Below, piece after piece: positions 1 to 64,000 of a stretch of 64,000 bases of DNA. Origin of the DNA: Candidatus Bathyarchaeota archaeon (lineage in GTDB: Archaea > Thermoproteota > Bathyarchaeia > Bathyarchaeales > Bathycorpusculaceae); assembly GCA_963715865.1 (NCBI GenBank), contig OY970280.1:928001-992000 (forward strand). Direction: 5' to 3'. The translations under genes were made by a program, and so were the position numbers. How positions within the stretch are numbered: the first letter of the stretch is position 1; each line of letters starts with the position of its first letter. The notes under the pieces are model-generated. The model did not search any database. It had not been told where the DNA came from and saw nothing but the letters and a program-made list of their open reading frames with translations.

Positions 1-75
1 AGTCAATAACATGGAAAGAAGCAAGTGTTTAGACTGGGTATATTAATGTAGAAAAGGCTTATCTCGATACATGGT

Positions 76-806
76 TTAATCTTTTTTGTCGTTCCACTGT
101 TCCGTCTTTTGTGTGCCATGCAAAGCGTAAAACTCCGCTGTTCTCTTGCTAATATCTAAAATGTTCGCTATGTCAACCAAGCTAGCGCCGTCCTCACTAG
201 CAGCTGTACCCACTGAAGAACGCGAAAGATGCAACCAAATAAAGGGATTAACAAGCATAACACGCCGATAAACAAAACCCCCCGACATATAACCCCCAGG
301 CACATTGTAAGTATAAGCTCTCAATTCTTCCGATCCATCTCTAAGAGTACATAAAGTATGAACGGTTTTTTGGCTGGGTTTTCGGTTATACGGGAAAAGA
401 TATTCTGTTTTCCTTCTAGATGTTAAACGCCAAGTGTCCCATTCTTTAAGGTACTGAAGTATATAGGGCATAGCATAATGCTCTAAAGTTTTCTTATGAA
501 GATACATTTTATTAACAACAGCTTTAGTTTTGCCTTCCTTCTTACCCACATAAAACCGAACAAACAAGTAACCGTCTTGTATCCAAATATCCCGACGCTT
601 CAATCTGGAAATTTCATCTCTCCTCTTGCCCCACACGGCCGCAAACCCTAACCAAGCAGTAACCAAACACCAAACATTTCTTCAGCTTTGTTTAAGGTTT
701 CAATCCATTCAGGTTTATAGATTATGTCAGATAACCCTCGAGCTTTTCGCATAGCTAACCTATACTCTTTGGTGTGCCTTGTCTTGATTAATACGCCGTC
801 TTGCAT
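76..806 (-). pseudogene. Tyrosine recombinase, catalytic-domain type, frameshifted near 665-670
   Basis: 76..666 has WGKRRDEISRLKRRDI (Arg box), HLSRSSVG (HxxR) and a C-terminal Tyr (TAEFYALH). An adjacent frame from ATG 806 reads MQDGVLIKTRHTKEYRLAMRKARGLSDIIYKPEWIETLNKAEEMFGVW and joins it with a 1-nt shift. Confidence 0.65.
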
Positions 807-1280
807 GTACTCATATTCAATAGACTTCCTACCACTGCCTTTTCTCGATGAGTTAGACCTGGGTATTTGTGTAATAATGTTCTGTGTTTTCTCTAAGTTT
901 GCCGTTTGTTATCGCTCCTTTGGTGTCTTGCAGTTTACTATATCCACTGCTATATCTTTTAAAGATGTATCTTTAGCAGATACAAACATAACAGTGTTAT
1001 AATACATCCTTCCTATTTTAAAGTTATGGTTTTAACTTACATGACTGTAAGTGTTGACAATCAACATTAGAACGATATTCTCATACTATCTACATACAGC
1101 AAGAATGAAAAATGAGAAAAATAATAGCCTTTAAACTCTACGTTTCTTTTTGTCTATAGCGTCGAACTTTGCGCTAATACTTTTCAATGATTCCTTAAGA
1201 GCAGCTATTGATTCAGCGCTAGCCACATAAACGTTTGATTCCTGTCATTGTTCTTTTTAGTTCTTTCTGGATTGGTACAA

Positions 1281-1940
1281 CTAAATGTCTCGGTCAAAGC
1301 GCGCGCCGATAGCTTTGGAAATTAGATCAAATTTGTCTCTTTCACGATTGCATATTTTTTGAATTGTTTTTACAATTTCCTTGTTTTCAGGAGAGACGTT
1401 CTTTAGTATCTCGCTCATTTCAGTTTTGCTGATAAAATTTGTAATTTTGAATTTAGAAGCAATGGACGCGTCCAAAATAGCAATTGTGAGAGCTTCATAA
1501 AAGTAATTTTCGTTAAAGAACTTTAAGTTTACTTTAGGCTTCAACTTTAATAAAGCATCAGCTAAACTCTCTGAAGGAATACCGTATAGAAATGATGGGA
1601 ATTTGTTTTTTTGAAAATAGTACTTAACTGCTTTACTCAGTTCTTCTTTTTGCAGGTCTCCATCAATTATCAGAGTAGCTAATCCTCTTGGCGTAAATGT
1701 TGGTGACTGTGCGCCTCTTTTGTCTAGTTTTCCATTCTTTCTTAATGTTTTAGTCGCGTTCAAAAGACCATCTTGCCGCATCTTTTTAATATGACGAAAA
1801 ACCGTTGCGTAATTCGATTGTTTCCCAGTTTCTTTAAGGGTTTTCTCTAATCCGTACATGCTTTGCTGTGAGTCAAACAAAGCCAACATTATTTCTTTAT
1901 CTAACCTATCCATTTTTCCACCTTTTTTAAATATAATCAA
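1281..1940 (-). CDS. Winged-helix DNA-binding protein (element regulator)
   Basis: N-terminal DRLDKEIMLAL...SMYGLEKTL...YATVFRHIKKMRQDGLL pattern typical of wHTH; divergent from the AbrB gene. Confidence 0.6.
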   Translation of the reverse strand: MIIFKKGGKMDRLDKEIMLALFDSQQSMYGLEKTLKETGKQSNYATVFRHIKKMRQDGLLNATKTLRKNGKLDKRGAQSPTFTPRGLATLIIDGDLQKEELSKAVKYYFQKNKFPSFLYGIPSESLADALLKLKPKVNLKFFNENYFYEALTIAILDASIASKFKITNFISKTEMSEILKNVSPENKEIVKTIQKICNRERDKFDLISKAIGARFDRDI

Positions 1941-1998
1941 TTCACATGGTAATTATGTACATAAAGCGAATATATAACGGTTATTATTTTGTTAATAC

Positions 1999-2184
1999 AT
2001 GCCAATCATTAGAAAACTCTTGGAAGTTGGTAATAGTCGAAGCATAACTCTGCCTAAATCATGGCTTGAAAATGCAGAGCAAGAAGAAGGCAAAAAAATA
2101 ATCGCTGTAACGATGGAAGTCAACGGACAAATAACGATAGCTCCAGTTTTTGAAAAGAAAAACGAGCCTATCCCAGCCCAATAA
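1999..2184 (+). CDS. AbrB/MazE/SpoVT-family DNA-binding protein
   Basis: IRKLLEVGNSRSITLPKSWL swapped-hairpin signature. Confidence 0.85.
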   Translation: MPIIRKLLEVGNSRSITLPKSWLENAEQEEGKKIIAVTMEVNGQITIAPVFEKKNEPIPAQ

Positions 2185-2221
2185 TCAAAAAACTAACTGT
2201 GGAAGGGCAGGTTCCACAAAA

Positions 2222-2476
2222 ATGACTATAAGAATACAACCCTTAAAAAACTTTGCCAAAATGGAACGACATCACAGATTCCCAGATGCATGCTTGGTGT
2301 TATGTGACGGCAGCCCTAGCGGAAAAACTCTAAACGAATATCTGCCTAAAAAAGTTAAGTTTGAAAGATGTTGCCAGTGTTTGCATTTTAAGAAACGTTG
2401 CGATTTAGGCTATGTCGTAAGCGCAAACTCTAGGCCCTGCAAGCAGGGAACACCATACGGCAGGCAAAAGCCATGA
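2222..2476 (+). CDS. Cys-rich hypothetical protein
   Basis: In-frame ATG at 2222 within track ORF 2150..2476; CCQC...C...C cluster; operon-like packing towards the primase. Confidence 0.5.
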   Translation: MTIRIQPLKNFAKMERHHRFPDACLVLCDGSPSGKTLNEYLPKKVKFERCCQCLHFKKRCDLGYVVSANSRPCKQGTPYGRQKP

Positions 2477-2613
2477 CTGAATCGGTGCCAGGTTGCTATA
2501 CAAATTATCCACATGCACTAGCGCCTAATAACTGCCGAAAATGCGATACAGAATTAAAAAGCCAATGTCAACTGATCGCGGTAAATAAGCCAAAAACGGA
2601 GCTTCTAAAATGA
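2473..2613 (+). CDS. Small Cys-containing protein (46 aa, not in ORF track)
   Basis: MTESVPGCYTNYPHALAPNNCRKCDTELKSQCQLIAVNKPKTELLK; ATGA overlaps with both neighbours. Confidence 0.5.
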   Translation: MTESVPGCYTNYPHALAPNNCRKCDTELKSQCQLIAVNKPKTELLK

Positions 2614-5159
2614 CTGAGCAGCAGGAACTTAAGGCAGCGGCAGAGGTTTATCACGAGTTAGGCATGTCCATTATACCTTTTTACATTAACCCTCAAGCCG
2701 ATGCTAACGGAGTACATGACAAAAAACCGATAATAACCACTTATGCACAATGGCAAACAACACCACAGACAGACGAAGAGTTTAAGGGCCTAGACTGGAG
2801 AGGATGTAACGGTTTTGGCATACTGTTAGGCAAGAAAGCCAAAAATGGTTTATACCTTTCTGCTATTGACTTCGACACAAAAAACAACAAAAAGACCCCT
2901 GAAGAACGCGAAGCCTACGAAAAAGCAATAATCAAAGGGAAAGAAATCTTTAACGACTTTCCAGTAACCATGATAGAAAAGACCGTTAATGACGGATTGC
3001 ATAAGCTCTATTGGAGTAAGATTAAACCAAAAATCGAAGGCACTTTTCACGATACGATAGCCCTTGAGCTTTTAGGAGAGAATAAACTCTGTGTTATGCG
3101 TCCTTCATACGGTTATACTAATATAGGCTCTGATGTAATAACTGAAGTTGAGAACTTAGAAGAAACTTTTTACTATATTCTAAAACAGCATGGTTTCAGT
3201 CTTGATGAAGAAACAGAAATAGCAAACCAACAAGATAATTACAGCTTCGAGATCAGTAAGATTGTTGACTTATCCAAACTGGAAAAGCAAGCAAACGGCT
3301 ATGAATACCAAGGCTCTCACCCGATCCACGACAGCACAACGGAAAAGAATTTTTGCGTAAACACCAAAACTAACACATGGTTCTGCTTTAGACACAACAG
3401 CGGAGGCGGTGTACTTCAATATTTAGCCATGAAGGACGGCTTAATCAAGTGCGAACAAGCCAAAAAAGGCGCGCTTAGAGGAAAGAAGTTTAAAGACGTT
3501 CTTGAGTTAGCAGTCGCTAGTCACTTGTTAGACGAAAAGGTACTCACTCAGAGCGAAATTAACCCGGTGATTTTGGCTAAAGATATCATGGAAGATTATG
3601 TTTTTGTGGTTGACAGAGAAGCAGACGAACTTTATTTCTATGATGAATCTGAAGGCATATATTCCAATATGACTGAGCAGTTTCTTAGAAGGCAAATTAC
3701 AAAGCGTCTTGATGAAAATTTCAAATCCCGATATCAGACAGAAATAACCGAGTTTATCCTAGGCATAGCACCGCTCGTTATAATGAATTCTGCAAAACCT
3801 GAAATGCTACCGATAAAAAACGGTTTATTAAATGTCCTAACTAAAGAGTTCTCAGAGTACACTTCAGACGTTTACATAACCAATAAACTAACCGATGTTA
3901 CCTTTAATCCTGCAGAGCAAAGCACCGTTTGGCACGACTTTTTGAATCAAGTATTACCAAATAAAATACAGCAAAGACAGCTCCAGCAACTCATAGGACA
4001 TTGCCTTATCAAAGCAATCTTAACGGAAACATGTGTTATTTTACTTGGAAAAGGTGCTAACGGTAAAACTATTTTCTTACTAACTATCACTAAGTTTCTT
4101 GGAGGCTCAAACAACGTTAGCAGCCACTCAATACAAGCCTTATGCTACGACAAATTCATAACTGGAGAAATCAGAGGCAAACTTGCTAATATTTGCGCTG
4201 ACCTACCGCATAAAGAACTCTTAAACACAGCAATTTTTAGAGGCTTAACGTCCGGTGACAGTTTACAAGGCTATATCAAACACGTTCAAAAAACCGTATC
4301 ATTCATACCGACAGCTAAATATATCTTTTCAGCTAACCAAACGCCTCCAGTAGCCAATGAAGAGGACTGTTACGCATGGTACAGACGTTTCGTTTTTGCA
4401 GATTTTAACGTAACTTTCACCGGTGAAAACGCGAAGCCACGACAAGAATTATTAAACAGCCTATCAACTCCAGCCGTATTCAGCGAAATCTTGAATTGGG
4501 CCTTAGACGGTCTAGCTGACTTAATTAAAAACAAATGTGAAATCTCAGAACGCCCAACAGTGGAATACATAACACACCAATACATACTCCGCTCAGATAC
4601 AGCCCTAGCATATTTTGAGGAAAAAGTAACAATCACGGATAACTCTACAGACTTCGTTTTTACAGATGATTGGCATAGAGATTATGTAACTTACTGTCAT
4701 AACACCGATTTGAAACCTAAAAATCAAGGCGAATTCATTGAAACAGTAAAACAACATTTACCAGGTGCCGAACACTGTAGAATTCGGCCCTACTATGCAA
4801 AAGGTGACCATAAACCGAGTGCTTTATCAGCCTATCGTTATGTTAAAATCGTGAAAAGTGTACCACGTGTACCAGATGTACTGGCTCCCGAAATTATAAC
4901 GCCAAAACAAGAAAAAAAACAACTAGGTGATTTTACTATTTCAGGGGGAATAATTCCAGAAGCCAGTACACCCAGTACCAGTGGTACACAACGAGAGAGA
5001 ATTCAGCGAACTTATGATTTAATCAAGCAACAATACAAAAAATCAAGTATGCCTTTAGAAGTTAAGACAATAGAAGATCAAGAGGCAGTTACGCAACTTA
5101 TCCGGGAAAGTAAGGTGTTTTTCACTCAAGCTGGGTATATAGCGCCAACGGAGGCTTAA
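2610..5159 (+). CDS. Bifunctional primase-polymerase / Zn-finger / SF3 (D5/P4-like) helicase replication protein
   Basis: N-terminal Prim-Pol motifs (GMSIIPF, GFGILLG, LSAIDFD, GLHKLYW); CHC2-like HPIH...WFCFRH; Walker A GKGANGKT; KYIFSANQTP motif C. Confidence 0.9.
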   Translation: MTEQQELKAAAEVYHELGMSIIPFYINPQADANGVHDKKPIITTYAQWQTTPQTDEEFKGLDWRGCNGFGILLGKKAKNGLYLSAIDFDTKNNKKTPEEREAYEKAIIKGKEIFNDFPVTMIEKTVNDGLHKLYWSKIKPKIEGTFHDTIALELLGENKLCVMRPSYGYTNIGSDVITEVENLEETFYYILKQHGFSLDEETEIANQQDNYSFEISKIVDLSKLEKQANGYEYQGSHPIHDSTTEKNFCVNTKTNTWFCFRHNSGGGVLQYLAMKDGLIKCEQAKKGALRGKKFKDVLELAVASHLLDEKVLTQSEINPVILAKDIMEDYVFVVDREADELYFYDESEGIYSNMTEQFLRRQITKRLDENFKSRYQTEITEFILGIAPLVIMNSAKPEMLPIKNGLLNVLTKEFSEYTSDVYITNKLTDVTFNPAEQSTVWHDFLNQVLPNKIQQRQLQQLIGHCLIKAILTETCVILLGKGANGKTIFLLTITKFLGGSNNVSSHSIQALCYDKFITGEIRGKLANICADLPHKELLNTAIFRGLTSGDSLQGYIKHVQKTVSFIPTAKYIFSANQTPPVANEEDCYAWYRRFVFADFNVTFTGENAKPRQELLNSLSTPAVFSEILNWALDGLADLIKNKCEISERPTVEYITHQYILRSDTALAYFEEKVTITDNSTDFVFTDDWHRDYVTYCHNTDLKPKNQGEFIETVKQHLPGAEHCRIRPYYAKGDHKPSALSAYRYVKIVKSVPRVPDVLAPEIITPKQEKKQLGDFTISGGIIPEASTPSTSGTQRERIQRTYDLIKQQYKKSSMPLEVKTIEDQEAVTQLIRESKVFFTQAGYIAPTEA

Positions 5160-5160
5160 G

Positions 5161-6348
5161 ATGGAAGCCCAAGCCGTTATTAAGTGTCCTGAATGCGGCA
5201 GCGAGAAATTCTTTAAAGACGGGGTAAGGAAACTTTCAAACAAGCAAGAAAAACAGCGTTATGTTTGCCGTGTATGTGGCTACAGATATACATACCCTAC
5301 TAGCTTAAATTCTGTCTCGGACAATTCAGTGAGCAGCCAAATATGCGTCGCGGAGACGAAAAATTTGGAACCAGTGCAGAAAACAAAAGGAAAACTATTC
5401 TGTGCTGGAGATGCAAAACTAAGTGCTGACACCAAAGGATTACTAACACAGTTCTACGCCTACCTAGAAAAAGAAGCCTATTCTGTTGAAAGCGATTACG
5501 TTGATAAAGTTAAGCACCTTGCCGTTCTTGGAGCTAACATTCGCGATCCAGAACACGTTAAAACCGTAATCGGACACATGCAACGGAAAGACGGCCAAAA
5601 AACTAAAAACGGCACTAAAATGCTGTACTGTTATTCCTATGATGCTTTTGTTAAAATGCTTAAAATTCAGTGGGATATGCCTACCTACGTTCAAGAGGAC
5701 CATGATCCTTTTGTTCCTGACGAAACCGAATTAGACGCATTAATCAGCTCTGCTAAATCTAAACTGTTAGCCGCTTACCTACAATGCCTAAAAGAAACGT
5801 TTGGCGACCCCGGCGAAGTGTTAAGAATCAAATATTTAGACGTTGACACCAACAACAAGGCAATAAGCATACGTTACCCCGTAAAAAATCACCTACCACG
5901 AACCCTTCAAGTATCAAACCGACTGTTAGCCATGATTGAAGCACTACCAAAAAAAGACGATAGAGTTTTCCCGACATCTTACGCAAACATGCTTAGACGT
6001 TTCGTGACTATGCGCAAAAGAACGGCTGATATCCACCAAAACCCCAGGCTATTAGCGGTTGACTTCACAGCCTTTAGAACTTGGGCTGGAACCATGATCG
6101 CCTACCACACAAACGGAAACGTGCTAATAGTTAAGAAACTGCTAGGCCACAAACAAATCAAAAACACAATGAAGTACATAGGCAAAATACAGTTCCAAAG
6201 CCAAGACTTTGAAACAACAAGCGCGTCAACCGTTGAGGACATCTTAAAATTGGGTTCTCAAGGCTGGATAGAATACTCAGTTGATAAAATCAACAATGTT
6301 GAATATCACTGTTTCAAGAAGCCTAAGAGGTTTAGCACTTATGTCTAA
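5161..6348 (+). CDS. Tyrosine recombinase/integrase with N-terminal Zn ribbon
   Basis: CPEC...CRVC Zn ribbon; AFRTWAGT, LLGHKQIKNTMKY; C-terminal tail ending HCFKKPKR. The first catalytic Arg position reads ETFGDPGE. Confidence 0.85.
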   Translation: MEAQAVIKCPECGSEKFFKDGVRKLSNKQEKQRYVCRVCGYRYTYPTSLNSVSDNSVSSQICVAETKNLEPVQKTKGKLFCAGDAKLSADTKGLLTQFYAYLEKEAYSVESDYVDKVKHLAVLGANIRDPEHVKTVIGHMQRKDGQKTKNGTKMLYCYSYDAFVKMLKIQWDMPTYVQEDHDPFVPDETELDALISSAKSKLLAAYLQCLKETFGDPGEVLRIKYLDVDTNNKAISIRYPVKNHLPRTLQVSNRLLAMIEALPKKDDRVFPTSYANMLRRFVTMRKRTADIHQNPRLLAVDFTAFRTWAGTMIAYHTNGNVLIVKKLLGHKQIKNTMKYIGKIQFQSQDFETTSASTVEDILKLGSQGWIEYSVDKINNVEYHCFKKPKRFSTYV

Positions 6349-6374
6349 AATGTTAGTAGTAAGAATAAATCAAC

Positions 6375-6806
6375 ATGAAAGTTGGAACAGAAAGGCTTTT
6401 CCACACACAGGTTGATAACACTTTAGGGAAGAGAGCGAGCGACATGAGCATTGGACAAGAACAGCCGAAGTCTAGGGTACATTTGGTTGAGTTATCGGTT
6501 CAGTACTTCAAAAAGGAAGGCTATAAGGTTAACAGGGAAAACGTAGTGCTTGAAGGCTACAGCGGCAATACCAGGCACTTTGACCTCATCGTACAGAAAG
6601 GCCGCGTGGAGCAAGGCGTTTGGGTCAGGGACTGGAACAGAACCATAGGCGTAAACTTAATCATCGGCTTGGACACGTCTTCTGAAGATGTTGGCTTAGG
6701 CAGCCCCATCATGATTGGCGAGAAATTCAGTGATCATGCCAAATCATATTCGAACAGGCGAAAAATTACGTTGTTGACTAAGCAGAAATTAGGCAGCTTC
6801 AGGTAG
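6375..6806 (+). CDS. Mrr-like restriction-endonuclease-fold protein (probable start 6444)
   Basis: FKKEGYKV...LEGYSGNTRHFDLIV PD-(D/E)xK-like pattern; ends RRKITLLT like Mrr_cat domains. Confidence 0.65.
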   Translation: MKVGTERLFHTQVDNTLGKRASDMSIGQEQPKSRVHLVELSVQYFKKEGYKVNRENVVLEGYSGNTRHFDLIVQKGRVEQGVWVRDWNRTIGVNLIIGLDTSSEDVGLGSPIMIGEKFSDHAKSYSNRRKITLLTKQKLGSFR

Positions 6807-6966
6807 TCAAAAGGAACTTTTCCTGCTTATTTTAGCTCTTGATAAGCTATTTGTGCGTGCACAGACCTCCCCCCGGGTCTACTATATGCTTCTAATATGC
6901 CCAACTATGTTTCAACATTAGGTTGCATAGACTTGTCTGACTGCAATTCTGCTGAAATTCCAATAA

Positions 6967-7551
6967 TTAGGCTTTCAAGTACTGGTCTGTTAAGCCTTCC
7001 CGTTCAAGCATGCCCAGCCAATCAACAATGCCACTGTAGCATTTCTTGCCATTTTCCAAAACATCCATGATGTCACCTACGACTTCTTCAACCGTTCTGC
7101 CTGTCACATCTAACTCGCAAACCTTGCCCGACTGCGACTGCACAGCTTCGATGAGGCAAACGTCGAGGATTTCAGCGGACAGGTTCTCCCAAAGCTTGGC
7201 GCCTTCAAAACCGCATTTTTCCATGAACCGTTTTAGTTCTTTGGGGTTTCGACGCAAAACAAAAACGTTGGTGACAAGGTTTGCCGGGGTCACAGCGCTG
7301 GCATAATGCCCGTCGATGATGACGTTTGCTTTGTCTGTGGCGTTTATGGTTTCGGCGAGTTTTTGGCGCATTTTTTCTTCGTCGATTATGATTGTTTTTC
7401 TTTGTTTGTCTTCGCCTGACGTTAAGCTGTGCGTTTTGGCGTAATCGGTCAAGTTAAGGTACAGGGCATCCAGTTTGGCGGTTAACTGTTTTGCAGTGGT
7501 TGTTTTTCCAGTGCATGGTGTGCCGGTTATTAGGATGACGCGTTTATTCAT
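6967..7551 (-). CDS. Adenylate kinase, AK6/Fap7 family
   Basis: ILITGTPCTGKTT P-loop, IIDGHY motif, VFVLRR. Confidence 0.85.
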   Translation of the reverse strand: MNKRVILITGTPCTGKTTTAKQLTAKLDALYLNLTDYAKTHSLTSGEDKQRKTIIIDEEKMRQKLAETINATDKANVIIDGHYASAVTPANLVTNVFVLRRNPKELKRFMEKCGFEGAKLWENLSAEILDVCLIEAVQSQSGKVCELDVTGRTVEEVVGDIMDVLENGKKCYSGIVDWLGMLEREGLTDQYLKA

Positions 7552-7619
7552 GAATAGTACTGATGAGTTGGGAAATTCTTATTGCTTCCGATAGCGCATA
7601 TAGGTGTGGGCTGGCGAGT

Positions 7620-7921
7620 TGGTGTGTGGCTTTCGGACCCAAAAAATGCTGGGTCTGAGGAAACTCCGCCCACGTGTAGAATTGCAGTGCCCCAAGGGTA
7701 CAGGGCGAGAGCCTTGGCTACGGAGCAGAAACGAAACGTCCAATTGGACTTGGCGATGAGACATTTGTGATGTCGAGTGTGCCAGTTTGGAAGCGGTGAA
7801 ACGGCCGTCCTGCAAGTGGAAAGGGCAAACAGTCGCTGATGAGGAATCTACCTGAAGGCGCGGGTAGCCCGATTAGCCGAATGCCACAATAACAGAAGGC
7901 GGGTTACAACCAACACACCAC
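7620..7921 (+). ncRNA. rnpB: RNase P RNA
   Basis: Universal CR-I GAGGAAACTCCGCCC and CR-V AACAGAAGGCGGGTTA. These form P4 with a bulged U (ACTCCGCC/GGCGG-GT). P1 = TGGTGTGTGG with CCAACACACCA. About 300 nt. Confidence 0.92.
7896..7921 (+). repeat. att core copy 1 (3' end of rnpB): AAGGCGGGTTACAACCAACACACCAC
   Basis: 26/26 identical to 12436-12461; the first 25 nt are identical to 18952-18976. Confidence 0.95.
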
Positions 7922-7931
7922 CCCAAATCAC

Positions 7932-8852
7932 TTGTACACCGCCTTAGAAACACCCAACGACACATCAATACTAAACGTATTAATCAACATGAAAAACAAC
8001 AACAAAAGCGACAGCACAATCAAATTTACAAGAAAAGCATTAAACAGATTAAGCAGTAAAGCAAAACTGAATGAACCCAAAGAAATAAAATCATTCATAG
8101 CCAACCTTAAAACAACAAACGCCTACAAAAGAAACCTCTGCATCGCATACAACAAATACGCAAAATACTATAAAATTCAATGGGAAATGCCACTATACCA
8201 ACAGGAAGAACAAAACATAGCACTCCCAACAAAAGAACGAATAGACGCACTCATAGCAAACGCAAGTACAGTAATGTCAACCAAACTAACATTAAGCAAA
8301 GAAACAGGACTACGACCCGTAGAACTATGCAGACTAAAAGTCAAAGACATAGACACCGACACAAACAAAGTTTATCCAATAACCGCTAAACATGGACAAG
8401 CCAGAACACTAAACATAAGCACAAACCTAAGCCAAAGACTTAAAGAATACATAACCAAAAACAAACTACAAAAAGAAGACAAACTTTGGCAAGAAGACGC
8501 AGACCACTACGGAGCAAACTTTCGCGAAATGCGAAACAAATTAGCCATAAAACTTAATGACCCAAAAATAGCTGAAATCAGACTATACGACCTAAGACAT
8601 TACTTCTGCACAATAACACTGCACAACACAAACGACACATACTACACAATGGTACAAATGGGTCACAAACACCTAACAACAACACAAAAATACTTACACC
8701 TAATCGCAAACTCAGGAAACGAAGAATACACAAGCAAAGCAGTACAAACAGGAACACCAACAACACTAAAAGAAATCATGCAACTAATAGATGAAGGATA
8801 CACCAAAGCAGACGAAATCGAAGGAATCCACATCTACAAGAAGAGGAAATAA
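7932..8852 (+). CDS. Tyrosine integrase, int(C) portion of a split integrase
   Basis: Complete tetrad: ETGLRPVEL (R), TAKHG (K), YDLRHYF (D/HxxR), MGHKHLTTTQKY (H, Y). The frame is open upstream through the att core (KAGYNQHTTPNH). Confidence 0.92.
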   Translation: MYTALETPNDTSILNVLINMKNNNKSDSTIKFTRKALNRLSSKAKLNEPKEIKSFIANLKTTNAYKRNLCIAYNKYAKYYKIQWEMPLYQQEEQNIALPTKERIDALIANASTVMSTKLTLSKETGLRPVELCRLKVKDIDTDTNKVYPITAKHGQARTLNISTNLSQRLKEYITKNKLQKEDKLWQEDADHYGANFREMRNKLAIKLNDPKIAEIRLYDLRHYFCTITLHNTNDTYYTMVQMGHKHLTTTQKYLHLIANSGNEEYTSKAVQTGTPTTLKEIMQLIDEGYTKADEIEGIHIYKKRK

Positions 8853-8890
8853 ACAACCCTCTCTTTTCTTCAGACACAAGTCAAACACAT

Positions 8891-8920
8891 GCTACGCTCC
8901 GCTACGCTCCGCTACGCCCC
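8891..8920 (+). repeat. 3 x 10-bp tandem repeat GCTACGCTCC followed by a T-run
   Basis: gctacgctcc gctacgctcc gctacgcccc ttttttt, between the convergent int and Rep operons. Confidence 0.85.
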
Positions 8921-8952
8921 TTTTTTTAACAAAAAACATAAAAACAAAAACA

Positions 8953-9147
8953 TTATGAAAACAAAACCTTCTCAAAAGCCCCACAATCAGGATTAACACA
9001 TACAAACAAATCATTATGAATAACACGAATATCAAATTCAACATAATATTCTAAAATAAAACCACAAGAAGGACACAATTTCACATGTAATTGAGAACCA
9101 AGTTTAGATAAATAAGAACGCTTAGAAACAGGAATATGCCAACTCAT
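8953..9147 (-). CDS. Small Zn-finger protein
   Basis: CPSC...CVNPDC; last gene of an overlapping minus-strand operon. Confidence 0.6.
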   Translation of the reverse strand: MSWHIPVSKRSYLSKLGSQLHVKLCPSCGFILEYYVEFDIRVIHNDLFVCVNPDCGAFEKVLFS

Positions 9148-9425
9148 AAATTAGCTATCACCGCCAAACCAGAAACATCATTATCCAAACCATAACGAAA
9201 CTCCATTTCAACAGAAGACAAATCTTGAAGAACCAACAAAAGAGGAAAAATACCAAAATTACCAAACCGCAAATAAAAACGGTACTGAAACTTACCAATC
9301 CCTTCACAAGCAAAAAAAACAACATCATCCGTCAAATAAAAACCATAAAAAACAGCCTTATCAACCACTTTTTTACCCTTAACAAACTTAACCTCAGAAA
9401 CAGGAACCTCAAAAGATTTATTCAG
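9144..9425 (-). CDS. Hypothetical protein (beta-rich); probably starts at CTG 9425 rather than GTG 9368
   Basis: Frame is open to 9425 with a GAGGTG SD 5 nt upstream; adds NKSFEVPVSEVKFVKGKK before VVDKAVF. Confidence 0.5.
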   Translation of the reverse strand: MNKSFEVPVSEVKFVKGKKVVDKAVFYGFYLTDDVVFFACEGIGKFQYRFYLRFGNFGIFPLLLVLQDLSSVEMEFRYGLDNDVSGLAVIANL

Positions 9426-10560
9426 AGTTACACCTCAAATTACCATCCGAATCCTTAACAAACAAATTACCGCCAAAAGCATCATACATATCCAAAATCA
9501 AATGCCTATGAAAATCAGGCGAACTCTCAACAGTACAAATCTTAACCCCACCGCAACCGCATTGACTAATTCTAACAAGTTCCAAACCGCAAAGAGGACA
9601 AACACGCTTATCCTTCTCAGGCTTATAATGCAACTTATGATAACCAGCCACACCAAACCAAGTCAACGGATAAAACCGTTTACCACCCTTAAGAGAACTA
9701 ATCTTAATCGACGAATGCCCTAACTGATACCAAATCGTACCAACAACAGTTTTACGTTCACCCTCAACCTTACAAATATAACCATCAGTCTTATTCTGCT
9801 CACGGGTCAACTGCTCAAAACCATCACAATGACAAGCCCGATTACAACCCGAAGAAGTACCCCCATGAGAAATCCATTGAGCAAAATCAGGACAATTTCG
9901 ACACCGAGCATAGCTCTCTTTCAGAAAACCAACAATATGCCAATGAGGAGCAAAAAACCACCCTAAACTTGCATCAGAAGTATTCAACTGTTGCCACTCA
10001 CGAAAACCATGATACCGAAAAGCATGAAAGATGACCAAACCGCCAATAATACCCCGCTTAAACGCAATCTTCAACGCCTTAGCATGTAACTTCTCATAAC
10101 TTAAACCATAATCAGACACAGGAACACTCAAAATAATATGCTCTATCTTTCCAAATTGCTTAGAAGCAAACTGTAAACGTTTCTCAGCCTTCCGAGCCTC
10201 ACGAGAAGCCCAACCAAACTTATAACAGACTCTACAAGACGGCTTATTACAATGAATCGAAGCAACATAAACATAAGCCTTATTCGCAAAATTACCAACT
10301 AAACTGTTCACATGACCCTTAACGTTAAGGCATCCTTCTAAATGAGAATGAGAACCACACGAACGATTAGTTTGCTCTTCAAGCCCGACTAACTCAAAAT
10401 CACCATGACGACCCCAAGTCGCATTAACCGCCTTAAAATCAGTCTCAGCAGAAACCTCATCATTCTTCATATCTTTCTGATAAACACGATAAATCTGTTC
10501 AAACTCACTGTCACAATATAAACGCAAAGGAAAAACGCAAAGCGAAACCTTCTTAGTCAA
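9418..10560 (-). CDS. HUH-superfamily rolling-circle replication initiator (Rep) with Zn-binding region
   Basis: HCNKPSCRVC Zn motif; motif I EHIILSVP; motif II APHWHIVG (HUH); motif III WYQLGHSS; C-terminal CPLCG. Confidence 0.78.
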   Translation of the reverse strand: MTKKVSLCVFPLRLYCDSEFEQIYRVYQKDMKNDEVSAETDFKAVNATWGRHGDFELVGLEEQTNRSCGSHSHLEGCLNVKGHVNSLVGNFANKAYVYVASIHCNKPSCRVCYKFGWASREARKAEKRLQFASKQFGKIEHIILSVPVSDYGLSYEKLHAKALKIAFKRGIIGGLVIFHAFRYHGFREWQQLNTSDASLGWFFAPHWHIVGFLKESYARCRNCPDFAQWISHGGTSSGCNRACHCDGFEQLTREQNKTDGYICKVEGERKTVVGTIWYQLGHSSIKISSLKGGKRFYPLTWFGVAGYHKLHYKPEKDKRVCPLCGLELVRISQCGCGGVKICTVESSPDFHRHLILDMYDAFGGNLFVKDSDGNLRCNSE

Positions 10561-10745
10561 ACACCAAGCCCCCCAAGTTTTTCAAAATGAAAATGGCAAC
10601 AATCCTTATTCCGAGCAGGAACCAACAAACCATCTTTCCAATCACACTGAAAGCCAGCTTTAGGATTCAAACGACAAATACAACCATTAGCGTAACAATC
10701 CACATAATCGCAGTCACAAACACCAAAAACAGGAACAGGCATCAT
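10557..10745 (-). CDS. Cys-rich small protein
   Basis: 8 Cys in 62 aa; overlaps both neighbours in the operon. Confidence 0.55.
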   Translation of the reverse strand: MMPVPVFGVCDCDYVDCYANGCICRLNPKAGFQCDWKDGLLVPARNKDCCHFHFEKLGGLGV

Positions 10746-10882
10746 TCAGAACCCCCATTATGCACCTTACGAATAAGCTTAATCAACAAATCAGCCAGCT
10801 CCTTACTAAAAACACCTAAAAACGGAGAAGTAAACACAATAATAGCAATCAAGCCATAGCCAACAGAAGCCAAAACAATCAA
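10742..10882 (-). CDS. Small single-TM protein (46 aa, not in ORF track)
   Basis: TTG start overlapping the upstream TGA; MIVLASVGYGLIAIIVFTSPFLGVFSKELADLLIKLIRKVHNGGSE; stop overlaps the next ATG. Confidence 0.55.
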   Translation of the reverse strand: MIVLASVGYGLIAIIVFTSPFLGVFSKELADLLIKLIRKVHNGGSE

Positions 10883-11151
10883 CGCTCCAAATCTGGAAAA
10901 CCATCCAGCTTATCACAAATCCACGTTAAATGAAACCCATCAAAATGAAAAGAAAACCTATAACGTTTACCGCCAGACCGACAAGCCCCAGAACCCAAAA
11001 CACAGAGGCAAAAAGGCTTACCAAAACGAGTTAAACCAATGAAATTAGCAGAAGGACAAACACTCAAACGGTCTTTTTCAGCCTTACCAACGATAACAGA
11101 ACCAACAACGACTTCTATATTCTTACTCAATCTTAACAAGCTCCAGACCAT
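10879..11151 (-). CDS. Hypothetical protein (element A)
   Basis: Fits the overlapping operon; C-x..-C-x-C-x6-C pattern. Confidence 0.5.
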   Translation of the reverse strand: MVWSLLRLSKNIEVVVGSVIVGKAEKDRLSVCPSANFIGLTRFGKPFCLCVLGSGACRSGGKRYRFSFHFDGFHLTWICDKLDGFPDLER

Positions 11152-11329
11152 CGAATATTAGAAGGGATTTACCCTTATCCAAACATTCAACAGCCCAAAG
11201 CTGATTCTCCATCATCATAAAATACAAATCATCGACACAAAGGTCGAAAACAATACTAAATTCTTTAGAGGCACGTTTATGATAAACATAAACAGACGAA
11301 CCGTTATCACGAAACGCCTTAAGTGCCAT
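11123..11329 (-). CDS. Hypothetical protein, first gene of the Rep operon
   Basis: ATG preceded by GGGG and an upstream TATA-like TTTTTTATAT on the minus strand. Confidence 0.5.
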   Translation of the reverse strand: MALKAFRDNGSSVYVYHKRASKEFSIVFDLCVDDLYFMMMENQLWAVECLDKGKSLLIFDGLELVKIE

Positions 11330-11438
11330 AACCCCTAATGCAATCTACTAATATAAAAAACTTTTCATGTCTATAGCATATACCGTAGCATGATATAGTC
11401 AACGACTATAAAACATTACACACAACAAAAACGAAAAA

Positions 11439-11535
11439 GGGCTTGCGTACCTAACAGATGTTTAAGCCATCTGGCAAGCCCCACACAAAAGGACAAAACA
11501 AAGACAAAGTAACTCTTTTTAGGAAAAGAGATTAC
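11439..11535. other. Candidate replication origin of element A (stem-loops)
   Basis: GGGCTTGC..CAGATG-[TTTAAGC]-CATCTG GCAAGCCC hairpin, then a GTAACTCTTTTT-AGG-AAAAGAGATTAC hairpin; both have counterparts at 17794-17880. Confidence 0.55.
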
Positions 11536-12235
11536 AGAAAAACCTTGAAACTAAACTGGAAGCGCAACACTCACAAAGAGTGTGCGAATTAACGAGCCAT
11601 CTACTCTTTCCAGAAAGAGATAGCAGAAAGCAACGCAACACGGCGAAAAAAGCTAAAAGTGGCGAGCCAGAGGTAAAAATGAGCCAATTTTTTTCCCTAA
11701 GTGCAAGTTCTCCAATTTCACGGAAAAAAAATGCTTGATAGCCCGTATTCCCCTTTTCACATATAATAGAAAAGGGAACCCCGAGCGGTGCCTCATTTTT
11801 ATCCACTTTTCCGAGCTTTTTTCGCCAAGCCAAAAACGAGAAAGAGTGTTAATAATGAAAATATATAGAAAAAGGCTAAAGACCAAACTTTCTTAAAAAA
11901 AGTTACAAAGAACTTATGGAAAAGAAAACATGAACGCATACGCTAACATATTTACGATATACCTGTAAAGCATCATAAACCGTTAAAAAACAGTTAATCT
12001 AAAAACTACAAATTAAAACGCTAAAACAAAAGTGATAAACAGCTAAAAAAAATGTAGAGATTAACCTACACTCAAACAAGCAAATGATAACAAAGTAACC
12101 ATTAAACCACAGGTTAAAAAAAGGTACAAAATCACCACCCCAACAATATCGTAACAAATTGTACCAAATAGAACATTAATGTATCAATAATATATAAAAA
12201 CATATATACAAATATCAATATATCCTAACATACCT

Positions 12236-12382
12236 ATGGTGAAAATTAAAATGGGAAAAACAACAATAATCTTAACCCAAGAAAACGAGAACCAAATCAG
12301 AATACGAAACCGTAAAAAAGGAGATATATCAAACACAATCAACCAAGCATTAGAACAATACTTCAAGAAGGTAGAACAATGA
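12236..12382 (+). CDS. Ribbon-helix-helix (CopG/Arc-like) protein (48 aa, not in ORF track)
   Basis: MVKIKMGKTTIILTQENENQIRIRNRKKGDISNTINQALEQYFKKVEQ: beta strand, helix, KKG turn, helix. Its stop overlaps the int(N) ATG. Confidence 0.75.
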   Translation: MVKIKMGKTTIILTQENENQIRIRNRKKGDISNTINQALEQYFKKVEQ

Positions 12383-12461
12383 CAGAAACAACAATAGAAA
12401 TAATAACAACAGAACCCACAAAAGAACGTACGATTAAGGCGGGTTACAACCAACACACCAC
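12379..12461 (+). CDS. int(N): N-terminal stub of element A integrase
   Basis: MTETTIEIITTEPTKERTI-KAGYNQHTT reads through att copy 2 in the same frame in which att copy 1 leads into int(C). Confidence 0.8.
12436..12461 (+). repeat. att core copy 2
   Basis: AAGGCGGGTTACAACCAACACACCAC, identical to 7896-7921. Confidence 0.95.
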
Positions 12462-12540
12462 GCCCAATTTCTGCTTACAATTGCTAAACTTACTTCTTTT
12501 TGTAAACTGCTTTGTCAACAAAGAACAGCATGATCTGGCA

Positions 12541-13494
12541 TTAATGCAAAACTTGCAAAAGAATAGCAATAATTGCTAAAGAAGCTGCAAAATATGGTGA
12601 TCGTGCTACAGCCTTTAAGGTATCAATGGGCGTGACAACTGTTATCATTGACGATAACTCTGATATTGGGTATTCCTTGTCATCTCTTCCAGTTTTGATA
12701 TTTTTTAAGGCTGTTAAAGCATCTCTAAGATCCTCCTTGCGTTGGGCCACACGCAAAGACTTGAGGAAGAGTTCAATTTGATTCCTGACTACAATCAGTT
12801 CATCATCTTTTCCCGCCAGAAATTCGCAGCAAGCTATCTTGCTGTATTCTTTTAAACCCTCAATACTGACATGGACGACCATAACTTGATTGAGATAGTC
12901 ATTATAAGCGTCTAACCCGGTATCAAAAAGATTTGAAAAGCTCTTTATTATTTTCTTTCTTTCAAGCTCATCTTGTACTTGTCTTACATTTATTGCTTTA
13001 ATTAAGGCTAGTTTAATGTAAATACGAGCCTTCCTATATTTTGATAAAGAGCCGATTAGCAAAAAAACCGATATTAGCAATAATGGTAGCGTAAGATTGA
13101 GAGAATAATCAATTAAAGAGTAAAGTCCTCCATTATTTTTAATCCATTGTGGATAATAAGCAAGCAATAAAATGGAAGTAGCAAACAATAATGTGAAAAT
13201 AAACATAAGGAAGGCAACAAAATATGTTCGGTATTTGTCTATAAAAATGAGGTTGCCTGGGTACAGTTCTTTCTTGCTTAATGAAATATAAATTCGACTA
13301 TGTATTAAAACTGCAGTTGCAAGAATAATTGTCCAAATATAGATAGTTAAAGACGATGGAGCTAAATAATATATAATCTCAAAAATGGTTAAGATGATTA
13401 TGATTAAGCTTAGCTCAATGAGCCTAATGTGTTGCCCATACGAATGATAAAACCTTTCGCTCAGTTTTATTCTCTTAAACGCTTTTGAAAACAT
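12541..13494 (-). CDS. Membrane protein, about 4 N-terminal TMs plus a helical domain
   Basis: 317-aa ORF with hydrophobic segments; no family recognised. Confidence 0.65.
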   Translation of the reverse strand: MFSKAFKRIKLSERFYHSYGQHIRLIELSLIIIILTIFEIIYYLAPSSLTIYIWTIILATAVLIHSRIYISLSKKELYPGNLIFIDKYRTYFVAFLMFIFTLLFATSILLLAYYPQWIKNNGGLYSLIDYSLNLTLPLLLISVFLLIGSLSKYRKARIYIKLALIKAINVRQVQDELERKKIIKSFSNLFDTGLDAYNDYLNQVMVVHVSIEGLKEYSKIACCEFLAGKDDELIVVRNQIELFLKSLRVAQRKEDLRDALTALKNIKTGRDDKEYPISELSSMITVVTPIDTLKAVARSPYFAASLAIIAILLQVLH

Positions 13495-13629
13495 GTGTGA
13501 TTAAATGACCTTTGTGGTTAAATATTTTGGCGTTAGATCAAGGTAGAGTCTTGTTGATTTGTTTTAACTTAAATAAAACGCCTATTCATAGACTGAAACT
13601 CTTCAATTTTTAATTTAACTATTCCCAAT

Positions 13630-14457
13630 ATGCTTAAATTTAGTTCCTCACCAAAGAATTGCAAAGGTCTCTCCATAATGGCAAGTACATTCAGTTTGAA
13701 AAGATCCTATTTGGTGTTAATTCTATTAGCTATTTTTTTTAGCGCCTTATCTTCTTACTTATTTTTTGCTTACAAAGAACAGTGGTTCTCAGCTTATTCT
13801 ACCAGCATTGCTTCAGGGATTGTAGGTTCATTAATAGTGATTTTTCTTATTGACCGAATAATTGAGAGAAACCGAGAAAGGGAACAAATGCAAATGAGAA
13901 AAATTGCTCTGGAAAAGCTGCGCATACCAATTGTATGGCAAATGATGTTGTTATGTAATGTGTATAAAGCTGCTTCAAAAGACAAACCACAGAAGCTACC
14001 ATCCAACTTTCAAGAGATATTTACGGACAATTTTTACACTGAAGTATCATTCCTTGATTTTGCCAAGGATGCTGGCGTTACGCCGAAGACGGATTGGTTC
14101 AACCGCTTGGATTCAGAGCTCCGATTCTTTAAGAAAAAAATTGAGCAAACCATTGATACTTACGCTATTTTTTGTGATAGCTCATTCATTAGTCTGCTTG
14201 AGAAGCTCATCAACTCACACTTTACCTTTTTTATTATTCAGGCAAAAGCTATTCCGATTGTAGACATGCAAATGGGATTCAAACGTCGCTATACTATGTT
14301 CTCAGGAACTGAAGAATTTTTGAAAGAACATGCTCTTCTTATGCTTCAGCTAATTGATTACTTCAATTCGGAAGCTGAAAAACCAATTGAATTTGATACA
14401 AGTATTTGGAGAGATGATGTTTCTCCACTATGGGGTAGCGGGCGAGTTCAAGGTTAG
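13630..14457 (+). CDS. Hypothetical protein, 2 N-terminal TMs plus a soluble domain
   Basis: 275-aa ORF; probable start MASTF at 13678. Confidence 0.65.
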   Translation: MLKFSSSPKNCKGLSIMASTFSLKRSYLVLILLAIFFSALSSYLFFAYKEQWFSAYSTSIASGIVGSLIVIFLIDRIIERNREREQMQMRKIALEKLRIPIVWQMMLLCNVYKAASKDKPQKLPSNFQEIFTDNFYTEVSFLDFAKDAGVTPKTDWFNRLDSELRFFKKKIEQTIDTYAIFCDSSFISLLEKLINSHFTFFIIQAKAIPIVDMQMGFKRRYTMFSGTEEFLKEHALLMLQLIDYFNSEAEKPIEFDTSIWRDDVSPLWGSGRVQG

Positions 14458-14506
14458 CCAATATATAGCAAAAGGAAAAAGCCTAGCTTTATTGATAACC
14501 CACCAT

Positions 14507-14829
14507 CTATTTGGGTTTTCTAAAAGCATGATGCCTTCGGTAGTAATGCAAACAAAGCTGAAGCCATCTTCAGTTAGTCTCTGAGCCTCTTCTGTCGTTT
14601 TAGCAATTGCTGAATAGTATTTGTCTCCCTCAGTTTTGATTAGATGCGTATATACCATTGTCGAGTTTATATTTTTATGACCTAATCTTTCTTGGACATG
14701 CAGAAGGACGTTTGTTTTAGCGTATTCTGTTGAACCAAACCAATGTCTGAGGCTATGAAACTTTATTTGATTAAGCCTTGGATTTTGTAATTTTATCGCA
14801 AGTCTTTTTCTCTGCTTTTCATAACTCCA
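14507..14829 (-). pseudogene. Tyrosine integrase C-terminal remnant
   Basis: Manual translation: KQRKRLAIKLQNPRLNQIKFHSLRHWFGSTEYAKTNVLLHVQERLGHKNINSTMVYTHL...; the N-terminal half is absent; a 1-nt deletion disrupts the terminal LFRKPK-stop. Confidence 0.85.
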
Positions 14830-14840
14830 TCAGTGACGCT

Positions 14841-15167
14841 TCAATTTTGCTTGGATTCTTTGTAGAGAAGGATTAGCCCCGCCAAGATAAGTAATGCTGG
14901 AACTACTCTAAAGATGACATTGAAAAAATAAATCCAACCCCAAGGAATGATGTAGGTTAATACAACTTCCATCCTAAGATAAATGTAGCTAATTACAATG
15001 GGTAAAGCTATCCATCCAACCGCTAGCAAAGCAGAGCCGACACCCATAATTAGGTATCCTTTCTTCTTCATCTTGAGAAAAAAGAAAGTTGAAACTGCTC
15101 CGACCATACCAAATATTATTGCTGGCAAGTAACTATTCAAAAGATCATACAGCAATGTTTCCCACAT
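14841..15167 (-). CDS. Small 3-TM membrane protein
   Basis: 108 aa, three hydrophobic segments. Confidence 0.6.
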   Translation of the reverse strand: MWETLLYDLLNSYLPAIIFGMVGAVSTFFFLKMKKKGYLIMGVGSALLAVGWIALPIVISYIYLRMEVVLTYIIPWGWIYFFNVIFRVVPALLILAGLILLYKESKQN

Positions 15168-15604
15168 TTTTACGCCCTCAATTGGTTAGGTATTAAGTCT
15201 TACCGCTTATAATTTTTTCAATAACTTAACCTGTAACCCGCTAAACAACACGAAATTCTATTAGTGATTGCCAATTAAAGATTAGATTATGCCTTAGATT
15301 TTCTCAAGATATGACAGTATATCTCAAGTTAAGTCTCGGCGTCGCTCCGCTCCACCTCGACGTTTACAAAATCAACCAACCGCGTTTTCGATGGCAAAAC
15401 TAAAGTCAATTCCAATACCTAAACCACTTCTAAGAAACAGAACTCGGCAATCAACCTTTGAGACTGACTTTATAATGGTTCAATTTGATATTCCTTAAAT
15501 ATAGTGTTACAACAATTAGCCTAGAATTGTCGATCCGATGTTTTAGTATTGCATGAAAATGCCAAAAGTTTTATCTTGTCTCTTAAACAATACTTAAACT
15601 TTAA

Positions 15605-16156
15605 TTGAAGGTAAGACAAATGGGAAGACTTAGCCTTGCATTCAAAACAAAGTATGGCGATATCAGAATTGAAGGCGATTCACTCGCAGATTTCAAGAAT
15701 ATTTTGCTAGAAATTGGAGTTTCAGAGATAGACATAGAGAGTATTAGAAACACAATCACATCCCAAATCGAGCATCAAGACATTATTGTTAGTATTCCTT
15801 CAATTCCAATTAGTTCATCAAAACCCGAGCTTACGGGAGTAATTGAGTATGGAAATGATGGGACTCCTCATATCACAATATCTTCTGACAAATTAACTGC
15901 AAGAGAAGTTATAGGTCTTCTTCTGTATACAAAAAGTCCAAATTCAATTTCCATGGGCGAACTTACTAACTTAGTAAAAAACAACTGGAAAAATGTTGAT
16001 ATGACGCAGATTTCGGCTAATCTAAGTTTTATGCGAGCTTATGTAATTAAAGAAGGGACAAGAGGCTCTTATTCATACAGACTCTCTGGGTCGGGCAAAG
16101 AATGGATTGAAAATGAACTGCTTCCAAAACTAAGGATGAAGTCAGTAAAGGCTTAG
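15605..16156 (+). CDS. Hypothetical protein with C-terminal winged helix
   Basis: LTAREVIGLLLY...SMGELTNLV...ISANLS...YSYRLSGSGKEWIE resembles a wHTH; abuts the next gene. Confidence 0.6.
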   Translation: MKVRQMGRLSLAFKTKYGDIRIEGDSLADFKNILLEIGVSEIDIESIRNTITSQIEHQDIIVSIPSIPISSSKPELTGVIEYGNDGTPHITISSDKLTAREVIGLLLYTKSPNSISMGELTNLVKNNWKNVDMTQISANLSFMRAYVIKEGTRGSYSYRLSGSGKEWIENELLPKLRMKSVKA

Positions 16157-16996
16157 GTGTGCCTTATGGGTGATGCTGAGAGAGATGGGGTCTGGTTGGG
16201 AATAGCATTGCAGAGTCTCATAACACTAGGGACAACTAAAAACGTGGTTAAGGAACAGGGTGGGATTTCAGATATTTTAGGCGAACTTATCGCGACCTAT
16301 AACAGAAGTGGAATTTCTGGAAATTTGCTAGCCGAAGCTCAGAGATGGGCGAATTATTTTAGAGACAATTATGCAGGAAATGAAAGTTTAAGACAAGCTG
16401 ACTCGGATAGGTTTGTTGCAGACTGCAGTAATTGGACTAAGTCTTTGATGGATATAATGAAGGAAAGGTTTGCTCACCCGAAGGAACTTTATGATAGACT
16501 GCCCAAAATTGATTTCATTCTTGATTCAATCAAGCAAATACAAACAGTAGAGCATCAATTTGTTTGTACAACACCCAATTCTCGCATTATTAAAGAAAAA
16601 GCCTCCGCAGCAATTGACGCAACTAATCAAGGGGATGTAATCCTTTTAACTGGTTATTTTGATAATGCTTTAGTTGACAAATTGAGTAGAGCATTGAGAC
16701 GAGGGGTTCAGGTTCGGTTAATCGTTCCAACCTACCATGCGAATGAGCATGATAATATTAATGCAACTAGAAGAGTTAGAACTGCAAATGGTCAGGTAAA
16801 ACAGCACGATTCAAATCACGCCAGACTAATGGTTTTCGGTGTAAGAGAAGCTATGGTTTCCTCTGCAGACCCAAAGACGGATGGTTTAGACCAAAATTAC
16901 GAAGCTGGAATTTGGACCACCAACAGAACCATAATCCAAAACTGCAAGGATTTTTTTGAAGAGATTTGGAATGAAGCATTAGATTGGAATATGTAG
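16157..16996 (+). CDS. Phospholipase D-fold (PLD/Nuc/TrmB-like) domain protein with N-terminal helical domain
   Basis: ILLTGYF...ALRRGVQVRLIV...NHARLMVFGVREAMVSSAD...NYEAGI...FFEEIW: PLD topology with a degenerate HxK-x4-D-x6-GSxN. Confidence 0.75.
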   Translation: MCLMGDAERDGVWLGIALQSLITLGTTKNVVKEQGGISDILGELIATYNRSGISGNLLAEAQRWANYFRDNYAGNESLRQADSDRFVADCSNWTKSLMDIMKERFAHPKELYDRLPKIDFILDSIKQIQTVEHQFVCTTPNSRIIKEKASAAIDATNQGDVILLTGYFDNALVDKLSRALRRGVQVRLIVPTYHANEHDNINATRRVRTANGQVKQHDSNHARLMVFGVREAMVSSADPKTDGLDQNYEAGIWTTNRTIIQNCKDFFEEIWNEALDWNM

Positions 16997-17409
16997 ACAT
17001 TGCCCAAGTTGGCAACTATATGCAAGAACCTGTCTAAATGACGCGAATAGAATCCTGTCATAGTCAGGCAGACTTGTGAACTATCGCAAACATCAAGACC
17101 GAGTCAAAAGGGGAACCCCACGATAAACTCGGTTTCCGAGCTTGGAACTGCACGAAACTCAGGCTAAAACCAAGCTATCACTTGCCTTTCCTATGCTCGA
17201 AGGAAAGAAAAAAGGGTTATGAGCTTAAACTACTTTAAAGGATGCGTTCCCTGAATGCATCAACAAATGGAGTAGCTTAACCCCAAACTCCAGAACCCCA
17301 GACTCCTTAGGGGTTCTTACAAGCAACTGACACCTCGCTTAGCGAGTACACCTCTCCTAAAGGGCACCCCCTCGCAAGCGAGGACTCTGTCTTACAAAAA
17401 AGTAAGTAC

Positions 17410-17703
17410 TTAATGCAAATTATTCTTGGGTTTATAGATTATGAATGTGTCTGGGTCTGTTTTGTTTATAGACCGCTTTGTTTTCCACATACTGCCAGCT
17501 TGGTAGGTAAGTTGATGTTTCATTAATATTTCTTGTATGCGTTTTTTTGTTTCTTCATCAAGGGCTGTTTTTATAGTAATTTGGTACCCTCCCATCATTG
17601 ACAAAGAGGCGTTAGAAGATGATAATTCCAAATAATGACCATCAAGACCACTACAATTGTCAAGGAGTTCCTTCAGAACCGATATGGCTTCTTCACGTTT
17701 CAA
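17410..17703 (-). CDS. Hypothetical protein
   Basis: 97-aa ORF with ATG and plausible composition. Confidence 0.55.
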   Translation of the reverse strand: MKREEAISVLKELLDNCSGLDGHYLELSSSNASLSMMGGYQITIKTALDEETKKRIQEILMKHQLTYQAGSMWKTKRSINKTDPDTFIIYKPKNNLH

Positions 17704-17793
17704 AACAATCCCCTATAATTCTCTTAAGAACTTCTCCTAAAAAAGATTCGGTAATACTCTCTTCAAAGGGAGTAGCATCGCTCCCGACTCCCC

Positions 17794-17880
17794 CCTTTAG
17801 TTTAAGCCTAAAGGAAACCCCCTGCCTCTAAGGAATAAAATGAGAATTAGATAAGTAACTTTCTTAGAAAGAAAGGTTAC
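17794..17880. other. Origin-like stem-loops of element B
   Basis: CCTTTAG-[TTTAAGC]-CTAAAGG and GTAACTTTCT-TAGAA-AGAAAGGTTAC, matching the loop and arrangement at 11455-11535. Confidence 0.55.
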
Positions 17881-18179
17881 AAAGAACAATTACTCTATGT
17901 CTGCACAAGAGTAATCAGAAAGCCGTTTTTTTGGCACCCCAAGACCCAAAAAAACCAACAACACCCACCAAGCCATCAAACCACAGTTAAGTAAAAACAC
18001 CTCAGGTAGCGAACAACTTTGGTGCAGAGCACCACCTTTCGCACCTAAGGACTCTGTTTTTTGCTCAGACAAGAAACAACAAAAGAGGAAAGTGAAAGAT
18101 TATTTTATTGTGTTTAGCGCGCGCGGATGTCTGCATCCCTTCATTTGACTCTCCATTTTTTAAATTCATCCAAGTTTTC

Positions 18180-18650
18180 TTAGGATTGCTTAGGTTTTTT
18201 AAGCATTGAACCAGCATACAGCCCGATGAAATATACTACCACAGAAAGGACAACATCGATTAACACTGTCAGCGCGAAATAAGCGAACCAATCGTAATTT
18301 GTCCACGAGCCCGTAGAGAATGTACTCTGGATGGAGTCTTTGAAAGCAGGACTTGCCAGCGGAGTGCCAAAGAAAGCTACAAGGAATATCATCAGCCCAA
18401 CCGTACTCAACATAACTATGCTGCCTATCGCTTTCAGTCTTGATTCCTCCTTAATCTGAGCAGCAAAAACGTAGCCGACTATCAGCGAAGTTACAATATT
18501 CGAAATAATGCCAGCAACAATAGTCATGGAGTTGTTGTTCAGTGGAGCAAATAGTACGAACAAGACAGCATCAAACAGTAAACTACTCACGAATAATGAA
18601 GCTGCAGCTATAACCACGTCACTAAATTTCAACCAATCACCTCCTCCCAA
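18180..18650 (-). CDS. Multi-pass membrane protein
   Basis: About 4 TM segments; probable start near LKFSDVV. Confidence 0.65.
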   Translation of the reverse strand: MGGGDWLKFSDVVIAAASLFVSSLLFDAVLFVLFAPLNNNSMTIVAGIISNIVTSLIVGYVFAAQIKEESRLKAIGSIVMLSTVGLMIFLVAFFGTPLASPAFKDSIQSTFSTGSWTNYDWFAYFALTVLIDVVLSVVVYFIGLYAGSMLKKPKQS

Positions 18651-18915
18651 ACTGAGCGCAAAAATCTATTTCATTATTCTTGGCTTAAATAATTTGTGTT
18701 GTTGATTCATTTACGGTTGCATTTTTTTTGTTTTTTTAAGAATGTTTGATATTTCCGTTCTTATTAGGCTTGTTTTGTTCGACGCTCTCCATACTCTAAA
18801 TATCAAAACTAAAATTCGGTTTACTTAACAGTGTCTTCACAACCTGAGTTGCCACAAGAAGTAACCGTCTAAAAGCTTATAACTAGACATTAACAATAAG
18901 AACACAGGGATAAAA

Positions 18916-18976
18916 ATGAGTAAAGAAACAAGTAAAAAATTACTAAGGCTAAAGGCGGGTTACAACCAACACACCA
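18916..18976 (+). CDS. int(N)-like stub of element B
   Basis: ATG 18916: MSKETSKKLLRL-KAGYNQHT, same frame through the att core as element A; TATA-like AAAAGCTTATAA about 40 nt upstream. Confidence 0.65.
18952..18976 (+). repeat. att core copy 3 (outermost attR)
   Basis: AAGGCGGGTTACAACCAACACACCA, 25/25 identical. Confidence 0.95.
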
Positions 18977-19002
18977 GCTTCACAAATCTCACTACTTGGT
19001 AA

Positions 19003-19377
19003 CTAGACTATTCTTATATTTTCTTTGCCAACACTGGCGAGTTTCTGGTCTCTTGTTAGTAAAACCTCATTATTGGCAAGAGAAATGCCCGCAATAAGCA
19101 AATCGTTCTCGTTAATCATTCTTCCAGAATCCCGTAGCTCTTCAAAAAGCAGGGCGGCTCTTTGGGCGGCGGCTCTGTCGAAAGAGTAGACGGTCACGCC
19201 AGACAGGAACCTTTCAGCAGCTTGTTTTCTTATTTTAGTCTTGTGTCTAAGCAACTCGTATTCGGTTATGGTTGTGGTTTTCACGTCTTCTCTCCTTATG
19301 ATTTCTTGGATTAGAGCAACGATTTTTTGGTCGCCCGCCAAGAAATCTATTATGACACTTGTGTCTAGTAGTGTCAC
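19003..19377 (-). CDS. vapC: PIN-domain toxin
   Basis: LLDTSVIID...TEYELL...INENDLLIAGISL...LLTRD. Confidence 0.9.
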   Translation of the reverse strand: MTLLDTSVIIDFLAGDQKIVALIQEIIRREDVKTTTITEYELLRHKTKIRKQAAERFLSGVTVYSFDRAAAQRAALLFEELRDSGRMINENDLLIAGISLANNEVLLTRDQKLASVGKENIRIV

Positions 19378-19631
19378 TCGAATGTCCTTCCGTAATTAGC
19401 CTCTCTTTCGGCGGCTATTTGCTGCTTTAATCGTTCAAGCGTCTCTTTATCATCCTTTAAAATGCCAGCTAAGCTCATGATGTCTACTTTTTCTTCCTTT
19501 GGGCAGAGGTTTTCTTTGATTACCTGTGAAAAACTCTTTTTGCCTTTTCTTTTTGATAGAAGTTCATAAACCTCATTTGAAACTGAAATCTGCCTTGCCA
19601 TAAACATTCCCCATATACATAATGTATACAC
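19374..19631 (-). CDS. vapB: VapB-type antitoxin
   Basis: RQISVSNEVYELLSKRKGKKSFSQVIKE motif; overlaps vapC. Confidence 0.85.
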   Translation of the reverse strand: MYTLCIWGMFMARQISVSNEVYELLSKRKGKKSFSQVIKENLCPKEEKVDIMSLAGILKDDKETLERLKQQIAAEREANYGRTFE

Positions 19632-19944
19632 ATCATTTATTTAAACTGTGTTTTACGAGCTACTCATGAAAGGTGCTTTTAGCGATGAGCATAGAGCTAC
19701 ACTTTTCTGCTTCTAATTTTGGTTAGCAAAAAGATAGGGCAGAGTAGAGGCTGTTTTTTAGCTAATTTACTGGAACACGGCGCCTCAGAACGCATTTTTA
19801 TTTTCCAAGTCATTTCTTGGGAAACAGACGTTAACTGAATCCCTGCTTATCCAAACGTGCAATTATCATCACAGGCGCCATTACAAAGCTAAGTTTCTTG
19901 AACTGGATAATAACAGTATTCAGTTTATGCTTAAAAAAGGAAAT

Positions 19945-20265
19945 TTACTTTTGATATTTAGGACGTTTGGATTCTCTCAACCAAAATTGAGGGTCATCGA
20001 CCGTTATGATCTGAATTTCAACTACGTTTTTCGGATTAGTTATTGCTTCGCGGAATTTCGGAGATAAATCAGGTTTTCCCAGAAATGCCATTCTGGACTC
20101 TTCCAACTCATCTGCAACGCGTTCACTTTTTTTGTTGGCGTAGCCACGGTACTTTACGCTTTTTCCTTCAACGATAGCTTTATCGAAATCCTCTTTACAG
20201 CACTGCACTAGTTTGGCGCCATCTCGGATGAACCAGTGGGGTGAAGTTGGAGAAGTCTTGGACAT
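19945..20265 (-). CDS. Hypothetical protein
   Basis: 106-aa ORF with ATG; no family recognised. Confidence 0.5.
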   Translation of the reverse strand: MSKTSPTSPHWFIRDGAKLVQCCKEDFDKAIVEGKSVKYRGYANKKSERVADELEESRMAFLGKPDLSPKFREAITNPKNVVEIQIITVDDPQFWLRESKRPKYQK

Positions 20266-20647
20266 AATAATCTGTTAGCAATATCGTTTAGGTGTTTCTT
20301 AATTAACATTGTCATTGCCGAATGGTAAGATGCGCCTCAGAATTAGATTTAAAGCAAATCATCTCGAGGAACTGAAATCCTCTTCAGACTGACGTGTTTA
20401 TCATCATAGGCAATTCTAAACAATAATTCGGACAAAAAGAATAAGGTTACTATAAACCTGCGTTTGCACGAATGCGAATAAACAAAAAGACGGGAAGGGA
20501 CCGTAGGATCATTTTTAGCTAGTGAAATTAAGTCTAAAAAGTAGGGAATGAGAGGATAGGTCATTTTTGTTGTTAAGTTTTTCTACCTAAATTGAGGTAG
20601 GTAAGCTAGTTTTTAACTAGTGAAACTAAGCCTATGAGGTAGGGCTC

Positions 20648-21073
20648 TTAGGGTAGCTGGCAGATTTTGATGTCTTTATTGAAGCGTTGAAGGTTTATAT
20701 CTTGAGAATAAACAAAATTAGCCGCTTGGTTGAGTGCTGTGGCCACAATTAAAGCGTCAGGTAGTCTTCCGCCCCTCTTAGCTCGCAGGTTAGCGGCTAA
20801 ATCAGCAATTTCAAACGTGACTGGCACTATCTTAAAACTGTTAAGAGTCAAATCGTTTAGCAGTTTTTTCACTTTACTGGCCTTATTTGCGTCTGCCATG
20901 TAGAATCCGGTTAAGACTTCTGCAACTGTTACGGTTGAGATGATTCCTTCATTCTCCGTTTTCATGAATGTATTCAATATTTTTTGAGCTTTGCTTGCTT
21001 GAGGCTCGATTCCTTCTAAAAAGTAGATGAGGATGTTAGTGTCTAAACCTATTTTCATTGCTGGCATTCCCAT
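20648..21073 (-). CDS. vapC: PIN-domain toxin
   Basis: IGLDTNILIY...TVAEVL...RLPDALIVATA...YSQD. Confidence 0.9.
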   Translation of the reverse strand: MGMPAMKIGLDTNILIYFLEGIEPQASKAQKILNTFMKTENEGIISTVTVAEVLTGFYMADANKASKVKKLLNDLTLNSFKIVPVTFEIADLAANLRAKRGGRLPDALIVATALNQAANFVYSQDINLQRFNKDIKICQLP

Positions 21074-21297
21074 TCTTCTCGGAGTTTTTTCTGGTATTTG
21101 ACGGGGTCTCCGAAGACGCCTTTTCCAAGCCCCTTCATCTCAGCTACTGGATTAAATGGTTTTAAAAGCAAGCCCTCTTCTGTTTCGTTAATTTCTATTA
21201 TAATCCCATTTTCAATGTTGAATTTCTTGCGAAGCTTTTTGGGGATAACTACTTGTCCGCGCATGCCAACTTTTACTTTTTCAGACAAATTTTTCAC
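21055..21297 (-). CDS. AbrB/MazE/SpoVT-family antitoxin
   Basis: VKVGMRGQVVIPKKLRKKFNIENG; overlaps the PIN gene. Confidence 0.9.
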   Translation of the reverse strand: MKNLSEKVKVGMRGQVVIPKKLRKKFNIENGIIIEINETEEGLLLKPFNPVAEMKGLGKGVFGDPVKYQKKLREEWECQQ

Positions 21298-21528
21298 TAT
21301 CAGATAAATATTTAATCAGAGAAATAAAGTTTCTTACTCAAGATAGTTGCAGTTTGTTACTGTCTCGTATTTTGTGTGCTGTTTGATGCCGAAAATTGTC
21401 GTGACAGCTACAAATACAGAAAGAAACTATTTGAAAAGGCAATTATTAAGCCAACTTAGATTTGGTAAAATATTGGTATCACAAATTTTTTACCACAGGT
21501 CAGCGCATTAATAGTTTGAGGGAGTATT

Positions 21529-21738
21529 ATGGCCGTTCTCGAATGCCCATTCTGCTATGAAATCCTTGAAGTTAAACCGCCGGATAGACTCCATACAGCA
21601 TTCTCATCAGTAAAGCCAATATCAAATAGTTACTATGGCGATGTTGTGAAAAAGAAGTATACGTGCCAAAACCCAGATTGCAAAAAATCAGTTACAGTTT
21701 TCTGGTATGCCCCACTAGAATACTTCAACAGAATATGA
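21529..21738 (+). CDS. Small Zn-finger protein
   Basis: CPFC...CQNPDC. Confidence 0.65.
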   Translation: MAVLECPFCYEILEVKPPDRLHTAFSSVKPISNSYYGDVVKKKYTCQNPDCKKSVTVFWYAPLEYFNRI

Positions 21739-21836
21739 TAACTCCAAATAGTTAATGCGAGCAACCGACTAGCGTCAACTCTTCTGCAGACACTTCAGAG
21801 TTTTCTCAAGACATAAACAGTATACTTCACAAGTAA

Positions 21837-22106
21837 ATGGATAGAAAGCTTAAATCTAAATTACATCTAATAGAGGCAAAGGCTGAAAATCTCATGGATA
21901 ACAATGTTTTATTGTCGGTAACGGTAAGCCGAGAAAAAGATGAAATTGTTTACAGAGTTGACCGCTCAAGCAACTTAACAAATGAAGAACTCGAATACTA
22001 TCTTGAAGAAATAATCGAAGGCATATGCAAATGGAAACCAGGCGTTTGCGAAGAAGCAGTACAAAACTTCAAAGGAACAATCAGAAAAAGGAAAACAAAA
22101 AAGTAA
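21837..22106 (+). CDS. Hypothetical protein
   Basis: 89-aa ORF with ATG; coding-like composition. Confidence 0.55.
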   Translation: MDRKLKSKLHLIEAKAENLMDNNVLLSVTVSREKDEIVYRVDRSSNLTNEELEYYLEEIIEGICKWKPGVCEEAVQNFKGTIRKRKTKK

Positions 22107-22619
22107 CTAGTTCGGCGTTCGAGTTACCAGCTTTCTGGCAAAAAAGGTAATTGTTAAAAGCAACGATATCCATCCATGTTAAACTCAATGTTGTTTTTTT
22201 ATCGGTCACACATTTTTTTAAGCTTTTTGCCGCTTTTGCGAGCTGGAATGAAGAAAAACTAACTAAAGAGTTACTAAATTTCCTTGGTGAAAGCGTTAGC
22301 GAGAAAGTTCCAATGCAAGTCCCAGCATAACAACATATGCTTTCTATATTCAATTTTTTTTAATGCTTCATTAATTATGCTCTAAAAATATTCCAACAAG
22401 CAAAGATAAAATAAGCTGATTATAACTATAAATGGCGAAGCATGAGCTTTTAGGCTAAAATTTCTATGCCTGTGTTTTGCTCTGCTTTTCCTTGCGTTTC
22501 TTTCTTTTCTCGTCTCTCTCTTTCTTAGTTAACGGTTTTTCTTTTTTCATTCGGATTTTCTCCGGATGCTAGTTTATGCTGATTAGAGCTTTAATAGCTT
22601 TCGAAAAAAACAAGCTAAT

Positions 22620-22961
22620 TTAAGTGTATTCCCTGAAGGTGTGACCGCACTTTGTGCAACGCATGAATTGGGTTGATGCTTCGTCGCCGCCGCGAGTCTG
22701 CACTTGCCAAACATAAACCAAATTGTTTCCGCATTTCTCGCATTTCATGCGAATCGTTGGCATAGTCGTGATTTTTTGTTCTTCTTCGCTTATAACAGTC
22801 ATAGACGGCTGAGACGTAGGTTGAATAACCTTAACGACCTTAGCCTGTGCCCTATTGCTTGCAGCTTGCTTAATGTAACCGCATTTTGAGCACGCAAGCA
22901 CTATGGAACCTTCAGCTTTTTTTGGTTCAAGACGACAACCGCATTCTGGACAAAACTCCAT
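22620..22961 (-). CDS. tfs: Transcription factor S (TFS / RpoM family)
   Basis: MEFCPECG...CSKCG; C-terminal CEKCG...QTRGGDEASTQFMRCTKCG. Confidence 0.95.
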   Translation of the reverse strand: MEFCPECGCRLEPKKAEGSIVLACSKCGYIKQAASNRAQAKVVKVIQPTSQPSMTVISEEEQKITTMPTIRMKCEKCGNNLVYVWQVQTRGGDEASTQFMRCTKCGHTFREYT

Positions 22962-23138
22962 AAATTAGAAACCTCTCGCGTTATTCCTCAATCAAAGCAA
23001 ACAATACAATATAAGTGTTATTTTTCAAAAGTCAAACAAATTCTGGTTAGAAACAAGTTTTGCTTTCTTAACTGAAGGAATAATAAAAAAGCGCAAATTA
23101 AAATATCCTACCCTATTGTATCAGCAAGAGGGTAGCAT

Positions 23139-23789
23139 TTGGAAAAAGAGGGCGTGCCTATAAGCGAATCGCAAACGATTGACCATGCACTCGCATATTT
23201 GGCACGGGCAGATAAACTTCCGCATCGAACAGAAGCTGAAAAGGTACTGTTTGAACAGATTCCCTCAAGCGTCAAACGTGTTCTCGACTTAGGAACAGGC
23301 AATGGAAGGTTACTCTCGCTGGTTAAGCTAAATAATCCAGAAGCTGAAGGGGTGGCGTTGGATTTTTCCGAGCCAATGTTGGAACAAGCCAGAAAACGCT
23401 TCGCACAAGACAAACATGTAACCATCATAAAACATGATTTTAGTTTTCCGCTTCCATCAAAGGAACTTGGCTGTTTTGACGCTGTAGTCTCCAGCTTGGC
23501 TATTCACCATTTGACCCACCCAAGAAAGAAACAGTTATACAAAGAAGTATTCGACCTGTTAAATCCAAAAGGCATATTCTGCAATCTAGAGCATGTCGCT
23601 TCTCCAACACAGAATCTCCATCTTAAGTTTCTAGCCGCAACAGGCTTAACTCCTGAGACAGAAGACCCCTCAAACAAGCTCTTAGATGTTGAAACACAGC
23701 TTCAATGGCTAAGACAAATAGGATTCACCGACGTTGATTGTTACTGGAAATGGCTTGAAGTAGCCCTCTTGATTGGTGTAAAGCCATAA
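23139..23789 (+). CDS. Class I SAM-dependent methyltransferase
   Basis: [28 protein letters not shown]. Confidence 0.9.
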
Positions 23790-23901
23790 AGCTTTCAAAC
23801 TAAACGTTTGAAAAACCCTTTTGTGGTTTCATAGTGCTTGTCACTGATAGAAAATATTAAATAATAATTGCTACAACAAAGCTAACAGGAGTTTTAAAAA
23901 G

Positions 23902-24426
23902 ATGACAACCGATATTGAGCAGATAAACTGGAATCATTGGATATTTCGTTTGATTGCATTGATCATCGACAGCATAATACTTGTTATTCCAGCAGCAATA
24001 ATATACTATCTTGCACTATTGCCACTTCTCACACCATCTGTCTCCGTCTTAGGCGTCACAGTATACGGAGTTGCTCCTTGGTGGGCTTCTTTTATACTTC
24101 CCTTCCTCTTAGGAATCTTCGAGTTGTTCTACTTTATGATTCTTGACAGCGTTTGGGGTGGAACAATAGGAAAGAGAATCTTAGGATTGCACGTACAGAC
24201 AGTAAACGGCGGCAAAGTACCCTTTGATAAATCATTTATCCGCAATATTAGCAAAATCTATGGATTCTTTATCTTTATAGATTGGCTAGTAGCAATCGTT
24301 ACCCCTGGAGCCGATAGACGCCAAAAATACACAGACCGCATTGCAGGAACCACTGTTGTTCAAACAGGGCAAGCATTCCAGTCAACCGCGCCTCCACCGC
24401 CTCCGCCACCGCCGCCTCCAAGTTAA
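23902..24426 (+). CDS. RDD-family membrane protein
   Basis: RLIALIID...GGTIGKRILGL...QKYTDRIAGTTVV; poly-Pro tail. Confidence 0.88.
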   Translation: MTTDIEQINWNHWIFRLIALIIDSIILVIPAAIIYYLALLPLLTPSVSVLGVTVYGVAPWWASFILPFLLGIFELFYFMILDSVWGGTIGKRILGLHVQTVNGGKVPFDKSFIRNISKIYGFFIFIDWLVAIVTPGADRRQKYTDRIAGTTVVQTGQAFQSTAPPPPPPPPPPS

Positions 24427-24638
24427 AAAACCCCTTTTCTTTTTTCTCAAATAGTTTTCAAGTTAGCTTTTGTTCTGTTTCCGCTTCAGTAAAGCAGTCA
24501 ATAATAGGGTTCCTCCAGCGATTACTATTGCAATTATTGCTGCTTGAAAATACATGTTAACCGTAAGAGCGTGTTTGAGAAGGTGTTGAAGCAATTTGGC
24601 AAGCGCAATACAAAGCTGGCTTACTAGTGTCGCTTAAG

Positions 24639-24980
24639 TTATCGAACCTTAAACTCCTCTAGCCAAACCTTAAGTTGTTTTTCACTCAAGCCCACGCCAA
24701 ATTTTCCGTCAAGCCGCCTGCTAACCTTACCTTTTTCAAAAAATATAACTGTCGGAACGGCGTCTATAGAATAATCATCCCATAATGGATTGTCATATTC
24801 ATTTAAGAGGACGTGAAGGGCGCTCCCAAAGGCAAAGTTATCTACTTTTTTGTCAAAAACAGGAACAAAACTCACACAGTAAGGGCACCATGAAGCGTAG
24901 AATAATACGAGAACCTTTTCATTCTTCTTTAATTCGTCGTTTAAGTCTTGTTTGTTATCAACTTTAATCATTATTCTCAT
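24639..24980 (-). CDS. Thioredoxin-family protein
   Basis: VLFYASWCPYC, DAVPTVIFF. Confidence 0.9.
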   Translation of the reverse strand: MRIMIKVDNKQDLNDELKKNEKVLVLFYASWCPYCVSFVPVFDKKVDNFAFGSALHVLLNEYDNPLWDDYSIDAVPTVIFFEKGKVSRRLDGKFGVGLSEKQLKVWLEEFKVR

Positions 24981-25098
24981 GTTAAATCGATTTTACGCTG
25001 TTCATAAACATGCCGTTTTTAACTACTTTAACCATGAACTGCAAAGTTAAGCGACAGCCTAAATACCGCAAGCCGCTAGATGGATTAAGGAAAGAAAA

Positions 25099-25821
25099 AT
25101 GAAGACGAAAGCTTACAAACGTGGGTATCCTGTTGCAATCCTCATAGGAATAGAAAATGATCATGCTGCTTTATGGCAAGTTTTCAGCCAAGTTGCTAAA
25201 CACCAACAAACCATACCTTTAAGCGGTGACAGAAAAGACTCAAAAGCATTATACAACTTTCATGAATCCATCGTGAACGCGTTAAGGCCAACATTGAAAG
25301 AAGGTGTAAGAAGCATAATAATAGCTGCCTCAGCAAAAACCAATTATGCACAAGACTTCCTTAATCACATCAGAGCACATCACACCTGGCTTATTCAAGG
25401 ACCAAACAAAGCAACATTCTCGCCGATCACAGGTTCAGCGAGCACGCCACCGCAAGTAGCTGCCTTAACAAAGACAGCCCTGTTCAAACAATTAATCAAC
25501 GAAACCACGGCTGAAGAAACAGAAAACCTGCTCGAAATCCTTGAGAAACGGCTCAACGAAACCGACAATCTTGTGCTTTTTTCGCTGGAAGAAGCTGAAA
25601 ACCTCATCCTTGGCAAACAAGCAACAGGAAAACCCAAGCCGGAATACCTGTTACTCACGGATAATTATCTTTCAAGAAGCCGCCAAAAGAACAGAGTTCA
25701 CAGGCTGTTGCAGATTGCCACAAATAGAAAAGTTAAAACAAGAATAATAAACGCTGAATCAACCGCGGGCATACGCCTCACCCAGCTTGGCGGACTTGTT
25801 TGTTTAGCAAAAATTGAATAA
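25099..25821 (+). CDS. eRF1/pelota-like domain protein
   Basis: Middle and C-terminal pelota-like pattern ending IINAES.AG.RLTQLGGLVCL. Confidence 0.6.
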   Translation: MKTKAYKRGYPVAILIGIENDHAALWQVFSQVAKHQQTIPLSGDRKDSKALYNFHESIVNALRPTLKEGVRSIIIAASAKTNYAQDFLNHIRAHHTWLIQGPNKATFSPITGSASTPPQVAALTKTALFKQLINETTAEETENLLEILEKRLNETDNLVLFSLEEAENLILGKQATGKPKPEYLLLTDNYLSRSRQKNRVHRLLQIATNRKVKTRIINAESTAGIRLTQLGGLVCLAKIE

Positions 25822-25828
25822 AATTGGC

Positions 25829-26560
25829 TTAAAGCAACATAGCCTGCTTCAGATCATCCATCGATATTTTTCCTGAATGCAAAGCAGTAGCCACCAACAC
25901 GCCTGACACACCCAAATTCTGCAACTCAACTAAATCCTTAATGTCTCTCACTCCACCACCAACATAAACATCTATTGATATGTCTTCAAGCACTTTCTTC
26001 AAAAAATTAACATTAACTCCTTCACCACTACCAACACGCGCCAAATCCAAAACAATAACTCCTGAAACACCCATTTCCTTAAACTCACGCAAAAGACACA
26101 TAGGACTCTTGCAACCAGCAAACCCCAATTTAACAAGGACTTTGTCACCCTTCAAGTCTAAGCTAACAATCACGTGGTCGCTTCCGAAAAGCCTGACCGC
26201 TTCACCCACGAAGCTTTTGCTTTGCAGCGTTTCTGTTCCAATAACAACTTTTGAAACTCCGCAGTCCAGCAATTTCTTCGCCGTTTCAAGGTCAGCTGCT
26301 CCAGCATCTACCATCAACTTAAGGCTGGTTTCGTCAACGATACGTTTGAGAACCTGAGAATTCACTGAGCCACGGGTGATTGCGTCTAAATCTGCAATGT
26401 AAAGCTCGCTGAATCCCAGCTTTTTGAATGCTTTAGCAACCTCTAACGGTTCAACCGACTTGCACAGGTTGCTTTGGAGCGGTTGATACTCTCGCCTTTT
26501 TCCCCTGACAGCATGAACCACTACGCCGTTTAAAATGTCGATTACCGGTATAACCTTCAA
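25829..26560 (-). CDS. HisA/HisF-related TIM-barrel protein associated with methanofuran/C1 clusters
   Basis: VIPVIDILNGVVVHA, LYIADLDAI, VYVGGGVR; divergent from mfnB. Confidence 0.8.
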   Translation of the reverse strand: MKVIPVIDILNGVVVHAVRGKRREYQPLQSNLCKSVEPLEVAKAFKKLGFSELYIADLDAITRGSVNSQVLKRIVDETSLKLMVDAGAADLETAKKLLDCGVSKVVIGTETLQSKSFVGEAVRLFGSDHVIVSLDLKGDKVLVKLGFAGCKSPMCLLREFKEMGVSGVIVLDLARVGSGEGVNVNFLKKVLEDISIDVYVGGGVRDIKDLVELQNLGVSGVLVATALHSGKISMDDLKQAMLL

Positions 26561-26665
26561 GTTCTCAGCCTATCCATGAATTGTCTCTTAACGAATAGAA
26601 AAACCTAACCGTCACTACAGCAAAACTTTTAAAGGCATCGTTAATCCGCATGAGTATGATGCTAT

Positions 26666-27406
26666 TTGAAGTTACTCATTAGCCCCACGAACGAAAAAGA
26701 AGCCTCTGAAGCCATCGCTGGAGGCGCAGACATAATAGACGTAAAAAATCCCCAAGAGGGAGCGTTAGGCGCCAATTTTCCATGGGTTATCAAGCGAATA
26801 AGAGAAATCACGCCAAAACACATCCAAGTAAGCTGCACACTGGGAGAAATTCCGAACCTTCCAGGCTCCATATCATTGGCCGCGTTAGGTGCAGCATCAT
26901 TAGGGGTTGATTACATTAAAGTAGGGCTTTACGGACTAAAAACGCCTAAAGAAGCCACCTATTTGCTGCAGAACGTCAACAAAGCTGCCAAAGAATGCAA
27001 TCCTAAAATCAAAGTGGTAGCCACAGGCTACGCGGATGCAGAAAGAACAGGTGCAATAGAGCCGCTGCTAATTCCCGAAATAGCATTTAAGGCTCAAGTG
27101 GACGTAGCAATGATTGACACAGCCGTTAAAGATGGCAAAAGCATCTTCACTTTCTTAACCGTTAAGCAACTTGAAAAATTCGTTGATTCCGCGCATAACC
27201 TTGGCTTGGAAGCGGCGTTGGCTGGTTCGTTAAGAAAACAAGACTTGCCTGTAGTGTATGCTTTAGGCGCTGATATAGCAGGTTTACGCGGTGCAGCCTG
27301 CAAAAAAAACGATAGAGTCAAAGGTCAAATTACCAGAAAACTAGTGCATGAACTAGTTGAAACTGTCAAGCAAGCGGAAATGCAAGCCAACATAAAGAGG
27401 GTTTAA
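26666..27406 (+). CDS. mfnB: (5-formylfuran-3-yl)methyl phosphate synthase
   Basis: MKLLISP..EKEA..AIAGGADIIDVKNP.EGALGANFPW; AMIDTAVKDG; ALAGSL. Confidence 0.93.
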   Translation: MKLLISPTNEKEASEAIAGGADIIDVKNPQEGALGANFPWVIKRIREITPKHIQVSCTLGEIPNLPGSISLAALGAASLGVDYIKVGLYGLKTPKEATYLLQNVNKAAKECNPKIKVVATGYADAERTGAIEPLLIPEIAFKAQVDVAMIDTAVKDGKSIFTFLTVKQLEKFVDSAHNLGLEAALAGSLRKQDLPVVYALGADIAGLRGAACKKNDRVKGQITRKLVHELVETVKQAEMQANIKRV

Positions 27407-27409
27407 TCA

Positions 27410-28546
27410 TTGCGTGATAAGGGGTTAAGCAGAAAAGCGGTGCTGGCGGAGCTCAAAAGAACCAGTGAAAAAGACAGGCGGTATGATGACGGAAAAATTT
27501 TGTGTTCAATGTGCACAAAACCCCATCCCTTAGCAGAAAAGGCTTATCGACTGTTTTTAAGCTCCAATCTGGGTGACCCAGGACTCTTTCCCGGAAGCGC
27601 TCAACTTGAAAAAGAAGTCATAAACGAACTGGCAACGCTTCTTCATGGTGAAAACTGCGTTGGCTTCCTTGTTTCAGGTGGAACAGAAGCGAACTTGATG
27701 GCGCTTTTAGCTGCACGAAACATGGTACGTGTCAGTCAACCGGAAGTGGTTTTGCCAGAATCAGCTCATTTTTCTTTCACTAAAATTTGTAACCTGTTGA
27801 ATCTAGAGCCAGTTTACGCAGGTTTAGATAGCTCTTTTAGAGTTAGCTCTTCGTCGGTTGAAAAATGCGTCAGCAAGAACACAGTCGCCATAGTCGGCAC
27901 GGCTGGAACAGCTGAATTAGGCGTTATTGACCCCATCGACGAGCTATCTCGCATCGCTTCTGAGCATAATGTTTGGTTGCATGTTGACGCAGCCTTCGGC
28001 GGCTTAGTAATCCCATTTCTAACCAACACTAAGTACAATTTTGATTTCAATTTAGAAGCTGTGAAGTCCGTCACCGTTGACCCGCACAAGATGGGTATGG
28101 CGGCAATCCCTGCAGGAGGAATCATCTTTCGAGACAGCAAAACCTTGGATTTTATTAAAACTGAAACGCCTTACTTAACTGACGAGTTCCAGTACACCTT
28201 TGTTGGAACAAGAACAGGTGCATCCGCAGCCTCAGCATGGGCAGTTTTTAAATCTCTCGGCATGGAAGGATTCACTAAAATAGTTGGCAACTGCGTGAAA
28301 ATTACTCGACTTTTGACTGTTGGGCTCAGAAATGCTGGGTTTAAACTTGTCGTGGAGCCAACTTTGAATATAGTAGCTTTTCGCAGTAGGCAGAGCACCA
28401 AGCATCTGGCAGAAAAACTTTGGGAACGTGGCTGGTTTGTCTCTTATGTTCCACGCTATGACTGCATTAGAATTGTTGTAATGCCTCACGTGAAGAAGCA
28501 GCATGCTTTGGCATTTCTGAAAGATTTAATTGAAATCGATTCTTGA
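27410..28546 (+). CDS. mfnA: L-tyrosine decarboxylase (PLP-dependent)
   Basis: ILCSMCT.PHP, SNLGDPGLFPG, SGGTEAN, LHVDAAFGG, VDPHKMG. Confidence 0.92.
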   Translation: MRDKGLSRKAVLAELKRTSEKDRRYDDGKILCSMCTKPHPLAEKAYRLFLSSNLGDPGLFPGSAQLEKEVINELATLLHGENCVGFLVSGGTEANLMALLAARNMVRVSQPEVVLPESAHFSFTKICNLLNLEPVYAGLDSSFRVSSSSVEKCVSKNTVAIVGTAGTAELGVIDPIDELSRIASEHNVWLHVDAAFGGLVIPFLTNTKYNFDFNLEAVKSVTVDPHKMGMAAIPAGGIIFRDSKTLDFIKTETPYLTDEFQYTFVGTRTGASAASAWAVFKSLGMEGFTKIVGNCVKITRLLTVGLRNAGFKLVVEPTLNIVAFRSRQSTKHLAEKLWERGWFVSYVPRYDCIRIVVMPHVKKQHALAFLKDLIEIDS

Positions 28547-29793
28547 AGGCGCACCATTTGAAGGTTATTGTTTACGAGCACATTTCAGGCGGTGGATACG
28601 CAGGGCAGCCTATTCCACCTAGCGTTTTATCTGAAGGGTTTGGAATGTTGCGCTCCCTTGTTTCTAATTTTAAAGCTGCAGGACACGAGGTAACAGTTTT
28701 ACTTGATGCGAGGATTTCAAAACTGAATCCGCCCATAGCTGTCGACTGCATAGTCCCCGTTTTTTATCCTCAAGAACCCAAAAAATTCCTCGTTAATGTA
28801 GCTAAAATTAATGATGCGGCTTACGTTGTTGCCCCTGAAACAGGACAAACCCTGCAGTCACTTGTGGAACTTGTAGAGCAGACGGGTAAGGTTTCGCTTA
28901 ACTGTGAATCCAGCGCTATTCAAATGGTTGCAGATAAAGCGGTTCTCTGCGAGATTTTGAAAAAAAATGGTCTGCCCACGCCTAAAACATTGGTACTCAA
29001 TGTTGCTGATGGTTTAGCGGAAGTTAAGCGAGCTATCAAAAGCAAGTTAAGTTATCCTGTAGTGTTCAAGCCTATGGATGGTGTCAGCTGCGGCGGCTTA
29101 AGCGTCGTTAAAGAAGAAGATGCCCAAGTGGAGAAAGCCATTGCAAAAATAAAAGCTGAATCGGCAGGGAAGCGTTTTATTATTCAAGAATTTGTTGAAG
29201 GCGAAGCTGCAAGCGTCAGCTTACTTTCCGCAAGAGGCAAAGCGTTGGCAATTAGCTTAAACAAGCAAAGCGTCAAGGTTGCTACGCCAGGGGCAGTTTC
29301 AAGTTATGAAGGCGGTGCTGTTCCCTTTAACCATCCGCTTAAGCAAGAAGCTTTTGCTGTGGCAAAGAAGGTTGTTGAGTCCTATCCTGGCTTAAGAGGA
29401 TATGTGGGGGTTGACTTGGTTTTGGCACAGGATAAACCGTTTGTGGTAGATGTTAATCCACGGTTAACGACGTCTTACGTTGGCTTATCTAGAGTTGCCG
29501 ATTTTAACGTTGCTCAGGCATTAGTTAACGCTGTTTTGAAAAGTGAGCTTCCAGCTAAACACGAAAGCCACGGTTTCGCTTGTTTCTCAAAAATAGAAAC
29601 GCCCAAGCCAACAATTAGCGCTTTCCAAAAAGCGGCTCAAATAAGCGAAGTTGTTTCGCCTCCTTTTCCATTAAACGATAACACCAAAGCATGCTCACTA
29701 ATCGCTGGTCATGGTGACTCCTTGGAGAATGCAAGGTTACGGTTAGAAGAAGCTAAAAAGCGCACACTCAACATTATCAGCAGAGGAAAATAG
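28543..29793 (+). CDS. mfnD: ATP-grasp tyramine-L-glutamate ligase
   Basis: SEGFGMLRSL, VVAPET, VVFKPMDGVSCGG, GYVGVDL, DVNPRLTTSYVGL; context. Confidence 0.8.
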   Translation: MKAHHLKVIVYEHISGGGYAGQPIPPSVLSEGFGMLRSLVSNFKAAGHEVTVLLDARISKLNPPIAVDCIVPVFYPQEPKKFLVNVAKINDAAYVVAPETGQTLQSLVELVEQTGKVSLNCESSAIQMVADKAVLCEILKKNGLPTPKTLVLNVADGLAEVKRAIKSKLSYPVVFKPMDGVSCGGLSVVKEEDAQVEKAIAKIKAESAGKRFIIQEFVEGEAASVSLLSARGKALAISLNKQSVKVATPGAVSSYEGGAVPFNHPLKQEAFAVAKKVVESYPGLRGYVGVDLVLAQDKPFVVDVNPRLTTSYVGLSRVADFNVAQALVNAVLKSELPAKHESHGFACFSKIETPKPTISAFQKAAQISEVVSPPFPLNDNTKACSLIAGHGDSLENARLRLEEAKKRTLNIISRGK

Positions 29794-29794
29794 C

Positions 29795-30868
29795 TTGGTA
29801 GACGTGTTAGGCTACGATATTGGAGGCGCCAACACTAAAGCCGCCTTCATAAGCACACAAAACGGAAAGCTTCAAGATGCCCGCGTGGCAGTGGAGTACT
29901 TCCCAGTTTGGAAAGAGCCGGAAAAACTCACTATTGTCCTTTTAACGCTTAAAGAGCGGTTAGGCGCTAACAGGCTTGACGGTTTAGGAGTAACCATGAC
30001 CGCTGAATTATCTGATGCTTACACAACTAAGCGTGAAGGCGTCCACCATATTTTAGCATGCGTTAGAAAAGCTTTCTCTGATGCGCCTATTTACGTTTTG
30101 AACACTGAAGCAAAATTAGATCCCCTCGACGCCGCCGAACAGGAGCCGCTTGGCGTTGCCGCTGCTAATTGGGTTGCAACAGGCTGGTTGGTAGCCCAGC
30201 GAGTTAAAGATTGCGTGGTGGTTGATGTTGGAAGTACAAGCGCCAGCATCATTCCCATAGTGGACGGGCAGGTTGCAGCTAAAGGTAAAACGGATTTGGA
30301 TAAGCTCATGTGCGGAGAGCTTGTATACAATGGAAGTTTAAGAACGAATGTTGCTGCAATTGTGCATTCTGTTCCAGTTAAGAACGGGGTTGCCGTTGTC
30401 GCTTCGGAACTGTTCGCGTTATCTGGCGATGTTCACCTAGCATTAGGCAACATCACTGAGAGGGACTATACTTGTGAAACAGCTGATGGTCGAGGAAAAA
30501 CTTTGCCTGAAGCTTTAGCGCGGTTAGCTAGAGTAGTCTGCGCTGACACAGAAATGTTGACTCAACAAGAAATCGTTAACATATCGAAGTACATTTATGA
30601 TAAACAAGTCATGCAGGTCGCCGAAGGCTTAACCAAAGTCTACTCCTATACAAAAGCGCTGACTTCCAGTAAGGTTCCAGTGGTGGTTACGGGTCTAGGC
30701 AAAGATTTCATCGCAAGGAAAGCCGCTGAGAAAATTAGCGTTGACGCCATAGTTGATTTGGGAGCGTTAATGCAAAACGATGCTGCCGTGGCTACTCCTG
30801 CATTTGGCGTTGCCTTGATGGTTGCAAGCAAACTTGAAGGAGAAATCGTCAAATGGATGCCACAATAG
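29795..30868 (+). CDS. mfnF: Methanofuran biosynthesis protein, hydantoinase/oxoprolinase-like
   Basis: GYDIGGANTK, GVTMTAELSDAY, AANWVATG, DVGSTS..IIP, LRTNVAAI. Confidence 0.85.
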   Translation: MVDVLGYDIGGANTKAAFISTQNGKLQDARVAVEYFPVWKEPEKLTIVLLTLKERLGANRLDGLGVTMTAELSDAYTTKREGVHHILACVRKAFSDAPIYVLNTEAKLDPLDAAEQEPLGVAAANWVATGWLVAQRVKDCVVVDVGSTSASIIPIVDGQVAAKGKTDLDKLMCGELVYNGSLRTNVAAIVHSVPVKNGVAVVASELFALSGDVHLALGNITERDYTCETADGRGKTLPEALARLARVVCADTEMLTQQEIVNISKYIYDKQVMQVAEGLTKVYSYTKALTSSKVPVVVTGLGKDFIARKAAEKISVDAIVDLGALMQNDAAVATPAFGVALMVASKLEGEIVKWMPQ

Positions 30869-31521
30869 TGAAAGTTGGCGGCAGCTTAGCGTTATACCCT
30901 GAGAAGCTAAGAGCCTTATGCGCAAAATTAAGCGAAATCTCCACGAAGCATAAGCTAATAGTGGTGCCGGGAGGCGGCGAATTCGCTGATGTTGTAAGGG
31001 ACTTAGATAAACGGTTTAAATTATCCCGTGAGGCTTCGCATTGGATGGCAATTTTAGGCATGGACCAATATGGTTTCTTGTTGTCTAATTTGATGCCGTG
31101 CTCTTGCGCCGTAAATCAGCTTGAAAATGCTCAAAAAGTTTTGGATTCGGGGAAATTGCCAGTTTTTTTGCCTTCTAATTTGTTGCTTAGCAAGGACCCA
31201 TTGGAGAACTCGTGGGATGTAACTTCAGATTCCATCGCCGTTTACATTGCAGGTCAACTGAACACAAGCAAAGCTTTGTTGGTGACTGACGTTGATGGGA
31301 TTTATACATGTGACCCTAAAAAGCATTCAGATGCTAAATTGATTAAGAGGTTATCAGCTAAAGAGCTTCTAATGATTAATAAGCGAACAAGTGTTGACAA
31401 GTTTTTGCCTAAATTGCTCGTGCAGTTGCAGATTAAATGTTTTGTTGTTAATGGGCTGTATCCTGAGAGGGTTGAGGCTGTTTTAGATGGACGAGATGCT
31501 GTTTGCACATTAATTAATTAG
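30853..31521 (+). CDS. mfnE: Amino-acid-kinase-family protein (furan phosphate kinase)
   Basis: IVKVGGSL, VVPGGGEFAD, SWDVTSDSIA, LVTDVDGI; context. Confidence 0.8.
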   Translation: MDATIVKVGGSLALYPEKLRALCAKLSEISTKHKLIVVPGGGEFADVVRDLDKRFKLSREASHWMAILGMDQYGFLLSNLMPCSCAVNQLENAQKVLDSGKLPVFLPSNLLLSKDPLENSWDVTSDSIAVYIAGQLNTSKALLVTDVDGIYTCDPKKHSDAKLIKRLSAKELLMINKRTSVDKFLPKLLVQLQIKCFVVNGLYPERVEAVLDGRDAVCTLIN

Positions 31522-31542
31522 CAAGTCCTGTGGATGCTTTTT

Positions 31543-31821
31543 TTATTTAGATCGCATTATCACTTGAGTTTCATAAGCAGGCATCATAGACTGGCGCTTA
31601 CTTTTTGTTCCAACGATTTTTTGCAGTTCCAACCATTTTTCCAAAAAGATTAATCCTTTTCCTGTTATTTTTAATTTCTTTTGACCACAATTCTCGTCCA
31701 CAAGCTCTAACCATTCGCGCAGAAGCAGTTGCATAATGCAATTTTGAAGCACAGCATAGGAAATATTTGTTTGGCGTCTGATGTAGGTTTTAGTTTGAGG
31801 GCTTCTGCATGAACTAAGCAT
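31543..31821 (-). CDS. Winged-helix protein; start uncertain
   Basis: The frame extends upstream as KKRDRIQIVAEMLSSC; KT.I...NISY...L...ITGKGLIFL. Confidence 0.7.
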   Translation of the reverse strand: MLSSCRSPQTKTYIRRQTNISYAVLQNCIMQLLLREWLELVDENCGQKKLKITGKGLIFLEKWLELQKIVGTKSKRQSMMPAYETQVIMRSK

Positions 31822-31989
31822 CTCCGCGACGATTTGAATGCGGTCTCTCTTCTTGTTAAAAGCCGTTCCTTCCTTCCTCTAAGGGATTGGCAGTTAGTCA
31901 GGCAATTAAACGTTTGTTGTAGCGGTTTAGCAGTCACAAATAAGACTGGTAAAAAGAAAATTAGAAAAAGGAAAATTGGAAGCTTGCGT

Positions 31990-32154
31990 TTAGATTTTTT
32001 TCTTGTCTAAGACTTCTCGGAAAGTCTTGTCGCAGCATTCGTAAAGCGCTATGGTAAGTTGTGTTCTTTTTCCTTTTTTATCTGGTTTGCCAGCCATCTT
32101 CCAAGTTTTCTTTGCGGTTTTGACTTCTTTTCCACAAACTGGGCATTTTGCCAT
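31990..32154 (-). CDS. cren7: Cren7-like chromatin protein with Cys motifs
   Basis: MAKCPVCGKEVKTAKKTWKMAGKPDKKGKRTQLTIALYECCDKTFREVL; resembles the Cren7 W..A...G....IGLF....K.FR pattern. Confidence 0.7.
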   Translation of the reverse strand: MAKCPVCGKEVKTAKKTWKMAGKPDKKGKRTQLTIALYECCDKTFREVLDKKKI

Positions 32155-32450
32155 GATTAATCCCTGTGGTTCAATGTTATCGTATGAATCAACATAAAAC
32201 ATTTTCTATCCATTGCCTGTAAAATAGCTAAAAAGGGCTCTTTTAATGGAAAAATTATTGAAAAAACATCATTTTTGCAATTTACAAGTAAGCCCTAAGA
32301 AGCTATATTGCGGTGGGCTAACTTGTAAGCGTTAAGTTATTAGCATTATTTTAGCGCAAATAAGATTTTTAGTGCCGAGGACTTGCTTGAAGAAGCGAAA
32401 TCTTGTGGAAGAATTATTAGCATAGGCTGTAATTCTATTTTGAAAGAAAA

Positions 32451-33044
32451 ATGTCGATAGTTGGTTTAGATTTGGCAGGCGTTGAAAGCAGACCCACGGG
32501 TTTCTGCATACTTGCAGATATGAAAGCAGAAACTTCCTTGGTTTACACAGACAAGGAAATGCTGAAAAAAATTAGAGAAAGCAAGCCACGAGTGGTTGCC
32601 ATTGACGCGCCTTTAAGTCTGCCTCCGGGAAGAAATTCCATTGAGGAAAGGACAGCCATCCACCTAAGAGAAAGCGATAGGGAACTCCTGAGAAGAGGCA
32701 TAAAGTTTTTTCCTGTCACGCTTGGTCCTATGAGAAAACTAACCGAGCGAGGCATAAACCTGAGGCGAATCCTTGAAGCCGAAAACTTCATCGCAATAGA
32801 GGTTTATCCTGGAGGCGCCCAAGACGTTCTTGGGATTCCCAGAAAACAGAAAGGACTCGAGAAACTGAAAGCAGGCTTGGAAAATTTGGGCATAAAAGGG
32901 CTGAACAGCCAGATGAGCGACCATGAACTTGACGCGGTCACATGTGCTTACGTTGGAAAACTGTTTTTGGAAGGAAAAGCCGTCACTTACGGAACCCCCA
33001 GTGAGGCGATAGTGATGCCAAAAGGCGAAAAAAATCCAAAATAG
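32451..33044 (+). CDS. DUF429-family predicted nuclease (RNase H-like)
   Basis: IVGLDLAG, VAIDAPLSLP, IEVYPG, HELDAVTCA. Confidence 0.85.
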   Translation: MSIVGLDLAGVESRPTGFCILADMKAETSLVYTDKEMLKKIRESKPRVVAIDAPLSLPPGRNSIEERTAIHLRESDRELLRRGIKFFPVTLGPMRKLTERGINLRRILEAENFIAIEVYPGGAQDVLGIPRKQKGLEKLKAGLENLGIKGLNSQMSDHELDAVTCAYVGKLFLEGKAVTYGTPSEAIVMPKGEKNPK

Positions 33045-33187
33045 CGCCCATAGAAGCCTCAAAATCGCTTTGCTATTGCATATGTTGTTAAGGCAAGAGC
33101 AAAGGAAATTTGTCGCAATAATTCACGTAACATGCTGATTGACCGACCGCTCATAAGCTTGTCTATGGCTTATCCAAAATAATGTTG

Positions 33188-33295
33188 TGGTGCCGAGGGC
33201 AGGGTTTGAACCTGCGACGACTCGGTCTTCAGCTTCGCCCCCAGCTACCGAGAAGTAACTAGGTCGAGCGCTCTCCCAGGCTGAGCTACCTCGGC
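33188..33295 (-). tRNA. tRNA-Phe(GAA) with a 31-nt intron at non-canonical position 30/31 (33234-33264); CCA encoded
   Basis: Acceptor GCCGAGG/CCTCGGC, T-arm GCAGG-TTCAAAC-CCTGC. Removing the intron gives CTCGG-CTGAAGA-CCGAG. A strict BHB motif is present. Confidence 0.92.
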
Positions 33296-33832
33296 ACCGT
33301 GTGCTGGGAGTGACACATCCAAGAATGAAGTGAAATGTTTTAAAGGTTTCTGAATTTGACTTTGTTGGCGTGTTTTTGGATTTGAGAAACCTATCTCCGC
33401 TGTCCACTTGGTCAGCATTTCAATACCGTATAAAGCCACGTGGAAGCCCTCTTTCTCGGCACCGCGTATTCGTGCTCTGAAACCATTAACTGTCAGAAGC
33501 GTTTGCATTTGTTTTGCCAACTCAGCACTACATGTTCTAAGCTCGATTGTTCGGTAAATTGGGCGGGTGTAGGTTTTCTTGCTGAAAACAGTGTTCCATC
33601 AGTGCTCTTGGTTATTAATTAGTGCAGTAAACCCATGAAGTGGGTTAAGAAGTAGCCTATTAAACCGCTGCCTAAAAAGCACACGAACATTAGGAATCCT
33701 TCTTGATCAGGCGTCAATTCGAAATTCAGCTTTTTTCTTAGCCCCATGTCTTGCACCGCTATGCTGTTTGTTTTTGGGAGGGGAAAGGTTTTATGAAGGG
33801 AAAATACGTAGTTTCAATCCACAGCACCCCGC

Positions 33833-33909
33833 GGGCCGTTAGTCTAGCTGGCTAGGACGTCGCCCTCACGCGGCGAAGATCACCGGTTCAAATCCGGTAC
33901 GGCCCACCA
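33833..33909 (+). tRNA. tRNA-Val(CAC), CCA encoded
   Basis: GGGCCGT/ACGGCCC acceptor; TCGCC-CTCACGC-GGCGA anticodon arm; CCGG-TTCAAAT-CCGG. Confidence 0.95.
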
Positions 33910-34263
33910 CTATTTCGCGTTTTTCTCGTTCAATAAAGAGCCCTTACTATGTCTTTTCAAAAGAAAGTTTATAATAAATAAGCTTCCGAAAGATGCCGCG
34001 TAATATAATGCCATCCACTCCGGGTAAATTAGCATCAAAACTGTTAATCCGTAGAATGGGGTGAAGAACAGCATCCACAACAAATTGAATAGACTACCAG
34101 CATAAACAAGCGGGTAAATGAATGGAACCACAAAAATTATGAATGCTGTTACCCCTAATCGGTGCTGCCTATACGATGACTTTAAAACCCAAAAGAGACC
34201 AAAGTACATGATAGAATCTGCTAATGCAAAAAGAAAGTAAGCGATTGACGTACTAACATTCAA
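33910..34263 (-). CDS. Small membrane protein
   Basis: 117 aa hydrophobic ORF converging on tRNA-Val. Confidence 0.55.
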   Translation of the reverse strand: MNVSTSIAYFLFALADSIMYFGLFWVLKSSYRQHRLGVTAFIIFVVPFIYPLVYAGSLFNLLWMLFFTPFYGLTVLMLIYPEWMALYYAASFGSLFIINFLLKRHSKGSLLNEKNAK

Positions 34264-34623
34264 AGCTATTCGCCCCGCTGCCGCTTCTTGGTCGCTGACT
34301 ATCTATGGAACCTATAGCCAACTTATCTTTTTAATTCTGTAGCCTTCTTCTTTAAATCTTTCTTTAAGCTTGTTGTAAATGGGTTTGCCACTAATAAGTA
34401 AGGCGCCAAGTAAACACACAACGCAACAGCACGATAGATAATAAATGAAAGCAGCAATCCATAAGCAATTGGCATATACAAGGTATGGGAAACGTTGGAT
34501 CATCATAATAAAGCTGTGGTTGCAGTTTTCTTTTTCATAAATTTTAGGTTCGTCGATTTATCACCAAAACAGATAAAAACTCGACTTTGCATCCATGAAG
34601 GCTACTAATAAGAGGAAACACGT

Positions 34624-34824
34624 ATGCCGTCTGAAATTACTGATGTTGAAAAGTTCGTGGCTATGAGCGCCAAAGCAAAGCATTGCTCCGTTATAAGACT
34701 CAAGGATACAGTTAAATTGAAGCTTCGCACACCAAGCCAGCTTTATACGCTAAAAATTGAACCCTTACGGGCTGAGGAAATAATAAAGAAGCTGCAATGC
34801 GAAATTCAAGAGAAAGAGAAGTAA
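34624..34824 (+). CDS. rpl38e: 50S ribosomal protein L38e
   Basis: MPSEITDVEKF...VKLKLRTPSQLYTLK. Confidence 0.88.
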   Translation: MPSEITDVEKFVAMSAKAKHCSVIRLKDTVKLKLRTPSQLYTLKIEPLRAEEIIKKLQCEIQEKEK

Positions 34825-35642
34825 TCCTTCTTCTCACCTGCTCTTTTCTGTTTTTATCCATATCGCTTAAAGACTAAACTGAAAGACTTTACGTTACATT
34901 ATTTTTGTATACAAAAGCATCAACGGAACCAACTAAAAACTAACCCGCTTTTTAATTTTGAGCGGTCTTAAACTTGCTTAATTTTTCGAAGTATAACGAA
35001 TCTTAAATATACATGCCCATTTGAATGAAGAAATTAGGAAAAAAATAGCACTCGACGAATCATAAACGCTTTCTAAACAGACAAGAGATGCATAAAAACT
35101 TGAAAAAAACAAAGACTAAGTGGAAATTTGCTCGTTATAAGGCTCGTTTAAGCTCTTTTTACTGTCAGTACGTTTACTCTTGAGCTTACTTTTCCAGCCA
35201 ATTTGCTTTAGGTTTTTCCTATTAGTGCTTTTTTAGTCAGCGAAAAATAGTCGAACGTCCATTTTTTGCATCTAAAAGTTAAAAAAACCGTTAACTCTCG
35301 TGTGAAAATTGCATGAGTTTGTTAAGTTAACCATGCCTTTTTTGTTTTTGAGGGGCTACGGTTTGCGAAGGCTTGTTGTTTGGTTTTTTGCGAACGGAAA
35401 GAAGGATATTTCAGTAAGGTCTGGCATAAGCGTTTTAGCAATGGGTAAAACAGGGGAGCATGACAGTAAGGAGTTGCTGGAGTGGCGTTGTGGAGGTCAA
35501 ATGTCTGAGAGGTTTAAAATAGTGGGTTTGGTTGATGCTTTTGTATACCGTTTTTGGAGGCATGCTGTTGAGTATCTTCTTAAAATCATGCAAGAATTGC
35601 CATTTATTGCTTCCTTTGTGTCAATTTATTTGAGGGCTTGCC

Positions 35643-36350
35643 ATGAGTGTTGAGCGTAATCTGGTAATTTCGCTTTTGAAATTGACAAAAGAGGGGTCTG
35701 TTTTAATTGAAAGTGTTAATAAGGATGCCAGGGTGCCATCAGCCACTACAACGAAATTGCTGAGAAAACTGCAAAACGAGGGTCTCGTTTATTTGAAACA
35801 AGACAGCGTCGAAGTAGACAGCAACGCCAGGCTTAAGCTAGCGGTTAAAGCAGCATCTTTAGGTGCCGATGTGGAGAATGTCAGTAATTTGCTTTGTTGG
35901 CAAGAGTTTGAGGAAATTGCTGCTTTTGCATTGAAAAATAATGGTTATGTGGTGACGAATAACGTTCGCTTTAAACACGCAGGTCGCAAATGGGAAATAG
36001 ATGTGGTCGGTTGCAAGAGACCCTTAGTCATTTGTATCGATTGCAAACATTGGCAGCATGCAATTGCGCCCTCGGTTTTGAAGAGAATCGTTGATTCACA
36101 AGTAGAACGAACAAGAGCATTGGCTGATTCGCTGCCAAACATTTCCCTTAAACTTGAATGCACAAAATGGAGCGATGCAAAGTTTATTCCATCCATACTA
36201 TCACTCACACCTAGCTCATTCAAATTCTACGATAAAGTTCCAGTCGTTCCCATATTTCAACTGCAAGATTTCATAAACCAACTGCCAGCCTGCACTGAAT
36301 CGCTCAAGTTTTTTCCCAAAACTTTCAACTCTTTAAGTCATAATTTTTAA
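35643..36350 (+). CDS. Restriction-endonuclease-fold (Mrr/NERD-like) protein with N-terminal wHTH
   Basis: WQEFEEIAA...GRKWEIDVVG...ICIDCKHW. Confidence 0.75.
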   Translation: MSVERNLVISLLKLTKEGSVLIESVNKDARVPSATTTKLLRKLQNEGLVYLKQDSVEVDSNARLKLAVKAASLGADVENVSNLLCWQEFEEIAAFALKNNGYVVTNNVRFKHAGRKWEIDVVGCKRPLVICIDCKHWQHAIAPSVLKRIVDSQVERTRALADSLPNISLKLECTKWSDAKFIPSILSLTPSSFKFYDKVPVVPIFQLQDFINQLPACTESLKFFPKTFNSLSHNF

Positions 36351-38207
36351 AATCGAGGTTTTGGCTAGCCTGAATGCTGGGTAAAGGCTAAAAATGAACA
36401 TTCCAGCCAAAGCTGCTAGAAGCCAAACAGTTATCTCCAAGATAGTAAAGCCCGTAACCAGCGGTTGTTGCATCAAAATGAGCAAAGTTATAATAGTACC
36501 GAGCGATATTCCGACTGCAAAGCTGGAAATCAGCACAATTACGCTTTGGATTGCCAAAATAAAGATAACTATTTTCGGTTTAGCTCCCACAGCCCGCAAA
36601 ACAGCGAATTCTTGATGCTGTTCATCTACCGCAAGCATCATGTAACCTACCAGGCAAAGGGTAGCAGATACCAAAGTAAAGAGTGGCACAAGCATTATCG
36701 TTTGCCATGTTGAAGCTAAAAAATTTGTGTCCTTAGCAATAACATCATCCAGCTCAAAAACATTCAAATCTGGATTTACTGCTTGAATTAACGTTTTGAT
36801 TTGTGCAACAGCTGCAGAGCGGTCAGTTGAATTGTTTAGCTTAACTAACAGTAAGTTAGGGTTAGAGACACCAGAAATATTCTCCAATCTGTCAATGGGA
36901 ACGTAAGTGACTAAACCATTATTTACAGGATCAACGCAAACTCCGACAATACTAAAGGTGTTATTTTGGAACTCTATGCTTTGAATCAGAGGATCAGATA
37001 ACATTATGTGCTTGCTAGGATCAGGAGAGAACATTGCCTGAGCAACTGAATCGCCAATGACAGCCTCCAAATCATCATTTGCATTTAAAAATCGTCCTTG
37101 AACAAACCATGTTCCAGAAAGGTTTTCTGGGTTAACACCGACTACTATTGCGTCTCCTTGTCTACTGTCCCCCACAGAATAGGTTTGTTCAGTGTCAGGG
37201 TTTACGGTGAAATTAGAAATTTCATTAACATGCTCTTTTAAAATTAAGCGTGAATCAACCAAACTCACGTTTGACATGGCACTTAATTGCTCAATAACCC
37301 CTTCTGGAATAGCCAGTTTTGGGTCTGAATAGTTAAAATCGCCTGTTTCTGTAGCTCCAGAAAACTTTGATAAAAGCAGTTTATACTGGTTACCCATGCT
37401 ATTATGGGCTATGACAATTGTGTCTTTACCAACGGATTTTTGAACCCATGATGCCGTGGTGTCGCTGGCAATTATTCCTCCCGCAACTGAAACTGTAAGC
37501 AGAATGAAGACTACTGAGAGCAAAATGATGATTCGAACACTCGCTGATTGCCGACGAAACAGGCTCCTGGAAGCAATCCTCCAGGTTATACCAGACCTTG
37601 ATAGTGGCTTGTGCTTGTTCGTTGTGGTTAAACCGTAATAGTTCACGGCTGAAAGCGCCTTTACTGGTGACATTCTAGACGCTTTAAGGATGGGCTGAAG
37701 ACCAAAAACTACTGAAAGAACAAAAAAAGCAACAAAAACCAAGGGTGCAAACCAAAAATTAGGCAACTGATAAGCTGAAAAAACCACATTAGCGACGGCG
37801 TAATCTATGAAAAAGCCAAGAGCGATGCCTAAAATGCATCCGGCAAAGGTTGTTGTTAAAAGTTCAGTCATAAAGTATCCTGCAACAAGACTATTTGGAC
37901 ACCCAGCCGCCTTAATCAAGCCGAAATCGCGGGTCCTTTGAGCCATCATCAAAAAAGCAATAAAGGAAGTTAACACTGCGCCTACAGCAAAAATCAATAC
38001 GCCAATGAAAAGTATGAACTGGGAGAAGATGGCGGTTAAGCCTTGAGTTAATGTGCCACTGGCTGAGGCTATGCCAAAGCCCAAACGGCTGCTAAATAGC
38101 AAAAGAAACAGCGTAGAAGCAACACTCAACGTCAAAGTGGCAATGATTAAGCTTGTTTGAAGCTTCCTTCGGCGCAAATCGTTGATTGGAAAAGCCGCTT
38201 TACTCAT
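36333..38207 (-). CDS. ABC exporter permease (FtsX/MacB family)
   Basis: Two FtsX domains (QRTRDFGLIKAAG; QEFAVLRAVGA) around a periplasmic core. Confidence 0.9.
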   Translation of the reverse strand: MSKAAFPINDLRRRKLQTSLIIATLTLSVASTLFLLLFSSRLGFGIASASGTLTQGLTAIFSQFILFIGVLIFAVGAVLTSFIAFLMMAQRTRDFGLIKAAGCPNSLVAGYFMTELLTTTFAGCILGIALGFFIDYAVANVVFSAYQLPNFWFAPLVFVAFFVLSVVFGLQPILKASRMSPVKALSAVNYYGLTTTNKHKPLSRSGITWRIASRSLFRRQSASVRIIILLSVVFILLTVSVAGGIIASDTTASWVQKSVGKDTIVIAHNSMGNQYKLLLSKFSGATETGDFNYSDPKLAIPEGVIEQLSAMSNVSLVDSRLILKEHVNEISNFTVNPDTEQTYSVGDSRQGDAIVVGVNPENLSGTWFVQGRFLNANDDLEAVIGDSVAQAMFSPDPSKHIMLSDPLIQSIEFQNNTFSIVGVCVDPVNNGLVTYVPIDRLENISGVSNPNLLLVKLNNSTDRSAAVAQIKTLIQAVNPDLNVFELDDVIAKDTNFLASTWQTIMLVPLFTLVSATLCLVGYMMLAVDEQHQEFAVLRAVGAKPKIVIFILAIQSVIVLISSFAVGISLGTIITLLILMQQPLVTGFTILEITVWLLAALAGMFIFSLYPAFRLAKTSILKIMT

Positions 38208-38892
38208 TTTTGCTCGCCAATTTGCCGTCTTCTAGGCATAAAACTTGGTCCGCCAACTCTCTTATTTGCTGATCATGGGTTGAAACAATAACTGTTTTTC
38301 CCTTTTCCTTCAACAGCTGAAGAACTTGAGTGATTTTCTGAGCGTTTTTTGCGTCTAAATTGCCTGTTGGTTCATCCGCAAGGATAAGCTGCGGATCATT
38401 CGCTAATGCCCTGGCAAAAGCTACGCGTTGCTGCTCGCCACCGCTAAGTTGAGCGGGAAAATGATTCGCTCGGTGCTGTAAACCCAAAGTTTCCAGCAAT
38501 TCATTTACGCGTTTCTTTATTTCTTCCTCAGGCTTCCTAGTCCACTCCATTGGAAAAGCAACATTCTCAGCCACCGTTAAAGTAGAAACCAAATTATAAG
38601 ATTGAAAAACAAAACCCACATTGTTGCATCGGAAATCTGACAGGAAATCTTCATCTTGAACCGCCAAATCTTGCCCCTCAACAAAAATTTTCCCACTTGT
38701 TGGCCTATCGATTCCGCCGATTATGTTGAGCAGGGTTGTTTTGCCTGAGCCTGAAGGACCGCAAATTACGATAAATTTTGATTTTGGAATTGACAGGGTT
38801 ATGTCTTTTAACACTTCTAGTTTTAAGTCGCCTACTTGGTAGGTTTTTCCTAAGGCTTGCGCATATATCATGAGGTCTTCTATTGTTGGCAT
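38200..38892 (-). CDS. ABC ATP-binding protein (LolD/MacB family)
   Basis: [28 protein letters not shown]. Confidence 0.95.
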
Positions 38893-38955
38893 TTTCGCTT
38901 CCTCTTACGATTAACTGTAACTAATAATATAGGTTGAGGTACATTTCCTTACACG

Positions 38956-39390
38956 TTAACTATAACTTGTATCCAAGTTAAGATTTCCCCTGTCCCGCTT
39001 GAGAATTCTGACTTTCTCCGGAAGCTTATTTTTCTCCCAATCTACCCAACTGATTTCTTTAAAAAGCCACCGCTTGCCCAGATGAGCTGCGGCGACAGCA
39101 TGTTTATGACCGTTATCCGCAGGGATAAATTGGTCGAGAAACCTGAAAAGTTTATCGATTTGCTGTTTAGGGAAATAGGCGTAGTAGCTAGCGTTTTTTA
39201 CTTCAAAAGCGTAAACGTGAGAGCCTTTTCTGGCCATGATGTCTGGCAAGGGATTGAGACTTGGGTTGCTTACTGGAACGCGGACAGCGGTGTAGCCTTT
39301 TTTGTGCAAGAGCTTAACCAGTACGGTTTCACTGTAGAAGCCTCTTTTGCGCCAACGGCGAAGTTTGATTCTGTCGATTTCTTTGCTCAA
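38956..39390 (-). CDS. Hjc-like Holliday junction resolvase
   Basis: GFYSETVLVKLL...VRVPVS...PDIMA...AFEVK. Confidence 0.75.
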   Translation of the reverse strand: MSKEIDRIKLRRWRKRGFYSETVLVKLLHKKGYTAVRVPVSNPSLNPLPDIMARKGSHVYAFEVKNASYYAYFPKQQIDKLFRFLDQFIPADNGHKHAVAAAHLGKRWLFKEISWVDWEKNKLPEKVRILKRDRGNLNLDTSYS

Positions 39391-41139
39391 CAGTTTTTCC
39401 CTTGAACGTTTGTTACTTTATCTGGTTTTAGAGATAAAAATTGTTGCCTAAAAGGCTGGGAAAAAATGGGCTACGTTGATGCTTTTGTATACCTTGCAGT
39501 GAACTGGTGCGTCTGGAGCGTGCTGGTGACGTTGAATTTTCCACGTAATACTGGCATCACTAAGTTTACTGGCAGCGTAAAAACCATCATTCACCGATGG
39601 AAAATCTCAGCCAGTTTAGACTACATTAAGCACATGAAAAGTAAGCGCTGACCCCAAACAACCTAAAAACAAAGCCCTTAGGCGACAAAAATTCGCCAGC
39701 ACAAGTCTCGGTGAAACGGCAAAAAATCGCTTGATTCATGCTCTGTATACAGAAGCATCACCCAAACTTATTTTCCCAGGGCAGAAACCTTTGCTCGGAA
39801 TACCTTCTGCTGCGAGCTTTCGCTGAACGATATTCAGCGCCAAAAATAGGCAGACGCACCACCGCAGAGATTAGGTCTCTGCATAAAGCAGGGCTTAGAA
39901 AAACGCTAACTGCTCAAGAGCTTAACTGGTAAAAAAAATTGCGCTGAAACGCTAAAGTTTCATAACTCCCACAAAAAGTGTTGCAAACGCTCGAAGCTAA
40001 GCCGAAAAAACAGGCTTTGGCTTCACATGGAGATTTTCGGAGGTACTTATATGAGGCCACGATATTCTCCATGCCTTGGCATTAAGGCAACCACTGAAAA
40101 GGCTGAAATGAGGTTTTTTTGCTGTTTTAGCCCTAAATTAGGCTGTTAAATTATCGCTCACATAGAAAAAAATTCGTTGGTTTTCCAACTTCATCGTTTC
40201 GGAGAAAAACAACTGCGAAAGATCCAATTTATGGCAAAATAAGCCTGAATATTGGCTATCTTGGCGAAATGGGCTAAACGATAAATCGTTATCTTTAGAG
40301 AGAAAATTTTGCAAAATCTCAGAACTTTATAAAAAATCCTGGCTGGATACCTACCGCGTTAGCGACAGGATGGATGCGTAATTCCTAACAACACCTTCTA
40401 CACTCAAGGCTTCTTTTGCCGGCTGGATTGTTTGAACAAAACTTTTACGCGATCGAACAAATGTCCATAGCCTTTGAACCTGAATCTCATTGTCTCAAAA
40501 GCTTCTTTTGCTAGTCTCAATTTTCTGGACAAATCAAAAAATCGTCGCCTATACAAATCTACGACGTTCACGGCTGCTAGTATAGCATCAACCGTTCCCT
40601 CGGAGAACAGCTTTTACCCTAAACCTCTCCAAAAAGCTGTCTCAAATAATGTGCACTTTTGCAGTGCGAATCGTGTGCGCTTAAAAATTTCCGTTAAGCT
40701 TGTTTGCCTATAGCTAACTCGATAGTTATAACTTTGGTGAGTTTGACTATTAGTTGCGACTAAAAAATTTAGGCTAAAGCAGCTTTCTAATAACTCCATA
40801 AGTTTTGCTTGCAGATGCTCCTTTTTTCGCCCTTATTCTTGCGCAACTGCCATATCGCACGTGCTAAGCCTGCCTAAACAGCGCTAAACCTGAGTCATCC
40901 CTTGGTAACAAAATTAGGTCTGGTGAGCTTAGTGGCAAAGATATTACTAAATTAATTAACCATCACAGATGACAACGAACTGAAAAGAAGACAAAGTTGA
41001 AAGAGCTAATAACAGAATACGCCAATTATCTAAAGGCGGATTGTATACAAAAGCATCAACAAAACACACTTTATAATTTAACCTTCGAAACATTTTTCAA
41101 CAGTGCAAGACGATAAGACAATTAGGAAAGAGGCTTGCA

Positions 41140-41556
41140 ATGTCAAACTTTAAGGTCGTAAACAAAAGTTATAGCTTCACTACGAAAGGGGAAATAGAAT
41201 TCATAGATTTATCCGATAAAGTGCAGGAAGAGGTTTCCCTCTCAGGCATCAAAAACGGGTTAGTCCACATCTTTGCACCTCACGCAACAGGCGTACTAAT
41301 TTTAACGGAAAACGATTATGCGTTACTCAATGACTTCAAGGCGTTCCTTGAAGAAATTGCACCAAAACATAAGACATATCAGCATCCATCTAACGCACAT
41401 TCACATTTACGGTCCATACTTCTTCCGCCAGACAAGACTCTGCCAATAATTGATGGACAAGTCACGTTTGGAACTTGGCAATCACTGCTTTTTGTAGAAA
41501 CAGACGTTTACCCGAGAAAAAGAACGATAATAATCCAGGTCATAGGCGAGCAATAA
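41140..41556 (+). CDS. yjbQ: YjbQ/UPF0047 family protein
   Basis: HIFAPHATG, NAHSHLRSILL, FGTWQSLLFVE. Confidence 0.92.
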   Translation: MSNFKVVNKSYSFTTKGEIEFIDLSDKVQEEVSLSGIKNGLVHIFAPHATGVLILTENDYALLNDFKAFLEEIAPKHKTYQHPSNAHSHLRSILLPPDKTLPIIDGQVTFGTWQSLLFVETDVYPRKRTIIIQVIGEQ

Positions 41557-42003
41557 GAAGTAAAGAGTAAAGGAGCAAGCGGCAGCATCTCTTTTTGGTG
41601 CACACGCCAAATCTGCAAAGTTTCTGACTCTTCGCTTCTCGTATTATAGAAAAAACGTTAATCAACAAGCTATTTTAACTATTTAATGGTAATTGCGTAC
41701 GTGGGCAACTGCTTATTTAACTATTTATTGTAAAAAATTAACATTCGAAGAAATTTCGCAGACCGCAAAAAGCACCAACTGCACAGTAAAGAGCCCAAAA
41801 GCCAAAAAACTGCCTGCAACCACGTAATGCAACCCAAAAAACGCTTAATTTCGTCATTATTTCAGCACGTTTTAAGCTTCAGCACGCAAATAAGCCAAGT
41901 TGCCTCCTTTTTCTTTATCAAACATGCCTTGGACAGCAACTTGGCGTTTTTAACAAGCAGCGTATACTATGAATATATAAGCTTCGCTGTACTTCGAAAA
42001 AAC

Positions 42004-42741
42004 TTAGCCTTTTCGTTCAGTGCGAATCCTCTTAACAGACCCTCGAGGACGCATTCGAGCCTTTTTCTTTACAGCAGCCCGCGCTGAAGGCTTATCTTCC
42101 ATCGCATCAGCTTCAGCTTCTTCTACAGGCAAGGTATCAACCGCGTCTGGAAAATCAGCGGTTGTAGCCTGTTCAGCGTCAGCTTTAATCATTGCCTCAA
42201 TCGCTCTGTCCACATCACTAGGCTTCACGTTAATGCCTAATGTTGCATCCATAAGCACCACTGTCTCATAGCCAAGTTTTAGCGCATCAAGAACCGTGTT
42301 TACAACACAATAATCCGTTGCTAAACCGCCAACAAAAAGTCTCTTAACGCCTTTATTCTTCAGCTGCTCAGAGAAATCAGTTCCATCAAAAACTGAATAG
42401 CTCTCCCTTTTAGGATCAGCAGCCTTAGAAATAACAACCGTGCCCGTGGGCAATTTAAGATCAGGACTAAACTTTGCACCTTCTGTTTGCTGAACGCAAT
42501 GAGGCGGCCAAGGACCACCCTGCGCTTTAAAGGAAATGTGATTTGACGGATGCCAATCTCTAGAAGCAAAAATATGCCCCCCAGCATTATTAAATCGCTC
42601 AGCATACTCATTTAAAACGGGAATAATTGTGTCGCCTTGAGAAACTGGCAGAGCACCGCCTGAGAGGAAATCTTTTTGGATATCAGTTATCAAAAGGGCG
42701 TCAGAACCTGTTATGTTATAGTTTTTTTTCAAACAAAACAC
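42004..42741 (-). CDS. pncA: Nicotinamidase/pyrazinamidase
   Basis: LLITDIQKDF, SRDWHP, WPPHCVQ, GGLATDYCV. Confidence 0.92.
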   Translation of the reverse strand: MFCLKKNYNITGSDALLITDIQKDFLSGGALPVSQGDTIIPVLNEYAERFNNAGGHIFASRDWHPSNHISFKAQGGPWPPHCVQQTEGAKFSPDLKLPTGTVVISKAADPKRESYSVFDGTDFSEQLKNKGVKRLFVGGLATDYCVVNTVLDALKLGYETVVLMDATLGINVKPSDVDRAIEAMIKADAEQATTADFPDAVDTLPVEEAEADAMEDKPSARAAVKKKARMRPRGSVKRIRTERKG

Positions 42742-42894
42742 CTACTTAATAATTAACGAATCTTCATTTAAACAGATTGCTGCTTTTGAAAACTCTCAGT
42801 AAACTATGGAACAGTATGAAATAAATTTTTTTCTGTTTGCAAAAGCCATGGAAAAGTAATTAAGCTTTTATGATAGTAATGGAATGGTGGAAAC

Positions 42895-43164
42895 ATGGCG
42901 ATTTTAGCCTACGTTCTTTTCAAGGTTGCTTCAGGAACTGAAAGGGATGTCTCCCAAAAACTCATCGAATTTGACGAGGTCATGCAGGCAGACATTGTTT
43001 TCGGTGAATACGATGTAATAGCACGGATAGCAACGGATGGTTTGGATAAGCTGGAAGAGTTTGTTTCGCAAAAAGTCAGAACCGTGCCGAACGTTCTTGT
43101 CACTTCAACCATGATAATTTCAAGAGAGTACAAAGGAAAAAACTACCGACCAAAAAACAAGTAA
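42895..43164 (+). CDS. Lrp/AsnC ligand-binding-domain protein
   Basis: AYVLFKV...VFGEYDVIARI...VLVTSTMI. Confidence 0.88.
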   Translation: MAILAYVLFKVASGTERDVSQKLIEFDEVMQADIVFGEYDVIARIATDGLDKLEEFVSQKVRTVPNVLVTSTMIISREYKGKNYRPKNK

Positions 43165-43304
43165 CTCTCTTCAGCAATCAGCTCTGTTAAGCCGAAATTT
43201 CCAAGCAAGAGCCATTTTTAATATATTTTGTTGATGCTTTCGTATACCACTCAAGGATAGGCTTATCTTTTAACCAGTAACAATAAAGTAATAAGGCATC
43301 AAAA

Positions 43305-44846
43305 ATGCAAGCAAAAAACAAAAACTCATTCATCACAAGCAGGGAAATGCGTGCTCTAGAAATCAACGCTGAATACTATGGCATCTCACTGCTTCAACTA
43401 ATGGAAAACGCTGGACACAACATAGCCCAAGAAACCACCCAACGTTTCCCAAACGAAAAGAAGATTGCTATTTTCTGCGGTTTAGGCGGAAACGGTGGTG
43501 ACGGCTTCGTGGCGGCTAGACACCTTTTAGCAGCTGGTTACAATGTGACAGTTATTCTTGTTGGCAAAAGCCGTGACATTAGTCATGAAGCGGCAATGAA
43601 AAACTGGTGCATTCTCCAGTTGATGCAAGATAAAATTCCACTGCTTGAAGTAACCGACAGTTCTGCCGTACCGAAAGTGACTGCCGACGTTGTCATTGAT
43701 GCCTTGCTGGGAACTGGAACCAAAGGAAAACTTAAGCCGCCAATATCTCAAGTCGTGGAACAAATCAATTCTTTAAGCGCTTTTAAAATAGCCGTTGATG
43801 TGCCAACAGGCATAGATTCGGATACGGGTGAAGTTTTAGGCAGCGCAGTAAAAGCTGACCTAACGGTTACATTCCATAAGGGAAAAATGGGATTAAAGAA
43901 AGCGAAAAAGTACGTTGGCGAACTCGTTGTGAAAGACATAGGTTTGCCTCAGGAAATAGAACAATATGCTGGTCCAGGCGACGTTTACCTTGCCAAAAAA
44001 CCGCGCAGCCCGTCTGCTCATAAGGGTGATTTCGGGCGATTACTGGTTATTGGTGGAAGCGAGGTTTTCTCTGGTGCGCCTACACTGGTTTCGTTGGCTG
44101 CTCTGCGAACAGGCGTGGACATTGTTTATCTTGCGGCTCCTGCAAAGACAGCTTACGCGATTTCCTCAATGTCGCCTGACTTGATAACTATAAAGCTTGA
44201 TGGTAACAATTTGAAACCGAACAGCATGGAAACGCTAAAACCCTACCTGAGTATAGTTGATGCGGTTGCGATGGGCCCAGGTTTAGGATTAAACCCTGAA
44301 ACCATCGATTTTGTCAAGTTATGCGTTGAAGAAGTTGAGAAGGCTGGGAAACCTTTGCTTTTGGATGCTGATGGACTTAAAGCCTTCGCTAAGTTCAAAA
44401 GACCCCTAAAAGTGCCGCTTGTTCTTACACCTCACGCCGGTGAATACGCTATACTTACAGGCGAAATTTTGCCTGAAAACCAAGAAGAACGCGTTTTGGC
44501 AGTGCAGAAAACCGCAAAGAAACTTAACGCGGTTGTGTTGGTAAAGGGCAAAGTTGACATTGTATGCGATTCTGAAAGGATAAAGTTGAATTTCACGGGC
44601 AATCCAGGCATGACTGTCGGAGGCACAGGCGACGTTCTCAGCGGTATCGTTGGCGGTTTAATGGCTCAGAAGGTTGATCCGTTTGAGGCTGCAGTAGCTG
44701 GTGCCTTTGTTAATGGTGCTGCAGGCGATTTTGTTGCGAGTGAAATTGGTTTTCACATGGTAGCTACGGACATTATTAATTGGATTCCACGGGTTTTTGA
44801 TGATCCGATGAGTCACTTGAAGGTGCGCAAGCCAAGTGGAAAATAA
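43305..44846 (+). CDS. nnr: Bifunctional NAD(P)H-hydrate epimerase/dehydratase
   Basis: LMENAG, GNGGDG, DALLGTG, HKGDFG, LDADGL, TPHAGE, GGTGDVL. Confidence 0.95.
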   Translation: MQAKNKNSFITSREMRALEINAEYYGISLLQLMENAGHNIAQETTQRFPNEKKIAIFCGLGGNGGDGFVAARHLLAAGYNVTVILVGKSRDISHEAAMKNWCILQLMQDKIPLLEVTDSSAVPKVTADVVIDALLGTGTKGKLKPPISQVVEQINSLSAFKIAVDVPTGIDSDTGEVLGSAVKADLTVTFHKGKMGLKKAKKYVGELVVKDIGLPQEIEQYAGPGDVYLAKKPRSPSAHKGDFGRLLVIGGSEVFSGAPTLVSLAALRTGVDIVYLAAPAKTAYAISSMSPDLITIKLDGNNLKPNSMETLKPYLSIVDAVAMGPGLGLNPETIDFVKLCVEEVEKAGKPLLLDADGLKAFAKFKRPLKVPLVLTPHAGEYAILTGEILPENQEERVLAVQKTAKKLNAVVLVKGKVDIVCDSERIKLNFTGNPGMTVGGTGDVLSGIVGGLMAQKVDPFEAAVAGAFVNGAAGDFVASEIGFHMVATDIINWIPRVFDDPMSHLKVRKPSGK

Positions 44847-45393
44847 CCCTGAAAAACCAGCAGCCAAATCTTTGCGAATTACTATTTACCATGCCGCGCA
44901 ATGCGACCCTAAAAAATGCACTGGACTAAGGCTGAAACGCCGTGGATTCGCTAGGATTGTTACTAAGACCAGGTTTTTGCCTAAGAGAGCAATAGTGCTG
45001 AATCCGTTTTCTGAAATAGCTTTTTCACCTGCGGACAGGCAGAGAGTTGAAGATTTTGGTTTGGCCGCGTTAGATTGCAGTTGGGAGCATGCACAGAAAG
45101 TTTTGTCGGGACATGTGAAGGGAACCAGCCGCTGCTTACCCATACTCATCGCAGGCAACCCTGTTAATTTTGGCAAAGCAACCAAGTTGACTACTGCTGA
45201 AGCTATTGCTGCGGCATTGTACATTGCGGGTTTTAGGAAGGAGTCGGAAGAGCTTTTGTCGATTTTTACTTGGGGGCACACGTTTTTTGAGTTAAACGGC
45301 ATGCTGCTTGATAGTTACGTGACGGCAAATGATAGCGCTGAAATCGTGGAAATGCAGACAAGGCTTCTAAAAGGGAAAAAATGCAACACTTAA
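44836..45393 (+). CDS. tsr3: 16S rRNA aminocarboxypropyltransferase
   Basis: QCDPKKCTG, LDCSW, RCLPILIAGNPVNFG, LTTAEAIAAAL, FTWG.TFFELN. Confidence 0.93.
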   Translation: MENNPEKPAAKSLRITIYHAAQCDPKKCTGLRLKRRGFARIVTKTRFLPKRAIVLNPFSEIAFSPADRQRVEDFGLAALDCSWEHAQKVLSGHVKGTSRCLPILIAGNPVNFGKATKLTTAEAIAAALYIAGFRKESEELLSIFTWGHTFFELNGMLLDSYVTANDSAEIVEMQTRLLKGKKCNT

Positions 45394-45978
45394 AGTGCCG
45401 CTAAAGAAAACGGAAAAAGAGCAACTAACAAAAAAGGAAAAGTTAGGCGCCACGGTTTAGGACTTGCTTGTTTGTTGTTTAGCTTTTAGGTCAGCGAGAT
45501 ACTGTTAAGTCATTTGTGGTGACCTTGAAAAAAGAAAGAAGAAGGTGGGAGTAAGAATACATTGTTATTTTATATATTCAGTCTTGAATGTGTCTTGAAA
45601 TGCCATGAACCGAGGGCATTTTTGAAATTCGGAAGAGCTTTTACAAAAATCTTTGAGCTCGATTTCTGTTGGCTTGTACCATAGGACAGGTTCGTTTTGT
45701 CTTATTAGCATGGCATGACAAAGACACACATTGTTGCTACAGATTAAATAAATACAATCCATGCGTCATCACCAAAATAATATTTAGTTGAGATTCCATT
45801 TTTTAATGTATTGGTATCTTATGTTTGTACAAAGATACCGAAGTTAAGTTACCCAACATAAAAATTTTCTGTTGAAATCATAAGTTGTCGTTAACTCGTT
45901 GTTAACTCTTGAATGAGATTAACCTCAAAAATACTATAAAATGTCCTTTACAGTAACTTTATAAGTAACTTCTATAGT

Positions 45979-46074
45979 ATGCGCTCGGCTCTAGTAGACT
46001 TGCTTATTGAAAAAGGTGTTATTACTGAAGAAGAGTACGAACGGAAAATTAAGGAAAAAATAACAATCAAATAG
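45979..46074 (+). CDS. SHOCT-like mini-protein (31 aa, not in ORF track)
   Basis: MRSALVDLLIEKGVITEEEYERKIKEKITIK. Confidence 0.45.
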   Translation: MRSALVDLLIEKGVITEEEYERKIKEKITIK

Positions 46075-46247
46075 TTCTTTTCTCAAAAATATCAAATATA
46101 TAAAGTATGACAGATATGTGTACATATTTACAATCCACAAAGTTTATTTAGAATATGAATTAACCTAATCTCACATACGCAAAAGGTCTAACCAAAGACT
46201 CATGCAACAGAGCGATAAATCCCGCAGATAGAAAGTGAGTTTAAAAA

Positions 46248-46631
46248 ATGCCTAAGTATTTAATTTTTAAAAATGATGATTTGTGGGATGCTTCGTTTGA
46301 TTCTTTGACACCACACATTAAAAAAATTGTTAACGATAAAATTATGAATGACATTGCTTTAGATCCACGCAAAAATGAAGAGCTGCATTTCGAACTCGAC
46401 AGTCTTTGGAGCTTCAATAGAATGAAAAACGGAACTAGAATCATTTATGCGATTTGCGGTGATTGCCGTAAAAAAGGATTAAACATGCTTAATAATTGCA
46501 AGTCATGTTCAGAGATGCATAACGATACCATTATGCTATGGATGGTTGGTCCTCACGATATCTACCAGGCATTATCGAGAATGCGAAGACAGGCATGGAT
46601 AGATTATAATAAAAAACAAAAGGCAGAATAA
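46248..46631 (+). CDS. RelE/ParE-superfamily toxin-like protein with CxxC..CxxC insertion
   Basis: LHFELDSLWSF...TRIIYAICGDC...CKSC...IMLWMVGPHDIY. Confidence 0.6.
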   Translation: MPKYLIFKNDDLWDASFDSLTPHIKKIVNDKIMNDIALDPRKNEELHFELDSLWSFNRMKNGTRIIYAICGDCRKKGLNMLNNCKSCSEMHNDTIMLWMVGPHDIYQALSRMRRQAWIDYNKKQKAE

Positions 46632-46635
46632 ATTT

Positions 46636-47298
46636 TTAGGTAGAAAGCGGTTTGTATGGACTACAAGTCGAACCATGCTTTCTTGCCGCACGTATTGGGT
46701 CCATTAATTTCTTGTTTGCTAAAATTGCAAAGGTTTCAGAGTAGCTTTTTTCAAGTTTGAAAGACTTTAATGAGCCTTGGAGAACAGTACTGCCTTTGAG
46801 GATGTTATCCACGCGCATGGTCGAACCGTCAGGCATTATGATGTTCATTGCATGAACATAATTTCTTAGTTCATGAGTTTTCATGTGGGCAAAGTTTTTG
46901 ACTATTTGTTTCATTGCTTCTTGTATATCCTTTGGAATGGCTTGTAAGAATTGTTCGCTGATGCTTTTTCCGATTTCGCTGACTTGTATCCCGTTTTCAT
47001 CCTCAACTATGAGTTGCTCATCAAGCATTGCTTCGTAGTCATTGTAAAGACCCTTGCTAATCGGACCGTGATTATGCATGAAAAAATTATAACCGAAAGC
47101 TCTTTTTCCATCTTGATTAAGAGTGTACTCTATCAAGAATGCTAACTTTTGAAGTTTTGTGATTCCCAGCCACCCTCTCTTTTCGCTTGCTGAAACTAGA
47201 GCAAGCATAAGAACTGAGTTTCCACTAAATTCAGGTTTCTGGAAGCTGCTCATGTCACAGTTGACACTCCAATTTTTAGACCGTATCACCTTTGACAA
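46636..47298 (-). CDS. Panacea/SocA (DUF4065) antitoxin-domain protein
   Basis: GITKLQKLAFL...YNFFMHNHGPISKGLY. Confidence 0.8.
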   Translation of the reverse strand: MSKVIRSKNWSVNCDMSSFQKPEFSGNSVLMLALVSASEKRGWLGITKLQKLAFLIEYTLNQDGKRAFGYNFFMHNHGPISKGLYNDYEAMLDEQLIVEDENGIQVSEIGKSISEQFLQAIPKDIQEAMKQIVKNFAHMKTHELRNYVHAMNIIMPDGSTMRVDNILKGSTVLQGSLKSFKLEKSYSETFAILANKKLMDPIRAARKHGSTCSPYKPLST

Positions 47299-47504
47299 CC
47301 CTATATAAGAGTTCGCACTAAAAATTTGTTAATCGACCTTGTAAGTATTATGAAGACTGAATTATTATTAAAACTATGTGACTGCCGACGGACATCAACA
47401 AAAATAAAATTACTCAACCTCTTTCACCATTATCCTCCATAGGTCACCATTATCTTATTAAATGGTCAAGTTTATAACATTTGCGCAATCGATATATCGG
47501 CATG

Positions 47505-47981
47505 TTAAGTTAGGCTTATGTTGAGGGAGCATGACAAATAACTTAACAGTATCCTTACCACAAAAGACTTAACAGTATCTGTTGCAGTAGCCCCTGAACC
47601 GCCACCTATTGTGTCGCTTAGAATAATTTTCGGGTCGTCCGTTGTTGAAGTGAAACCATGTCCAATTTCGATTGCACCGCCGCCGCTGCCGGAAATTGGA
47701 TCAGATGCGGTCATTAACGCGCCATATGTTTCGATGTCTTTTTGTACCCATAAGCCAAAATCAGTTGCCAGAAAAGGAATGAAATTAGAACCTCCCATGC
47801 CTTGCATCATAATAAGATACAGTTTCTGCGTATTGCCATCAATATAACTATAACCTGGATCTGGGTTTCCAGTTGTAGTGAACGTTACACCTGGTCCAGC
47901 CAATGATGGCATTACTGGTTTATAGTTTCTCCATGAAGGTGTGATAACGTTCCATGCGTTACCTTGCGTAGAGAGACTCAT
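47505..47981 (-). pseudogene. Probable truncated virion-associated protein fragment
   Basis: G/T-rich beta-type ORF downstream of the terminase; its C-terminus runs into the inverted repeat. Confidence 0.35.
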
Positions 47982-48142
47982 AATTTCACCCCCTGACCTT
48001 CCTTTATTGCTTTATAGCTTTGGATTGGAGTTTTAGGTGCAGCCCCAAACGTCACATTGGCTTGTTCGATGGCTTCACCGTTTTGTTGGAACCCAGCTAA
48101 TGCATGGTTCCATTTTTCTGGTTTTATTGATTTTTCTAACAT
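47978..48142 (-). CDS. Small hypothetical protein (54 aa, not in ORF track)
   Basis: MLEKSIKPEKWNHALAGFQQNGEAIEQ...; stop overlaps the next ATG. Confidence 0.4.
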   Translation of the reverse strand: MLEKSIKPEKWNHALAGFQQNGEAIEQANVTFGAAPKTPIQSYKAIKEGQGVKL

Positions 48143-48293
48143 TTTAAATCACTTTGATATCTTGAGGCAAAAAAATTAAGGAAGACGAAATATTTCAGAA
48201 ATACAAGCTAACTTTTTCAGGGGGATGACTGCACCAATTTTCACTACATTTTCTTTTCAATGAAAAGACACTTGCAGTCAGTCAACACTACTT

Positions 48294-49685
48294 TTAATGT
48301 TGAAGCATAACGGCGCCCTTGCCTGGAGGAGATGCCCGCATGGTTACGGCGGCTGCCAGAGCTAAAGCCCATAACATGTCATCATGGCAATGTTGTGGAT
48401 GGCTGAACTGTAAGTGCCCGCTTTTGCCGTACTCGTACTGTTGCTCATTGATCTGCTGGCATAGTAACCTATGGTACGGAATGGCTAAGCGGTTCTGTTC
48501 CATAGCAATTTTCAGCCCTGTAAGCAGCTCCTCTTTTGATTGCATAGTAAACGTAATGCCGTCGACACTTCTCAAACCCTGGTTGTGAATCTCCTCAAGT
48601 ACAGGTTCACCCACGCCAGTCTGATCCACAAGCACGCCTCGGAACTGAAACTTCTGGTTAGCCCTCACAAGGTGACCAATAACCTGCGCGTATGGTGTTT
48701 CAAGCGGAAACTGATACATATAAACAAGCTTAAGCCTGTCGCCATCACGTTGCAAAACAACTACAACGCTGAAGTCTTGGAGCTTTCCGAAATCAACTCC
48801 GCCATAGTAATCTCCGCTTGGAAAAGAAGCCTCAAGACTGCTGTAAAGCTCAACGCCAAGCTTTTGGGCAAGCTCGACCGACGTGCGAATCAATGCTTGT
48901 GAAAAATAGCTGTTTAAGGCTTCAACAAACTCGGCTTCGTACTCCATTAGATATTCTTCATGGGTCATGTTTTCGCGGTTTTCATCCAAAATATGCTCCG
49001 TAACTAGCGGGCACTCACTTGACTTGACACGGTGCACACTATAGGCTGGATTGACGAATGCTCGATAGAAAAAGTGGTTTTTATCCCAAGGCGTGCTTAA
49101 TAGAATTGCGTAGCCATCGGTTGTGCTTAGCATCGGGAAAAGGATTTGCGTGATAACCTTTTCAGGAATCCAAGAGGCTTCATCCAAAATAATCATGTTT
49201 GCAGTGTAGCCGCGTAGCATGTGCTCTGAGCAGGGTAAGGCAATTATTTTGCTTCTGTTGTCAAACTGAATAAGCGTTCCCGTTGCCCTAACAATTCTAC
49301 TGCGGAGATATACACTATAGAACACAAATGACATTATGCGGTCAAACATAATCATTGACTGCCTAAGCGAAGGACTGGTAATTAAAACTGTAACACCCTT
49401 GTTTGCTTGGGCAAAGTAGATGGCTTTCAACGCTATGATTGTCGTCTTGCCAGTTTGACGCCCCATGCAAGCGACGATTCGCTTACTCGGATCTTCCAAC
49501 AGCACCGCCTGATATGGAAAAGGCTTCACATCCAAAATTTTCTCAGCAAAATCAACAGGCCCCTTGACTTCAAGAGTTTCCTGAAGCTGCAACTGCTTGA
49601 TTGCTTTATCGATTTGCGGAAGCCTTCTTAGCGCCCTACGCTGCCTGTAACTTCGCCATAGCAACGGTAACCGTATGCGCGTCAA
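48294..49685 (-). CDS. Terminase large subunit
   Basis: Walker A GRQTGKT, Walker B IILDEA, STPWD; RNase H-like nuclease GVDFG..QD, DQTGVG, HDDMLWALALA. Confidence 0.9.
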   Translation of the reverse strand: MTRIRLPLLWRSYRQRRALRRLPQIDKAIKQLQLQETLEVKGPVDFAEKILDVKPFPYQAVLLEDPSKRIVACMGRQTGKTTIIALKAIYFAQANKGVTVLITSPSLRQSMIMFDRIMSFVFYSVYLRSRIVRATGTLIQFDNRSKIIALPCSEHMLRGYTANMIILDEASWIPEKVITQILFPMLSTTDGYAILLSTPWDKNHFFYRAFVNPAYSVHRVKSSECPLVTEHILDENRENMTHEEYLMEYEAEFVEALNSYFSQALIRTSVELAQKLGVELYSSLEASFPSGDYYGGVDFGKLQDFSVVVVLQRDGDRLKLVYMYQFPLETPYAQVIGHLVRANQKFQFRGVLVDQTGVGEPVLEEIHNQGLRSVDGITFTMQSKEELLTGLKIAMEQNRLAIPYHRLLCQQINEQQYEYGKSGHLQFSHPQHCHDDMLWALALAAAVTMRASPPGKGAVMLQH

Positions 49686-49731
49686 TTTTCTCCCTTCGAG
49701 TTAGTCTTGTCTTTGCAAAGGGCGTCCGTGT

Positions 49732-50253
49732 CTACATCTTCTCTTTCAAACTAAGAAGCTGCTCTTCCCAAAGCTTGCGCTCTTGATCTGTTTGCGCTTT
49801 TGCAACCTTGTCTTCCAACTGGGCAAGCACAACCCTGTTCAACTCTTCAACATGCCGTTCAACCTTCGCAAGCTTCTCAATATAATCCGTCTGCAGTATG
49901 ATGTAGCTTTTCAATGCAGGTATGATCAAGCGTATTCGCTTAATATCTAGCCCAGTTAAACCCTTCTCATTTAATCGCTGAATGCATCCCAGCGTCATCT
50001 TTGCAGCTTCTTCCACACTGATCAATTGCTCAGCCGGTTTGATGGGTTCAAGCGTTGTAGTTGTTGATGATGAAGATGATGAACAATTGTTTTCCTTTTC
50101 AGAAATTACAAGACCTAGTCGATATAACTTGAGCCTGATACCCTCAGGGCTACGATGGAAATGTTCAGCCATCTCTTCGACGCTTTGACCCTGCCCACAC
50201 ATTTCACTTATAGCTTTAACTTCGTCTTCTGTCCAAAGTTTTTCAAGAACCAT
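49732..50253 (-). CDS. HTH plus coiled-coil protein; candidate terminase small subunit
   Basis: LWTEDEV...SVEEMAEHFHRSPEGIRLKLYRLGL HTH; immediately upstream of TerL. Confidence 0.55.
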   Translation of the reverse strand: MVLEKLWTEDEVKAISEMCGQGQSVEEMAEHFHRSPEGIRLKLYRLGLVISEKENNCSSSSSSTTTTLEPIKPAEQLISVEEAAKMTLGCIQRLNEKGLTGLDIKRIRLIIPALKSYIILQTDYIEKLAKVERHVEELNRVVLAQLEDKVAKAQTDQERKLWEEQLLSLKEKM

Positions 50254-50716
50254 TCTTACTCTTCCCTTCTGAAAATTTCTCTTCCAAGCAAATTAATCAG
50301 ACTTTCTTCTAAATGCCTGCAATAGCGTAATGGAAAAACCACGATTCTTTCTCGTAAAAAAGCTGTCCATTATCATCTAAACGCCACTCAGAGGCGGCGA
50401 AATGAAATCAAGTGACACCTGCTTCAAAGAATGCATCGGCATGTGTTACGTTGAATCATACATGTTTAAAATTATATTTAGGGCTTGCGAACATCAACCA
50501 CTCAATCGTTTTGCAAACACATTATGCCGTTATACACCATTATGCCCAAATTCACGTGATTCACCCTTGGATCATGTATGCGCTATCTCAAAATACCAAT
50601 CAATAATTAAAACCAATATACAGAACTGATTTAAGATAAAAAATAGCTAATTAACCACGAGTGCTTAAATAAATTAACAAAGCAGCACTTCATTAACCGT
50701 TAAAGGAAAAAATGGC

Positions 50717-51316
50717 ATGGATACAAACCAGAAAAATGCTGATGTTGAACACTTTAACCGCAGGGCAGCAACTTACGAGACTGCTAGTAGTCAGGGGTAT
50801 TTCTTTGATAGAGTACAACGACGAGTTCTTAAATTAACCAGACAAAATAATCCTAACGTCATTTTAGATGTGGGTTGTGGAACGGGACGATTGCTTAGGA
50901 AGGCTAAGCAACAGTGGCCCAATGCCCAGTTGGTTGGTGTTGACGTAGCCGAGAAAATGATACAGCAGGCAACTCAGCTTTTTCCAGAAGCAGAATTTCA
51001 TGTCGCCATGGCTGAAGCTTTGCCTCTCCCTGATACTTCAGTTGACCTTGCCTTTAGCACTCTTTCATTTCATCATTGGGCAAATCAAGCGAAGGGTATT
51101 AGCGAAGTCGCTCGAGTTTTGCGTCCGCAAGGAAGCTTTTTGCTGGCTGACATTACGATTCCAGCTTGGATGCACATTTTCGTCAAGCATTTCAGGCATA
51201 ACAACCCAGCCAAAATACGTGAAATGTTTACATCTGCAGGGTTAACTGTTGAGTTACAACAAAGGCCATGGCGTTGGTCAAGAGTTCTTCTCATAACTAT
51301 TGGAAGGAAGCATTAA
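50717..51316 (+). CDS. Class I SAM-dependent methyltransferase
   Basis: ILDVGCGTG, VGVDVAE, VDLAFSTLSFHHW. Confidence 0.92.
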   Translation: MDTNQKNADVEHFNRRAATYETASSQGYFFDRVQRRVLKLTRQNNPNVILDVGCGTGRLLRKAKQQWPNAQLVGVDVAEKMIQQATQLFPEAEFHVAMAEALPLPDTSVDLAFSTLSFHHWANQAKGISEVARVLRPQGSFLLADITIPAWMHIFVKHFRHNNPAKIREMFTSAGLTVELQQRPWRWSRVLLITIGRKH

Positions 51317-51339
51317 CGTGAAGGGGCAGGATTAGGGGT

Positions 51340-51969
51340 ATGGCGTTTATCACTAACTTTGGCATGTTCTTGGCTTCAGTGCTTCTTATTTCGCTCTCAG
51401 GCGTACTTATGCCAGGACCTTTGTTTGCGGTTACGATTCAAAAAGCGGCAAAAAGCAAAATTTCAGGCGCCTTAATCGCGGTTGGTCATGGCATAGTAGA
51501 ATTTCCACTCATGTTTCTGATTTTCTTTTTGTTAAGCCAGTTTGCGATGCCGAGCTCTGTACAGATTGCTGTTGGGTTGATTGGAGGTTTCTTGATGATT
51601 CTGATGGGCGTACGAACATTCAGAAATAGGAATAAAACTGACGAATCAAAGGTAAATTTGAAAAGAGACTCATTGCTTGCAGGTGTTTACACCACAGCAG
51701 TTAATGCAGGGTTTATTTTGTGGTGGTTAACCATTGGCACAACACTGATACTCAACGCTCAACTGTTTGGACTTGTTGGCTTTTCAGTCTTTGCGAGTGT
51801 CCATTGGCTCTGCGATTTCTCATGGTACACGGTGGCCGCATTGGTGATTTTTAAGTCGCAGCAGTTCTGGAATGAGCGCACAAAAATGGGAATTATGTTT
51901 TTTTGCGTGGCAGTTTTCATCGGTTTCGGAGCATACTTTATGGGTTCAGCCTTATGGTCAATGATTTAG
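51340..51969 (+). CDS. LysE-family translocator
   Basis: SGVLMPGPL...GHGIVE...NAGFILWW. Confidence 0.88.
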   Translation: MAFITNFGMFLASVLLISLSGVLMPGPLFAVTIQKAAKSKISGALIAVGHGIVEFPLMFLIFFLLSQFAMPSSVQIAVGLIGGFLMILMGVRTFRNRNKTDESKVNLKRDSLLAGVYTTAVNAGFILWWLTIGTTLILNAQLFGLVGFSVFASVHWLCDFSWYTVAALVIFKSQQFWNERTKMGIMFFCVAVFIGFGAYFMGSALWSMI

Positions 51970-52005
51970 TACAGTTATATAGCAACAAAGAGTAAAATAG
52001 TATTC

Positions 52006-52560
52006 ATGGAATTTCAAGTTGGAAAAGCAATCCTGCAGCTAATTAAGGGAGACATAACAGATGTCGAAACAGACGTCATTGTGAACGCGGCAAATTCATC
52101 GCTTATGGGCGGCGGCGGAGTTGATGGTGCAATACATCGTAAAGGCGGGTCCAAAATTCTTGAAGAATGCAAACGCATAAGGGCTACAGAGTGGCCTGAT
52201 GGTCTTCCAACAGGAAAAGCGGTCATTACCTCAGGCGGCAACTTAAAGGCTAAACATGTTATTCACACGATTGGGCCTGTTTGGCTCGGCGGATTTCATG
52301 TTGAAGCGGAACTTTTGAAACAGGCGTACAAAAATTCGTTGAGGCTTGCAGTTGCTAAAGGACTTAAGACAATTGCGTTTCCATCGATTAGCACTGGAGC
52401 TTACGGTTACCCTATTGAAGATGCCAGCCGCATAGCCGTGAGAACTGTTAAAGAGTTTTTGGAAAAAGAAGATAAGCTTGAGAAGATTGTTTTTGTTTTG
52501 TTTTCTGAGCGCGACTTCGAAATTTATTTAGAAACGGCAAATTCGATTTTAGCTCGCTAA
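52006..52560 (+). CDS. Macro-domain protein (O-acetyl-ADP-ribose deacetylase, YmdB-like)
   Basis: GDIT, IVNAANSSLMGGGGVDGAIH, IAFPSISTGAYG. Confidence 0.95.
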   Translation: MEFQVGKAILQLIKGDITDVETDVIVNAANSSLMGGGGVDGAIHRKGGSKILEECKRIRATEWPDGLPTGKAVITSGGNLKAKHVIHTIGPVWLGGFHVEAELLKQAYKNSLRLAVAKGLKTIAFPSISTGAYGYPIEDASRIAVRTVKEFLEKEDKLEKIVFVLFSERDFEIYLETANSILAR

Positions 52561-52829
52561 AAGAGAGGAACTATATGGGCTTATTATCGAAGATTTACAC
52601 TAAATAAAAGTGAGTATAAAGCTTTGCCAAGCAATAGTGGAATTGAATTACTGTCTAAGCGTTACTTCTTTCAACTTCCAAAATTTTTGCTTTTAAGAAA
52701 GGATATTTCTTTTTTAGATATATCGATTTTCGGAATATATCCAAAAGTGAAATAAGTGATATATTAATAGTCACGACATAACTGTAGTCAAGAAGAACAC
52801 AACAACAATAAGGAAATTGGGATGAAAAA

Positions 52830-53207
52830 ATGAAGCAACAATTAACCGCCTTATGTAGTCCATGTTTACTTTTAGCCAATGAACCGCTCGAAACCAAATT
52901 TGAAACAGCGGTAACAGAGGCAATTGATGATAGTCTCTCGGCTTTGGGAGCTGCCAACAAGCAAACCATTTACCGCCATCTAGAAAATAGGTATGGCATA
53001 AAGAAACAGGAGATTCCCTTTAAAATTGCAGACTTTGCCAATGCGGTTGAAGAGACCTTTGGTTCAGTTGCAAAAGTGATTGAAGTAAAAATAATCGAAA
53101 AGCTTCACGCAAAAAACAAAGACTTCCATTACGTTACAAAAAAAGATGAATTAAATTTTACCGAGTTCATTTCCTGCTTCCAACGCTTTTTAGAGCCTAA
53201 AGCCTGA
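52830..53207 (+). CDS. Conserved TACK small helical protein (DUF3227/NitrOD-like)
   Basis: EAIDDSLSALG...IYRHLE..YGIKK.EIP...F..AVEETFG. Confidence 0.6.
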   Translation: MKQQLTALCSPCLLLANEPLETKFETAVTEAIDDSLSALGAANKQTIYRHLENRYGIKKQEIPFKIADFANAVEETFGSVAKVIEVKIIEKLHAKNKDFHYVTKKDELNFTEFISCFQRFLEPKA

Positions 53208-53571
53208 AAACGCTTTTTTGGCAAAAATGCTTACTGCCAAAAGGCTTAAATTACCAAGTCATGGTTGACTTAATGCTTCTCAGATTTTTATCCGATTAAG
53301 CGCAATGTCTCGCGTTAATCTCGAAACAGGCTATTAAACCCGAGTTACTGTCTAGCCACAACAACAAATCAATATAAAATCCGCAACACTATGCATAAAC
53401 ATGTAGCTGGAAGAAGCTGGGGCTTGGCGAAACCGGCTTTTTTCCCCACAGAAAGCATAACGAGAGCAAACCGCGCCCATTCGCGATTATATTTTTCGCC
53501 ATACTGGAAGAAGAAAATGAATGGTGCTTAACTTGTGCTTTCTAAGAAGCCGAGCCCAAAAAACCGAGTTT

Positions 53572-54117
53572 TTATCCGTTTGTGGTTTTTAATTGAATGA
53601 TTGAGTACACATCGTATTTATTGCCTATCGTTTTTCTGCTTTCCAAATAACCCAACTCAATTAAAAAGCCTAAGCCAACCACGTTGCCGCCTAACTTCTC
53701 AATTAATTCGATATTCGCTTTCACAGTTCCGCCAGTTGCCAGCAAATCGTCAATTAGCAAAATGTTTTGGCCCTTCTCGATAGCGTCTTCATGAATCTCG
53801 ATGGTGTCGCATTCGTACTCTTTCTTGTATGTAACGTCAACGCATTTGTAAGGTAACTTGCCTTTTTTACGTATAGGTACAAAGCCGACTCCTAATTCGT
53901 AAGCTAAAGCAGCACCAATGATGAAGCCTCTTGCTTCGTTTGAAACAACTGCATCGATTGTTTTGCCTCTGTAATGGTCGGCTAATTGTTTGATGCATTC
54001 GTGGAAGCATCGTTTGTCTTTCAAAAGTGGGGTGATATCCCAGAAAACTACTCCTTTGAACTCGGGTATTCTTCGAACTTTTGATTTAAGGTCTAATGTT
54101 TTGTTGGGTTTGTTCAT
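53572..54117 (-). CDS. apt: Adenine phosphoribosyltransferase
   Basis: IPEFKGVVFWDITPLL, EARGF, IRKKGKLP, LIDDLLATGGT. Confidence 0.95.
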   Translation of the reverse strand: MNKPNKTLDLKSKVRRIPEFKGVVFWDITPLLKDKRCFHECIKQLADHYRGKTIDAVVSNEARGFIIGAALAYELGVGFVPIRKKGKLPYKCVDVTYKKEYECDTIEIHEDAIEKGQNILLIDDLLATGGTVKANIELIEKLGGNVVGLGFLIELGYLESRKTIGNKYDVYSIIQLKTTNG

Positions 54118-54134
54118 TTTTCCGTTTTCTCCTT

Positions 54135-54926
54135 TTAAACAAATGCTCCTTTCAATGCTTCGTTACATTTGCAAGCGCATTCATTCGGCAATTTGGCAAC
54201 GGTTTCAGCGATTATGCGCTTAACATTTTCAATGTTTGTCTTCATTGTTGTAATGATATCATCTACACAGACTACATGATCCTTCCATACGTCGTAATCG
54301 GTTACGGTTGATATGGAAGCATAGCATATTTCTGCTTCTCTCGCTAAAACGCATTCAGGAACCAGCGTCATACCTACCACGTCTGCGCCCCATTGGCGGT
54401 ACATTTTTGATTCAGCTTTGCTGGAGAAGCGTGGTCCTTCTATGCAAACGTAAGTTCCTGTTTCGTGCATTTTGATGCCCCTGTTTTTTGCGACTGAGAT
54501 TATAATTTTTCTTAGTTCGGGGCACATTGGTTCAGCGACTGAAATGTGGCACACCTTGTTTTCTGTGTAGAATGACTGTTCTCGCCGTGTGGTTCGGTCG
54601 ATGAACTGGTCAACAAATACGATTTCGCCTGGATGATACTCTTCTCTTAGAGAGCCAACGGTTGAAGATGCAAGTATACGTTTGACGCCGAGCTTCTTTA
54701 AAGCAAAAATATTGGCCCTGACATTAATGTCCGTTGGTCTGATAGTGTGTTTTTTCCCGTGCCTAGGCAGAAAAGCCACGCATTTACCTGCTAACTCACC
54801 AATGGTTATGGCGTCTGAAGGCTTACCGTATGGTGTTTCCACCGTTACTTCTTGAACGTTCTTGAGTAGTTTAGGGTCGTAGAGCCCTGTTCCGCCGATT
54901 ATTCCAATTTCTGCTTGCATGTTCAT
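54135..54926 (-). CDS. mtnP: S-methyl-5'-thioadenosine phosphorylase
   Basis: IGIIGGTG, TPYG.PS, LPRHG, EGPRFSS.AE, VGMT..PE..LAREA. Confidence 0.93.
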   Translation of the reverse strand: MNMQAEIGIIGGTGLYDPKLLKNVQEVTVETPYGKPSDAITIGELAGKCVAFLPRHGKKHTIRPTDINVRANIFALKKLGVKRILASSTVGSLREEYHPGEIVFVDQFIDRTTRREQSFYTENKVCHISVAEPMCPELRKIIISVAKNRGIKMHETGTYVCIEGPRFSSKAESKMYRQWGADVVGMTLVPECVLAREAEICYASISTVTDYDVWKDHVVCVDDIITTMKTNIENVKRIIAETVAKLPNECACKCNEALKGAFV

Positions 54927-55078
54927 TTACTTCAAATGTTGAACTTATAAAAATAGCGATTACTACCTTCCGACTTTTTAGATTAAATTGTTCGAGTCTC
55001 ATTTATTATAAGTATCGTTAAGAGGTAGGGACATTTGTTCGTTCGGGTAAATGCTTTGTTCAACAATACAAAGTAAGC

Positions 55079-55280
55079 CTATGGACGTTTGTCCGTCCCT
55101 CGAAAAGTTTTGTCCAGACAATCCCTAGGGCAAAAGGAGCTTTTACCGTTGGAAATCTGAATTTGATGAGTGTGAAGCTCAAGTTGTACAGCCTAGAACT
55201 TACGGTTTCTGAAAAGGAGAAAAATCATGCTTCATCAACAACATCAACAACAAGCATCAACAGTAAAATTGAAGAAACCA
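55079..55280 (+). pseudogene. Decayed paralogue of the 49732..50253 TerS-like gene
   Basis: Same frame gives LWT...SVKLKLYSLELTVSEKEKNHASSTTSTTS versus LWT...GIRLKLYRLGLVISEKENNCSSSSSSTTTT. Confidence 0.5.
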
Positions 55281-55676
55281 CAACCTCCAAGCTGTTAAAG
55301 GAAAGAACCAATAACTCCAAAACAAAACACCTCAGCTTAATACACACAGAAATTAGTATGTTTGGTTCTTGGCTTTTTGCCTATGCGTTTGTGTGTGCGC
55401 ACAGCCTATCCTCCTAGTCTACTGGATGCTTCTAATATGCTTCAACATGGTTCAACATAGACTCAACGTCCTGCACTTTCAACATGAATTGATGCTTTTT
55501 CAACATACTGAGAAATGCAGAATGCACTGTTTACGCCTAATAAACCATCGCAGAAACGACATATCCAATCAGTGGAGGGATGAGTGAAAGTGAACTATTG
55601 CCAGAATTCTGGTTTAGTTGGTTTCGGTTGCATAAACTATTTTTATAACTTAGGTGGAATACTTTGTGAGGTTACT

Positions 55677-55931
55677 ATGACTGAAAATATTACTTTTTCA
55701 GCAATACTCTGGAAAGAAGGAAAACTGCAGATCGCTTGGTCCCCTGAACTGGATATAGCCAGTCAAGGGAAAAATGTAGAGGAAGCTATAGGTAATTTGC
55801 GGGAAGCAATCGAGCTTTACCTTGAAGATGAAGATGCCAAGATTCCAACCAGTAAATCGCCTATTCTCACAACTTTAAGCGTTAAAACTCACGCCAAAGC
55901 TCAAACCTGTCTCAGACCTTATGATTCATAA
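55677..55931 (+). CDS. hicB: HicB-family antitoxin
   Basis: AILWKEG...AWSPELDIASQGKNVEEAIGNLREAIELYLE. Confidence 0.9.
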   Translation: MTENITFSAILWKEGKLQIAWSPELDIASQGKNVEEAIGNLREAIELYLEDEDAKIPTSKSPILTTLSVKTHAKAQTCLRPYDS

Positions 55932-55938
55932 TTTCTAA
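55891..55938 (+). pseudogene. Truncated hicA-like start (ACG in place of ATG)
   Basis: ACG CCA AAG CTC AAA CCT GTC TCA = (M)PKLKPVS overlapping the hicB end; stop after 15 codons. Confidence 0.5.
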
Positions 55939-56101
55939 CGCCTGTCAAGAAAGCAGATTTAATTTTGGCGGTTCTCAAGGATTGTACGCTTGTTTGTGCG
56001 AGCACACTCTTAAAAGTTCAATCGTTTTTTGCTCGTAAATTGGTCGGTATATTATTCTACAGGCTTTGCCTTCCACAAATCTGTTGCCTGCTTAGCCCTT
56101 T

Positions 56102-56413
56102 TTAGCTTTTTGCTCTTTTCCTTTCAGTATGCAACGCATTGAGAAGGTCAGACGCATTGTCATAAACTTTTGTAGTCTGCGTGGCGAATTCTTTTTCGCT
56201 TTCTTCGATTTCCATTTTTTCAGATGCTGATAAAGGCGGACTCTTGACCCTAGATTTTTTTGGAAGAATTTGTTTCAAAACCAAAACTTCGTTGTCCTGT
56301 TTCAGTTCAAACTCGGTGCCGTTTTTCAATCCAAGTTTCTTTATCGTTTCTAACGGAATCTGAACCTTGCCATTTTCATCCATTTTAGCCTTTGCCATCA
56401 GCTTCACAGACAA
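56102..56413 (-). CDS. Orphan AbrB/MazE/SpoVT antitoxin-like protein
   Basis: AKMDENGKVQIPLETIKKLGLKNG; no toxin ORF downstream. Confidence 0.8.
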   Translation of the reverse strand: MSVKLMAKAKMDENGKVQIPLETIKKLGLKNGTEFELKQDNEVLVLKQILPKKSRVKSPPLSASEKMEIEESEKEFATQTTKVYDNASDLLNALHTERKRAKS

Positions 56414-56749
56414 AATACATACTCCTCTTAGTAAAATAAACCTTTTCTGAAAAAAGTGAACAGTCTAATCTTAATCGGTAAGGCTCTTCCTAATTTGGTG
56501 CAGAACTCCTTAAGGGTTGACTGAAAGTTGAAAAAATTGTAATACTTTTATAAATTGACGAAAAACATCAGTTTGCGATTGTTTGTTTAAGTAGAAAACA
56601 AGAGCAGAGGCACACAAGAGATTGAGTGGAACAAATACGCTGTCTCAGAAGAAACAACATCTGTTCATCCCTCTTGTGCCAAATAAAATAGCAAAGTTGC
56701 TTCATATAAATTGCTTGCTATGAAGCGAAAAAGTCATTCTCATATTTTT

Positions 56750-56768
56750 GGGATTAAATTTTAATCCC
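56750..56768. repeat. 19-bp palindrome GGGATTAAA-T-TTTAATCCC; 16-bp copy at 58064-58079
   Basis: Read directly. Confidence 0.85.
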
Positions 56769-56816
56769 CAAACCCCAAACGACGAAAAATATTTTTTCCT
56801 GATTTTTCTAAATTTC

Positions 56817-56978
56817 ACCGCGAAGCTTAACAGCTATTTTGAAACAGTGGTTGAGATTCCTCGGATAAAAGTTGGGCAAAGACAGACAATTGAGACCTTA
56901 ATCAACGAAGAAGTCTTGTTGTTTGCCAAGTATTTGAGGAATGAAAAGAAAGACTGGACACCAAGAATAGTCAATTGA
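56817..56978 (+). pseudogene. Casposase-like Cas1 C-terminal remnant
   Basis: LNSYFETVVEIPRIKVGQRQTIETLINEEVLLFAKYLRNEKKDWTPRI matches, from recall, the C-terminus of solo Cas1 in TACK archaea. Confidence 0.7.
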
Positions 56979-57055
56979 GCACAATGCGATAAGTCGAGTT
57001 AGTCAAGAAACCTTGACTTAGATTAGTCAAGAGACTTTTACGAGAAGTCTTTTAT

Positions 57056-57970
57056 TTGCCGACATTCCTAAGATTAAGCATGGGTAGCATCAGCAAGTAT
57101 TTCTCGTTACTTCTTGTTGTTATCTTAGCAGTCTCAAGCCTAATAATAGTTGAATCTGCATTTGCTCAGTCAATACCTAAACCCTCTACCCCAGAATTCA
57201 GTTTAAAGTACGTAGACCTCTCCTATAATGTACCACCAACTTATGGAATAGACCAATACACAGGAAAAACCATCATCACCCAAGACGGCTATCACGTGGA
57301 CAACCGATCATTACAATTCACCATAAAGAACCAACCCTTCACCTCATACACAGACCCAAGCGGCAACCAAACCAGCCTATACTACAACTTCAGAATAAAA
57401 GGAGCATACGGAACCGAATGGAATTACTACCCCTTTGCACCCAACGGAGTAACCACAAGCCGATATGGCGGAATCTTCTGGGGCAACAACACCGAATCTC
57501 CAGCAGACCTAGCCCAATCCAACACAGGATACACCACCATAACAATCCAAATTCCAGGCCTTTACAATGTGCCACCGGATGCACAGCTACAAGTCCAAGC
57601 ACAAGCCCTGATAGGATACATGGTACCATCAGACTACATGATGGCAGGACACGTCTACGTTTTCACAGGCCAGTACAGCGACTGGAGTAACACACAAACC
57701 ATAACAATTAGTTCAAGTGCTCCAACAGCAACACCTAACACATCAGCTTCTTCAACGCCAACCTCAAACTCATCAACCTCACCCACACAGAACCCAACAG
57801 CAACACCTAACCAGTTTGGTTCTCAGAATAAATCTTTATTTACTTTTGACTCAGAGCAAATTGTCATAGTAGTCTTTGTCGTTGTTGCTGTTCTGGTGCT
57901 TGTTGTGGCTGTGTTTATGCGTAGAAGAAGCGTGAAACCTGCAGTTCAATCAAACAATGAATCTCAATAA
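57056..57970 (+). CDS. Secreted/membrane-anchored protein (signal peptide, S/T/P linker, C-terminal TM)
   Basis: FAQSIPKPSTPEF start, YSDWSNTQTITI, S/T/P-rich linker, hydrophobic tail plus RRR. Confidence 0.8.
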   Translation: MPTFLRLSMGSISKYFSLLLVVILAVSSLIIVESAFAQSIPKPSTPEFSLKYVDLSYNVPPTYGIDQYTGKTIITQDGYHVDNRSLQFTIKNQPFTSYTDPSGNQTSLYYNFRIKGAYGTEWNYYPFAPNGVTTSRYGGIFWGNNTESPADLAQSNTGYTTITIQIPGLYNVPPDAQLQVQAQALIGYMVPSDYMMAGHVYVFTGQYSDWSNTQTITISSSAPTATPNTSASSTPTSNSSTSPTQNPTATPNQFGSQNKSLFTFDSEQIVIVVFVVVAVLVLVVAVFMRRRSVKPAVQSNNESQ

Positions 57971-58340
57971 CTTGTGAACTTGAATTTGGCATGTTGTGTG
58001 TGTTTTTTGTAGAGAGAGTTAGTAGGGTAGTAGGAGTTAGTTAGGGAGAGAATTAGTGTGTGTGGGATTAAATTTTAATTTCGCCGTTTAAATTGCGGCT
58101 TTCGGATTGTTAGTTCAAACTCTAATTTAGATATAATTACGCACTTCCTTAAAAAGAATATTTCAAAAGGATACTGTTAAGTAAGAATACTGTCAGTATT
58201 GATATTAATTAGACCATGGAAAAGAACATGAACCCTTGACTGTACTCGTTAATAGCCCTAACCGTTTAATGTATTTTGCAGAAATAGAAATTTTCCTTGC
58301 TTTCAAAAGTCAAAAATTTTGGCTTGTGTTATGAAAAGGT

Positions 58341-59315
58341 TCACGTATTTAAATCAGAAGTCTTTCGATGCCTTCTATAAAATGAAAGAGAGACTATTAC
58401 AGCTACCAAAACTACAACGATGACAATAACAGCAATCGCTATAATGGGAATTCCAATAGCAGGTTCATTAGGAGTTACTGTAGGTGTTGGAATTGGTTCG
58501 GTAATATTGACTTGGTGAATGAGGGGATAGTTATCGGTATTGCTGGCGTTTATTACGTATGGCATGTTACCTATCCCAGAGTCATCTATTTCAGTTGCGT
58601 TAGAATATTTTGAATTGTAGTCACTCCAGTAGTTGCCTACCTTGCCGTTATCCCAATTGTTAACTAAACCAGAATCAACTTCTGCTCCGTGGTCATTATC
58701 AATAAAGTTGTTGTAGTAAATGACGTTGTTTGAAGAGTTGTATAGAATAATCCCAGCACTGTAATAGCCCCACGAATTTGAAATATCTGTCAAATTATTT
58801 CCTATAATTTGGTTGTAGTAGCTTTTTAATAGCAATATGCCAAACATATCGTTCTTAATAGCATTACCAGTAATCGTAGTCAAGTTAGTATTGATAATGG
58901 AGATTCCGCCTATCATCCCAAAAGGTGTAACTCCACCAGTTATTGTATTATTTACAATAATAACATTCGATGAATCTTCTATAGCAATAACAACCGACTC
59001 TGTATTTGAAATTGATATGTTTTTTACGGTTACATTTGTAACGGAATTGATTTGAATTAAACCACTATTGAGATTATGACCACTGCCGTCAAGTATTATG
59101 TTGCTTTTTTGTACAGTAAATACTGTTGTGTCCGTGTCACTTGTGAAGGTATAGATGTTTCCTGTTTGTTTAATTAGCGTTGTTGAGGGATTTATGCTGC
59201 CGTCAGCATTTATTGTAAAAAAGCTTTGAGTTTGAGCCTTAATGGGCGAAATGCAAACTGCACTTGTAGCTATAAGGAAAATGAGAATTAGAGCAAAATC
59301 CAATCTTTTCTTCAT
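58341..59315 (-). CDS. NosD-like parallel beta-helix cell-surface protein
   Basis: TINADGSI, Asn-rich repeats, GNYWSDY, DNYPL, C-terminal TM. Confidence 0.88.
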   Translation of the reverse strand: MKKRLDFALILIFLIATSAVCISPIKAQTQSFFTINADGSINPSTTLIKQTGNIYTFTSDTDTTVFTVQKSNIILDGSGHNLNSGLIQINSVTNVTVKNISISNTESVVIAIEDSSNVIIVNNTITGGVTPFGMIGGISIINTNLTTITGNAIKNDMFGILLLKSYYNQIIGNNLTDISNSWGYYSAGIILYNSSNNVIYYNNFIDNDHGAEVDSGLVNNWDNGKVGNYWSDYNSKYSNATEIDDSGIGNMPYVINASNTDNYPLIHQVNITEPIPTPTVTPNEPAIGIPIIAIAVIVIVVVLVAVIVSLSFYRRHRKTSDLNT

Positions 59316-59374
59316 TCGTTTTCCACTTTGCTAATAGGTGATTAAAGCGATAAAAGGCTTAGGTTATTTCTATG

Positions 59375-59758
59375 CTATGCAGATTTAAGACTTGTTACAT
59401 CGCTTGTTAATGGGCTTTCATAATCAAGCTCTATCCCATTCTGCTCTATGTACTCTAAAAGCTCACGTATGCCTAATTTATTCATGCAGTAATTATAAAG
59501 TTCTGGATGGTAGTGCTTCATAATCCTAAACCGACATGTCTTTTCTTCAGCTATTCCAAAAAGGCAAAACATGCAACCTGTCCGAGTTAATCCATTATCG
59601 TAAACTTTAGAGTAATCTAAGTTTTTCAAGTGTATGTAATCCCATACATCTTTTTCAAGCCAAAAGCCTAAAGGTGTCGATTTAGGTGTTCCATGACTGA
59701 GCGAATTACAACCGTTTTTTAAGTATAATCTTCGCCTACTTCCTGAATCAACAGCCAT
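59375..59758 (-). pseudogene. PAPS-reductase-family C-terminal fragment (MGE type)
   Basis: STPLGFWLEKDVWDYI...YSKVY...RTGCMFCLFG; N-terminal PP-loop absent. Confidence 0.7.
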
Positions 59759-59980
59759 TTCACCAGTAATTGGGAATAATCCGCTTTTTTTGGTGAACTG
59801 CCTTGCTGTTTTCTTCTTTAATTATGGTTTCTGAATTTGAACTAAGTTACGAAAAGCCGCAACCTATCTGGCTAATTTTTAATCTTTTTCTCTCTCCTTC
59901 CAACTAAACATTAACACGCCTAACACTCACTACGCTAACACGCACGGCTCTAACACTTCTTAACCAAACACATAGATGGG

Positions 59981-60173
59981 TTAGACTGTTGGGATTCTTG
60001 GATTCCAGTCTTTTCCGTTCACTTCTCAGATATTTAGCGAATAAGAGAGCCTCTTCACTAATCAGAGTATCAATAGTTTGTTTGTTACCGTGTTTTATTC
60101 TTGGAATTTCAACCATTTTATCAAACAGATTATTCAATCCATCGGCTAAATCAGTAGTCTTATACTCACACAA
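59981..60173 (-). pseudogene. Second casposase-like Cas1 C-terminal remnant (1-nt insertion)
   Basis: LADGLNNLFDKMVEIPRIKHGNKQTIDTLISEEALLFAKYLRSER; removing one A restores KDWNPRIPTV-stop, parallel to 56817..56978. Confidence 0.7.
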
Positions 60174-60217
60174 ATGAGCCAGTAAAAATGTGGCTAAGTA
60201 TCATGTAAAAAAGATGA

Positions 60218-61438
60218 TTATGATAGTTTTCCAATGGTTACAGAGACTGCCTGCGTTTGCCCATTTCTTACCACCGTGAAATTAGCTGTTTGGCCAGGCA
60301 GCGTGTGTTGCTCCAGATAAGACAGCAAATCATCAGTGTTAGTTATTCTTACTCCGTTGATGGCTATTATAATGTCGCCGCCGATGATTACGTTTGAGCC
60401 TAAAATTGATGTTTGAGTTGTGCCGCCTTTGAGACCATTTTGTGTTGAAACACTCTCTACGAGGACACCGTAGGTAACGCTGGCTCCCATGGCTTGAGCA
60501 ATCTGATAATTCATATCTGTTCCCGTGGCGTCGATGGTCGGATGCTGGTTGTATGAGCCAGTGGTGACTAATGAGCTGAGTTCCCGAATTATAGTAGCTG
60601 ATGGAATTGCAAAGCCTAAACCCTCCGAGTTACTCACAGCCGCAGTTGTTATGCCGACGACTTCACCTGCATAATTGATAAGTGGACCACCAGAATTGCC
60701 TGAATTAATGGCAGTACTTGTTTGAATCATATCTGGAATTGTTTGGCCAGAACTTTGGCTTGAGCTCGATTCAGTGATGGTTCTCCCAAGTGCGCTGATT
60801 ACACCCGTGGTTAATGTTCCTGATAATCCATAAGGTGAACCTACTGCTACAACTGGGTCGCCTACTTGTAAAGTTTCGGAGCTAACGAGGGTCAAAGATG
60901 TCACATCGCTAGGCATAGAAGCTACAGAAAGGACTGCAAGGTCAGCTTTAGCGTCTGAACCTAACACTGTTGCAGGGTAACTGGCTCCATCTGCAAAAGT
61001 TACGGTTTCGTTGATTGCATCTTCTATCACATGATAGTTAGTGACTACGACCAATTGATTGTTTACTTCAGTTATGAACCCTGAACCCTGCTGTATAGAA
61101 TAACCTGCAAAGTTACCAAACAGACCATATTCAGGTACAAGGTCTTGGATTACAATTACAGATGATTTAACTTGCTGATACAGATTGGAAAGCGAAACAT
61201 TAGATTCTATTACGTATGTTGCGTTTGAATAACCAGAGTTGCCATTTTGAGAATAACCTCGCAGTTCAGCTTGTACACTATTGAGCTTTCCGTTGTAATC
61301 TGAGTAACTTACTGCGTAGCCGATTAAACCTCCTACAACCAAGCCTACGAGGAGGAGAACCACGATGATAACTACTGGAAAACGCTTAGTTTTTTGCGGC
61401 AGTGGCATTGGAATGGAAGGGAAAGGCGGAGTTTCCAT
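60218..61438 (-). CDS. HtrA/DegP-like serine protease with PDZ domain
   Basis: GSGF, VTNYHVI, DLAVL, AINSGNSGGPL, GGDIIIAING. Confidence 0.93.
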   Translation of the reverse strand: METPPFPSIPMPLPQKTKRFPVVIIVVLLLVGLVVGGLIGYAVSYSDYNGKLNSVQAELRGYSQNGNSGYSNATYVIESNVSLSNLYQQVKSSVIVIQDLVPEYGLFGNFAGYSIQQGSGFITEVNNQLVVVTNYHVIEDAINETVTFADGASYPATVLGSDAKADLAVLSVASMPSDVTSLTLVSSETLQVGDPVVAVGSPYGLSGTLTTGVISALGRTITESSSSQSSGQTIPDMIQTSTAINSGNSGGPLINYAGEVVGITTAAVSNSEGLGFAIPSATIIRELSSLVTTGSYNQHPTIDATGTDMNYQIAQAMGASVTYGVLVESVSTQNGLKGGTTQTSILGSNVIIGGDIIIAINGVRITNTDDLLSYLEQHTLPGQTANFTVVRNGQTQAVSVTIGKLS

Positions 61439-61467
61439 AAAAAATCCTCAAATTTTAAAAAAATGAT

Positions 61468-62277
61468 TTAGGCTGAGAATGGTTCATCACTGGAGTAAAT
61501 TGGTTTTTTGCAGGCGGGACATGTATCGTCGCTCATTTGAATACTGCTTCCGCAATGTGGGCATTTGTGATTCTTTTTCATTAAATGCAGACCTTCTTTC
61601 TCTTTAACTATTTTTCCGTCTTTGAGTAAGAGCATTCGTTCAGTATGGTGTGCAGCTTGACTATCATGCGTGACCAAGATTATAGTAGTGCCTTGCGTAA
61701 TGTTGAGGTTGGCAAGCAACTTGATGATTTCTTGCTTGTTTTGGCTATCCAAGTTTCCTGTAGGTTCATCAGCAAGAATTATAGCTGGATTATTTGCTAA
61801 GGCACGTGCAATAGCTACTCTTTGCTGCTCTCCAGCGCTGAGGCGTTGCGGTCTGTGTCCTTCTCTTCCTGAAAGGCCAACCAATGCTAAGAGTTCGCTT
61901 GCTCGTTTCTTTCGTTCGCTTTTTGATTTGATTCGTCCTTCCATGGGTAACTCAACGTTTTCTCTAGCGTTTAGGTACGGCAATAGGTTGAAGGTTTGAA
62001 ATACGAAGCCCATCTTGTCTCTTCTAATCTTGTAAAGCTGATTTTCAGGGAGCTTTGAAACGTCAATGCCGTCTAGTAGAACTTGACCACTAGTTGGCTT
62101 ATCAAGGCAGCCAATAACATTTAGCAGTGTGGTTTTGCCAGAGCCTGATGGGCCCATGATTGCAACAAACTCGCCAGCGTTTACCGTAAGACTCAGATTA
62201 GATAAGGCTGGAACGTTGCGTTTGCCAAGCGAATAGGATTTGCTTAGTTTTTCTATTTGTAGTACTGGTTTACTCAT
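61468..62277 (-). CDS. ABC ATP-binding protein (LolD/MacB family) with C-terminal Zn ribbon
   Basis: [26 protein letters not shown]; CPHC...CPAC. Confidence 0.93.
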   Translation of the reverse strand: MSKPVLQIEKLSKSYSLGKRNVPALSNLSLTVNAGEFVAIMGPSGSGKTTLLNVIGCLDKPTSGQVLLDGIDVSKLPENQLYKIRRDKMGFVFQTFNLLPYLNARENVELPMEGRIKSKSERKKRASELLALVGLSGREGHRPQRLSAGEQQRVAIARALANNPAIILADEPTGNLDSQNKQEIIKLLANLNITQGTTIILVTHDSQAAHHTERMLLLKDGKIVKEKEGLHLMKKNHKCPHCGSSIQMSDDTCPACKKPIYSSDEPFSA

Positions 62278-63759
62278 ACCTCATTGCCTCCGCTGGTCTT
62301 ATTTTCGCCGCTCTCCACGCAGGATATAGACTGCCTAATGTTCCAAGCAAGATGGCTGCACCGAACGCCAACAGTATAAGCTCAGGACTCAACGTCGCTA
62401 CTGATAATCCACTGATTCTCGTAGTACCTGAAACGATCACAGCGCCTGCAGCTGACCTGCTTCCTATGCCAACGCTCGGAAGCAAAAGTGACGAAAGCGT
62501 AGGTGCCGCTATGCTGCCTATTGCAATACCAACTACACCGGCAATCATACTTAACAGAATACCTTCAAGCATAAATTGGCCCATTACAGTCAAGTTGCTA
62601 AAACCAATCGCTTTAAGCGTGCCAATCTCTTTGGTTCTCTCCCTGACAGTATAGAGCATGACAAATAATACTATCAAGCTTGTTGCTGCAACCACCACGA
62701 TAATTTCTTCAACTGCAGTTGAATATGTTTGACTATTAGATGCTTGTGCAGTTGCCAGTTCAGTATTATAGGTCGATTGCAAGGCTTGAAGCTGACTTAA
62801 GCGAGTTTGATCTGTAGTAACTGTAAGCTCTGGATGCACTGAACTTATGGAGGTGGCTACCTGCGATACAACATCACTGCTTTGGGCAAAGACTGCGAGA
62901 CTAGTTATGTATCCAGTATTGTTAGTTATTGTTTGAGCGTCGGATAGGTTCATGTACAATGTTTGTGTTTGCGAAACTGCTGATGGACTATAGATGCCTA
63001 CAACAGTAAAGGGTTGGTTTAAAATGGTAATTGCGTCGCCTACTCCTGCTTCGAAGTATGCTGAGTTGTTTTCACTAAGCAAGACAGCTCCATTATCGCC
63101 TGCCTGTAAGTTGCTTCCAGCAGTGATATTTGTTGGCAATATAGGATAGTTGTCTACTAGATCAGAAGTCAGCGGGATGCCTTCAATCGTGTACTCGACA
63201 TCGAGACGCGTTATGTCTCGCGTGTATCCGTTAAATGACAGGGTGGTCGTTACGTTTTGCCCTTCAGACGCTGCAGTATAGGCTCGACAACTGCAACTCC
63301 AGAGATAGTACTATTGATATCAGTGTATAGGCTCTCATTCATGGGATTTGATTGCCCACCGCTAAATGCACCGCCACCAAACTGACCAGCTACAATTCCG
63401 CCACCGAACTGACCAGGCGTAAAGCCGCTTCTGCCAGATGTGCTACCGTCACCAAAAACAAAACTAGAGCCAGAGCCGCTGCCGCCAGATCCGCTACCGA
63501 AACCGAAACCTGAAAAACTTGGCGCAAGACTACAGTCTATTTGAGTTGATGTTTGGTTAATTGATGCGCTGGTTTGGCTAATAACGTTGCTTAAGTTTGA
63601 TGCTACCGTGCTTGCTGTCTGCTGATTAGCCAAAACACCTGCAGGAATTGAAACCATGATTGCCATCGAAAAGCCTAAAGCAATTATGACTAGTAGCGCT
63701 CGAATTTTCCTTCTTGAAATATTTCTTACTGCTCTATTGATGATTCCCATATGCTGCAC
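62270..63759 (-). pseudogene. ABC exporter permease (FtsX/MacB family) split by a 1-nt frameshift near 63275
   Basis: 63250..63759 gives the N-terminus (RRKIRALL); the second frame continues SEGQNVTT...NYPILPTNITAG to RERTKEIGTLKAIG. Confidence 0.8.
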
Positions 63760-64000
63760 CTTTCATTTTTAATTTTAAAAAGGCAACCAAAAAGAGAATC
63801 GAAGGGGTATTTTATTTGGGCAGTTTTTGGGCTTATGGCCTTATTTTCCATTTTCTACTCTCTTCTTGATTGCCTTTGTCTGCATACTGTTAAAGGGTTA
63901 TTAAACGATTTTTCAAGATTAGACCCAAATTTACTCCTAATTTTAACCTAAACCTGCATATCTTGGCATTTTAAAAGAACACATTTATTACTTCAGTCAG

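Follow-up and report, generated by a model that had tools for sequence, protein, structure and literature searches.

The window analysed here, a 64-kb stretch of Bathyarchaeia DNA, carries a complete RNase P RNA gene (rnpB) at 7614..7920 on the plus strand, the single copy of this gene when the whole 2.35-Mb genome was searched. The Rfam model RNaseP_arch (RF00373) matches 7614-7918 of the plus strand over model positions 1-288 at 188.6 bits, well above its gathering score of 84 (E 1.7e-54; cmscan). The gene that a preliminary description of this DNA had placed at 7620-7921 therefore passes the covariance model, with its other coordinates upheld and its start moved 6 nt earlier, to 7614. The last 25 nt of rnpB, AAGGCGGGTTACAACCAACACACCA, occur three times on the plus strand, in direct orientation and without a mismatch, at 7896..7920 (copy 1), 12436..12460 (copy 2) and 18952..18976 (copy 3), where 100 shuffles gave an expectation of 0. 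Allowing up to 7 mismatches revealed no fourth copy in the window, and the 2.35-Mb genome contains none beyond these three. Successive copies are spaced by 4540 and 6516 nt, and the identity of copies 1 and 2 extends one base further, to 26 nt, so that the repeats of 25-26 nt and the 4.54- and 6.52-kb distances described earlier are exact. The repeat spans RF00373 positions ~266-288 and 2 nt past the model end; as had been claimed, it consists of the P4 3′ strand and the closing P1 3′ strand according to the cmscan structure line, in which the P4 strand is drawn unpaired because of the pseudoknot. Because the last 25 nt of rnpB are the att core, rnpB itself constitutes attL. Copy 2 is attR of a first insert (element 1) and attL of a second segment, and copy 3 is the outermost attR, followed by host flank, as placed by alignment to the same-genus genome G002. 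All three copies translate in frame as KAGYNQHT.

The frame that reads out of the rnpB 3′ end encodes a tyrosine recombinase, Int(C) (7896..8852, plus strand). It is open from 7893, closed upstream by a TAA at 7890-7892 and terminated at 8850-8852; its translation starts KAGYNQHTTPN, and its first in-frame ATG is M31. Residues 115-269 match PF00589 with 62.4 bits against a cut-off of 27.1 (E 6e-17), the best PHROG integrase family scores 7.5e-21 with others at ~1e-20, and phmmer against all PDB chains matched archaeal XerA/XerC-like structures and IntI4, returning no SSV1 integrase entry at E <= 0.01. The catalytic residues R140, K165, R234, H257 and Y266 vary little or not at all among 12-13 homologs, and the first His of the HxxR motif is replaced by a tyrosine, Y231, that is itself invariant in the integrase alignment. 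At the far end of the first insert, 12379..12460 of the plus strand forms Int(N), with an ATG at 12379, a 19-codon leader and the att copy in the frame of Int(C), translating as MTETTIEIITTEPTKERTI-KAGYNQHT. Since 12436-12379 and 7932-7920 are both multiples of 3, the two parts join in frame, and Int(N) plus Int(C) make one open integrase gene. With att lying inside the ORF, the gene would be split upon integration. The att within the ORF, Int(C) at attL, Int(N) at attR and a single frame constitute the SSV-type organisation and, as far as sequence can tell, confirm the repeats as att sites of a tyrosine integrase with its own att inside the gene, the layout known as "suicidal." The integrase measures ~340 aa. 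An att inside the integrase gene had not been part of the earlier reading of the rnpB repeats.

Element 1 (7921..12460, 4.54 kb), bounded by att copies 1 and 2, holds the integrase, a Rep-like gene and small ORFs, and appears from its sequence to be intact. Its plus strand contains 38-49% A and 19-28% C throughout, independent of gene strand, and this strong bias ends at its borders (12460). A minus-strand gene at 9418..10560 encodes a 380-aa Cys-rich protein whose motifs, predicted fold and Atlas features mark it as a probable Rep_1-type initiator of rolling-circle (HUH) replication. Residues H141, H179, R182, P205-H206-x-H208, Y278-Q-L-x-H282 and the Cys clusters are invariant in the alignment of its homologs, HUH Reps are the top fold matches of the predicted structure (Z 4-5.2; model pLDDT 65), and the nearest named Atlas clusters by language-model features (0.95-0.96) carry PF01446 Rep_1. 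None of its 20 homologs bears a Pfam name, Pfam Rep_1 appears in 1 of 16 homologs at an E of only 0.32, and the protein in the window matches no Pfam family at E <= 0.01, missing the PF01446 cut-off. Searches of PHROG and PADLOC gave no match, a profile search of PDB sequences gave nothing, and Foldseek against the PDB gave nothing at E <= 0.001. Element 1 resembles Rep_1 rolling-circle plasmids of the pC194/pUB110 type in the His-hydrophobic-His motif, the conserved Tyr, the small strand-biased replicon and the PF01446-bearing nearest clusters of its Rep-like protein, but this protein falls below Pfam thresholds and has extra, zinc-finger-like Cys clusters, and its gene is paired with a site-specific integrase in an archaeal element. 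Homologs of the Rep-like protein are present in other rnpB-linked elements. The remaining minus-strand ORFs of element 1 (8953-9147, 10557-10745, 10879-11151 and 11123-11329) encode 62-90 aa and are unnamed, with no match in Pfam, PHROG or PADLOC and no recognizable capsid-like gene.

The second inserted segment (12461..18976, 6.52 kb) lacks a working integrase. Copy 2 is followed by the TPN codons, with synonymous differences from those of element 1 Int(C), and beyond them by unrelated sequence with a stop at 12577; no Int(C) is present. On the minus strand, 14476..14835 is a relic matched by blastn to the rnpB-proximal flanks of four other stretches; its pattern, GCCTA..TTTACT..AACCCACC, is the sequence found directly 3′ of rnpB in many relatives. 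Within it, 14557-14826 (minus strand) encodes the C-terminal relic of a convergent, opposite-strand integrase, matched by tblastn to Int residues 208-303 and to residues 285-368 of a 395-aa integrase. A PLD-like nuclease gene (16157..16996, plus strand; PF13091, 4e-15; DrmC-like models, 6e-11) represents cargo of the segment. The modules at 17243-18080 and 18868-18951 are found again beside attR copies in other genomes; the latter module adjoins att copies in at least 10 genomes, with 80-87% conservation. The segment ends in an Int(N) stub (18916..18976, plus strand) with an ATG at 18916, a 12-codon leader and att copy 3 in frame; it translates as MSKETSKKLLRL-KAGYNQHT and meets a stop shortly downstream in the host flank. 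Leaders ending in KLLRL or KLLSP also precede orphan att copies in five other stretches. Origin-like stem-loops common to the second segment and element 1 were sought and found unsupported, the repeat search returning only short 17- to 24-nt matches of the kind expected in A-rich DNA.

These features refine the view of two tandem elements: two inserts at one site are indeed present, but the second is better described as a decayed mosaic of older insertions that retains an Int(N) stub only, not as an intact element. We regard as possible, if somewhat unlikely, that the 6.5-kb segment was instead a single second member of this family, which inserted in one piece and subsequently lost Int(C) alone, leaving a nonautonomous passenger movable in trans by the element 1 integrase, or part of an 11-kb joint circle with a hybrid integrase gene. 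The family-typical promoter region and right-frame Int(N) stub at its outer end, the resemblance of the TPN codons after copy 2, with their synonymous changes, to the start of Int(C), the continuing identity of all three att copies, and tandem arrays with a complete second integrase elsewhere would all suit such a history. The segment has no Rep homolog, however, and shares no sizeable repeats or origin-like sequences with element 1. Moreover, the mid-segment relics at 14476-14835, derived from an rnpB-proximal flank and from a different, convergent integrase, are hard to fit into a single element, suggesting at least two older events.

Past the insertions, the host flank encodes VapC (19003-19377) and VapB (19374-19631), both on the minus strand. 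In G002, their homologs (63% and 67% identical, respectively) lie directly 3′ of rnpB, whose 3′ end is joined straight to the VapC/VapB flank with neither insertion, and the alignment of G002 to window positions 18952-19630 begins exactly at att. The proposed search for an empty site in related genomes thus found rnpB running directly into the flank seen here after copy 3. Downstream of the G002 rnpB, however, degenerate att-like copies are present at 745 and 3739 nt, so that this site is not pristine. Element 1 is missing from the rnpB locus in the relatives checked, and in three other same-genus genomes 5-11 kb separate rnpB from the homolog of the host gene at 19945-20265, indicating that the interval is variable. 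A complete gene, a repeat of its 3′ end and an insert-less relative (G002, with its degenerate downstream copies) together make up the pattern of insertion into a stable-RNA gene.

The arrangement is not confined to this genome. The rnpB 3′-end pattern was found in at least 117 stretches, all from Bathyarchaea by title among the matches listed, among them orphan copies preceded by in-frame leaders as well as integrases that read out of rnpB; the layout of rnpB and integrase is repeated in dozens of genomes with differing inserts, and another genome holds a tandem array with a complete second integrase. The suggested survey for rnpB 3′-end duplications next to integrases, when run, accordingly turned up many duplications and rnpB-fused integrases in other Bathyarchaeia. 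Five stretches contain unsplit integrase genes that have their own leader and the rnpB core but lack the body of rnpB, in one of them accompanied by a Rep homolog. Between them, different integrase subfamilies use all three reading frames of the same rnpB DNA, which argues that it is the DNA that is kept, not the peptide. Opposite-strand integrases also lie beside rnpB in many genomes, with no second att within the 2-6 kb of sequence at hand; they may belong to larger elements or may simply be a neighbor of rnpB that has been conserved. Among 80 integrase homologs in Bathyarchaeia, 26 adjoin rnpB and 14 adjoin tRNA genes. The rnpB-linked integrases group in the tree, and the clade of the window integrase has 98% support, with 12 of its 15 rows rnpB-linked. 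A dedicated rnpB-targeting family, as the preliminary description suggested, is borne out in so far as there are rnpB-linked clades, but these are nested in a larger family that also targets tRNA genes and do not form a wholly separate one.

Our interpretation builds on what was observed: the repeats, a complete rnpB, an integrase gene split in frame, the insert-less junction in a relative, the recurrence and the unsplit core-bearing integrase genes. Very probably, the rnpB 3′ end is attB for a family of small Bathyarchaeia elements with a split integrase, element 1 being one of them and 12461-18976 the older remains of others. In the free element, attP would lie inside the 5′ end of the integrase gene, which would consist of a private 12- to 19-codon leader, ~25 nt equal to the rnpB 3′ end, and the remaining coding sequence. 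When attP recombines with rnpB, presumably through the action of the integrase itself, Int(C) would become fused to the end of rnpB. Because the element brings the same 25 nt, a complete rnpB would be rebuilt at attL, and the promoter, leader and att copy that make up Int(N) would come to lie at the opposite end, forming attR. The outer Int(N) stub with its att, the integrase relic and the cargo of the second segment would be left over from insertions that took place here earlier. Counting against this interpretation, the TAA upstream of the Int(C) frame and the late first ATG at M31 offer no obvious start for integrase synthesis from the integrated copy of element 1. Repeated integration at rnpB with the att layout first described thus gains from the in-frame split integrase, from insert-less G002 and from the many genomes that share the arrangement.

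Because Int(N) is a short leader only, integration would merely exchange the 5′ end of the integrase gene. We speculate, while judging it unlikely, that the split is not "suicidal" and that insertion at rnpB switches the integrase gene to another promoter and leader, beyond providing a safe landing site. In many relatives, an ATG within the conserved rnpB GAAUGCC opens the integrase frame (MPQQQ-KAGY...), and there is no oligo-T run on the plus strand from the rnpB end to the integrase stop; together, these suggest that read-through from a strong rnpB promoter could express a near-full-length integrase while the element is integrated. Where elements stand in tandem, a hybrid full-length integrase gene would be restored at the middle att.

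We infer that element 1 could still excise, that rolling-circle replication is the probable mode of its free form, and that this replication would be driven by the Rep-like protein. Neither a circle junction of element 1 nor a clean empty-site contig was present in the assembled Logan contigs of four peat metagenomes, taken from seven runs, all Logan contigs, with 5-8% of sampled words; these contigs show other content between att copies, at depths that are not an abundance measure. The use of assembled contigs may by itself account for the missing circle. The Rep candidate, the 4.5-kb size and the strong strand bias would also suit the provirus of a small ssDNA virus, and one of the several small unnamed ORFs could conceal a capsid protein. 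We consider a provirus improbable compared with an integrative plasmid, however, because no ORF matches capsid or virion families in Pfam or PHROGs, the small ORFs reach just 62-90 aa, and the att pattern has 0 matches among the viral contigs of IMG/VR. Segmental duplication, or homologous recombination copying the rnpB end, can give rise to short repeats but has nothing specific in its favor and is scarcely credible here, being contradicted by an integrase that reuses the same 25 nt in frame and whose halves flank the insert, by a layout repeated in dozens of genomes with different inserts, and by unsplit integrase genes that bear the core.

To our knowledge, archaeal site-specific integration has been described almost only at tRNA genes, with few protein-coding or intergenic sites. 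SSV1-type (type I, "suicidal") integrases are described for fuselloviruses and for plasmids of Thermococcales and Methanococcales (PMC8371274, PMC7253208). The present system shares with them an attP inside the integrase ORF, Int(N) and Int(C) at opposite ends of the element, a target gene rebuilt intact, and a protein that includes the translation of its own att. It differs in that the target is the RNase P RNA gene and not a tRNA gene, Int(N) comprises only 20-27 codons and Int(C) nearly the whole protein, the PDB sequence matches are XerA-like archaeal recombinases with no SSV1 entry (phmmer, E <= 0.01), and the hosts are mesophilic Bathyarchaeia. As in integration at the 3′ ends of tRNA and tmRNA genes (Williams 2002, cited through PMC8371274), the target is a highly conserved stable structural RNA gene, the complete gene with its promoter lies at attL and a 3′ fragment at attR, and tandem arrays form at one site. 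Here, in contrast, the target is a single-copy gene whose product is the catalytic RNA subunit of RNase P; the att core includes the P4 strand of the ribozyme catalytic center and, unlike anticodon and T-loop sites, is without dyad symmetry. A further, recently reported non-tRNA structural RNA gene used as attB is ffs (4.5S/SRP RNA), into which phage phiEf11 integrates in Enterococcus faecalis; phiEf11 differs in that it is a tailed phage of bacteria, its integrase gene is of the ordinary, unsplit type and its target is another RNA, and the known RNA targets listed in the paper on it comprise tRNA, tmRNA and csRNA, with RNase P RNA not included (PMC12540744). The full-text literature searched, which excludes most subscription journals, yielded no account of integration into rnpB or RNase P RNA; such a target is likewise unmentioned in the accessible portion of a 2021 review of archaeal tyrosine recombinases and unlisted in that of a 2025 paper on bacterial RNA-gene targets.

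The small integrative and probably rolling-circle elements described here define a family in the Bathyarchaeia, and few mobile elements of these archaea were described in the literature found. Bathyarchaeia are an abundant, barely cultured archaeal class for which we know of no genetic tools, and the 25-nt att with the ~340-aa integrase may offer a starting point for an integration vector. The gene rnpB should be added to the loci scanned by genomic-island finders. Throughout Bathyarchaeia, the P4 strand of the catalytic core of the RNase P ribozyme emerges as an attachment site that is used repeatedly. The integrases concerned form clades within a split-integrase family that otherwise targets tRNA genes, and the use of rnpB and tRNA targets within one integrase family represents natural target switching between unrelated RNA genes.

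The interpretation of rnpB, the gene for RNase P RNA, as an integration target, as proposed in the preliminary description, is supported and extended by our analysis. The three direct copies of the rnpB 3′-end claimed there are borne out as exact matches of a 25-mer at 7896, 12436 and 18952, all on the plus strand, where none is expected (100 shuffles). No fourth copy was found in the window even when seven mismatches were allowed, and the whole genome (2.35 Mb, single contig) holds these three 25-mer copies only. The gene itself, which had been put forward as an RNase P RNA, is matched by the archaeal RNase P model of Rfam over its full length at 7614-7918, with 188.6 bits (gathering score 84). 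The repeat comprises the last 23 positions of the model plus two bases, corresponding to the 3′ strands of P4 and P1, and identity among the three sites is confined to these 25 nt, or to 26 nt for copies 1 and 2.

Translated from 7896, the repeat gives KAGYNQHT in a frame that remains open for 318 codons to 8852. The product of this ORF, Int(C), carries a Phage_integrase domain (PF00589, 6e-17), also matches PHROG integrases and archaeal XerA/XerC-like structures, and conserves the catalytic residues R140, K165, R234, H257 and Y266, with a Tyr in place of the first His of HxxR. The N-terminal part belonging to element 1 (7921-12460) begins at an ATG at 12379 on the plus strand, from which a 19-codon leader enters att copy 2 in the same frame; a comparable stub in the second segment begins at an ATG at 18916, also on the plus strand, with a 12-codon leader entering att copy 3 in the same frame. 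Because the leaders and Int(C) share a frame across att, joining 12379-12460 to 7921-8852 yields one uninterrupted integrase gene. The same layout characterizes SSV-type, or "suicidal," archaeal integrases, in which attP is located within the integrase gene (PMC8371274, PMC7253208).

This arrangement raises the question of how the integrase might be expressed from the integrated state. Int(C) in the window has its first ATG no earlier than residue 31, and a TAA at 7890-7892 closes the frame coming from rnpB. In many relatives, an ATG in the conserved rnpB GAAUGCC (window 7881-7895) opens a frame onto att, and gene calls in many metagenomes start at this rnpB ATG to give MPQQQ-KAGY... and MKNLPEARVARLAECHKKQ-KAGY... 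(P0038, P0040, P0140 and other homologous proteins). On the plus strand, the first run of four Ts past the end of rnpB is at 8864, with none before the integrase stop. These features would allow expression of the integrase when integrated.

A same-genus genome (G002) provides a view of the locus in a relative without both inserts, for which the preliminary description had anticipated a junction between rnpB and the downstream flank. VapC and VapB homologs (63% and 67% identity) directly follow its rnpB, and its alignment to window 18952-19630, from att into the VapCB flank, starts exactly at the att inside its rnpB (locus L156, 362-1033). Since the alignment starts at att, 7921-18951 constitutes an insertion relative to G002, with att as its borders. 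The G002 site is not pristine, as degenerate copies resembling att occur downstream of rnpB, at distances of 745 and 3739 nt. Its VapCB pair has rnpB on one side and an att-like copy degenerate by five mismatches on the other (L156 386-1110), and the further copy, 3.7 kb downstream (L156 4101-4125), is preceded by ..LLS-type leader DNA; the two toxin-antitoxin genes may themselves have arrived as cargo long ago. In three further genomes of the genus, the host gene at 19945-20265 is separated from rnpB by 5 to 11 kb of differing content, and the rnpB locus is an insertion hot spot.

Alongside the integrase, element 1 contains a few small ORFs and, on the minus strand at 9418-10560, the gene for a Cys-rich protein of 380 aa. 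This protein has 20 homologs, all unnamed, across which His, P-H-x-H and Y-Q-L-x-H motifs are invariant. Among 48,161 PDB representatives, the best matches to its AlphaFold model (mean pLDDT 65) are HUH replication nucleases (Z of 5.2 for SIRV1 ORF119, 5.0 for vientovirus Rep and 4.3 for pMV158 RepB), along with nanovirus, parvovirus and Helitron proteins, and the named clusters nearest to it in language-model features carry Rep_1. The protein is probably a rolling-circle initiator, a grade we chose because each line of evidence is weak and a Pfam search of the protein stayed below threshold. Along its whole length, the plus strand of element 1 has an A content of 38-49% and a C content of 19-28%, irrespective of gene strand, and this bias ends at 12460. 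Such a pattern fits a replicon that would have a single-stranded phase, and it argues for recent insertion. Neither a circle nor an emptied site of element 1 was seen among the assembled contigs of four peat metagenomes.

The second segment (12461-18976) is differently built. After att copy 2, resemblance to Int(C) extends for three codons only (TPN, with synonymous differences from element 1), after which the frame diverges and reaches a stop at 12577. The stretch 14476-14835 is homologous to sequence directly after rnpB in many relatives, and also to the C-terminus of a convergent integrase that occurs after rnpB in those relatives. Modules at 17243-18080, together with the 85 nt preceding copy 3, recur beside orphan att copies, which lack the rnpB body, in at least 10 other genomes. 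The cargo includes a PLD-like nuclease and membrane proteins, and no Rep homolog was found in the segment. We read the second segment as a mosaic derived from two or more older insertions, in which only the outer Int(N) stub and att are typical of the family. The stand-alone PLD-family nuclease (16157-16996) resembles DrmC of DISARM (E 6e-11) and is preceded by an unnamed 183-aa ORF (15605-16156), with a stop/start overlap between the two; the nuclease may be a small defence cargo.

A degenerate pattern for the rnpB 3′-end, scanned across 185,579 species genomes, found at least 117 matching stretches, and the matches listed all fall, by record title, in Bathyarchaea or archaeal MAGs placed with them. 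Among these listed matches, about eighteen copies lack the rnpB body, several of them following in-frame leaders that start at an ATG and end in ..KLLRL or ..KLLSP, as at copy 3, and direct pairs of copies, spaced 1.0-5.6 kb apart, occur at four loci. In at least 17 cases, an rnpB gene continues into an integrase ORF of the same direction. Some run in frame into a 417-aa integrase (L135 4852-6102, minus strand; L079 493-1743, plus strand) that has a clear PF00589 domain (1e-15) and no BLAST similarity to the window integrase, and this predicted form is a second, divergent split-integrase lineage at the same site. The protein collection contains over 460 homologs of the window integrase. Their N-termini, by subfamily, translate the rnpB DNA in all three frames (KAGY.QHT, KGGL.PTHQPK and RRRVTTNTP); on these translations, conservation at att is that of DNA, not peptide. 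Some rnpB copies are inverted or distant: one locus (L081) has two complete copies, inverted, 2.4 kb apart; one contig (L034 and L092) has a full rnpB and, about 174 kb from it, a partial copy in inverted orientation; and a single MAG has att copies on three contigs (L039, L061 and L065). These suggest that chromosomes may also be rearranged by att x att recombination, an effect reported for other archaeal integrases, with errors of MAG binning or assembly as the alternative.

Of 80 homologous integrase loci fetched from genomes, 26 adjoin a co-directional rnpB and 14 a tRNA gene (chiefly for Ala or Gln); 35 are next to neither, and 5 lie at contig ends. A quick maximum-likelihood tree was built from 61 rows with the att-coded N-terminus trimmed, leaving out 19 loci that were too short, broken or truncated. 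The clade of the window integrase (98% SH-aLRT support) is rnpB-linked in 12 of its 15 rows, 11 of the 12 rows linked to tRNA genes are placed in the other half, and the rnpB label requires 8 changes compared with a shuffled mean of 17.7. This clustering of labels indicates that target choice is passed on within clades and has seldom switched between rnpB and tRNA genes. The integrase genes at two loci (L163 and L164) are complete, each having a leader of its own and including 20-24 nt from the rnpB 3′-end, while the rnpB body is absent, and L164 also has a Rep homolog (38% identity); L168, L175 and L186 have the same unsplit appearance. In another closed genome, two loci 6 kb apart (L183 and L170) present, in order, rnpB with Int(C), a Rep relic, a second att-like copy and an integrase homolog whose frame is now broken, and are a tandem array like that of the window.

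Other integrases are found near rnpB. A third mobile element just upstream of it (2610-6348) codes for an 849-aa primase-helicase (D5_N, DUF5906, DnaG zinc ribbon) as well as a tyrosine recombinase of 395 aa (PF00589) that shares 28% identity with Int(C). L117 and L130 have homologs of 78-81% identity upstream of rnpB, and in L117 the arrangement is that of the window. In many Bathyarchaeia, an unsplit integrase of about 365-390 aa on the opposite strand ends 50-100 nt after rnpB, full length in L044, L045, L059, L066, L067, L070, L131 and L144 and as relics in L050, L056, L080, L103, L116, L141 and L162. These integrases, 30-35% identical to the window ORF 5161-6348, may belong to larger rnpB-targeting elements of classic layout or may be a conserved neighbour of rnpB; a second att copy was not found within 2-6 kb of sequence at their loci. 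Elsewhere in the window, a 105-nt tRNA (33191-33295, minus strand; Rfam 46.4 bits, not reported by ARAGORN) next to tRNA-Val (33833-33909) is probably an intron-containing archaeal tRNA gene.

The mechanism at the window rnpB is the same as that of SSV-type split integrases and of 3′-end integration into tRNA and tmRNA genes. The accessible portions of a 2021 review of archaeal tyrosine recombinases name intergenic sites and certain protein genes alongside tRNA genes as targets and make no mention of RNase P. Known RNA targets are given as tRNA, tmRNA and csRNA in the available part of a 2025 paper on integration into ffs (PMC12540744), and rnpB goes unmentioned as a target in the available parts of papers on Bathyarchaeia viruses and genomes. 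Full-text literature searches returned no report of rnpB or RNase P RNA as a target, and an earlier report is possible in the many subscription journals outside their reach. The rnpB-targeting system is well documented across many genomes, and what is new is its target, the single-copy RNase P ribozyme gene, which is hit in the strand forming the catalytic P4 helix.

Follow-up and report, generated by a model that had tools for sequence, protein, structure and literature searches.

Integrases of the SSV type, also called type I or "suicidal" integrases, are known from SSV1, SSV2, pTN3 and pT26-2 (PMC8371274; PMC7253208). According to a 2021 review, the self-disrupting integrases of archaea form one monophyletic group that carries PF16795 and has tRNA genes as its documented targets (PMC8371274). 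In relatives of the SSV type, the same att can be translated in alternate frames, and hybrid elements in which the two parts are out of frame also occur (PMC7253208). The pNOB8-type (type II) integrases carry the signature R...YxxR...Y (PMC8371274). As for the gene for RNase P RNA (rnpB), a putative PICI of Clostridium novyi sensu lato was described as integrated in it (PMC8473940). No published report of an archaeal split integrase docked at rnpB was found in the literature.

The DNA analyzed here, referred to as the window, is the whole stretch of 64,000 nucleotides (64 kb). The integration target is rnpB, located at 7614..7918 on the plus strand and identified with the Rfam model RF00373 (188.6 bits, with the gathering score set at 84; positions 1-288 of the 288 in the model are matched). 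According to this search the archaeal RNase P RNA is complete, i.e. the gene is full length after the integration of the neighboring element, which we named element A. A repeat search revealed a pair of sequences at 7896-7928 and 12436-12468 (33 nt at 94%, 26 nt of them exact, with a spacing of 4540 bp), and the first copy supplies the final 23 nt of rnpB. The exact repeats were designated att copy 1 (7896..7921, plus strand), the attL core at the 3' end of rnpB, and att copy 2 (12436..12461, plus strand), which is the attR of element A and at the same time the left att of the following element. As can be seen from the structure line of the Rfam alignment, att copy 1 consists of GGCGGG and, behind it, P1's 3' strand. 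The GGCGGG is complementary to CCGCC at 7666-7670, which we take to be the P4-type pairing of the established RNase P architecture.

A 22-nt core of the repeat is present in three copies in the window, whereas 0.00 copies were expected from shuffled sequences. The third copy, at 18954-18975, lies within att copy 3 (18952-18976, plus strand). The locus is a tandem array, and the DNA to the right of 12461 belongs to a second element of 6.5 kb (element B, 12462..18951, delimited by the core repeats), not to the host. Element B contains no intact integrase of the family found in element A; an integrase-like fragment is present on its minus strand at 14563-14829. In G002, a genome of the same genus, rnpB directly abuts the vapBC flank that here comes after att copy 3; the site is empty in this congener.

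When the sequence 7922-12461 was circularized in silico, we obtained a circle of 4,540 bp with a single ORF of 337 codons (337 aa), where the original prediction had expected about 340 aa. As also proposed there, this ORF begins with the ATG at 12379 and runs through KAGYNQHTT and the catalytic domain to 8852: it comprises 19 codons, then the core (codons 20-28), and then a complete tyrosine recombinase. In the integrated state the ORF is present in two parts. Int(C), corresponding to codons 20-337 (7896..8852, plus strand), was delimited by translation and by its matches to PF00589 and NF040815, together with AF2 modeling and Foldseek; its frame is open from 7893 up to the stop codon at 8850-8852, and it begins with KAGYNQHTT, encoded by att, after which come a linker, the XerA-like recombinase with both of its domains complete, and a beta-rich C-terminal tail. 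Int(N) (12379..12435, plus strand, found in the ORF list and by translation) consists of the ATG and 18 further codons rich in Thr and Glu (MTETT...). It is preceded by GAAGGT, located 7 nt upstream of the ATG, and is followed at att copy 2 by the same KAGYNQHTT reading as at att copy 1; the resulting ORF extends into element B and has 66 aa.

A second Int(N)-like ORF, MSKETSKKLLRL (18916..18976, plus strand), runs in frame into att copy 3, and its junction with Int(C) would give 330 aa. The left arm of att copy 3 also bears a ATTACTAAG motif that is found in relatives as well. Both ORFs, to the left of att copies 2 and 3, enter in the frame of Int(C), and each represents the sole frame with a start codon. 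It is important to mention that on the T-poor, A/C-rich strand of the element an ATG-initiated open frame enters 25% of positions, so that the in-frame join in the window alone, with a chance expectation of about 1 in 4, is not significant. The strand skew of element A is extreme and its composition is foreign.

Int(C) matches PF00589 at 6e-17. No other Pfam domain was detected in the integrase at E-values up to 1, neither PF16795 nor PF07935, whereas the SSV1 integrase, analyzed as a control, matches PF16795 at 1.5e-61 and also PF07935. The match to the XerA equivalog model NF040815 covers residues 30-278, but with 79.8 bits it remains below the cut-off of 220, and the integrase is therefore not a XerA orthologue. 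The family has an invariant set of catalytic residues, namely R141, K166, Y232-D-L-R235 (YxxR), H258 and Y267, and all of them are intact here. In the AF2 model (mean pLDDT 85) the first helix is formed by residues 23-35, and the leader (pLDDT below 50) is predicted to be disordered and is unconserved across the relatives. The best Foldseek matches were XerA and IntI, and a probability of 1.00 was obtained with XerA, IntI, Tn1549 Int, Cre and lambda Int. A comparison with the SSV1 integrase using hhalign gave a probability of 0.2%, i.e. no profile similarity. No archaeal virus or plasmid match to the integrase was found in the phage and plasmid collections, and in IMG/VR there was no close relative, the best match being 29% identical. 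The enzyme is a XerA-like tyrosine recombinase and not a member of the SSV family. Its best sequence and fold matches are archaeal XerA and integron-integrase-like recombinases (PDB 4a8e, 5hxy and 2a3v), with which it shares the two-domain architecture from residue 30 to 278; unlike XerA, it is encoded by a mobile-element gene with att sites, and it is extended by a leader at the N-terminus and by a conserved tail of about 40 aa at the C-terminus.

The label "SSV-type" given in the original prediction consequently fits the layout, with att inside int and a split upon integration, but does not fit the enzyme, which is XerA-like, has YxxR and lacks PF16795 and PF07935. As read from the sequence, the similarity to the SSV type includes the attP within the int ORF, the partition into int(N) and int(C), the translated att and the archaeal host, and in the present family, too, the same att is used in alternate frames and out-of-frame pairs exist. 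The differences, in addition to the missing Pfam domains, concern the catalytic motif (YDLR versus KxxR of the SSV type), the target, which is rnpB and not a tRNA gene, and the hosts, which are mesophilic Bathyarchaeia of peat and sediment and not hyperthermophiles. Distant relatives at 30-37% identity do abut tRNA genes and read through them. Moreover, att of SSV1 is located about 64-78 codons into the gene, within a conserved N-terminal domain, whereas here it occupies codons 20-28 in a disordered leader. With the C. novyi PICI the element shares only the RNase P RNA gene as integration target; there the host is bacterial, and int is unrelated and has not been reported to be split. With the pNOB8 type it shares the R...YxxR...Y signature, and some subclades of the family also keep the gene intact after integration (L015-L017, L042 and L054). 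This element and most of its clade are set apart from the pNOB8 type by their layout, as the ORF crosses the core and starts on its other side. In the gene analyzed here, the only possible start between the core and helix 1 is a TTG (7932..7934, plus strand), with no ATG or GTG, in contrast to the intact gene of the pNOB8 type.

The evidence that carries the split reading comes from the relatives, of which at least 537 were found in a JGI metagenome scan. The integrase is preceded by a co-oriented rnpB in 26 genome loci, and in 25 of them (Bathyarchaeia) the two are directly abutting; 21 of these 25 show an int frame that stays open across the core. Among metagenome loci, the integrase is directly behind rnpB in about 57 of 79. 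Relatives differ in the frame in which they translate this rnpB core, and all three frames are used. We also considered the conserved Met (7989) as the true start and rejected it, owing to the seven codons that precede it: codons -7 to -1 show the third-position variation expected of coding constraint, which means that translation begins upstream of this Met, and their residues form helix 1 in the AF2 model. No ATG, GTG or TTG is present between the core and helix 1 in 18 of the 21 copies that are open through the core.

Of 15 cognate attL/attR pairs, 11 have a start-bearing ORF on the left side of attR that shares the frame of Int(C), with all three frames represented (binomial p 0.0018 against 1/3, an optimistic value owing to the lack of independence among related elements). 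Of the remaining cognate pairs, L018, L021 and L206 are out of frame and L159 is ambiguous. Junctions with a left arm of non-cognate or unknown origin, which served as an internal control, match in about 6 of 19, as expected by chance. Additionally, four contigs without rnpB (L085, L086, L087 and L168) show a GTG, 7-8 codons, the core and int in succession, and a purine-rich motif of the AAAAAGGGGAAC type precedes the GTG start. Many other junctions without rnpB have no in-frame start; if some of them are free circles and not tandem junctions, they count against the split model. No terminal overlaps proving circularity were found in the contigs without rnpB. The extension over KAGYNQHT, to which the original prediction was tied, is present in the homologues, and the proposal that a segment of rnpB doubles as integrase coding sequence is supported by the read-through homologues, the covariation of frames and the unsplit forms starting to the left of the core. 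The proposed partition into int(N) and int(C) is likewise supported by this comparative evidence, with the correction that Int(N) is a short disordered leader and not a domain.

The alternative that survives best, although we consider it unlikely, is a non-split layout of the lambda or pNOB8 type, in which translation would start at TTG 7932 and yield a 306-aa protein, attP would lie just upstream, and the ORF from 12379 would be fortuitous or unrelated. Such a start would preserve helix 1 and the entire fold, and the sequence it would omit is the disordered, unconserved leader. The already mentioned 25% of positions that are entered by an ATG-initiated frame by chance are in agreement with this alternative, as are the non-split subclades of the same family, in which a separate start is present downstream of the core (L015-L017, L042, L054 and L144); split and non-split members are found at 50-57% identity. 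One of the out-of-frame relatives, L021, also has its own ATG after the core. On the other hand, nothing purine-rich was found upstream of TTG 7932, whereas ATG 12379 is provided with GAAGGT and an ATGA overlap with the preceding ORF. The common frame of the ORFs to the left of att copies 2 and 3, the relatives without a start between core and helix 1, and the concordance of cognate pairs as compared to the chance level of non-cognate junctions also argue against it. A rescue of Int(C) by an in-frame ATG inside rnpB was examined as well and rejected as a general mechanism: the number of relatives with such an ATG, about 6 of 21, does not exceed the chance level, and here a TAA at 7890 blocks the entry from an rnpB ATG into Int(C).

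Element A also contains a minus-strand gene block of seven ORFs (8953..11329). One of them encodes a 380-aa Rep-like protein with a Zn-finger, HxH and Tyr (9418-10560, minus strand), whose homologues, encoded on the strand opposite to int in every case, are found in at least 20 related elements, with H206-x-H208 and Y278 invariant. With respect to the rolling-circle Reps of the HUH type, which are defined by the HUH motif, a catalytic Tyr and the HUH nuclease fold, VIA-align gave weak fold matches (Z 4-5), the top rows being SIRV1 ORF119, Vientovirus Rep, RepB of pMV158 and AAV Rep; a Foldseek search of its model against the PDB gave nothing significant, and no significant Pfam, PHROG or NCBIfam match was obtained. 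On the plus strand, a 48-aa ORF (12236..12382), probably of the ribbon-helix-helix (RHH) type, overlaps through its stop codon with the ATG of Int(N). Its assignment comes from a language-model look-alike search (feature score 0.93 to RHH_1 clusters), without a significant match in Pfam, PHROGs or NCBIfam. The ATGA overlap agrees with the rhh-int operon suggested earlier; the RHH identity finds no Pfam counterpart, and tblastn revealed no convincing homologues of this ORF in related elements, so that conservation of such an operon is unsupported.

According to a further, very unlikely alternative, what remains is a relic that is fixed and inactive: the split would be historical, the circle would no longer form, and the array would record past integrations. 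The exact attP junction of element A had no match in metagenome contigs or IMG/VR, and a generic pattern of left arm plus core had none in IMG/VR. Among sequencing runs, only peat metagenomes contain 5-7% of the words, and there the coverage is deep on the side of rnpB and shallow over element A; a few contig joints near 7923 to 12435, with sides of 25-32 nt at 90% likeness, are uninformative on excision. The lost integrase of element B and the decayed copies common among relatives (L032, L076, L143 and L081) would also suit a relic. Against it stand the intact Int(C) with its full set of family-invariant catalytic residues, the intact Rep-like gene and small ORFs, the identity of att copies 1 and 2 over 26 nt, and the extreme strand skew, which has not been erased. 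Finally, the idea that the repeats arose by local duplication of the end of rnpB and do not represent att sites, for which an incomplete second copy of the 3' end of rnpB close to this gene in G002 could be cited, can be practically dismissed, as the DNA between the repeats is of foreign composition, encodes an integrase and a Rep-like protein common to many elements and is absent from the congener, and the same integrase occupies the same site in dozens of genomes.

Taken together, we consider it probable that 7896-12461 represents an integrated 4,540-bp element that carries att inside its own integrase gene and was split by its insertion. The repeats, the frames, the vacant site in the congener, the docking at rnpB across the family, the coding constraint ahead of the conserved Met and the covariation of frames are shown by the data, whereas where translation really begins, that a circle exists, that the element is active and whether Int(C) is silent are inferred. 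In the excised circle, the 337-codon ORF from ATG 12379 would be translationally coupled to the RHH-like ORF and would cross the 26-bp core identical to the rnpB 3' end, followed by the short linker and the XerA-like recombinase. Recombination between attP and the end of rnpB would leave rnpB intact and would put Int(C) directly behind it, without promoter, ribosome-binding site or ATG, while rhh and Int(N) would be stranded 4.5 kb away. Since the detached part is a disordered and unconserved leader, the integration is suggested to act on expression, through loss of the promoter and the start, and not on the fold of the enzyme.

We are somewhat inclined to go further and to view this family as a second, independently evolved self-splitting lineage in mesophilic Bathyarchaeia, with a XerA-like YxxR enzyme, attP in a disordered leader, a start switch and interconverting states. 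In such a lineage the disordered leader would tolerate any of the three frames across the rnpB core, the integration would be a switch of promoter and start codon and not a domain split, and split and non-split states would interconvert; its small Rep-encoding replicons would also use tRNA genes.

The locus presents an SSV-like layout in an unrelated-looking, XerA-like family of abundant soil and sediment archaea, at the catalytic-core end of rnpB. If this is true, the layout with att in the gene arose more than once, and it may be viable simply because att lies in a dispensable leader. A family with both split and non-split members would then provide a natural series for testing the purpose of the "suicidal" arrangement, and rnpB would join the conserved RNA genes that serve archaeal elements as stable docking sites.

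A complete archaeal RNase P RNA gene (rnpB) was identified at 7614-7918 on the plus strand (188.6 bits, Rfam gathering score 84), and its final 23 nt fall within the first copy of a 33-nt direct repeat (7896-7928 and 12436-12468; 94% identity, 26 nt exact, spacing 4540 bp). The window contains three copies of the 22-nt core of this repeat, where 0.00 are expected. Because the third copy lies at 18952-18976, the locus is a tandem array in the order rnpB, att1, element A (4,540 bp), att2, element B (6,516 bp), att3 and a vapBC-like flank. In G002, a genome of the same genus, the 3' end of rnpB directly adjoins a homologue of this flank; A and B are therefore insertions. The host genome is closed (2.35 Mb), and the relatives, whose loci or contigs carry L-numbers, are peat and sediment MAGs of Bathyarchaeia. 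In G002 (L096, reverse-complement coordinates 1501-2546) a degenerate 53-nt copy of the rnpB 3' end comes after the vapBC-like module beside rnpB, an arrangement that makes the toxin-antitoxin pair look like a leftover of an earlier insertion into this site. A second tyrosine-recombinase-like gene at 5533-6321 (+), 30% identical to the integrase of A and about 1.3 kb upstream of rnpB, is part of a different, upstream element.

The original prediction was that the integrase gene of element A contains its own att site and is split upon integration. The repeat, the frame from ATG 12379 and the single circular ORF that it described are all present in the sequence. From 7893 the integrase frame has no stop until 8852, ATG 12379 enters the repeat in this same frame after 19 codons, and in-silico circularization of 7922-12461 gave a 4,540-bp circle with one ORF of 337 aa. 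The proposed overlap of a further gene with this start was also found: the stop of a small ORF at 12236-12382, putatively RHH according to a language-model search, overlaps ATG 12379 as ATGA. Similarly, a 12-codon ORF from ATG 18916 enters the att3 core in the integrase frame, and att1 x att3 recombination would yield an integrase of 330 aa. No circle junction of A was found in public data (metagenome contigs and IMG/VR). Owing to the plus-strand composition of A, 25% of the positions on that strand are entered by an ATG-initiated open frame. Taken alone, the in-frame join is weak evidence for a split gene, and the case rests on the relatives.

At least 461 integrase homologues were collected, and many of their annotated N-termini are plain translations of the rnpB 3' region in differing frames. 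Among the genome loci, rnpB lies upstream in the same orientation in 26 of 76; 25 of these 26 abut an integrase gene, and in 21 the int frame is open through the core. The integrase is likewise docked behind rnpB at about 57 of 79 metagenome loci. Across relatives the identical core is translated in all three frames (KAGY.., RRVT.. and KGGL..), and suicidal integrases, whose genes hold their own att site, also read that site in alternate frames (PMC7253208). More distant relatives (30-37% identity) lie directly against tRNA genes (Gln, Val, Ala, Arg, Pro), with reading frames that run on through them. Moreover, unsplit forms were found on four contigs without rnpB (L085, L086, L087 and L168), in the order purine-rich motif, GTG, 7-8 codons, core and integrase; L086 additionally encodes the Rep-like protein of the element. 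Copies of a palindrome, GGGAGATATCTCC or a near match to it, recur both ahead of this short GTG-type leader and within it (L085, 98-115 and 396-413; L087, about 830).

The correspondence of frames was analyzed in 15 independent pairs, in which attL with Int(C), the integrase part behind it, and the next core copy are on one contig. We scored which frame entering attR from the left has a start codon ahead of any stop. The Int(C) frame holds the start in 11 of the 15 pairs (element A itself, L013, L014a, L019, L022, L035, L140, L164, L170, L171 and L212), and all three frames occur among these 11; L018, L021 and L206 disagree, and L159 is ambiguous. The binomial p of 0.0018 against a chance of 1/3 is optimistic, since related elements are not independent. 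As an internal control, junctions with a non-rnpB left arm of other-element or unknown origin match in about 6 of 19 cases. The conserved DNA motif AAATTACTAAG was observed 8-10 nt left of the core in L013, L014, L018, L021, L035, L047, L076, L140, L170, L171 and at 18938-18946 of the window; it lands in differing reading frames, is missing from the left arm of element A, and probably marks an arm-type site for protein binding, not a conserved peptide.

Translation starts were inferred throughout. ATG, GTG and TTG are absent between the core and the first helix in 18 of the 21 copies open through the core, so their start must lie at or left of it. In element A, translation from TTG 7932 would in theory yield a 306-aa protein whose fold is complete, but no purine-rich motif precedes this TTG, unlike ATG 12379, which follows GAAGGT. 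The Met at 7989, conserved in >90% of homologues, was ruled out as a start, because the seven codons ahead of it vary mostly at third positions and form the first helix (residues 23-35) in the AlphaFold model. Numbered from att to the stop codon, the translation enters the recombinase fold at about residue 22, residues 30-278 align to positions 5-263 of the 263-position NCBIfam XerA profile, and model residues 1-19 have a pLDDT below 50. As the fold begins past the leader, integration removes no domain; it would remove the promoter, ribosome-binding site, start codon and disordered leader. The Int(N) peptides, encoded left of attR, range from 2 to about 75 codons and have in common only a Thr/Glu/Lys-rich composition, sometimes sharing their first residues (MTE.., MTTE.., MSKET..).

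Apart from int and small plus-strand ORFs, all ORFs of element A are on the minus strand. One of them (9418-10560) encodes a 380-aa protein whose conservation extends to at least 20 related integrative elements, where its gene without exception runs opposite to int; the protein has invariant Cys/His clusters, H206-x-H208 and Y278. Foldseek and profile libraries (Pfam, PHROGs, NCBIfam) returned nothing for it, and its AF2 model (pLDDT 76) gave weak matches (Z 4-5), headed by HUH Rep nuclease domains, including SIRV1 ORF119, Vientovirus Rep and RepB of pMV158. The plus strand of A (7922-12435) contains 43.8% A, 24.4% C, 19.4% T and 12.4% G, with GC skew down to -0.49 and AT skew up to +0.56 independent of gene orientation, whereas elsewhere the window is balanced. 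Such a skew would agree with asymmetric replication (rolling-circle or via an ssDNA intermediate) and, together with the 380-aa protein, fits a putative small rolling-circle replicon. About 40 nt past the integrase stop, at 8891-8927, three tandem 10-nt units (GCTACGCTCC, the third slightly different) followed by seven T may form a terminator or protein-binding array. Element B (12462-18951, 6.5 kb, bounded by att2 and att3) lacks an intact integrase of this family; its sole trace of one is a C-terminal integrase-like piece on the minus strand (about 14428-14829), yet an Int(N)-like ORF in frame is retained at att3. B may have decayed, or be a non-autonomous partner, and could leave the chromosome together with A or through the integrase of A.

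Full-text literature searches turned up no published case of an archaeal element integrating into rnpB, and RNase P is absent from both a 2021 review (PMC8371274) and the Thaumarchaeota mobilome paper; a bacterial island is known in rnpB of Clostridium novyi (PMC8473940). Suicidal integrases carry PF16795 and probably have a single origin (PMC8371274). The integrase of A matches PF00589 only, whereas the SSV1 control matched PF16795 (1.5e-61) and PF07935 (2.6e-34); profile comparison between the two gave a probability of 0.2%. The best solved relatives, by sequence and by fold, are archaeal XerA and the integron integrase, and phage and plasmid collections contained no archaeal virus or plasmid match. 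The invariant catalytic residues are R141, K166, Y232-x-x-R235, H258 and Y267. According to PMC8371274, the YxxR box belongs to the pNOB8 type and KxxR to the SSV1 type. Furthermore, the annotated SSV1 integration site lies about 64-78 codons into the gene, compared with codons 20-28 here. The name SSV-type thus had to be abandoned for the enzyme family and holds for the layout.

We consider the split-gene architecture very likely for the family and, with somewhat less assurance, likely for element A. In some subclades the gene begins at a start of its own beyond the core and stays intact on integration (L015-L017, L042, L054, L144). A stop after the core and an own start were seen in these six and in L157, L199 and L204, all from subclades at 50-57% identity, with the start types M/V-DFKYKRPVITPC.., MPYRN..PRPVIT.. 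and MQ.RD.AERSA... The layout works in the SSV-type way with an enzyme outside that family, and, as integration leaves the gene whole in the subclades with their own start, a single family contains both split and non-split members.

Follow-up and report, generated by a model that had tools for sequence, protein, structure and literature searches.

Two related mobile elements lie in tandem at the 3′ end of rnpB, the gene for RNase P RNA, in the window, a stretch of 64,000 nucleotides from contig OY970280.1 whose host genome probably belongs to the Bathyarchaeia. The target-proximal element, A, is a 4.5-kb integrative element with an HUH-type Rep and a split "suicidal" integrase, and the distal one, B, is a 6.5-kb Rep-less unit of the same family. 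All three att sites share the same 25-bp core. In A, int(N), att and int(C) together make up one open frame of 337 aa, the gene being split on integration. The target and element A comprise the following features (window coordinates, with strand where one applies):

7614–7918, + strand: rnpB, an RNase P RNA gene of archaeal type and the target of integration (match to Rfam RF00373 at 188.6 bits, E 5e-55)
7896–7920, + strand: attL, whose 25-bp core is the rnpB 3′ end and has only three copies in the genome
7896–8852, + strand: int(C) of A, catalytic part of the split tyrosine integrase (PF00589, E 6e-17, residues 115–269), frame open through att
8891–8917, − strand: candidate single-strand origin of A, a cluster of GCGNAGC mini-hairpin words, five in number, that overlap
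9418–10560, − strand: HUH-type Rep, 380 aa, Cys-rich, with invariant H206, H208 and Y278
10557–11329, − strand: four small ORFs that precede rep in its operon
11439–11482: hairpin 1 of A (inner stem CAGATG 11455–11460, loop TTTAAGC 11461–11467, stem to 11473)
11509–11535: hairpin 2 of A, with a homologue in the related element L180
11567–11583: hairpin with an ACAAA loop, resembling the ACAAG class of family hairpins
about 11886–11916: second hairpin-2-like copy in A
12236–12382, + strand: 48-aa ORF, CopG/RHH-like by inspection only, with homologues in L032, L062, L063 and L074
12379–12435, + strand: int(N) of A, sharing the frame of att (337 aa when joined to int(C))
12436–12460, + strand: middle att, the right end of A and left end of B, followed by a four-codon stub resembling the start of int(C)

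Rep of A is the sole rep in the genome by both tblastn and profile search. It has no sequence match in Pfam, PHROG, NCBIfam or PDB, and a Foldseek search with its predicted model gave no significant match; HUH endonucleases account for 8 of its top 11 structural matches, at low Z (≤5.3), and its Atlas neighbours carry Rep_1. No relative was confirmed among viral contigs, and a pattern search of genome contigs with the single protein as query returned one weak match. The GCGNAGC words downstream of Rep are strongly oriented across the family, with 73 on the Rep strand versus 8 on the opposite strand. Those of the small upstream ORFs that were scanned gave no family match, the 48-aa ORF gave no HMM match, and no conjugation gene is recognisable in A.

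Element B consists of cargo and of parts familiar from its relatives:

12541–14457: two membrane-anchored cargo ORFs (317 aa on the − strand, 275 aa on the + strand), of no confident family
about 14428–14826, − strand: inverted C-terminal integrase remnant (30% identity to int(C) residues 208–303, E 9e-11)
15335–15365, − strand: mini-hairpin module that matches the motif found downstream of Rep in L075, L109, L112, L117 and L132
15605–16996, + strand: cargo pair, a 183-aa ORF and a PLD-domain protein (PF13091, E 4e-15; DrmC matches weak, below cut-off)
17330–17393: M3 copy 1, a long non-coding family hairpin
17767–17836: M1, a non-coding family module that includes hairpin 1 of B
17794–17814: hairpin 1 of B (perfect 7-bp stem from 17794–17800, loop TTTAAGC 17801–17807)
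17855–17880: hairpin 2 of B
17888–18061: M2 and M3 copy 2, non-coding family modules matching regions upstream of Rep in L037, L050 and L069
18868–18951, + strand: int(N) of B (ATG 18916; same frame as att) together with the conserved promoter motif of the integrase
18952–18976, + strand: attR, the right end of B

The original prediction held that B lacks Rep and int(C) and keeps att and int(N). The absence of Rep stands, as the genome has a single rep, whereas int(C) is not wholly missing, since its inverted C-terminal remnant persists. That B retains att and int(N) is confirmed, int(N) being in frame and still having its promoter motif, and several family cis modules are kept as well. Of recombination genes B has only the int(N) stub and the inverted fragment, neither of them working, and it has no working gene for transfer or replication. 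Its set of cis modules is unusually full and lies on both sides of the absent rep operon, the expected position of which is occupied by the cargo pair at 15605–16996.

Both hairpin pairs were re-located where they had been described, and the spacings of 42 and 48 nt between hairpins 1 and 2 hold if counted from the loop end. The A hairpin segment aligns to B with a score of 54, against a maximum of 47 across 297 random 6.5-kb windows of the genome, and the spacer between the hairpins is also alignable; by this comparison the two pairs are homologous beyond chance, as had been claimed. The 2.35-Mb genome has four copies of the loop TTTAAGC on a perfect stem of at least 6 pairs, among them those of A and B. 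Folding z-scores are −5.5 for A and −3.1 to −3.6 for B. In A, an outer 8-bp stem (11439–11446/11475–11482) encloses the inner one, and a T-rich tail lies on the Rep strand. Hairpin 2 of B is nearer to the A copy at about 11886–11916 than to that at 11509–11535, and no counterpart of the ACAAA-loop hairpin was found in B.

Small HUH-Rep elements with split integrases constitute an undescribed family that is common in this archaeal group: they are present in 48 of 120 congeneric genomes, integrated at tRNA genes or rnpB, and in many members rep or int is broken. Among 55 att-bounded units at the rnpB site, 38 are Rep-less. The 17 Rep units are all target-proximal, and the 20 distal units have neither Rep nor an intact forward int(C), one copy being frameshifted and one a fragment (integrase counts are those of a broader integrase model, which also revealed that four Rep-less units carry an integrase of a second type). 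Mini-hairpin clusters are found in 8 of the 38 Rep-less units versus 10 of the 17 Rep units, as expected under decay. Hairpin 1 is restricted to A and B in this census, and the exact two-hairpin arrangement, a pattern derived from A and B, to the same two among 151 genomes.

Across the wider family, the loop of hairpin 1 has the consensus TTT-N-AG-Y. Covariation analysis of homologous elements, which had been suggested as a check, confirmed that the loop is conserved and the stems covary in other elements (33 double-sided changes, in hairpins that had been selected for pairing). The hairpin always lies upstream of rep, between divergent units, and on one strand (11 occurrences versus 0 on the other, with 0.4 expected). 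The TTT-N-AG-Y hairpin is thus a genuine module of the family that covaries and keeps to one strand. In the Rep-less units L087 and L088 it is kept with stems that are swapped yet paired, which points to selection at least until recently. The invariant loop bases, the paired stems and the fixed position are all in favour of a reading in which hairpin 1 is a double-strand origin nicked by Rep of A, and B a non-autonomous replicon that is excised and copied in trans; so are the candidate single-strand origin also kept in B and the open 380-aa Rep frame of A beside an element without rep. However, hairpin 1 is confined to 9 of the 116 homologous Rep elements, and these are scattered over a quick Rep tree. 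The other 107, about 90%, include closer relatives of A, namely the complete element L032 (Rep 62% identical) and L180 (Rep 70% identical; hairpin 2 kept). The Reps of the nine are mostly 34–58% identical to one another, the loop being common to Reps only 34–46% identical to that of A, and in homologous copies of the M1 module unrelated loops take its place. Moreover, B-type hairpin copies in four other genomes are accompanied by no detected Rep (0/4 versus 47/119; p = 0.15, not significant, and a free helper could be unassembled); the B-type pattern was not found in viral contigs. The original prediction had taken the shared loop for the Rep nick site and B for a helper-dependent satellite of A; these counts support neither claim, the loop being missing from most Rep-encoding homologues. 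Replication of B in trans is improbable. As a corollary of it, a single-stranded circle of 6,340 nt would be released with no need of integrase when Rep starts at the B loop and ends at the A loop. The broader proposal that Bathyarchaeia carry non-autonomous rolling-circle replicons is a long shot: Rep-less cargo units (B, L087, L088) would keep a loop nicked by Rep and a single-strand origin made of mini-hairpins, and would be copied by a TTT-N-AG-Y-recognising subset of Reps, and two loops per array would also permit integrase-free release of a 6.3-kb circle.

More likely, the shared hairpin is an exchangeable signal acting as single-stranded DNA or RNA. Read on either strand, the loop is YUNR with a free middle base, and it may tentatively be seen as an RNA recognition or attenuator loop; a part in a single-strand origin is slightly less likely, a role as Rep nick loop is unlikely, and some other role is more unlikely still. 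Wobble asymmetry is limited to a single G-T, on the + strand only, too little for strand assignment, and imperfect-stem versions in other elements show no excess at 4–5 of 7 pairs. A search of the literature on antisense control in pSSVx found no paper. A TATA box in an operator was considered for hairpin 1 and rejected: the box is disrupted in the variants TTTCAGC and TTTTAGT, and what the stems conserve is pairing, not sequence. As for the true nick site of Rep, the displayed part of a nucleotide alignment of A's clade shows no clear non-coding invariant, and a search by shared words found no site, being swamped by low-complexity T/G words, so that B may still hold one.

What, then, is B? 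Probably, in our judgement, it is a decayed unit of A's family, similar to a CIME and able to co-excise with A; most likely it is a relic, stranded but with a possible way out together with A, and not a true satellite copied by it. B would have stayed behind as elements accreted in tandem at the 3′ end of rnpB, losing rep and int(C), gaining cargo, and keeping att, int(N) and the non-coding modules by descent. If a distal unit had an intact int(C), its joining to the upstream int(N) would produce a live integrase and the unit would be excised, which would explain why the surviving distal units lack int(C). Mobility of B would be mainly in cis: recombination of the outer att sites would give an 11,056-bp A+B circle carrying Rep of A and a 330-aa hybrid integrase, int(N)B–int(C)A. 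Integrase from a free A could also excise B alone (6,516 bp), and such a circle need not replicate. The hairpin would be an exchangeable leader module that acts single-stranded and is not tied to Rep specificity. This explanation is supported by the Rep-less majority, the proximal-only Rep and the lack of intact int(C) distally, by the rarity of hairpin 1 and its absence from closer relatives of A, and by the hybrid integrase frame, which is open. It also agrees with the rule for CIMEs in streptococci, where tandem accretion of ICEs and IMEs leaves the most decayed element farthest from the target (PMC7563491), and with the argued instability of intact tandem suicidal integrases (PMC7253208). 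It is weakened by the unusually full cis-module set of B and the restriction of the two-hairpin arrangement to A and B, by the recent selection seen in L087 and L088, and by the chance that B holds the nick site of Rep.

Decay may also have gone further, B being an inert relic with neutral leftover modules and excision of the array lost entirely. The broken rep or int of many family members, the inverted integrase fragment and the finding that split integrase halves are poorly active, an intact enzyme being required for excision (PMC8371274), agree with this, but the identical att cores, the open frames of rep, int(C) and both int(N) in the array and the perfect stems of B make it doubtful. 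Quite improbable is the idea that M1, M3 and hairpin 2 in B serve chiefly as terminators or cassette-joint sites, kept so that cargo is expressed or captured and unrelated to replication: M1 and M3 do flank cargo ORFs at two or three copies per element (B, L068, L088, L091), several copies having A and T tracts at both ends, but the conserved loop bases of hairpin 1 are left unexplained.

Although the satellite claim is weak, the surrounding system is useful. The loss of int(C) from distal units fits and extends the published prediction of instability (PMC7253208). The family reuses the tail of the RNase P RNA gene and stacks there as arrays whose distal units lack the catalytic integrase half; such arrays offer a route for cargo capture and movement. 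It also supplies candidate replicon parts for Bathyarchaeia, a lineage for which we know of no genetic tools.

Geminivirus beta- and deltasatellites are replicated by their helpers through a rolling circle, are found with these helpers, and share a loop that is universal in them. B is similar in that, lacking Rep itself, it has a loop in common with a Rep-encoding element while the stem differs, but this loop is not universal among Rep elements, and no Rep was detected beside the B-type copies of the four other genomes. In layout, A resembles SSV1, pTN3 and pT26-2, with att inside the integrase gene, catalytic int(C) at the target end and int(N) at the far end (PMC7253208, PMC8371274). Unlike these, it carries an HUH Rep as replication gene and targets rnpB instead of a tRNA gene, the RNase P RNA gene being unmentioned in both papers; tandem arrays are common in its family, whereas identical tandem insertions are reported as never observed (PMC7253208, PMC8371274). 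The archaeal rolling-circle plasmids pGT5, pTN1, pC2A and pZMX201 share with A an HUH-type Rep without helicase, small size and hairpin-rich non-coding DNA, but the Rep of A stands apart in sequence, and their nick sequences, in or near rep (quoted in PMC9569500), differ from TTTAAGC. The pGT5-type nick word is absent from A and B, as is a pGT5/pC194-like word that adjoins hairpin 1 in L042, L061 and L076. A close parallel is with CIMEs (PMC7563491). The A/B array differs from them in being archaeal, in the small rolling-circle-type partner of 4.5 kb, and in the split integrase, so that co-excision would build a hybrid enzyme; because A has no conjugation genes and is thus no ICE or IME partner, B works like a CIME without being classed as one. 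Like CIMEs, B is an att-bounded decayed unit devoid of working recombination and replication genes, placed in tandem beyond an intact element, on the side away from the target; the att sites of the two have the same specificity, and B is predicted to be able to leave with this element as a composite.

Three copies of a 25-bp repeat, at 7896, 12436 and 18952, correspond to the 3′ end of the archaeal RNase P RNA gene (rnpB) and bound the 4.5-kb integrative element A and, distal to it, the 6.5-kb unit B.

Features of the region
2610-6348 (+): separate element left of rnpB, with genes for an 849-aa P4-family primase/helicase and a 395-aa tyrosine recombinase that has an N-terminal zinc finger
7614-7918: RNase P RNA gene
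8891-8917: five GCGNAGC words of A
9418-10560 (-): HUH-type Rep of A, 380 aa, in a leftward operon
11439-11482 and 11509-11535: hairpins 1 and 2 of A
11567-11583: hairpin with an ACAAG-type loop
~11886-11916: extra hairpin-2-like copy in A
~14428-14826: inverted C-terminal integrase remnant in B
15335-15365: GCGNAGC mini-hairpin module of B
15605-16996: cargo pair of B, including a PLD-domain protein
17330-17393 and 17989-18061: non-coding module M3
17410-17703 (-): 97-aa ORF
17794-17814 and 17855-17880: hairpins 1 and 2 of B
19003-19631 and 20648-21297 (-): to the right of attR, a pair of genes each, resembling PIN-domain toxin-antitoxin modules by inspection; similar pairs are present in units L197, L198 and L206

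In A, the C-terminal integrase half, int(C), lies immediately 3′ of the first att (PF00589), and the N-terminal half, int(N), is in frame with the middle att, the joined halves giving 337 aa. The Rep of A, the sole one in the 2.35-Mb genome, has HUH histidines and a Tyr278 that are invariant across 40 homologues; a structural comparison, weak by itself, placed HUH endonucleases in 8 of its first 11 rows (Z ≤5.3), and the nearest Atlas clusters are archaeal, for the most part from Bathyarchaeota, which makes a Bathyarchaeia host probable. Neither of two papers on suicidal integrases (PMC7253208, PMC8371274) mentions insertion at RNase P RNA genes.

The original prediction placed two hairpins in A and two in B, and all four were found there, together with the extra hairpin-2-like copy in A, which corrects it. 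The genome has four TTTAAGC loops on perfect stems of at least six pairs, two of which are those of A and B, and folding compared with shuffles gave z values of -5.5 for A and -3.1 to -3.6 for B. The A segment aligns with B over both hairpins and the intervening spacer, and the score exceeds those of 297 out of 297 random B-sized genome windows; the resemblance is homology, not chance. A third TTTAAGC hairpin of this genome (G000 C1 2100460), outside the window, has a mini-hairpin pair 250 nt off, at 2100711, in the opposite relative strand, with no rep, att or tRNA nearby.

The shared loop had been proposed as a conserved Rep nick site. A nick site (dso) is required in every working element and is expected to track its Rep. 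The bind and nick loci of the dso have been described (PMC5714925). Hairpin 1 recurs as a loop TTT-N-AG-Y on differing paired stems, the covariation count being inflated since paired hairpins had been selected, and with at least 6/7 pairs it is always 5′ of rep on one strand (11 cases vs 0 on the opposite strand and 0.4 in simulations). It is present in only 9 of 116 non-redundant Rep elements; the Reps of these carriers are dispersed across a quick tree and are 34-46% identical to that of A, except L039 (81%). The complete element L032 (Rep 62% identical) has no such heptamer upstream of rep, L180 (70%) retains hairpin 2 within the same module context but carries a different hairpin at the place of hairpin 1, and other copies of the module holding B's hairpin 1 have unrelated loops or none. 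The loop is thus largely unconserved among other Rep-encoding homologues, which speaks against the claim. The true nick site of A's Rep was searched for and not found, and it may still be present in B. In three elements (regions L042:8789, L061:8800 and L076:6782) the Rep strand has a nick word like that of pGT5/pC194 no more than ~60 nt from hairpin 1; A and B have no such word. Another class of hairpin, whose 5-nt loop is of the ACAAG type and whose stems vary, also lies 5′ of rep and is confined to one strand (17 regions vs 0), as in L047, L048, L052, L053, L055-L058, L064, L073 and this window.

This distribution fits a single-strand signal that is exchangeable. Read from either strand, the hairpin 1 loop gives YUNR with a free middle base, and YUNR is the motif of the antisense recognition loops that control plasmid copy number (PMC4485353); in A the hairpin precedes the rep operon by 130 nt, and its T-rich tail falls on the mRNA strand. 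By this analogy it may be an RNA recognition loop; it is almost as likely to belong to a single-strand origin. The strongest non-coding signal family-wide is clusters of GCGNAGC words 3′ of rep (73 on the Rep strand vs 8 on the other), and the module of B closely matches those of other elements. Since such words form very stable DNA mini-hairpins present at primase sites of single-stranded phages (PMC13037366), the clusters are a fair candidate for an archaeal single-strand origin. They are kept in 8 of 38 Rep-less units vs 10 of 17 Rep units, as predicted by decay and not by selection for an origin.

B encodes cargo ORFs and int(N), with its own promoter motif. It had been said to lack Rep and int(C): rep is indeed absent, and a C-terminal integrase remnant is present in inverted form, as it is inside Rep-less units L192, L200 and L204. 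As its non-coding segments 17330-18061 and 18868-18951 match rep-upstream regions of other elements and it carries the mini-hairpin module, B is a member of the family and has its outline, with cargo in place of the rep operon. The cargo pair, with weak DrmC/NucT matches below cut-off, is possibly defence cargo. Other parts of the genome encode three paralogues of the 97-aa ORF (74%, 40% and 30%), and relatives have many. M3, a long bulged hairpin whose ends bear A and T tracts (also in L037, L050, L069 and L091), occurs in two or three copies per element around cargo and may be a terminator or cassette joint.

Across the genus the rnpB-tail att is common, and a genome often has several copies. 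Among 55 att-bounded units, 17 with rep and 38 without, only A and B have hairpin 1. All 17 Rep units adjoin the target, and rep is absent from all 20 distal units (Fisher p 1e-4, which overstates the significance because kin are non-independent and loci were partly picked by Rep); an intact forward int(C) occurs in 0 of the 20, and a full forward integrase is missing in 34 of the 38. The units look like a gene-cassette system. In genus genomes (L184-L219), att copies delimit units of 0.6-9 kb that often comprise an int(N) stub with 1-2 cargo genes, and as many as four copies form an array. In several genomes the copies are spread over more than one contig, and some of them are flanked by longer rnpB-like sequence. 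In L094, L199, L202, L203 and L208, a second, divergent tyrosine recombinase lies directly 3′ of the rnpB att, with or without rep.

It had further been proposed that B could be a satellite excised and replicated in trans by A, which we consider unlikely. Its best point is two Rep-less units at tRNA-Ala (L087, L088) that keep the hairpin 1 loop while inner stem bases are swapped. B-type hairpin modules occur in four other genomes of the genus, one of them 99% complete in about ten contigs, and none of the four has a Rep profile match vs 47 of 119 genomes overall (p=0.15); with so small a sample, and a free helper that could be absent from an assembly, the count gives the satellite no support without disproving it. 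The original observation holds, and its interpretation is supported in part.

Most likely, B came first and A inserted later at the restored rnpB end. Four codons 3′ of the middle att resemble the int(C) start apart from silent changes, as would be expected of a truncated int(C), though many att copies are followed by similar letters. Were int(C) intact in the distal unit, it would fuse with A's int(N) into a live integrase, and PMC7253208 argues that such a state is purged. By recombining, the outer att copies would yield a circle of 11,056 bp that includes A's rep and carries B in cis, and in which the hybrid integrase frame is open over 330 aa. In the systems studied, excision requires an intact integrase from a free copy (PMC8371274). 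Such carriage by outer att recombination, proposed here from sequence, resembles that of cis-mobilizable elements (CIMEs), as does the position of B farthest from the target (PMC7563491). B is not a formal CIME because its partner A is not conjugative; by analogy, it would behave as one, next to a small element of the rolling-circle type whose integrase is suicidal.
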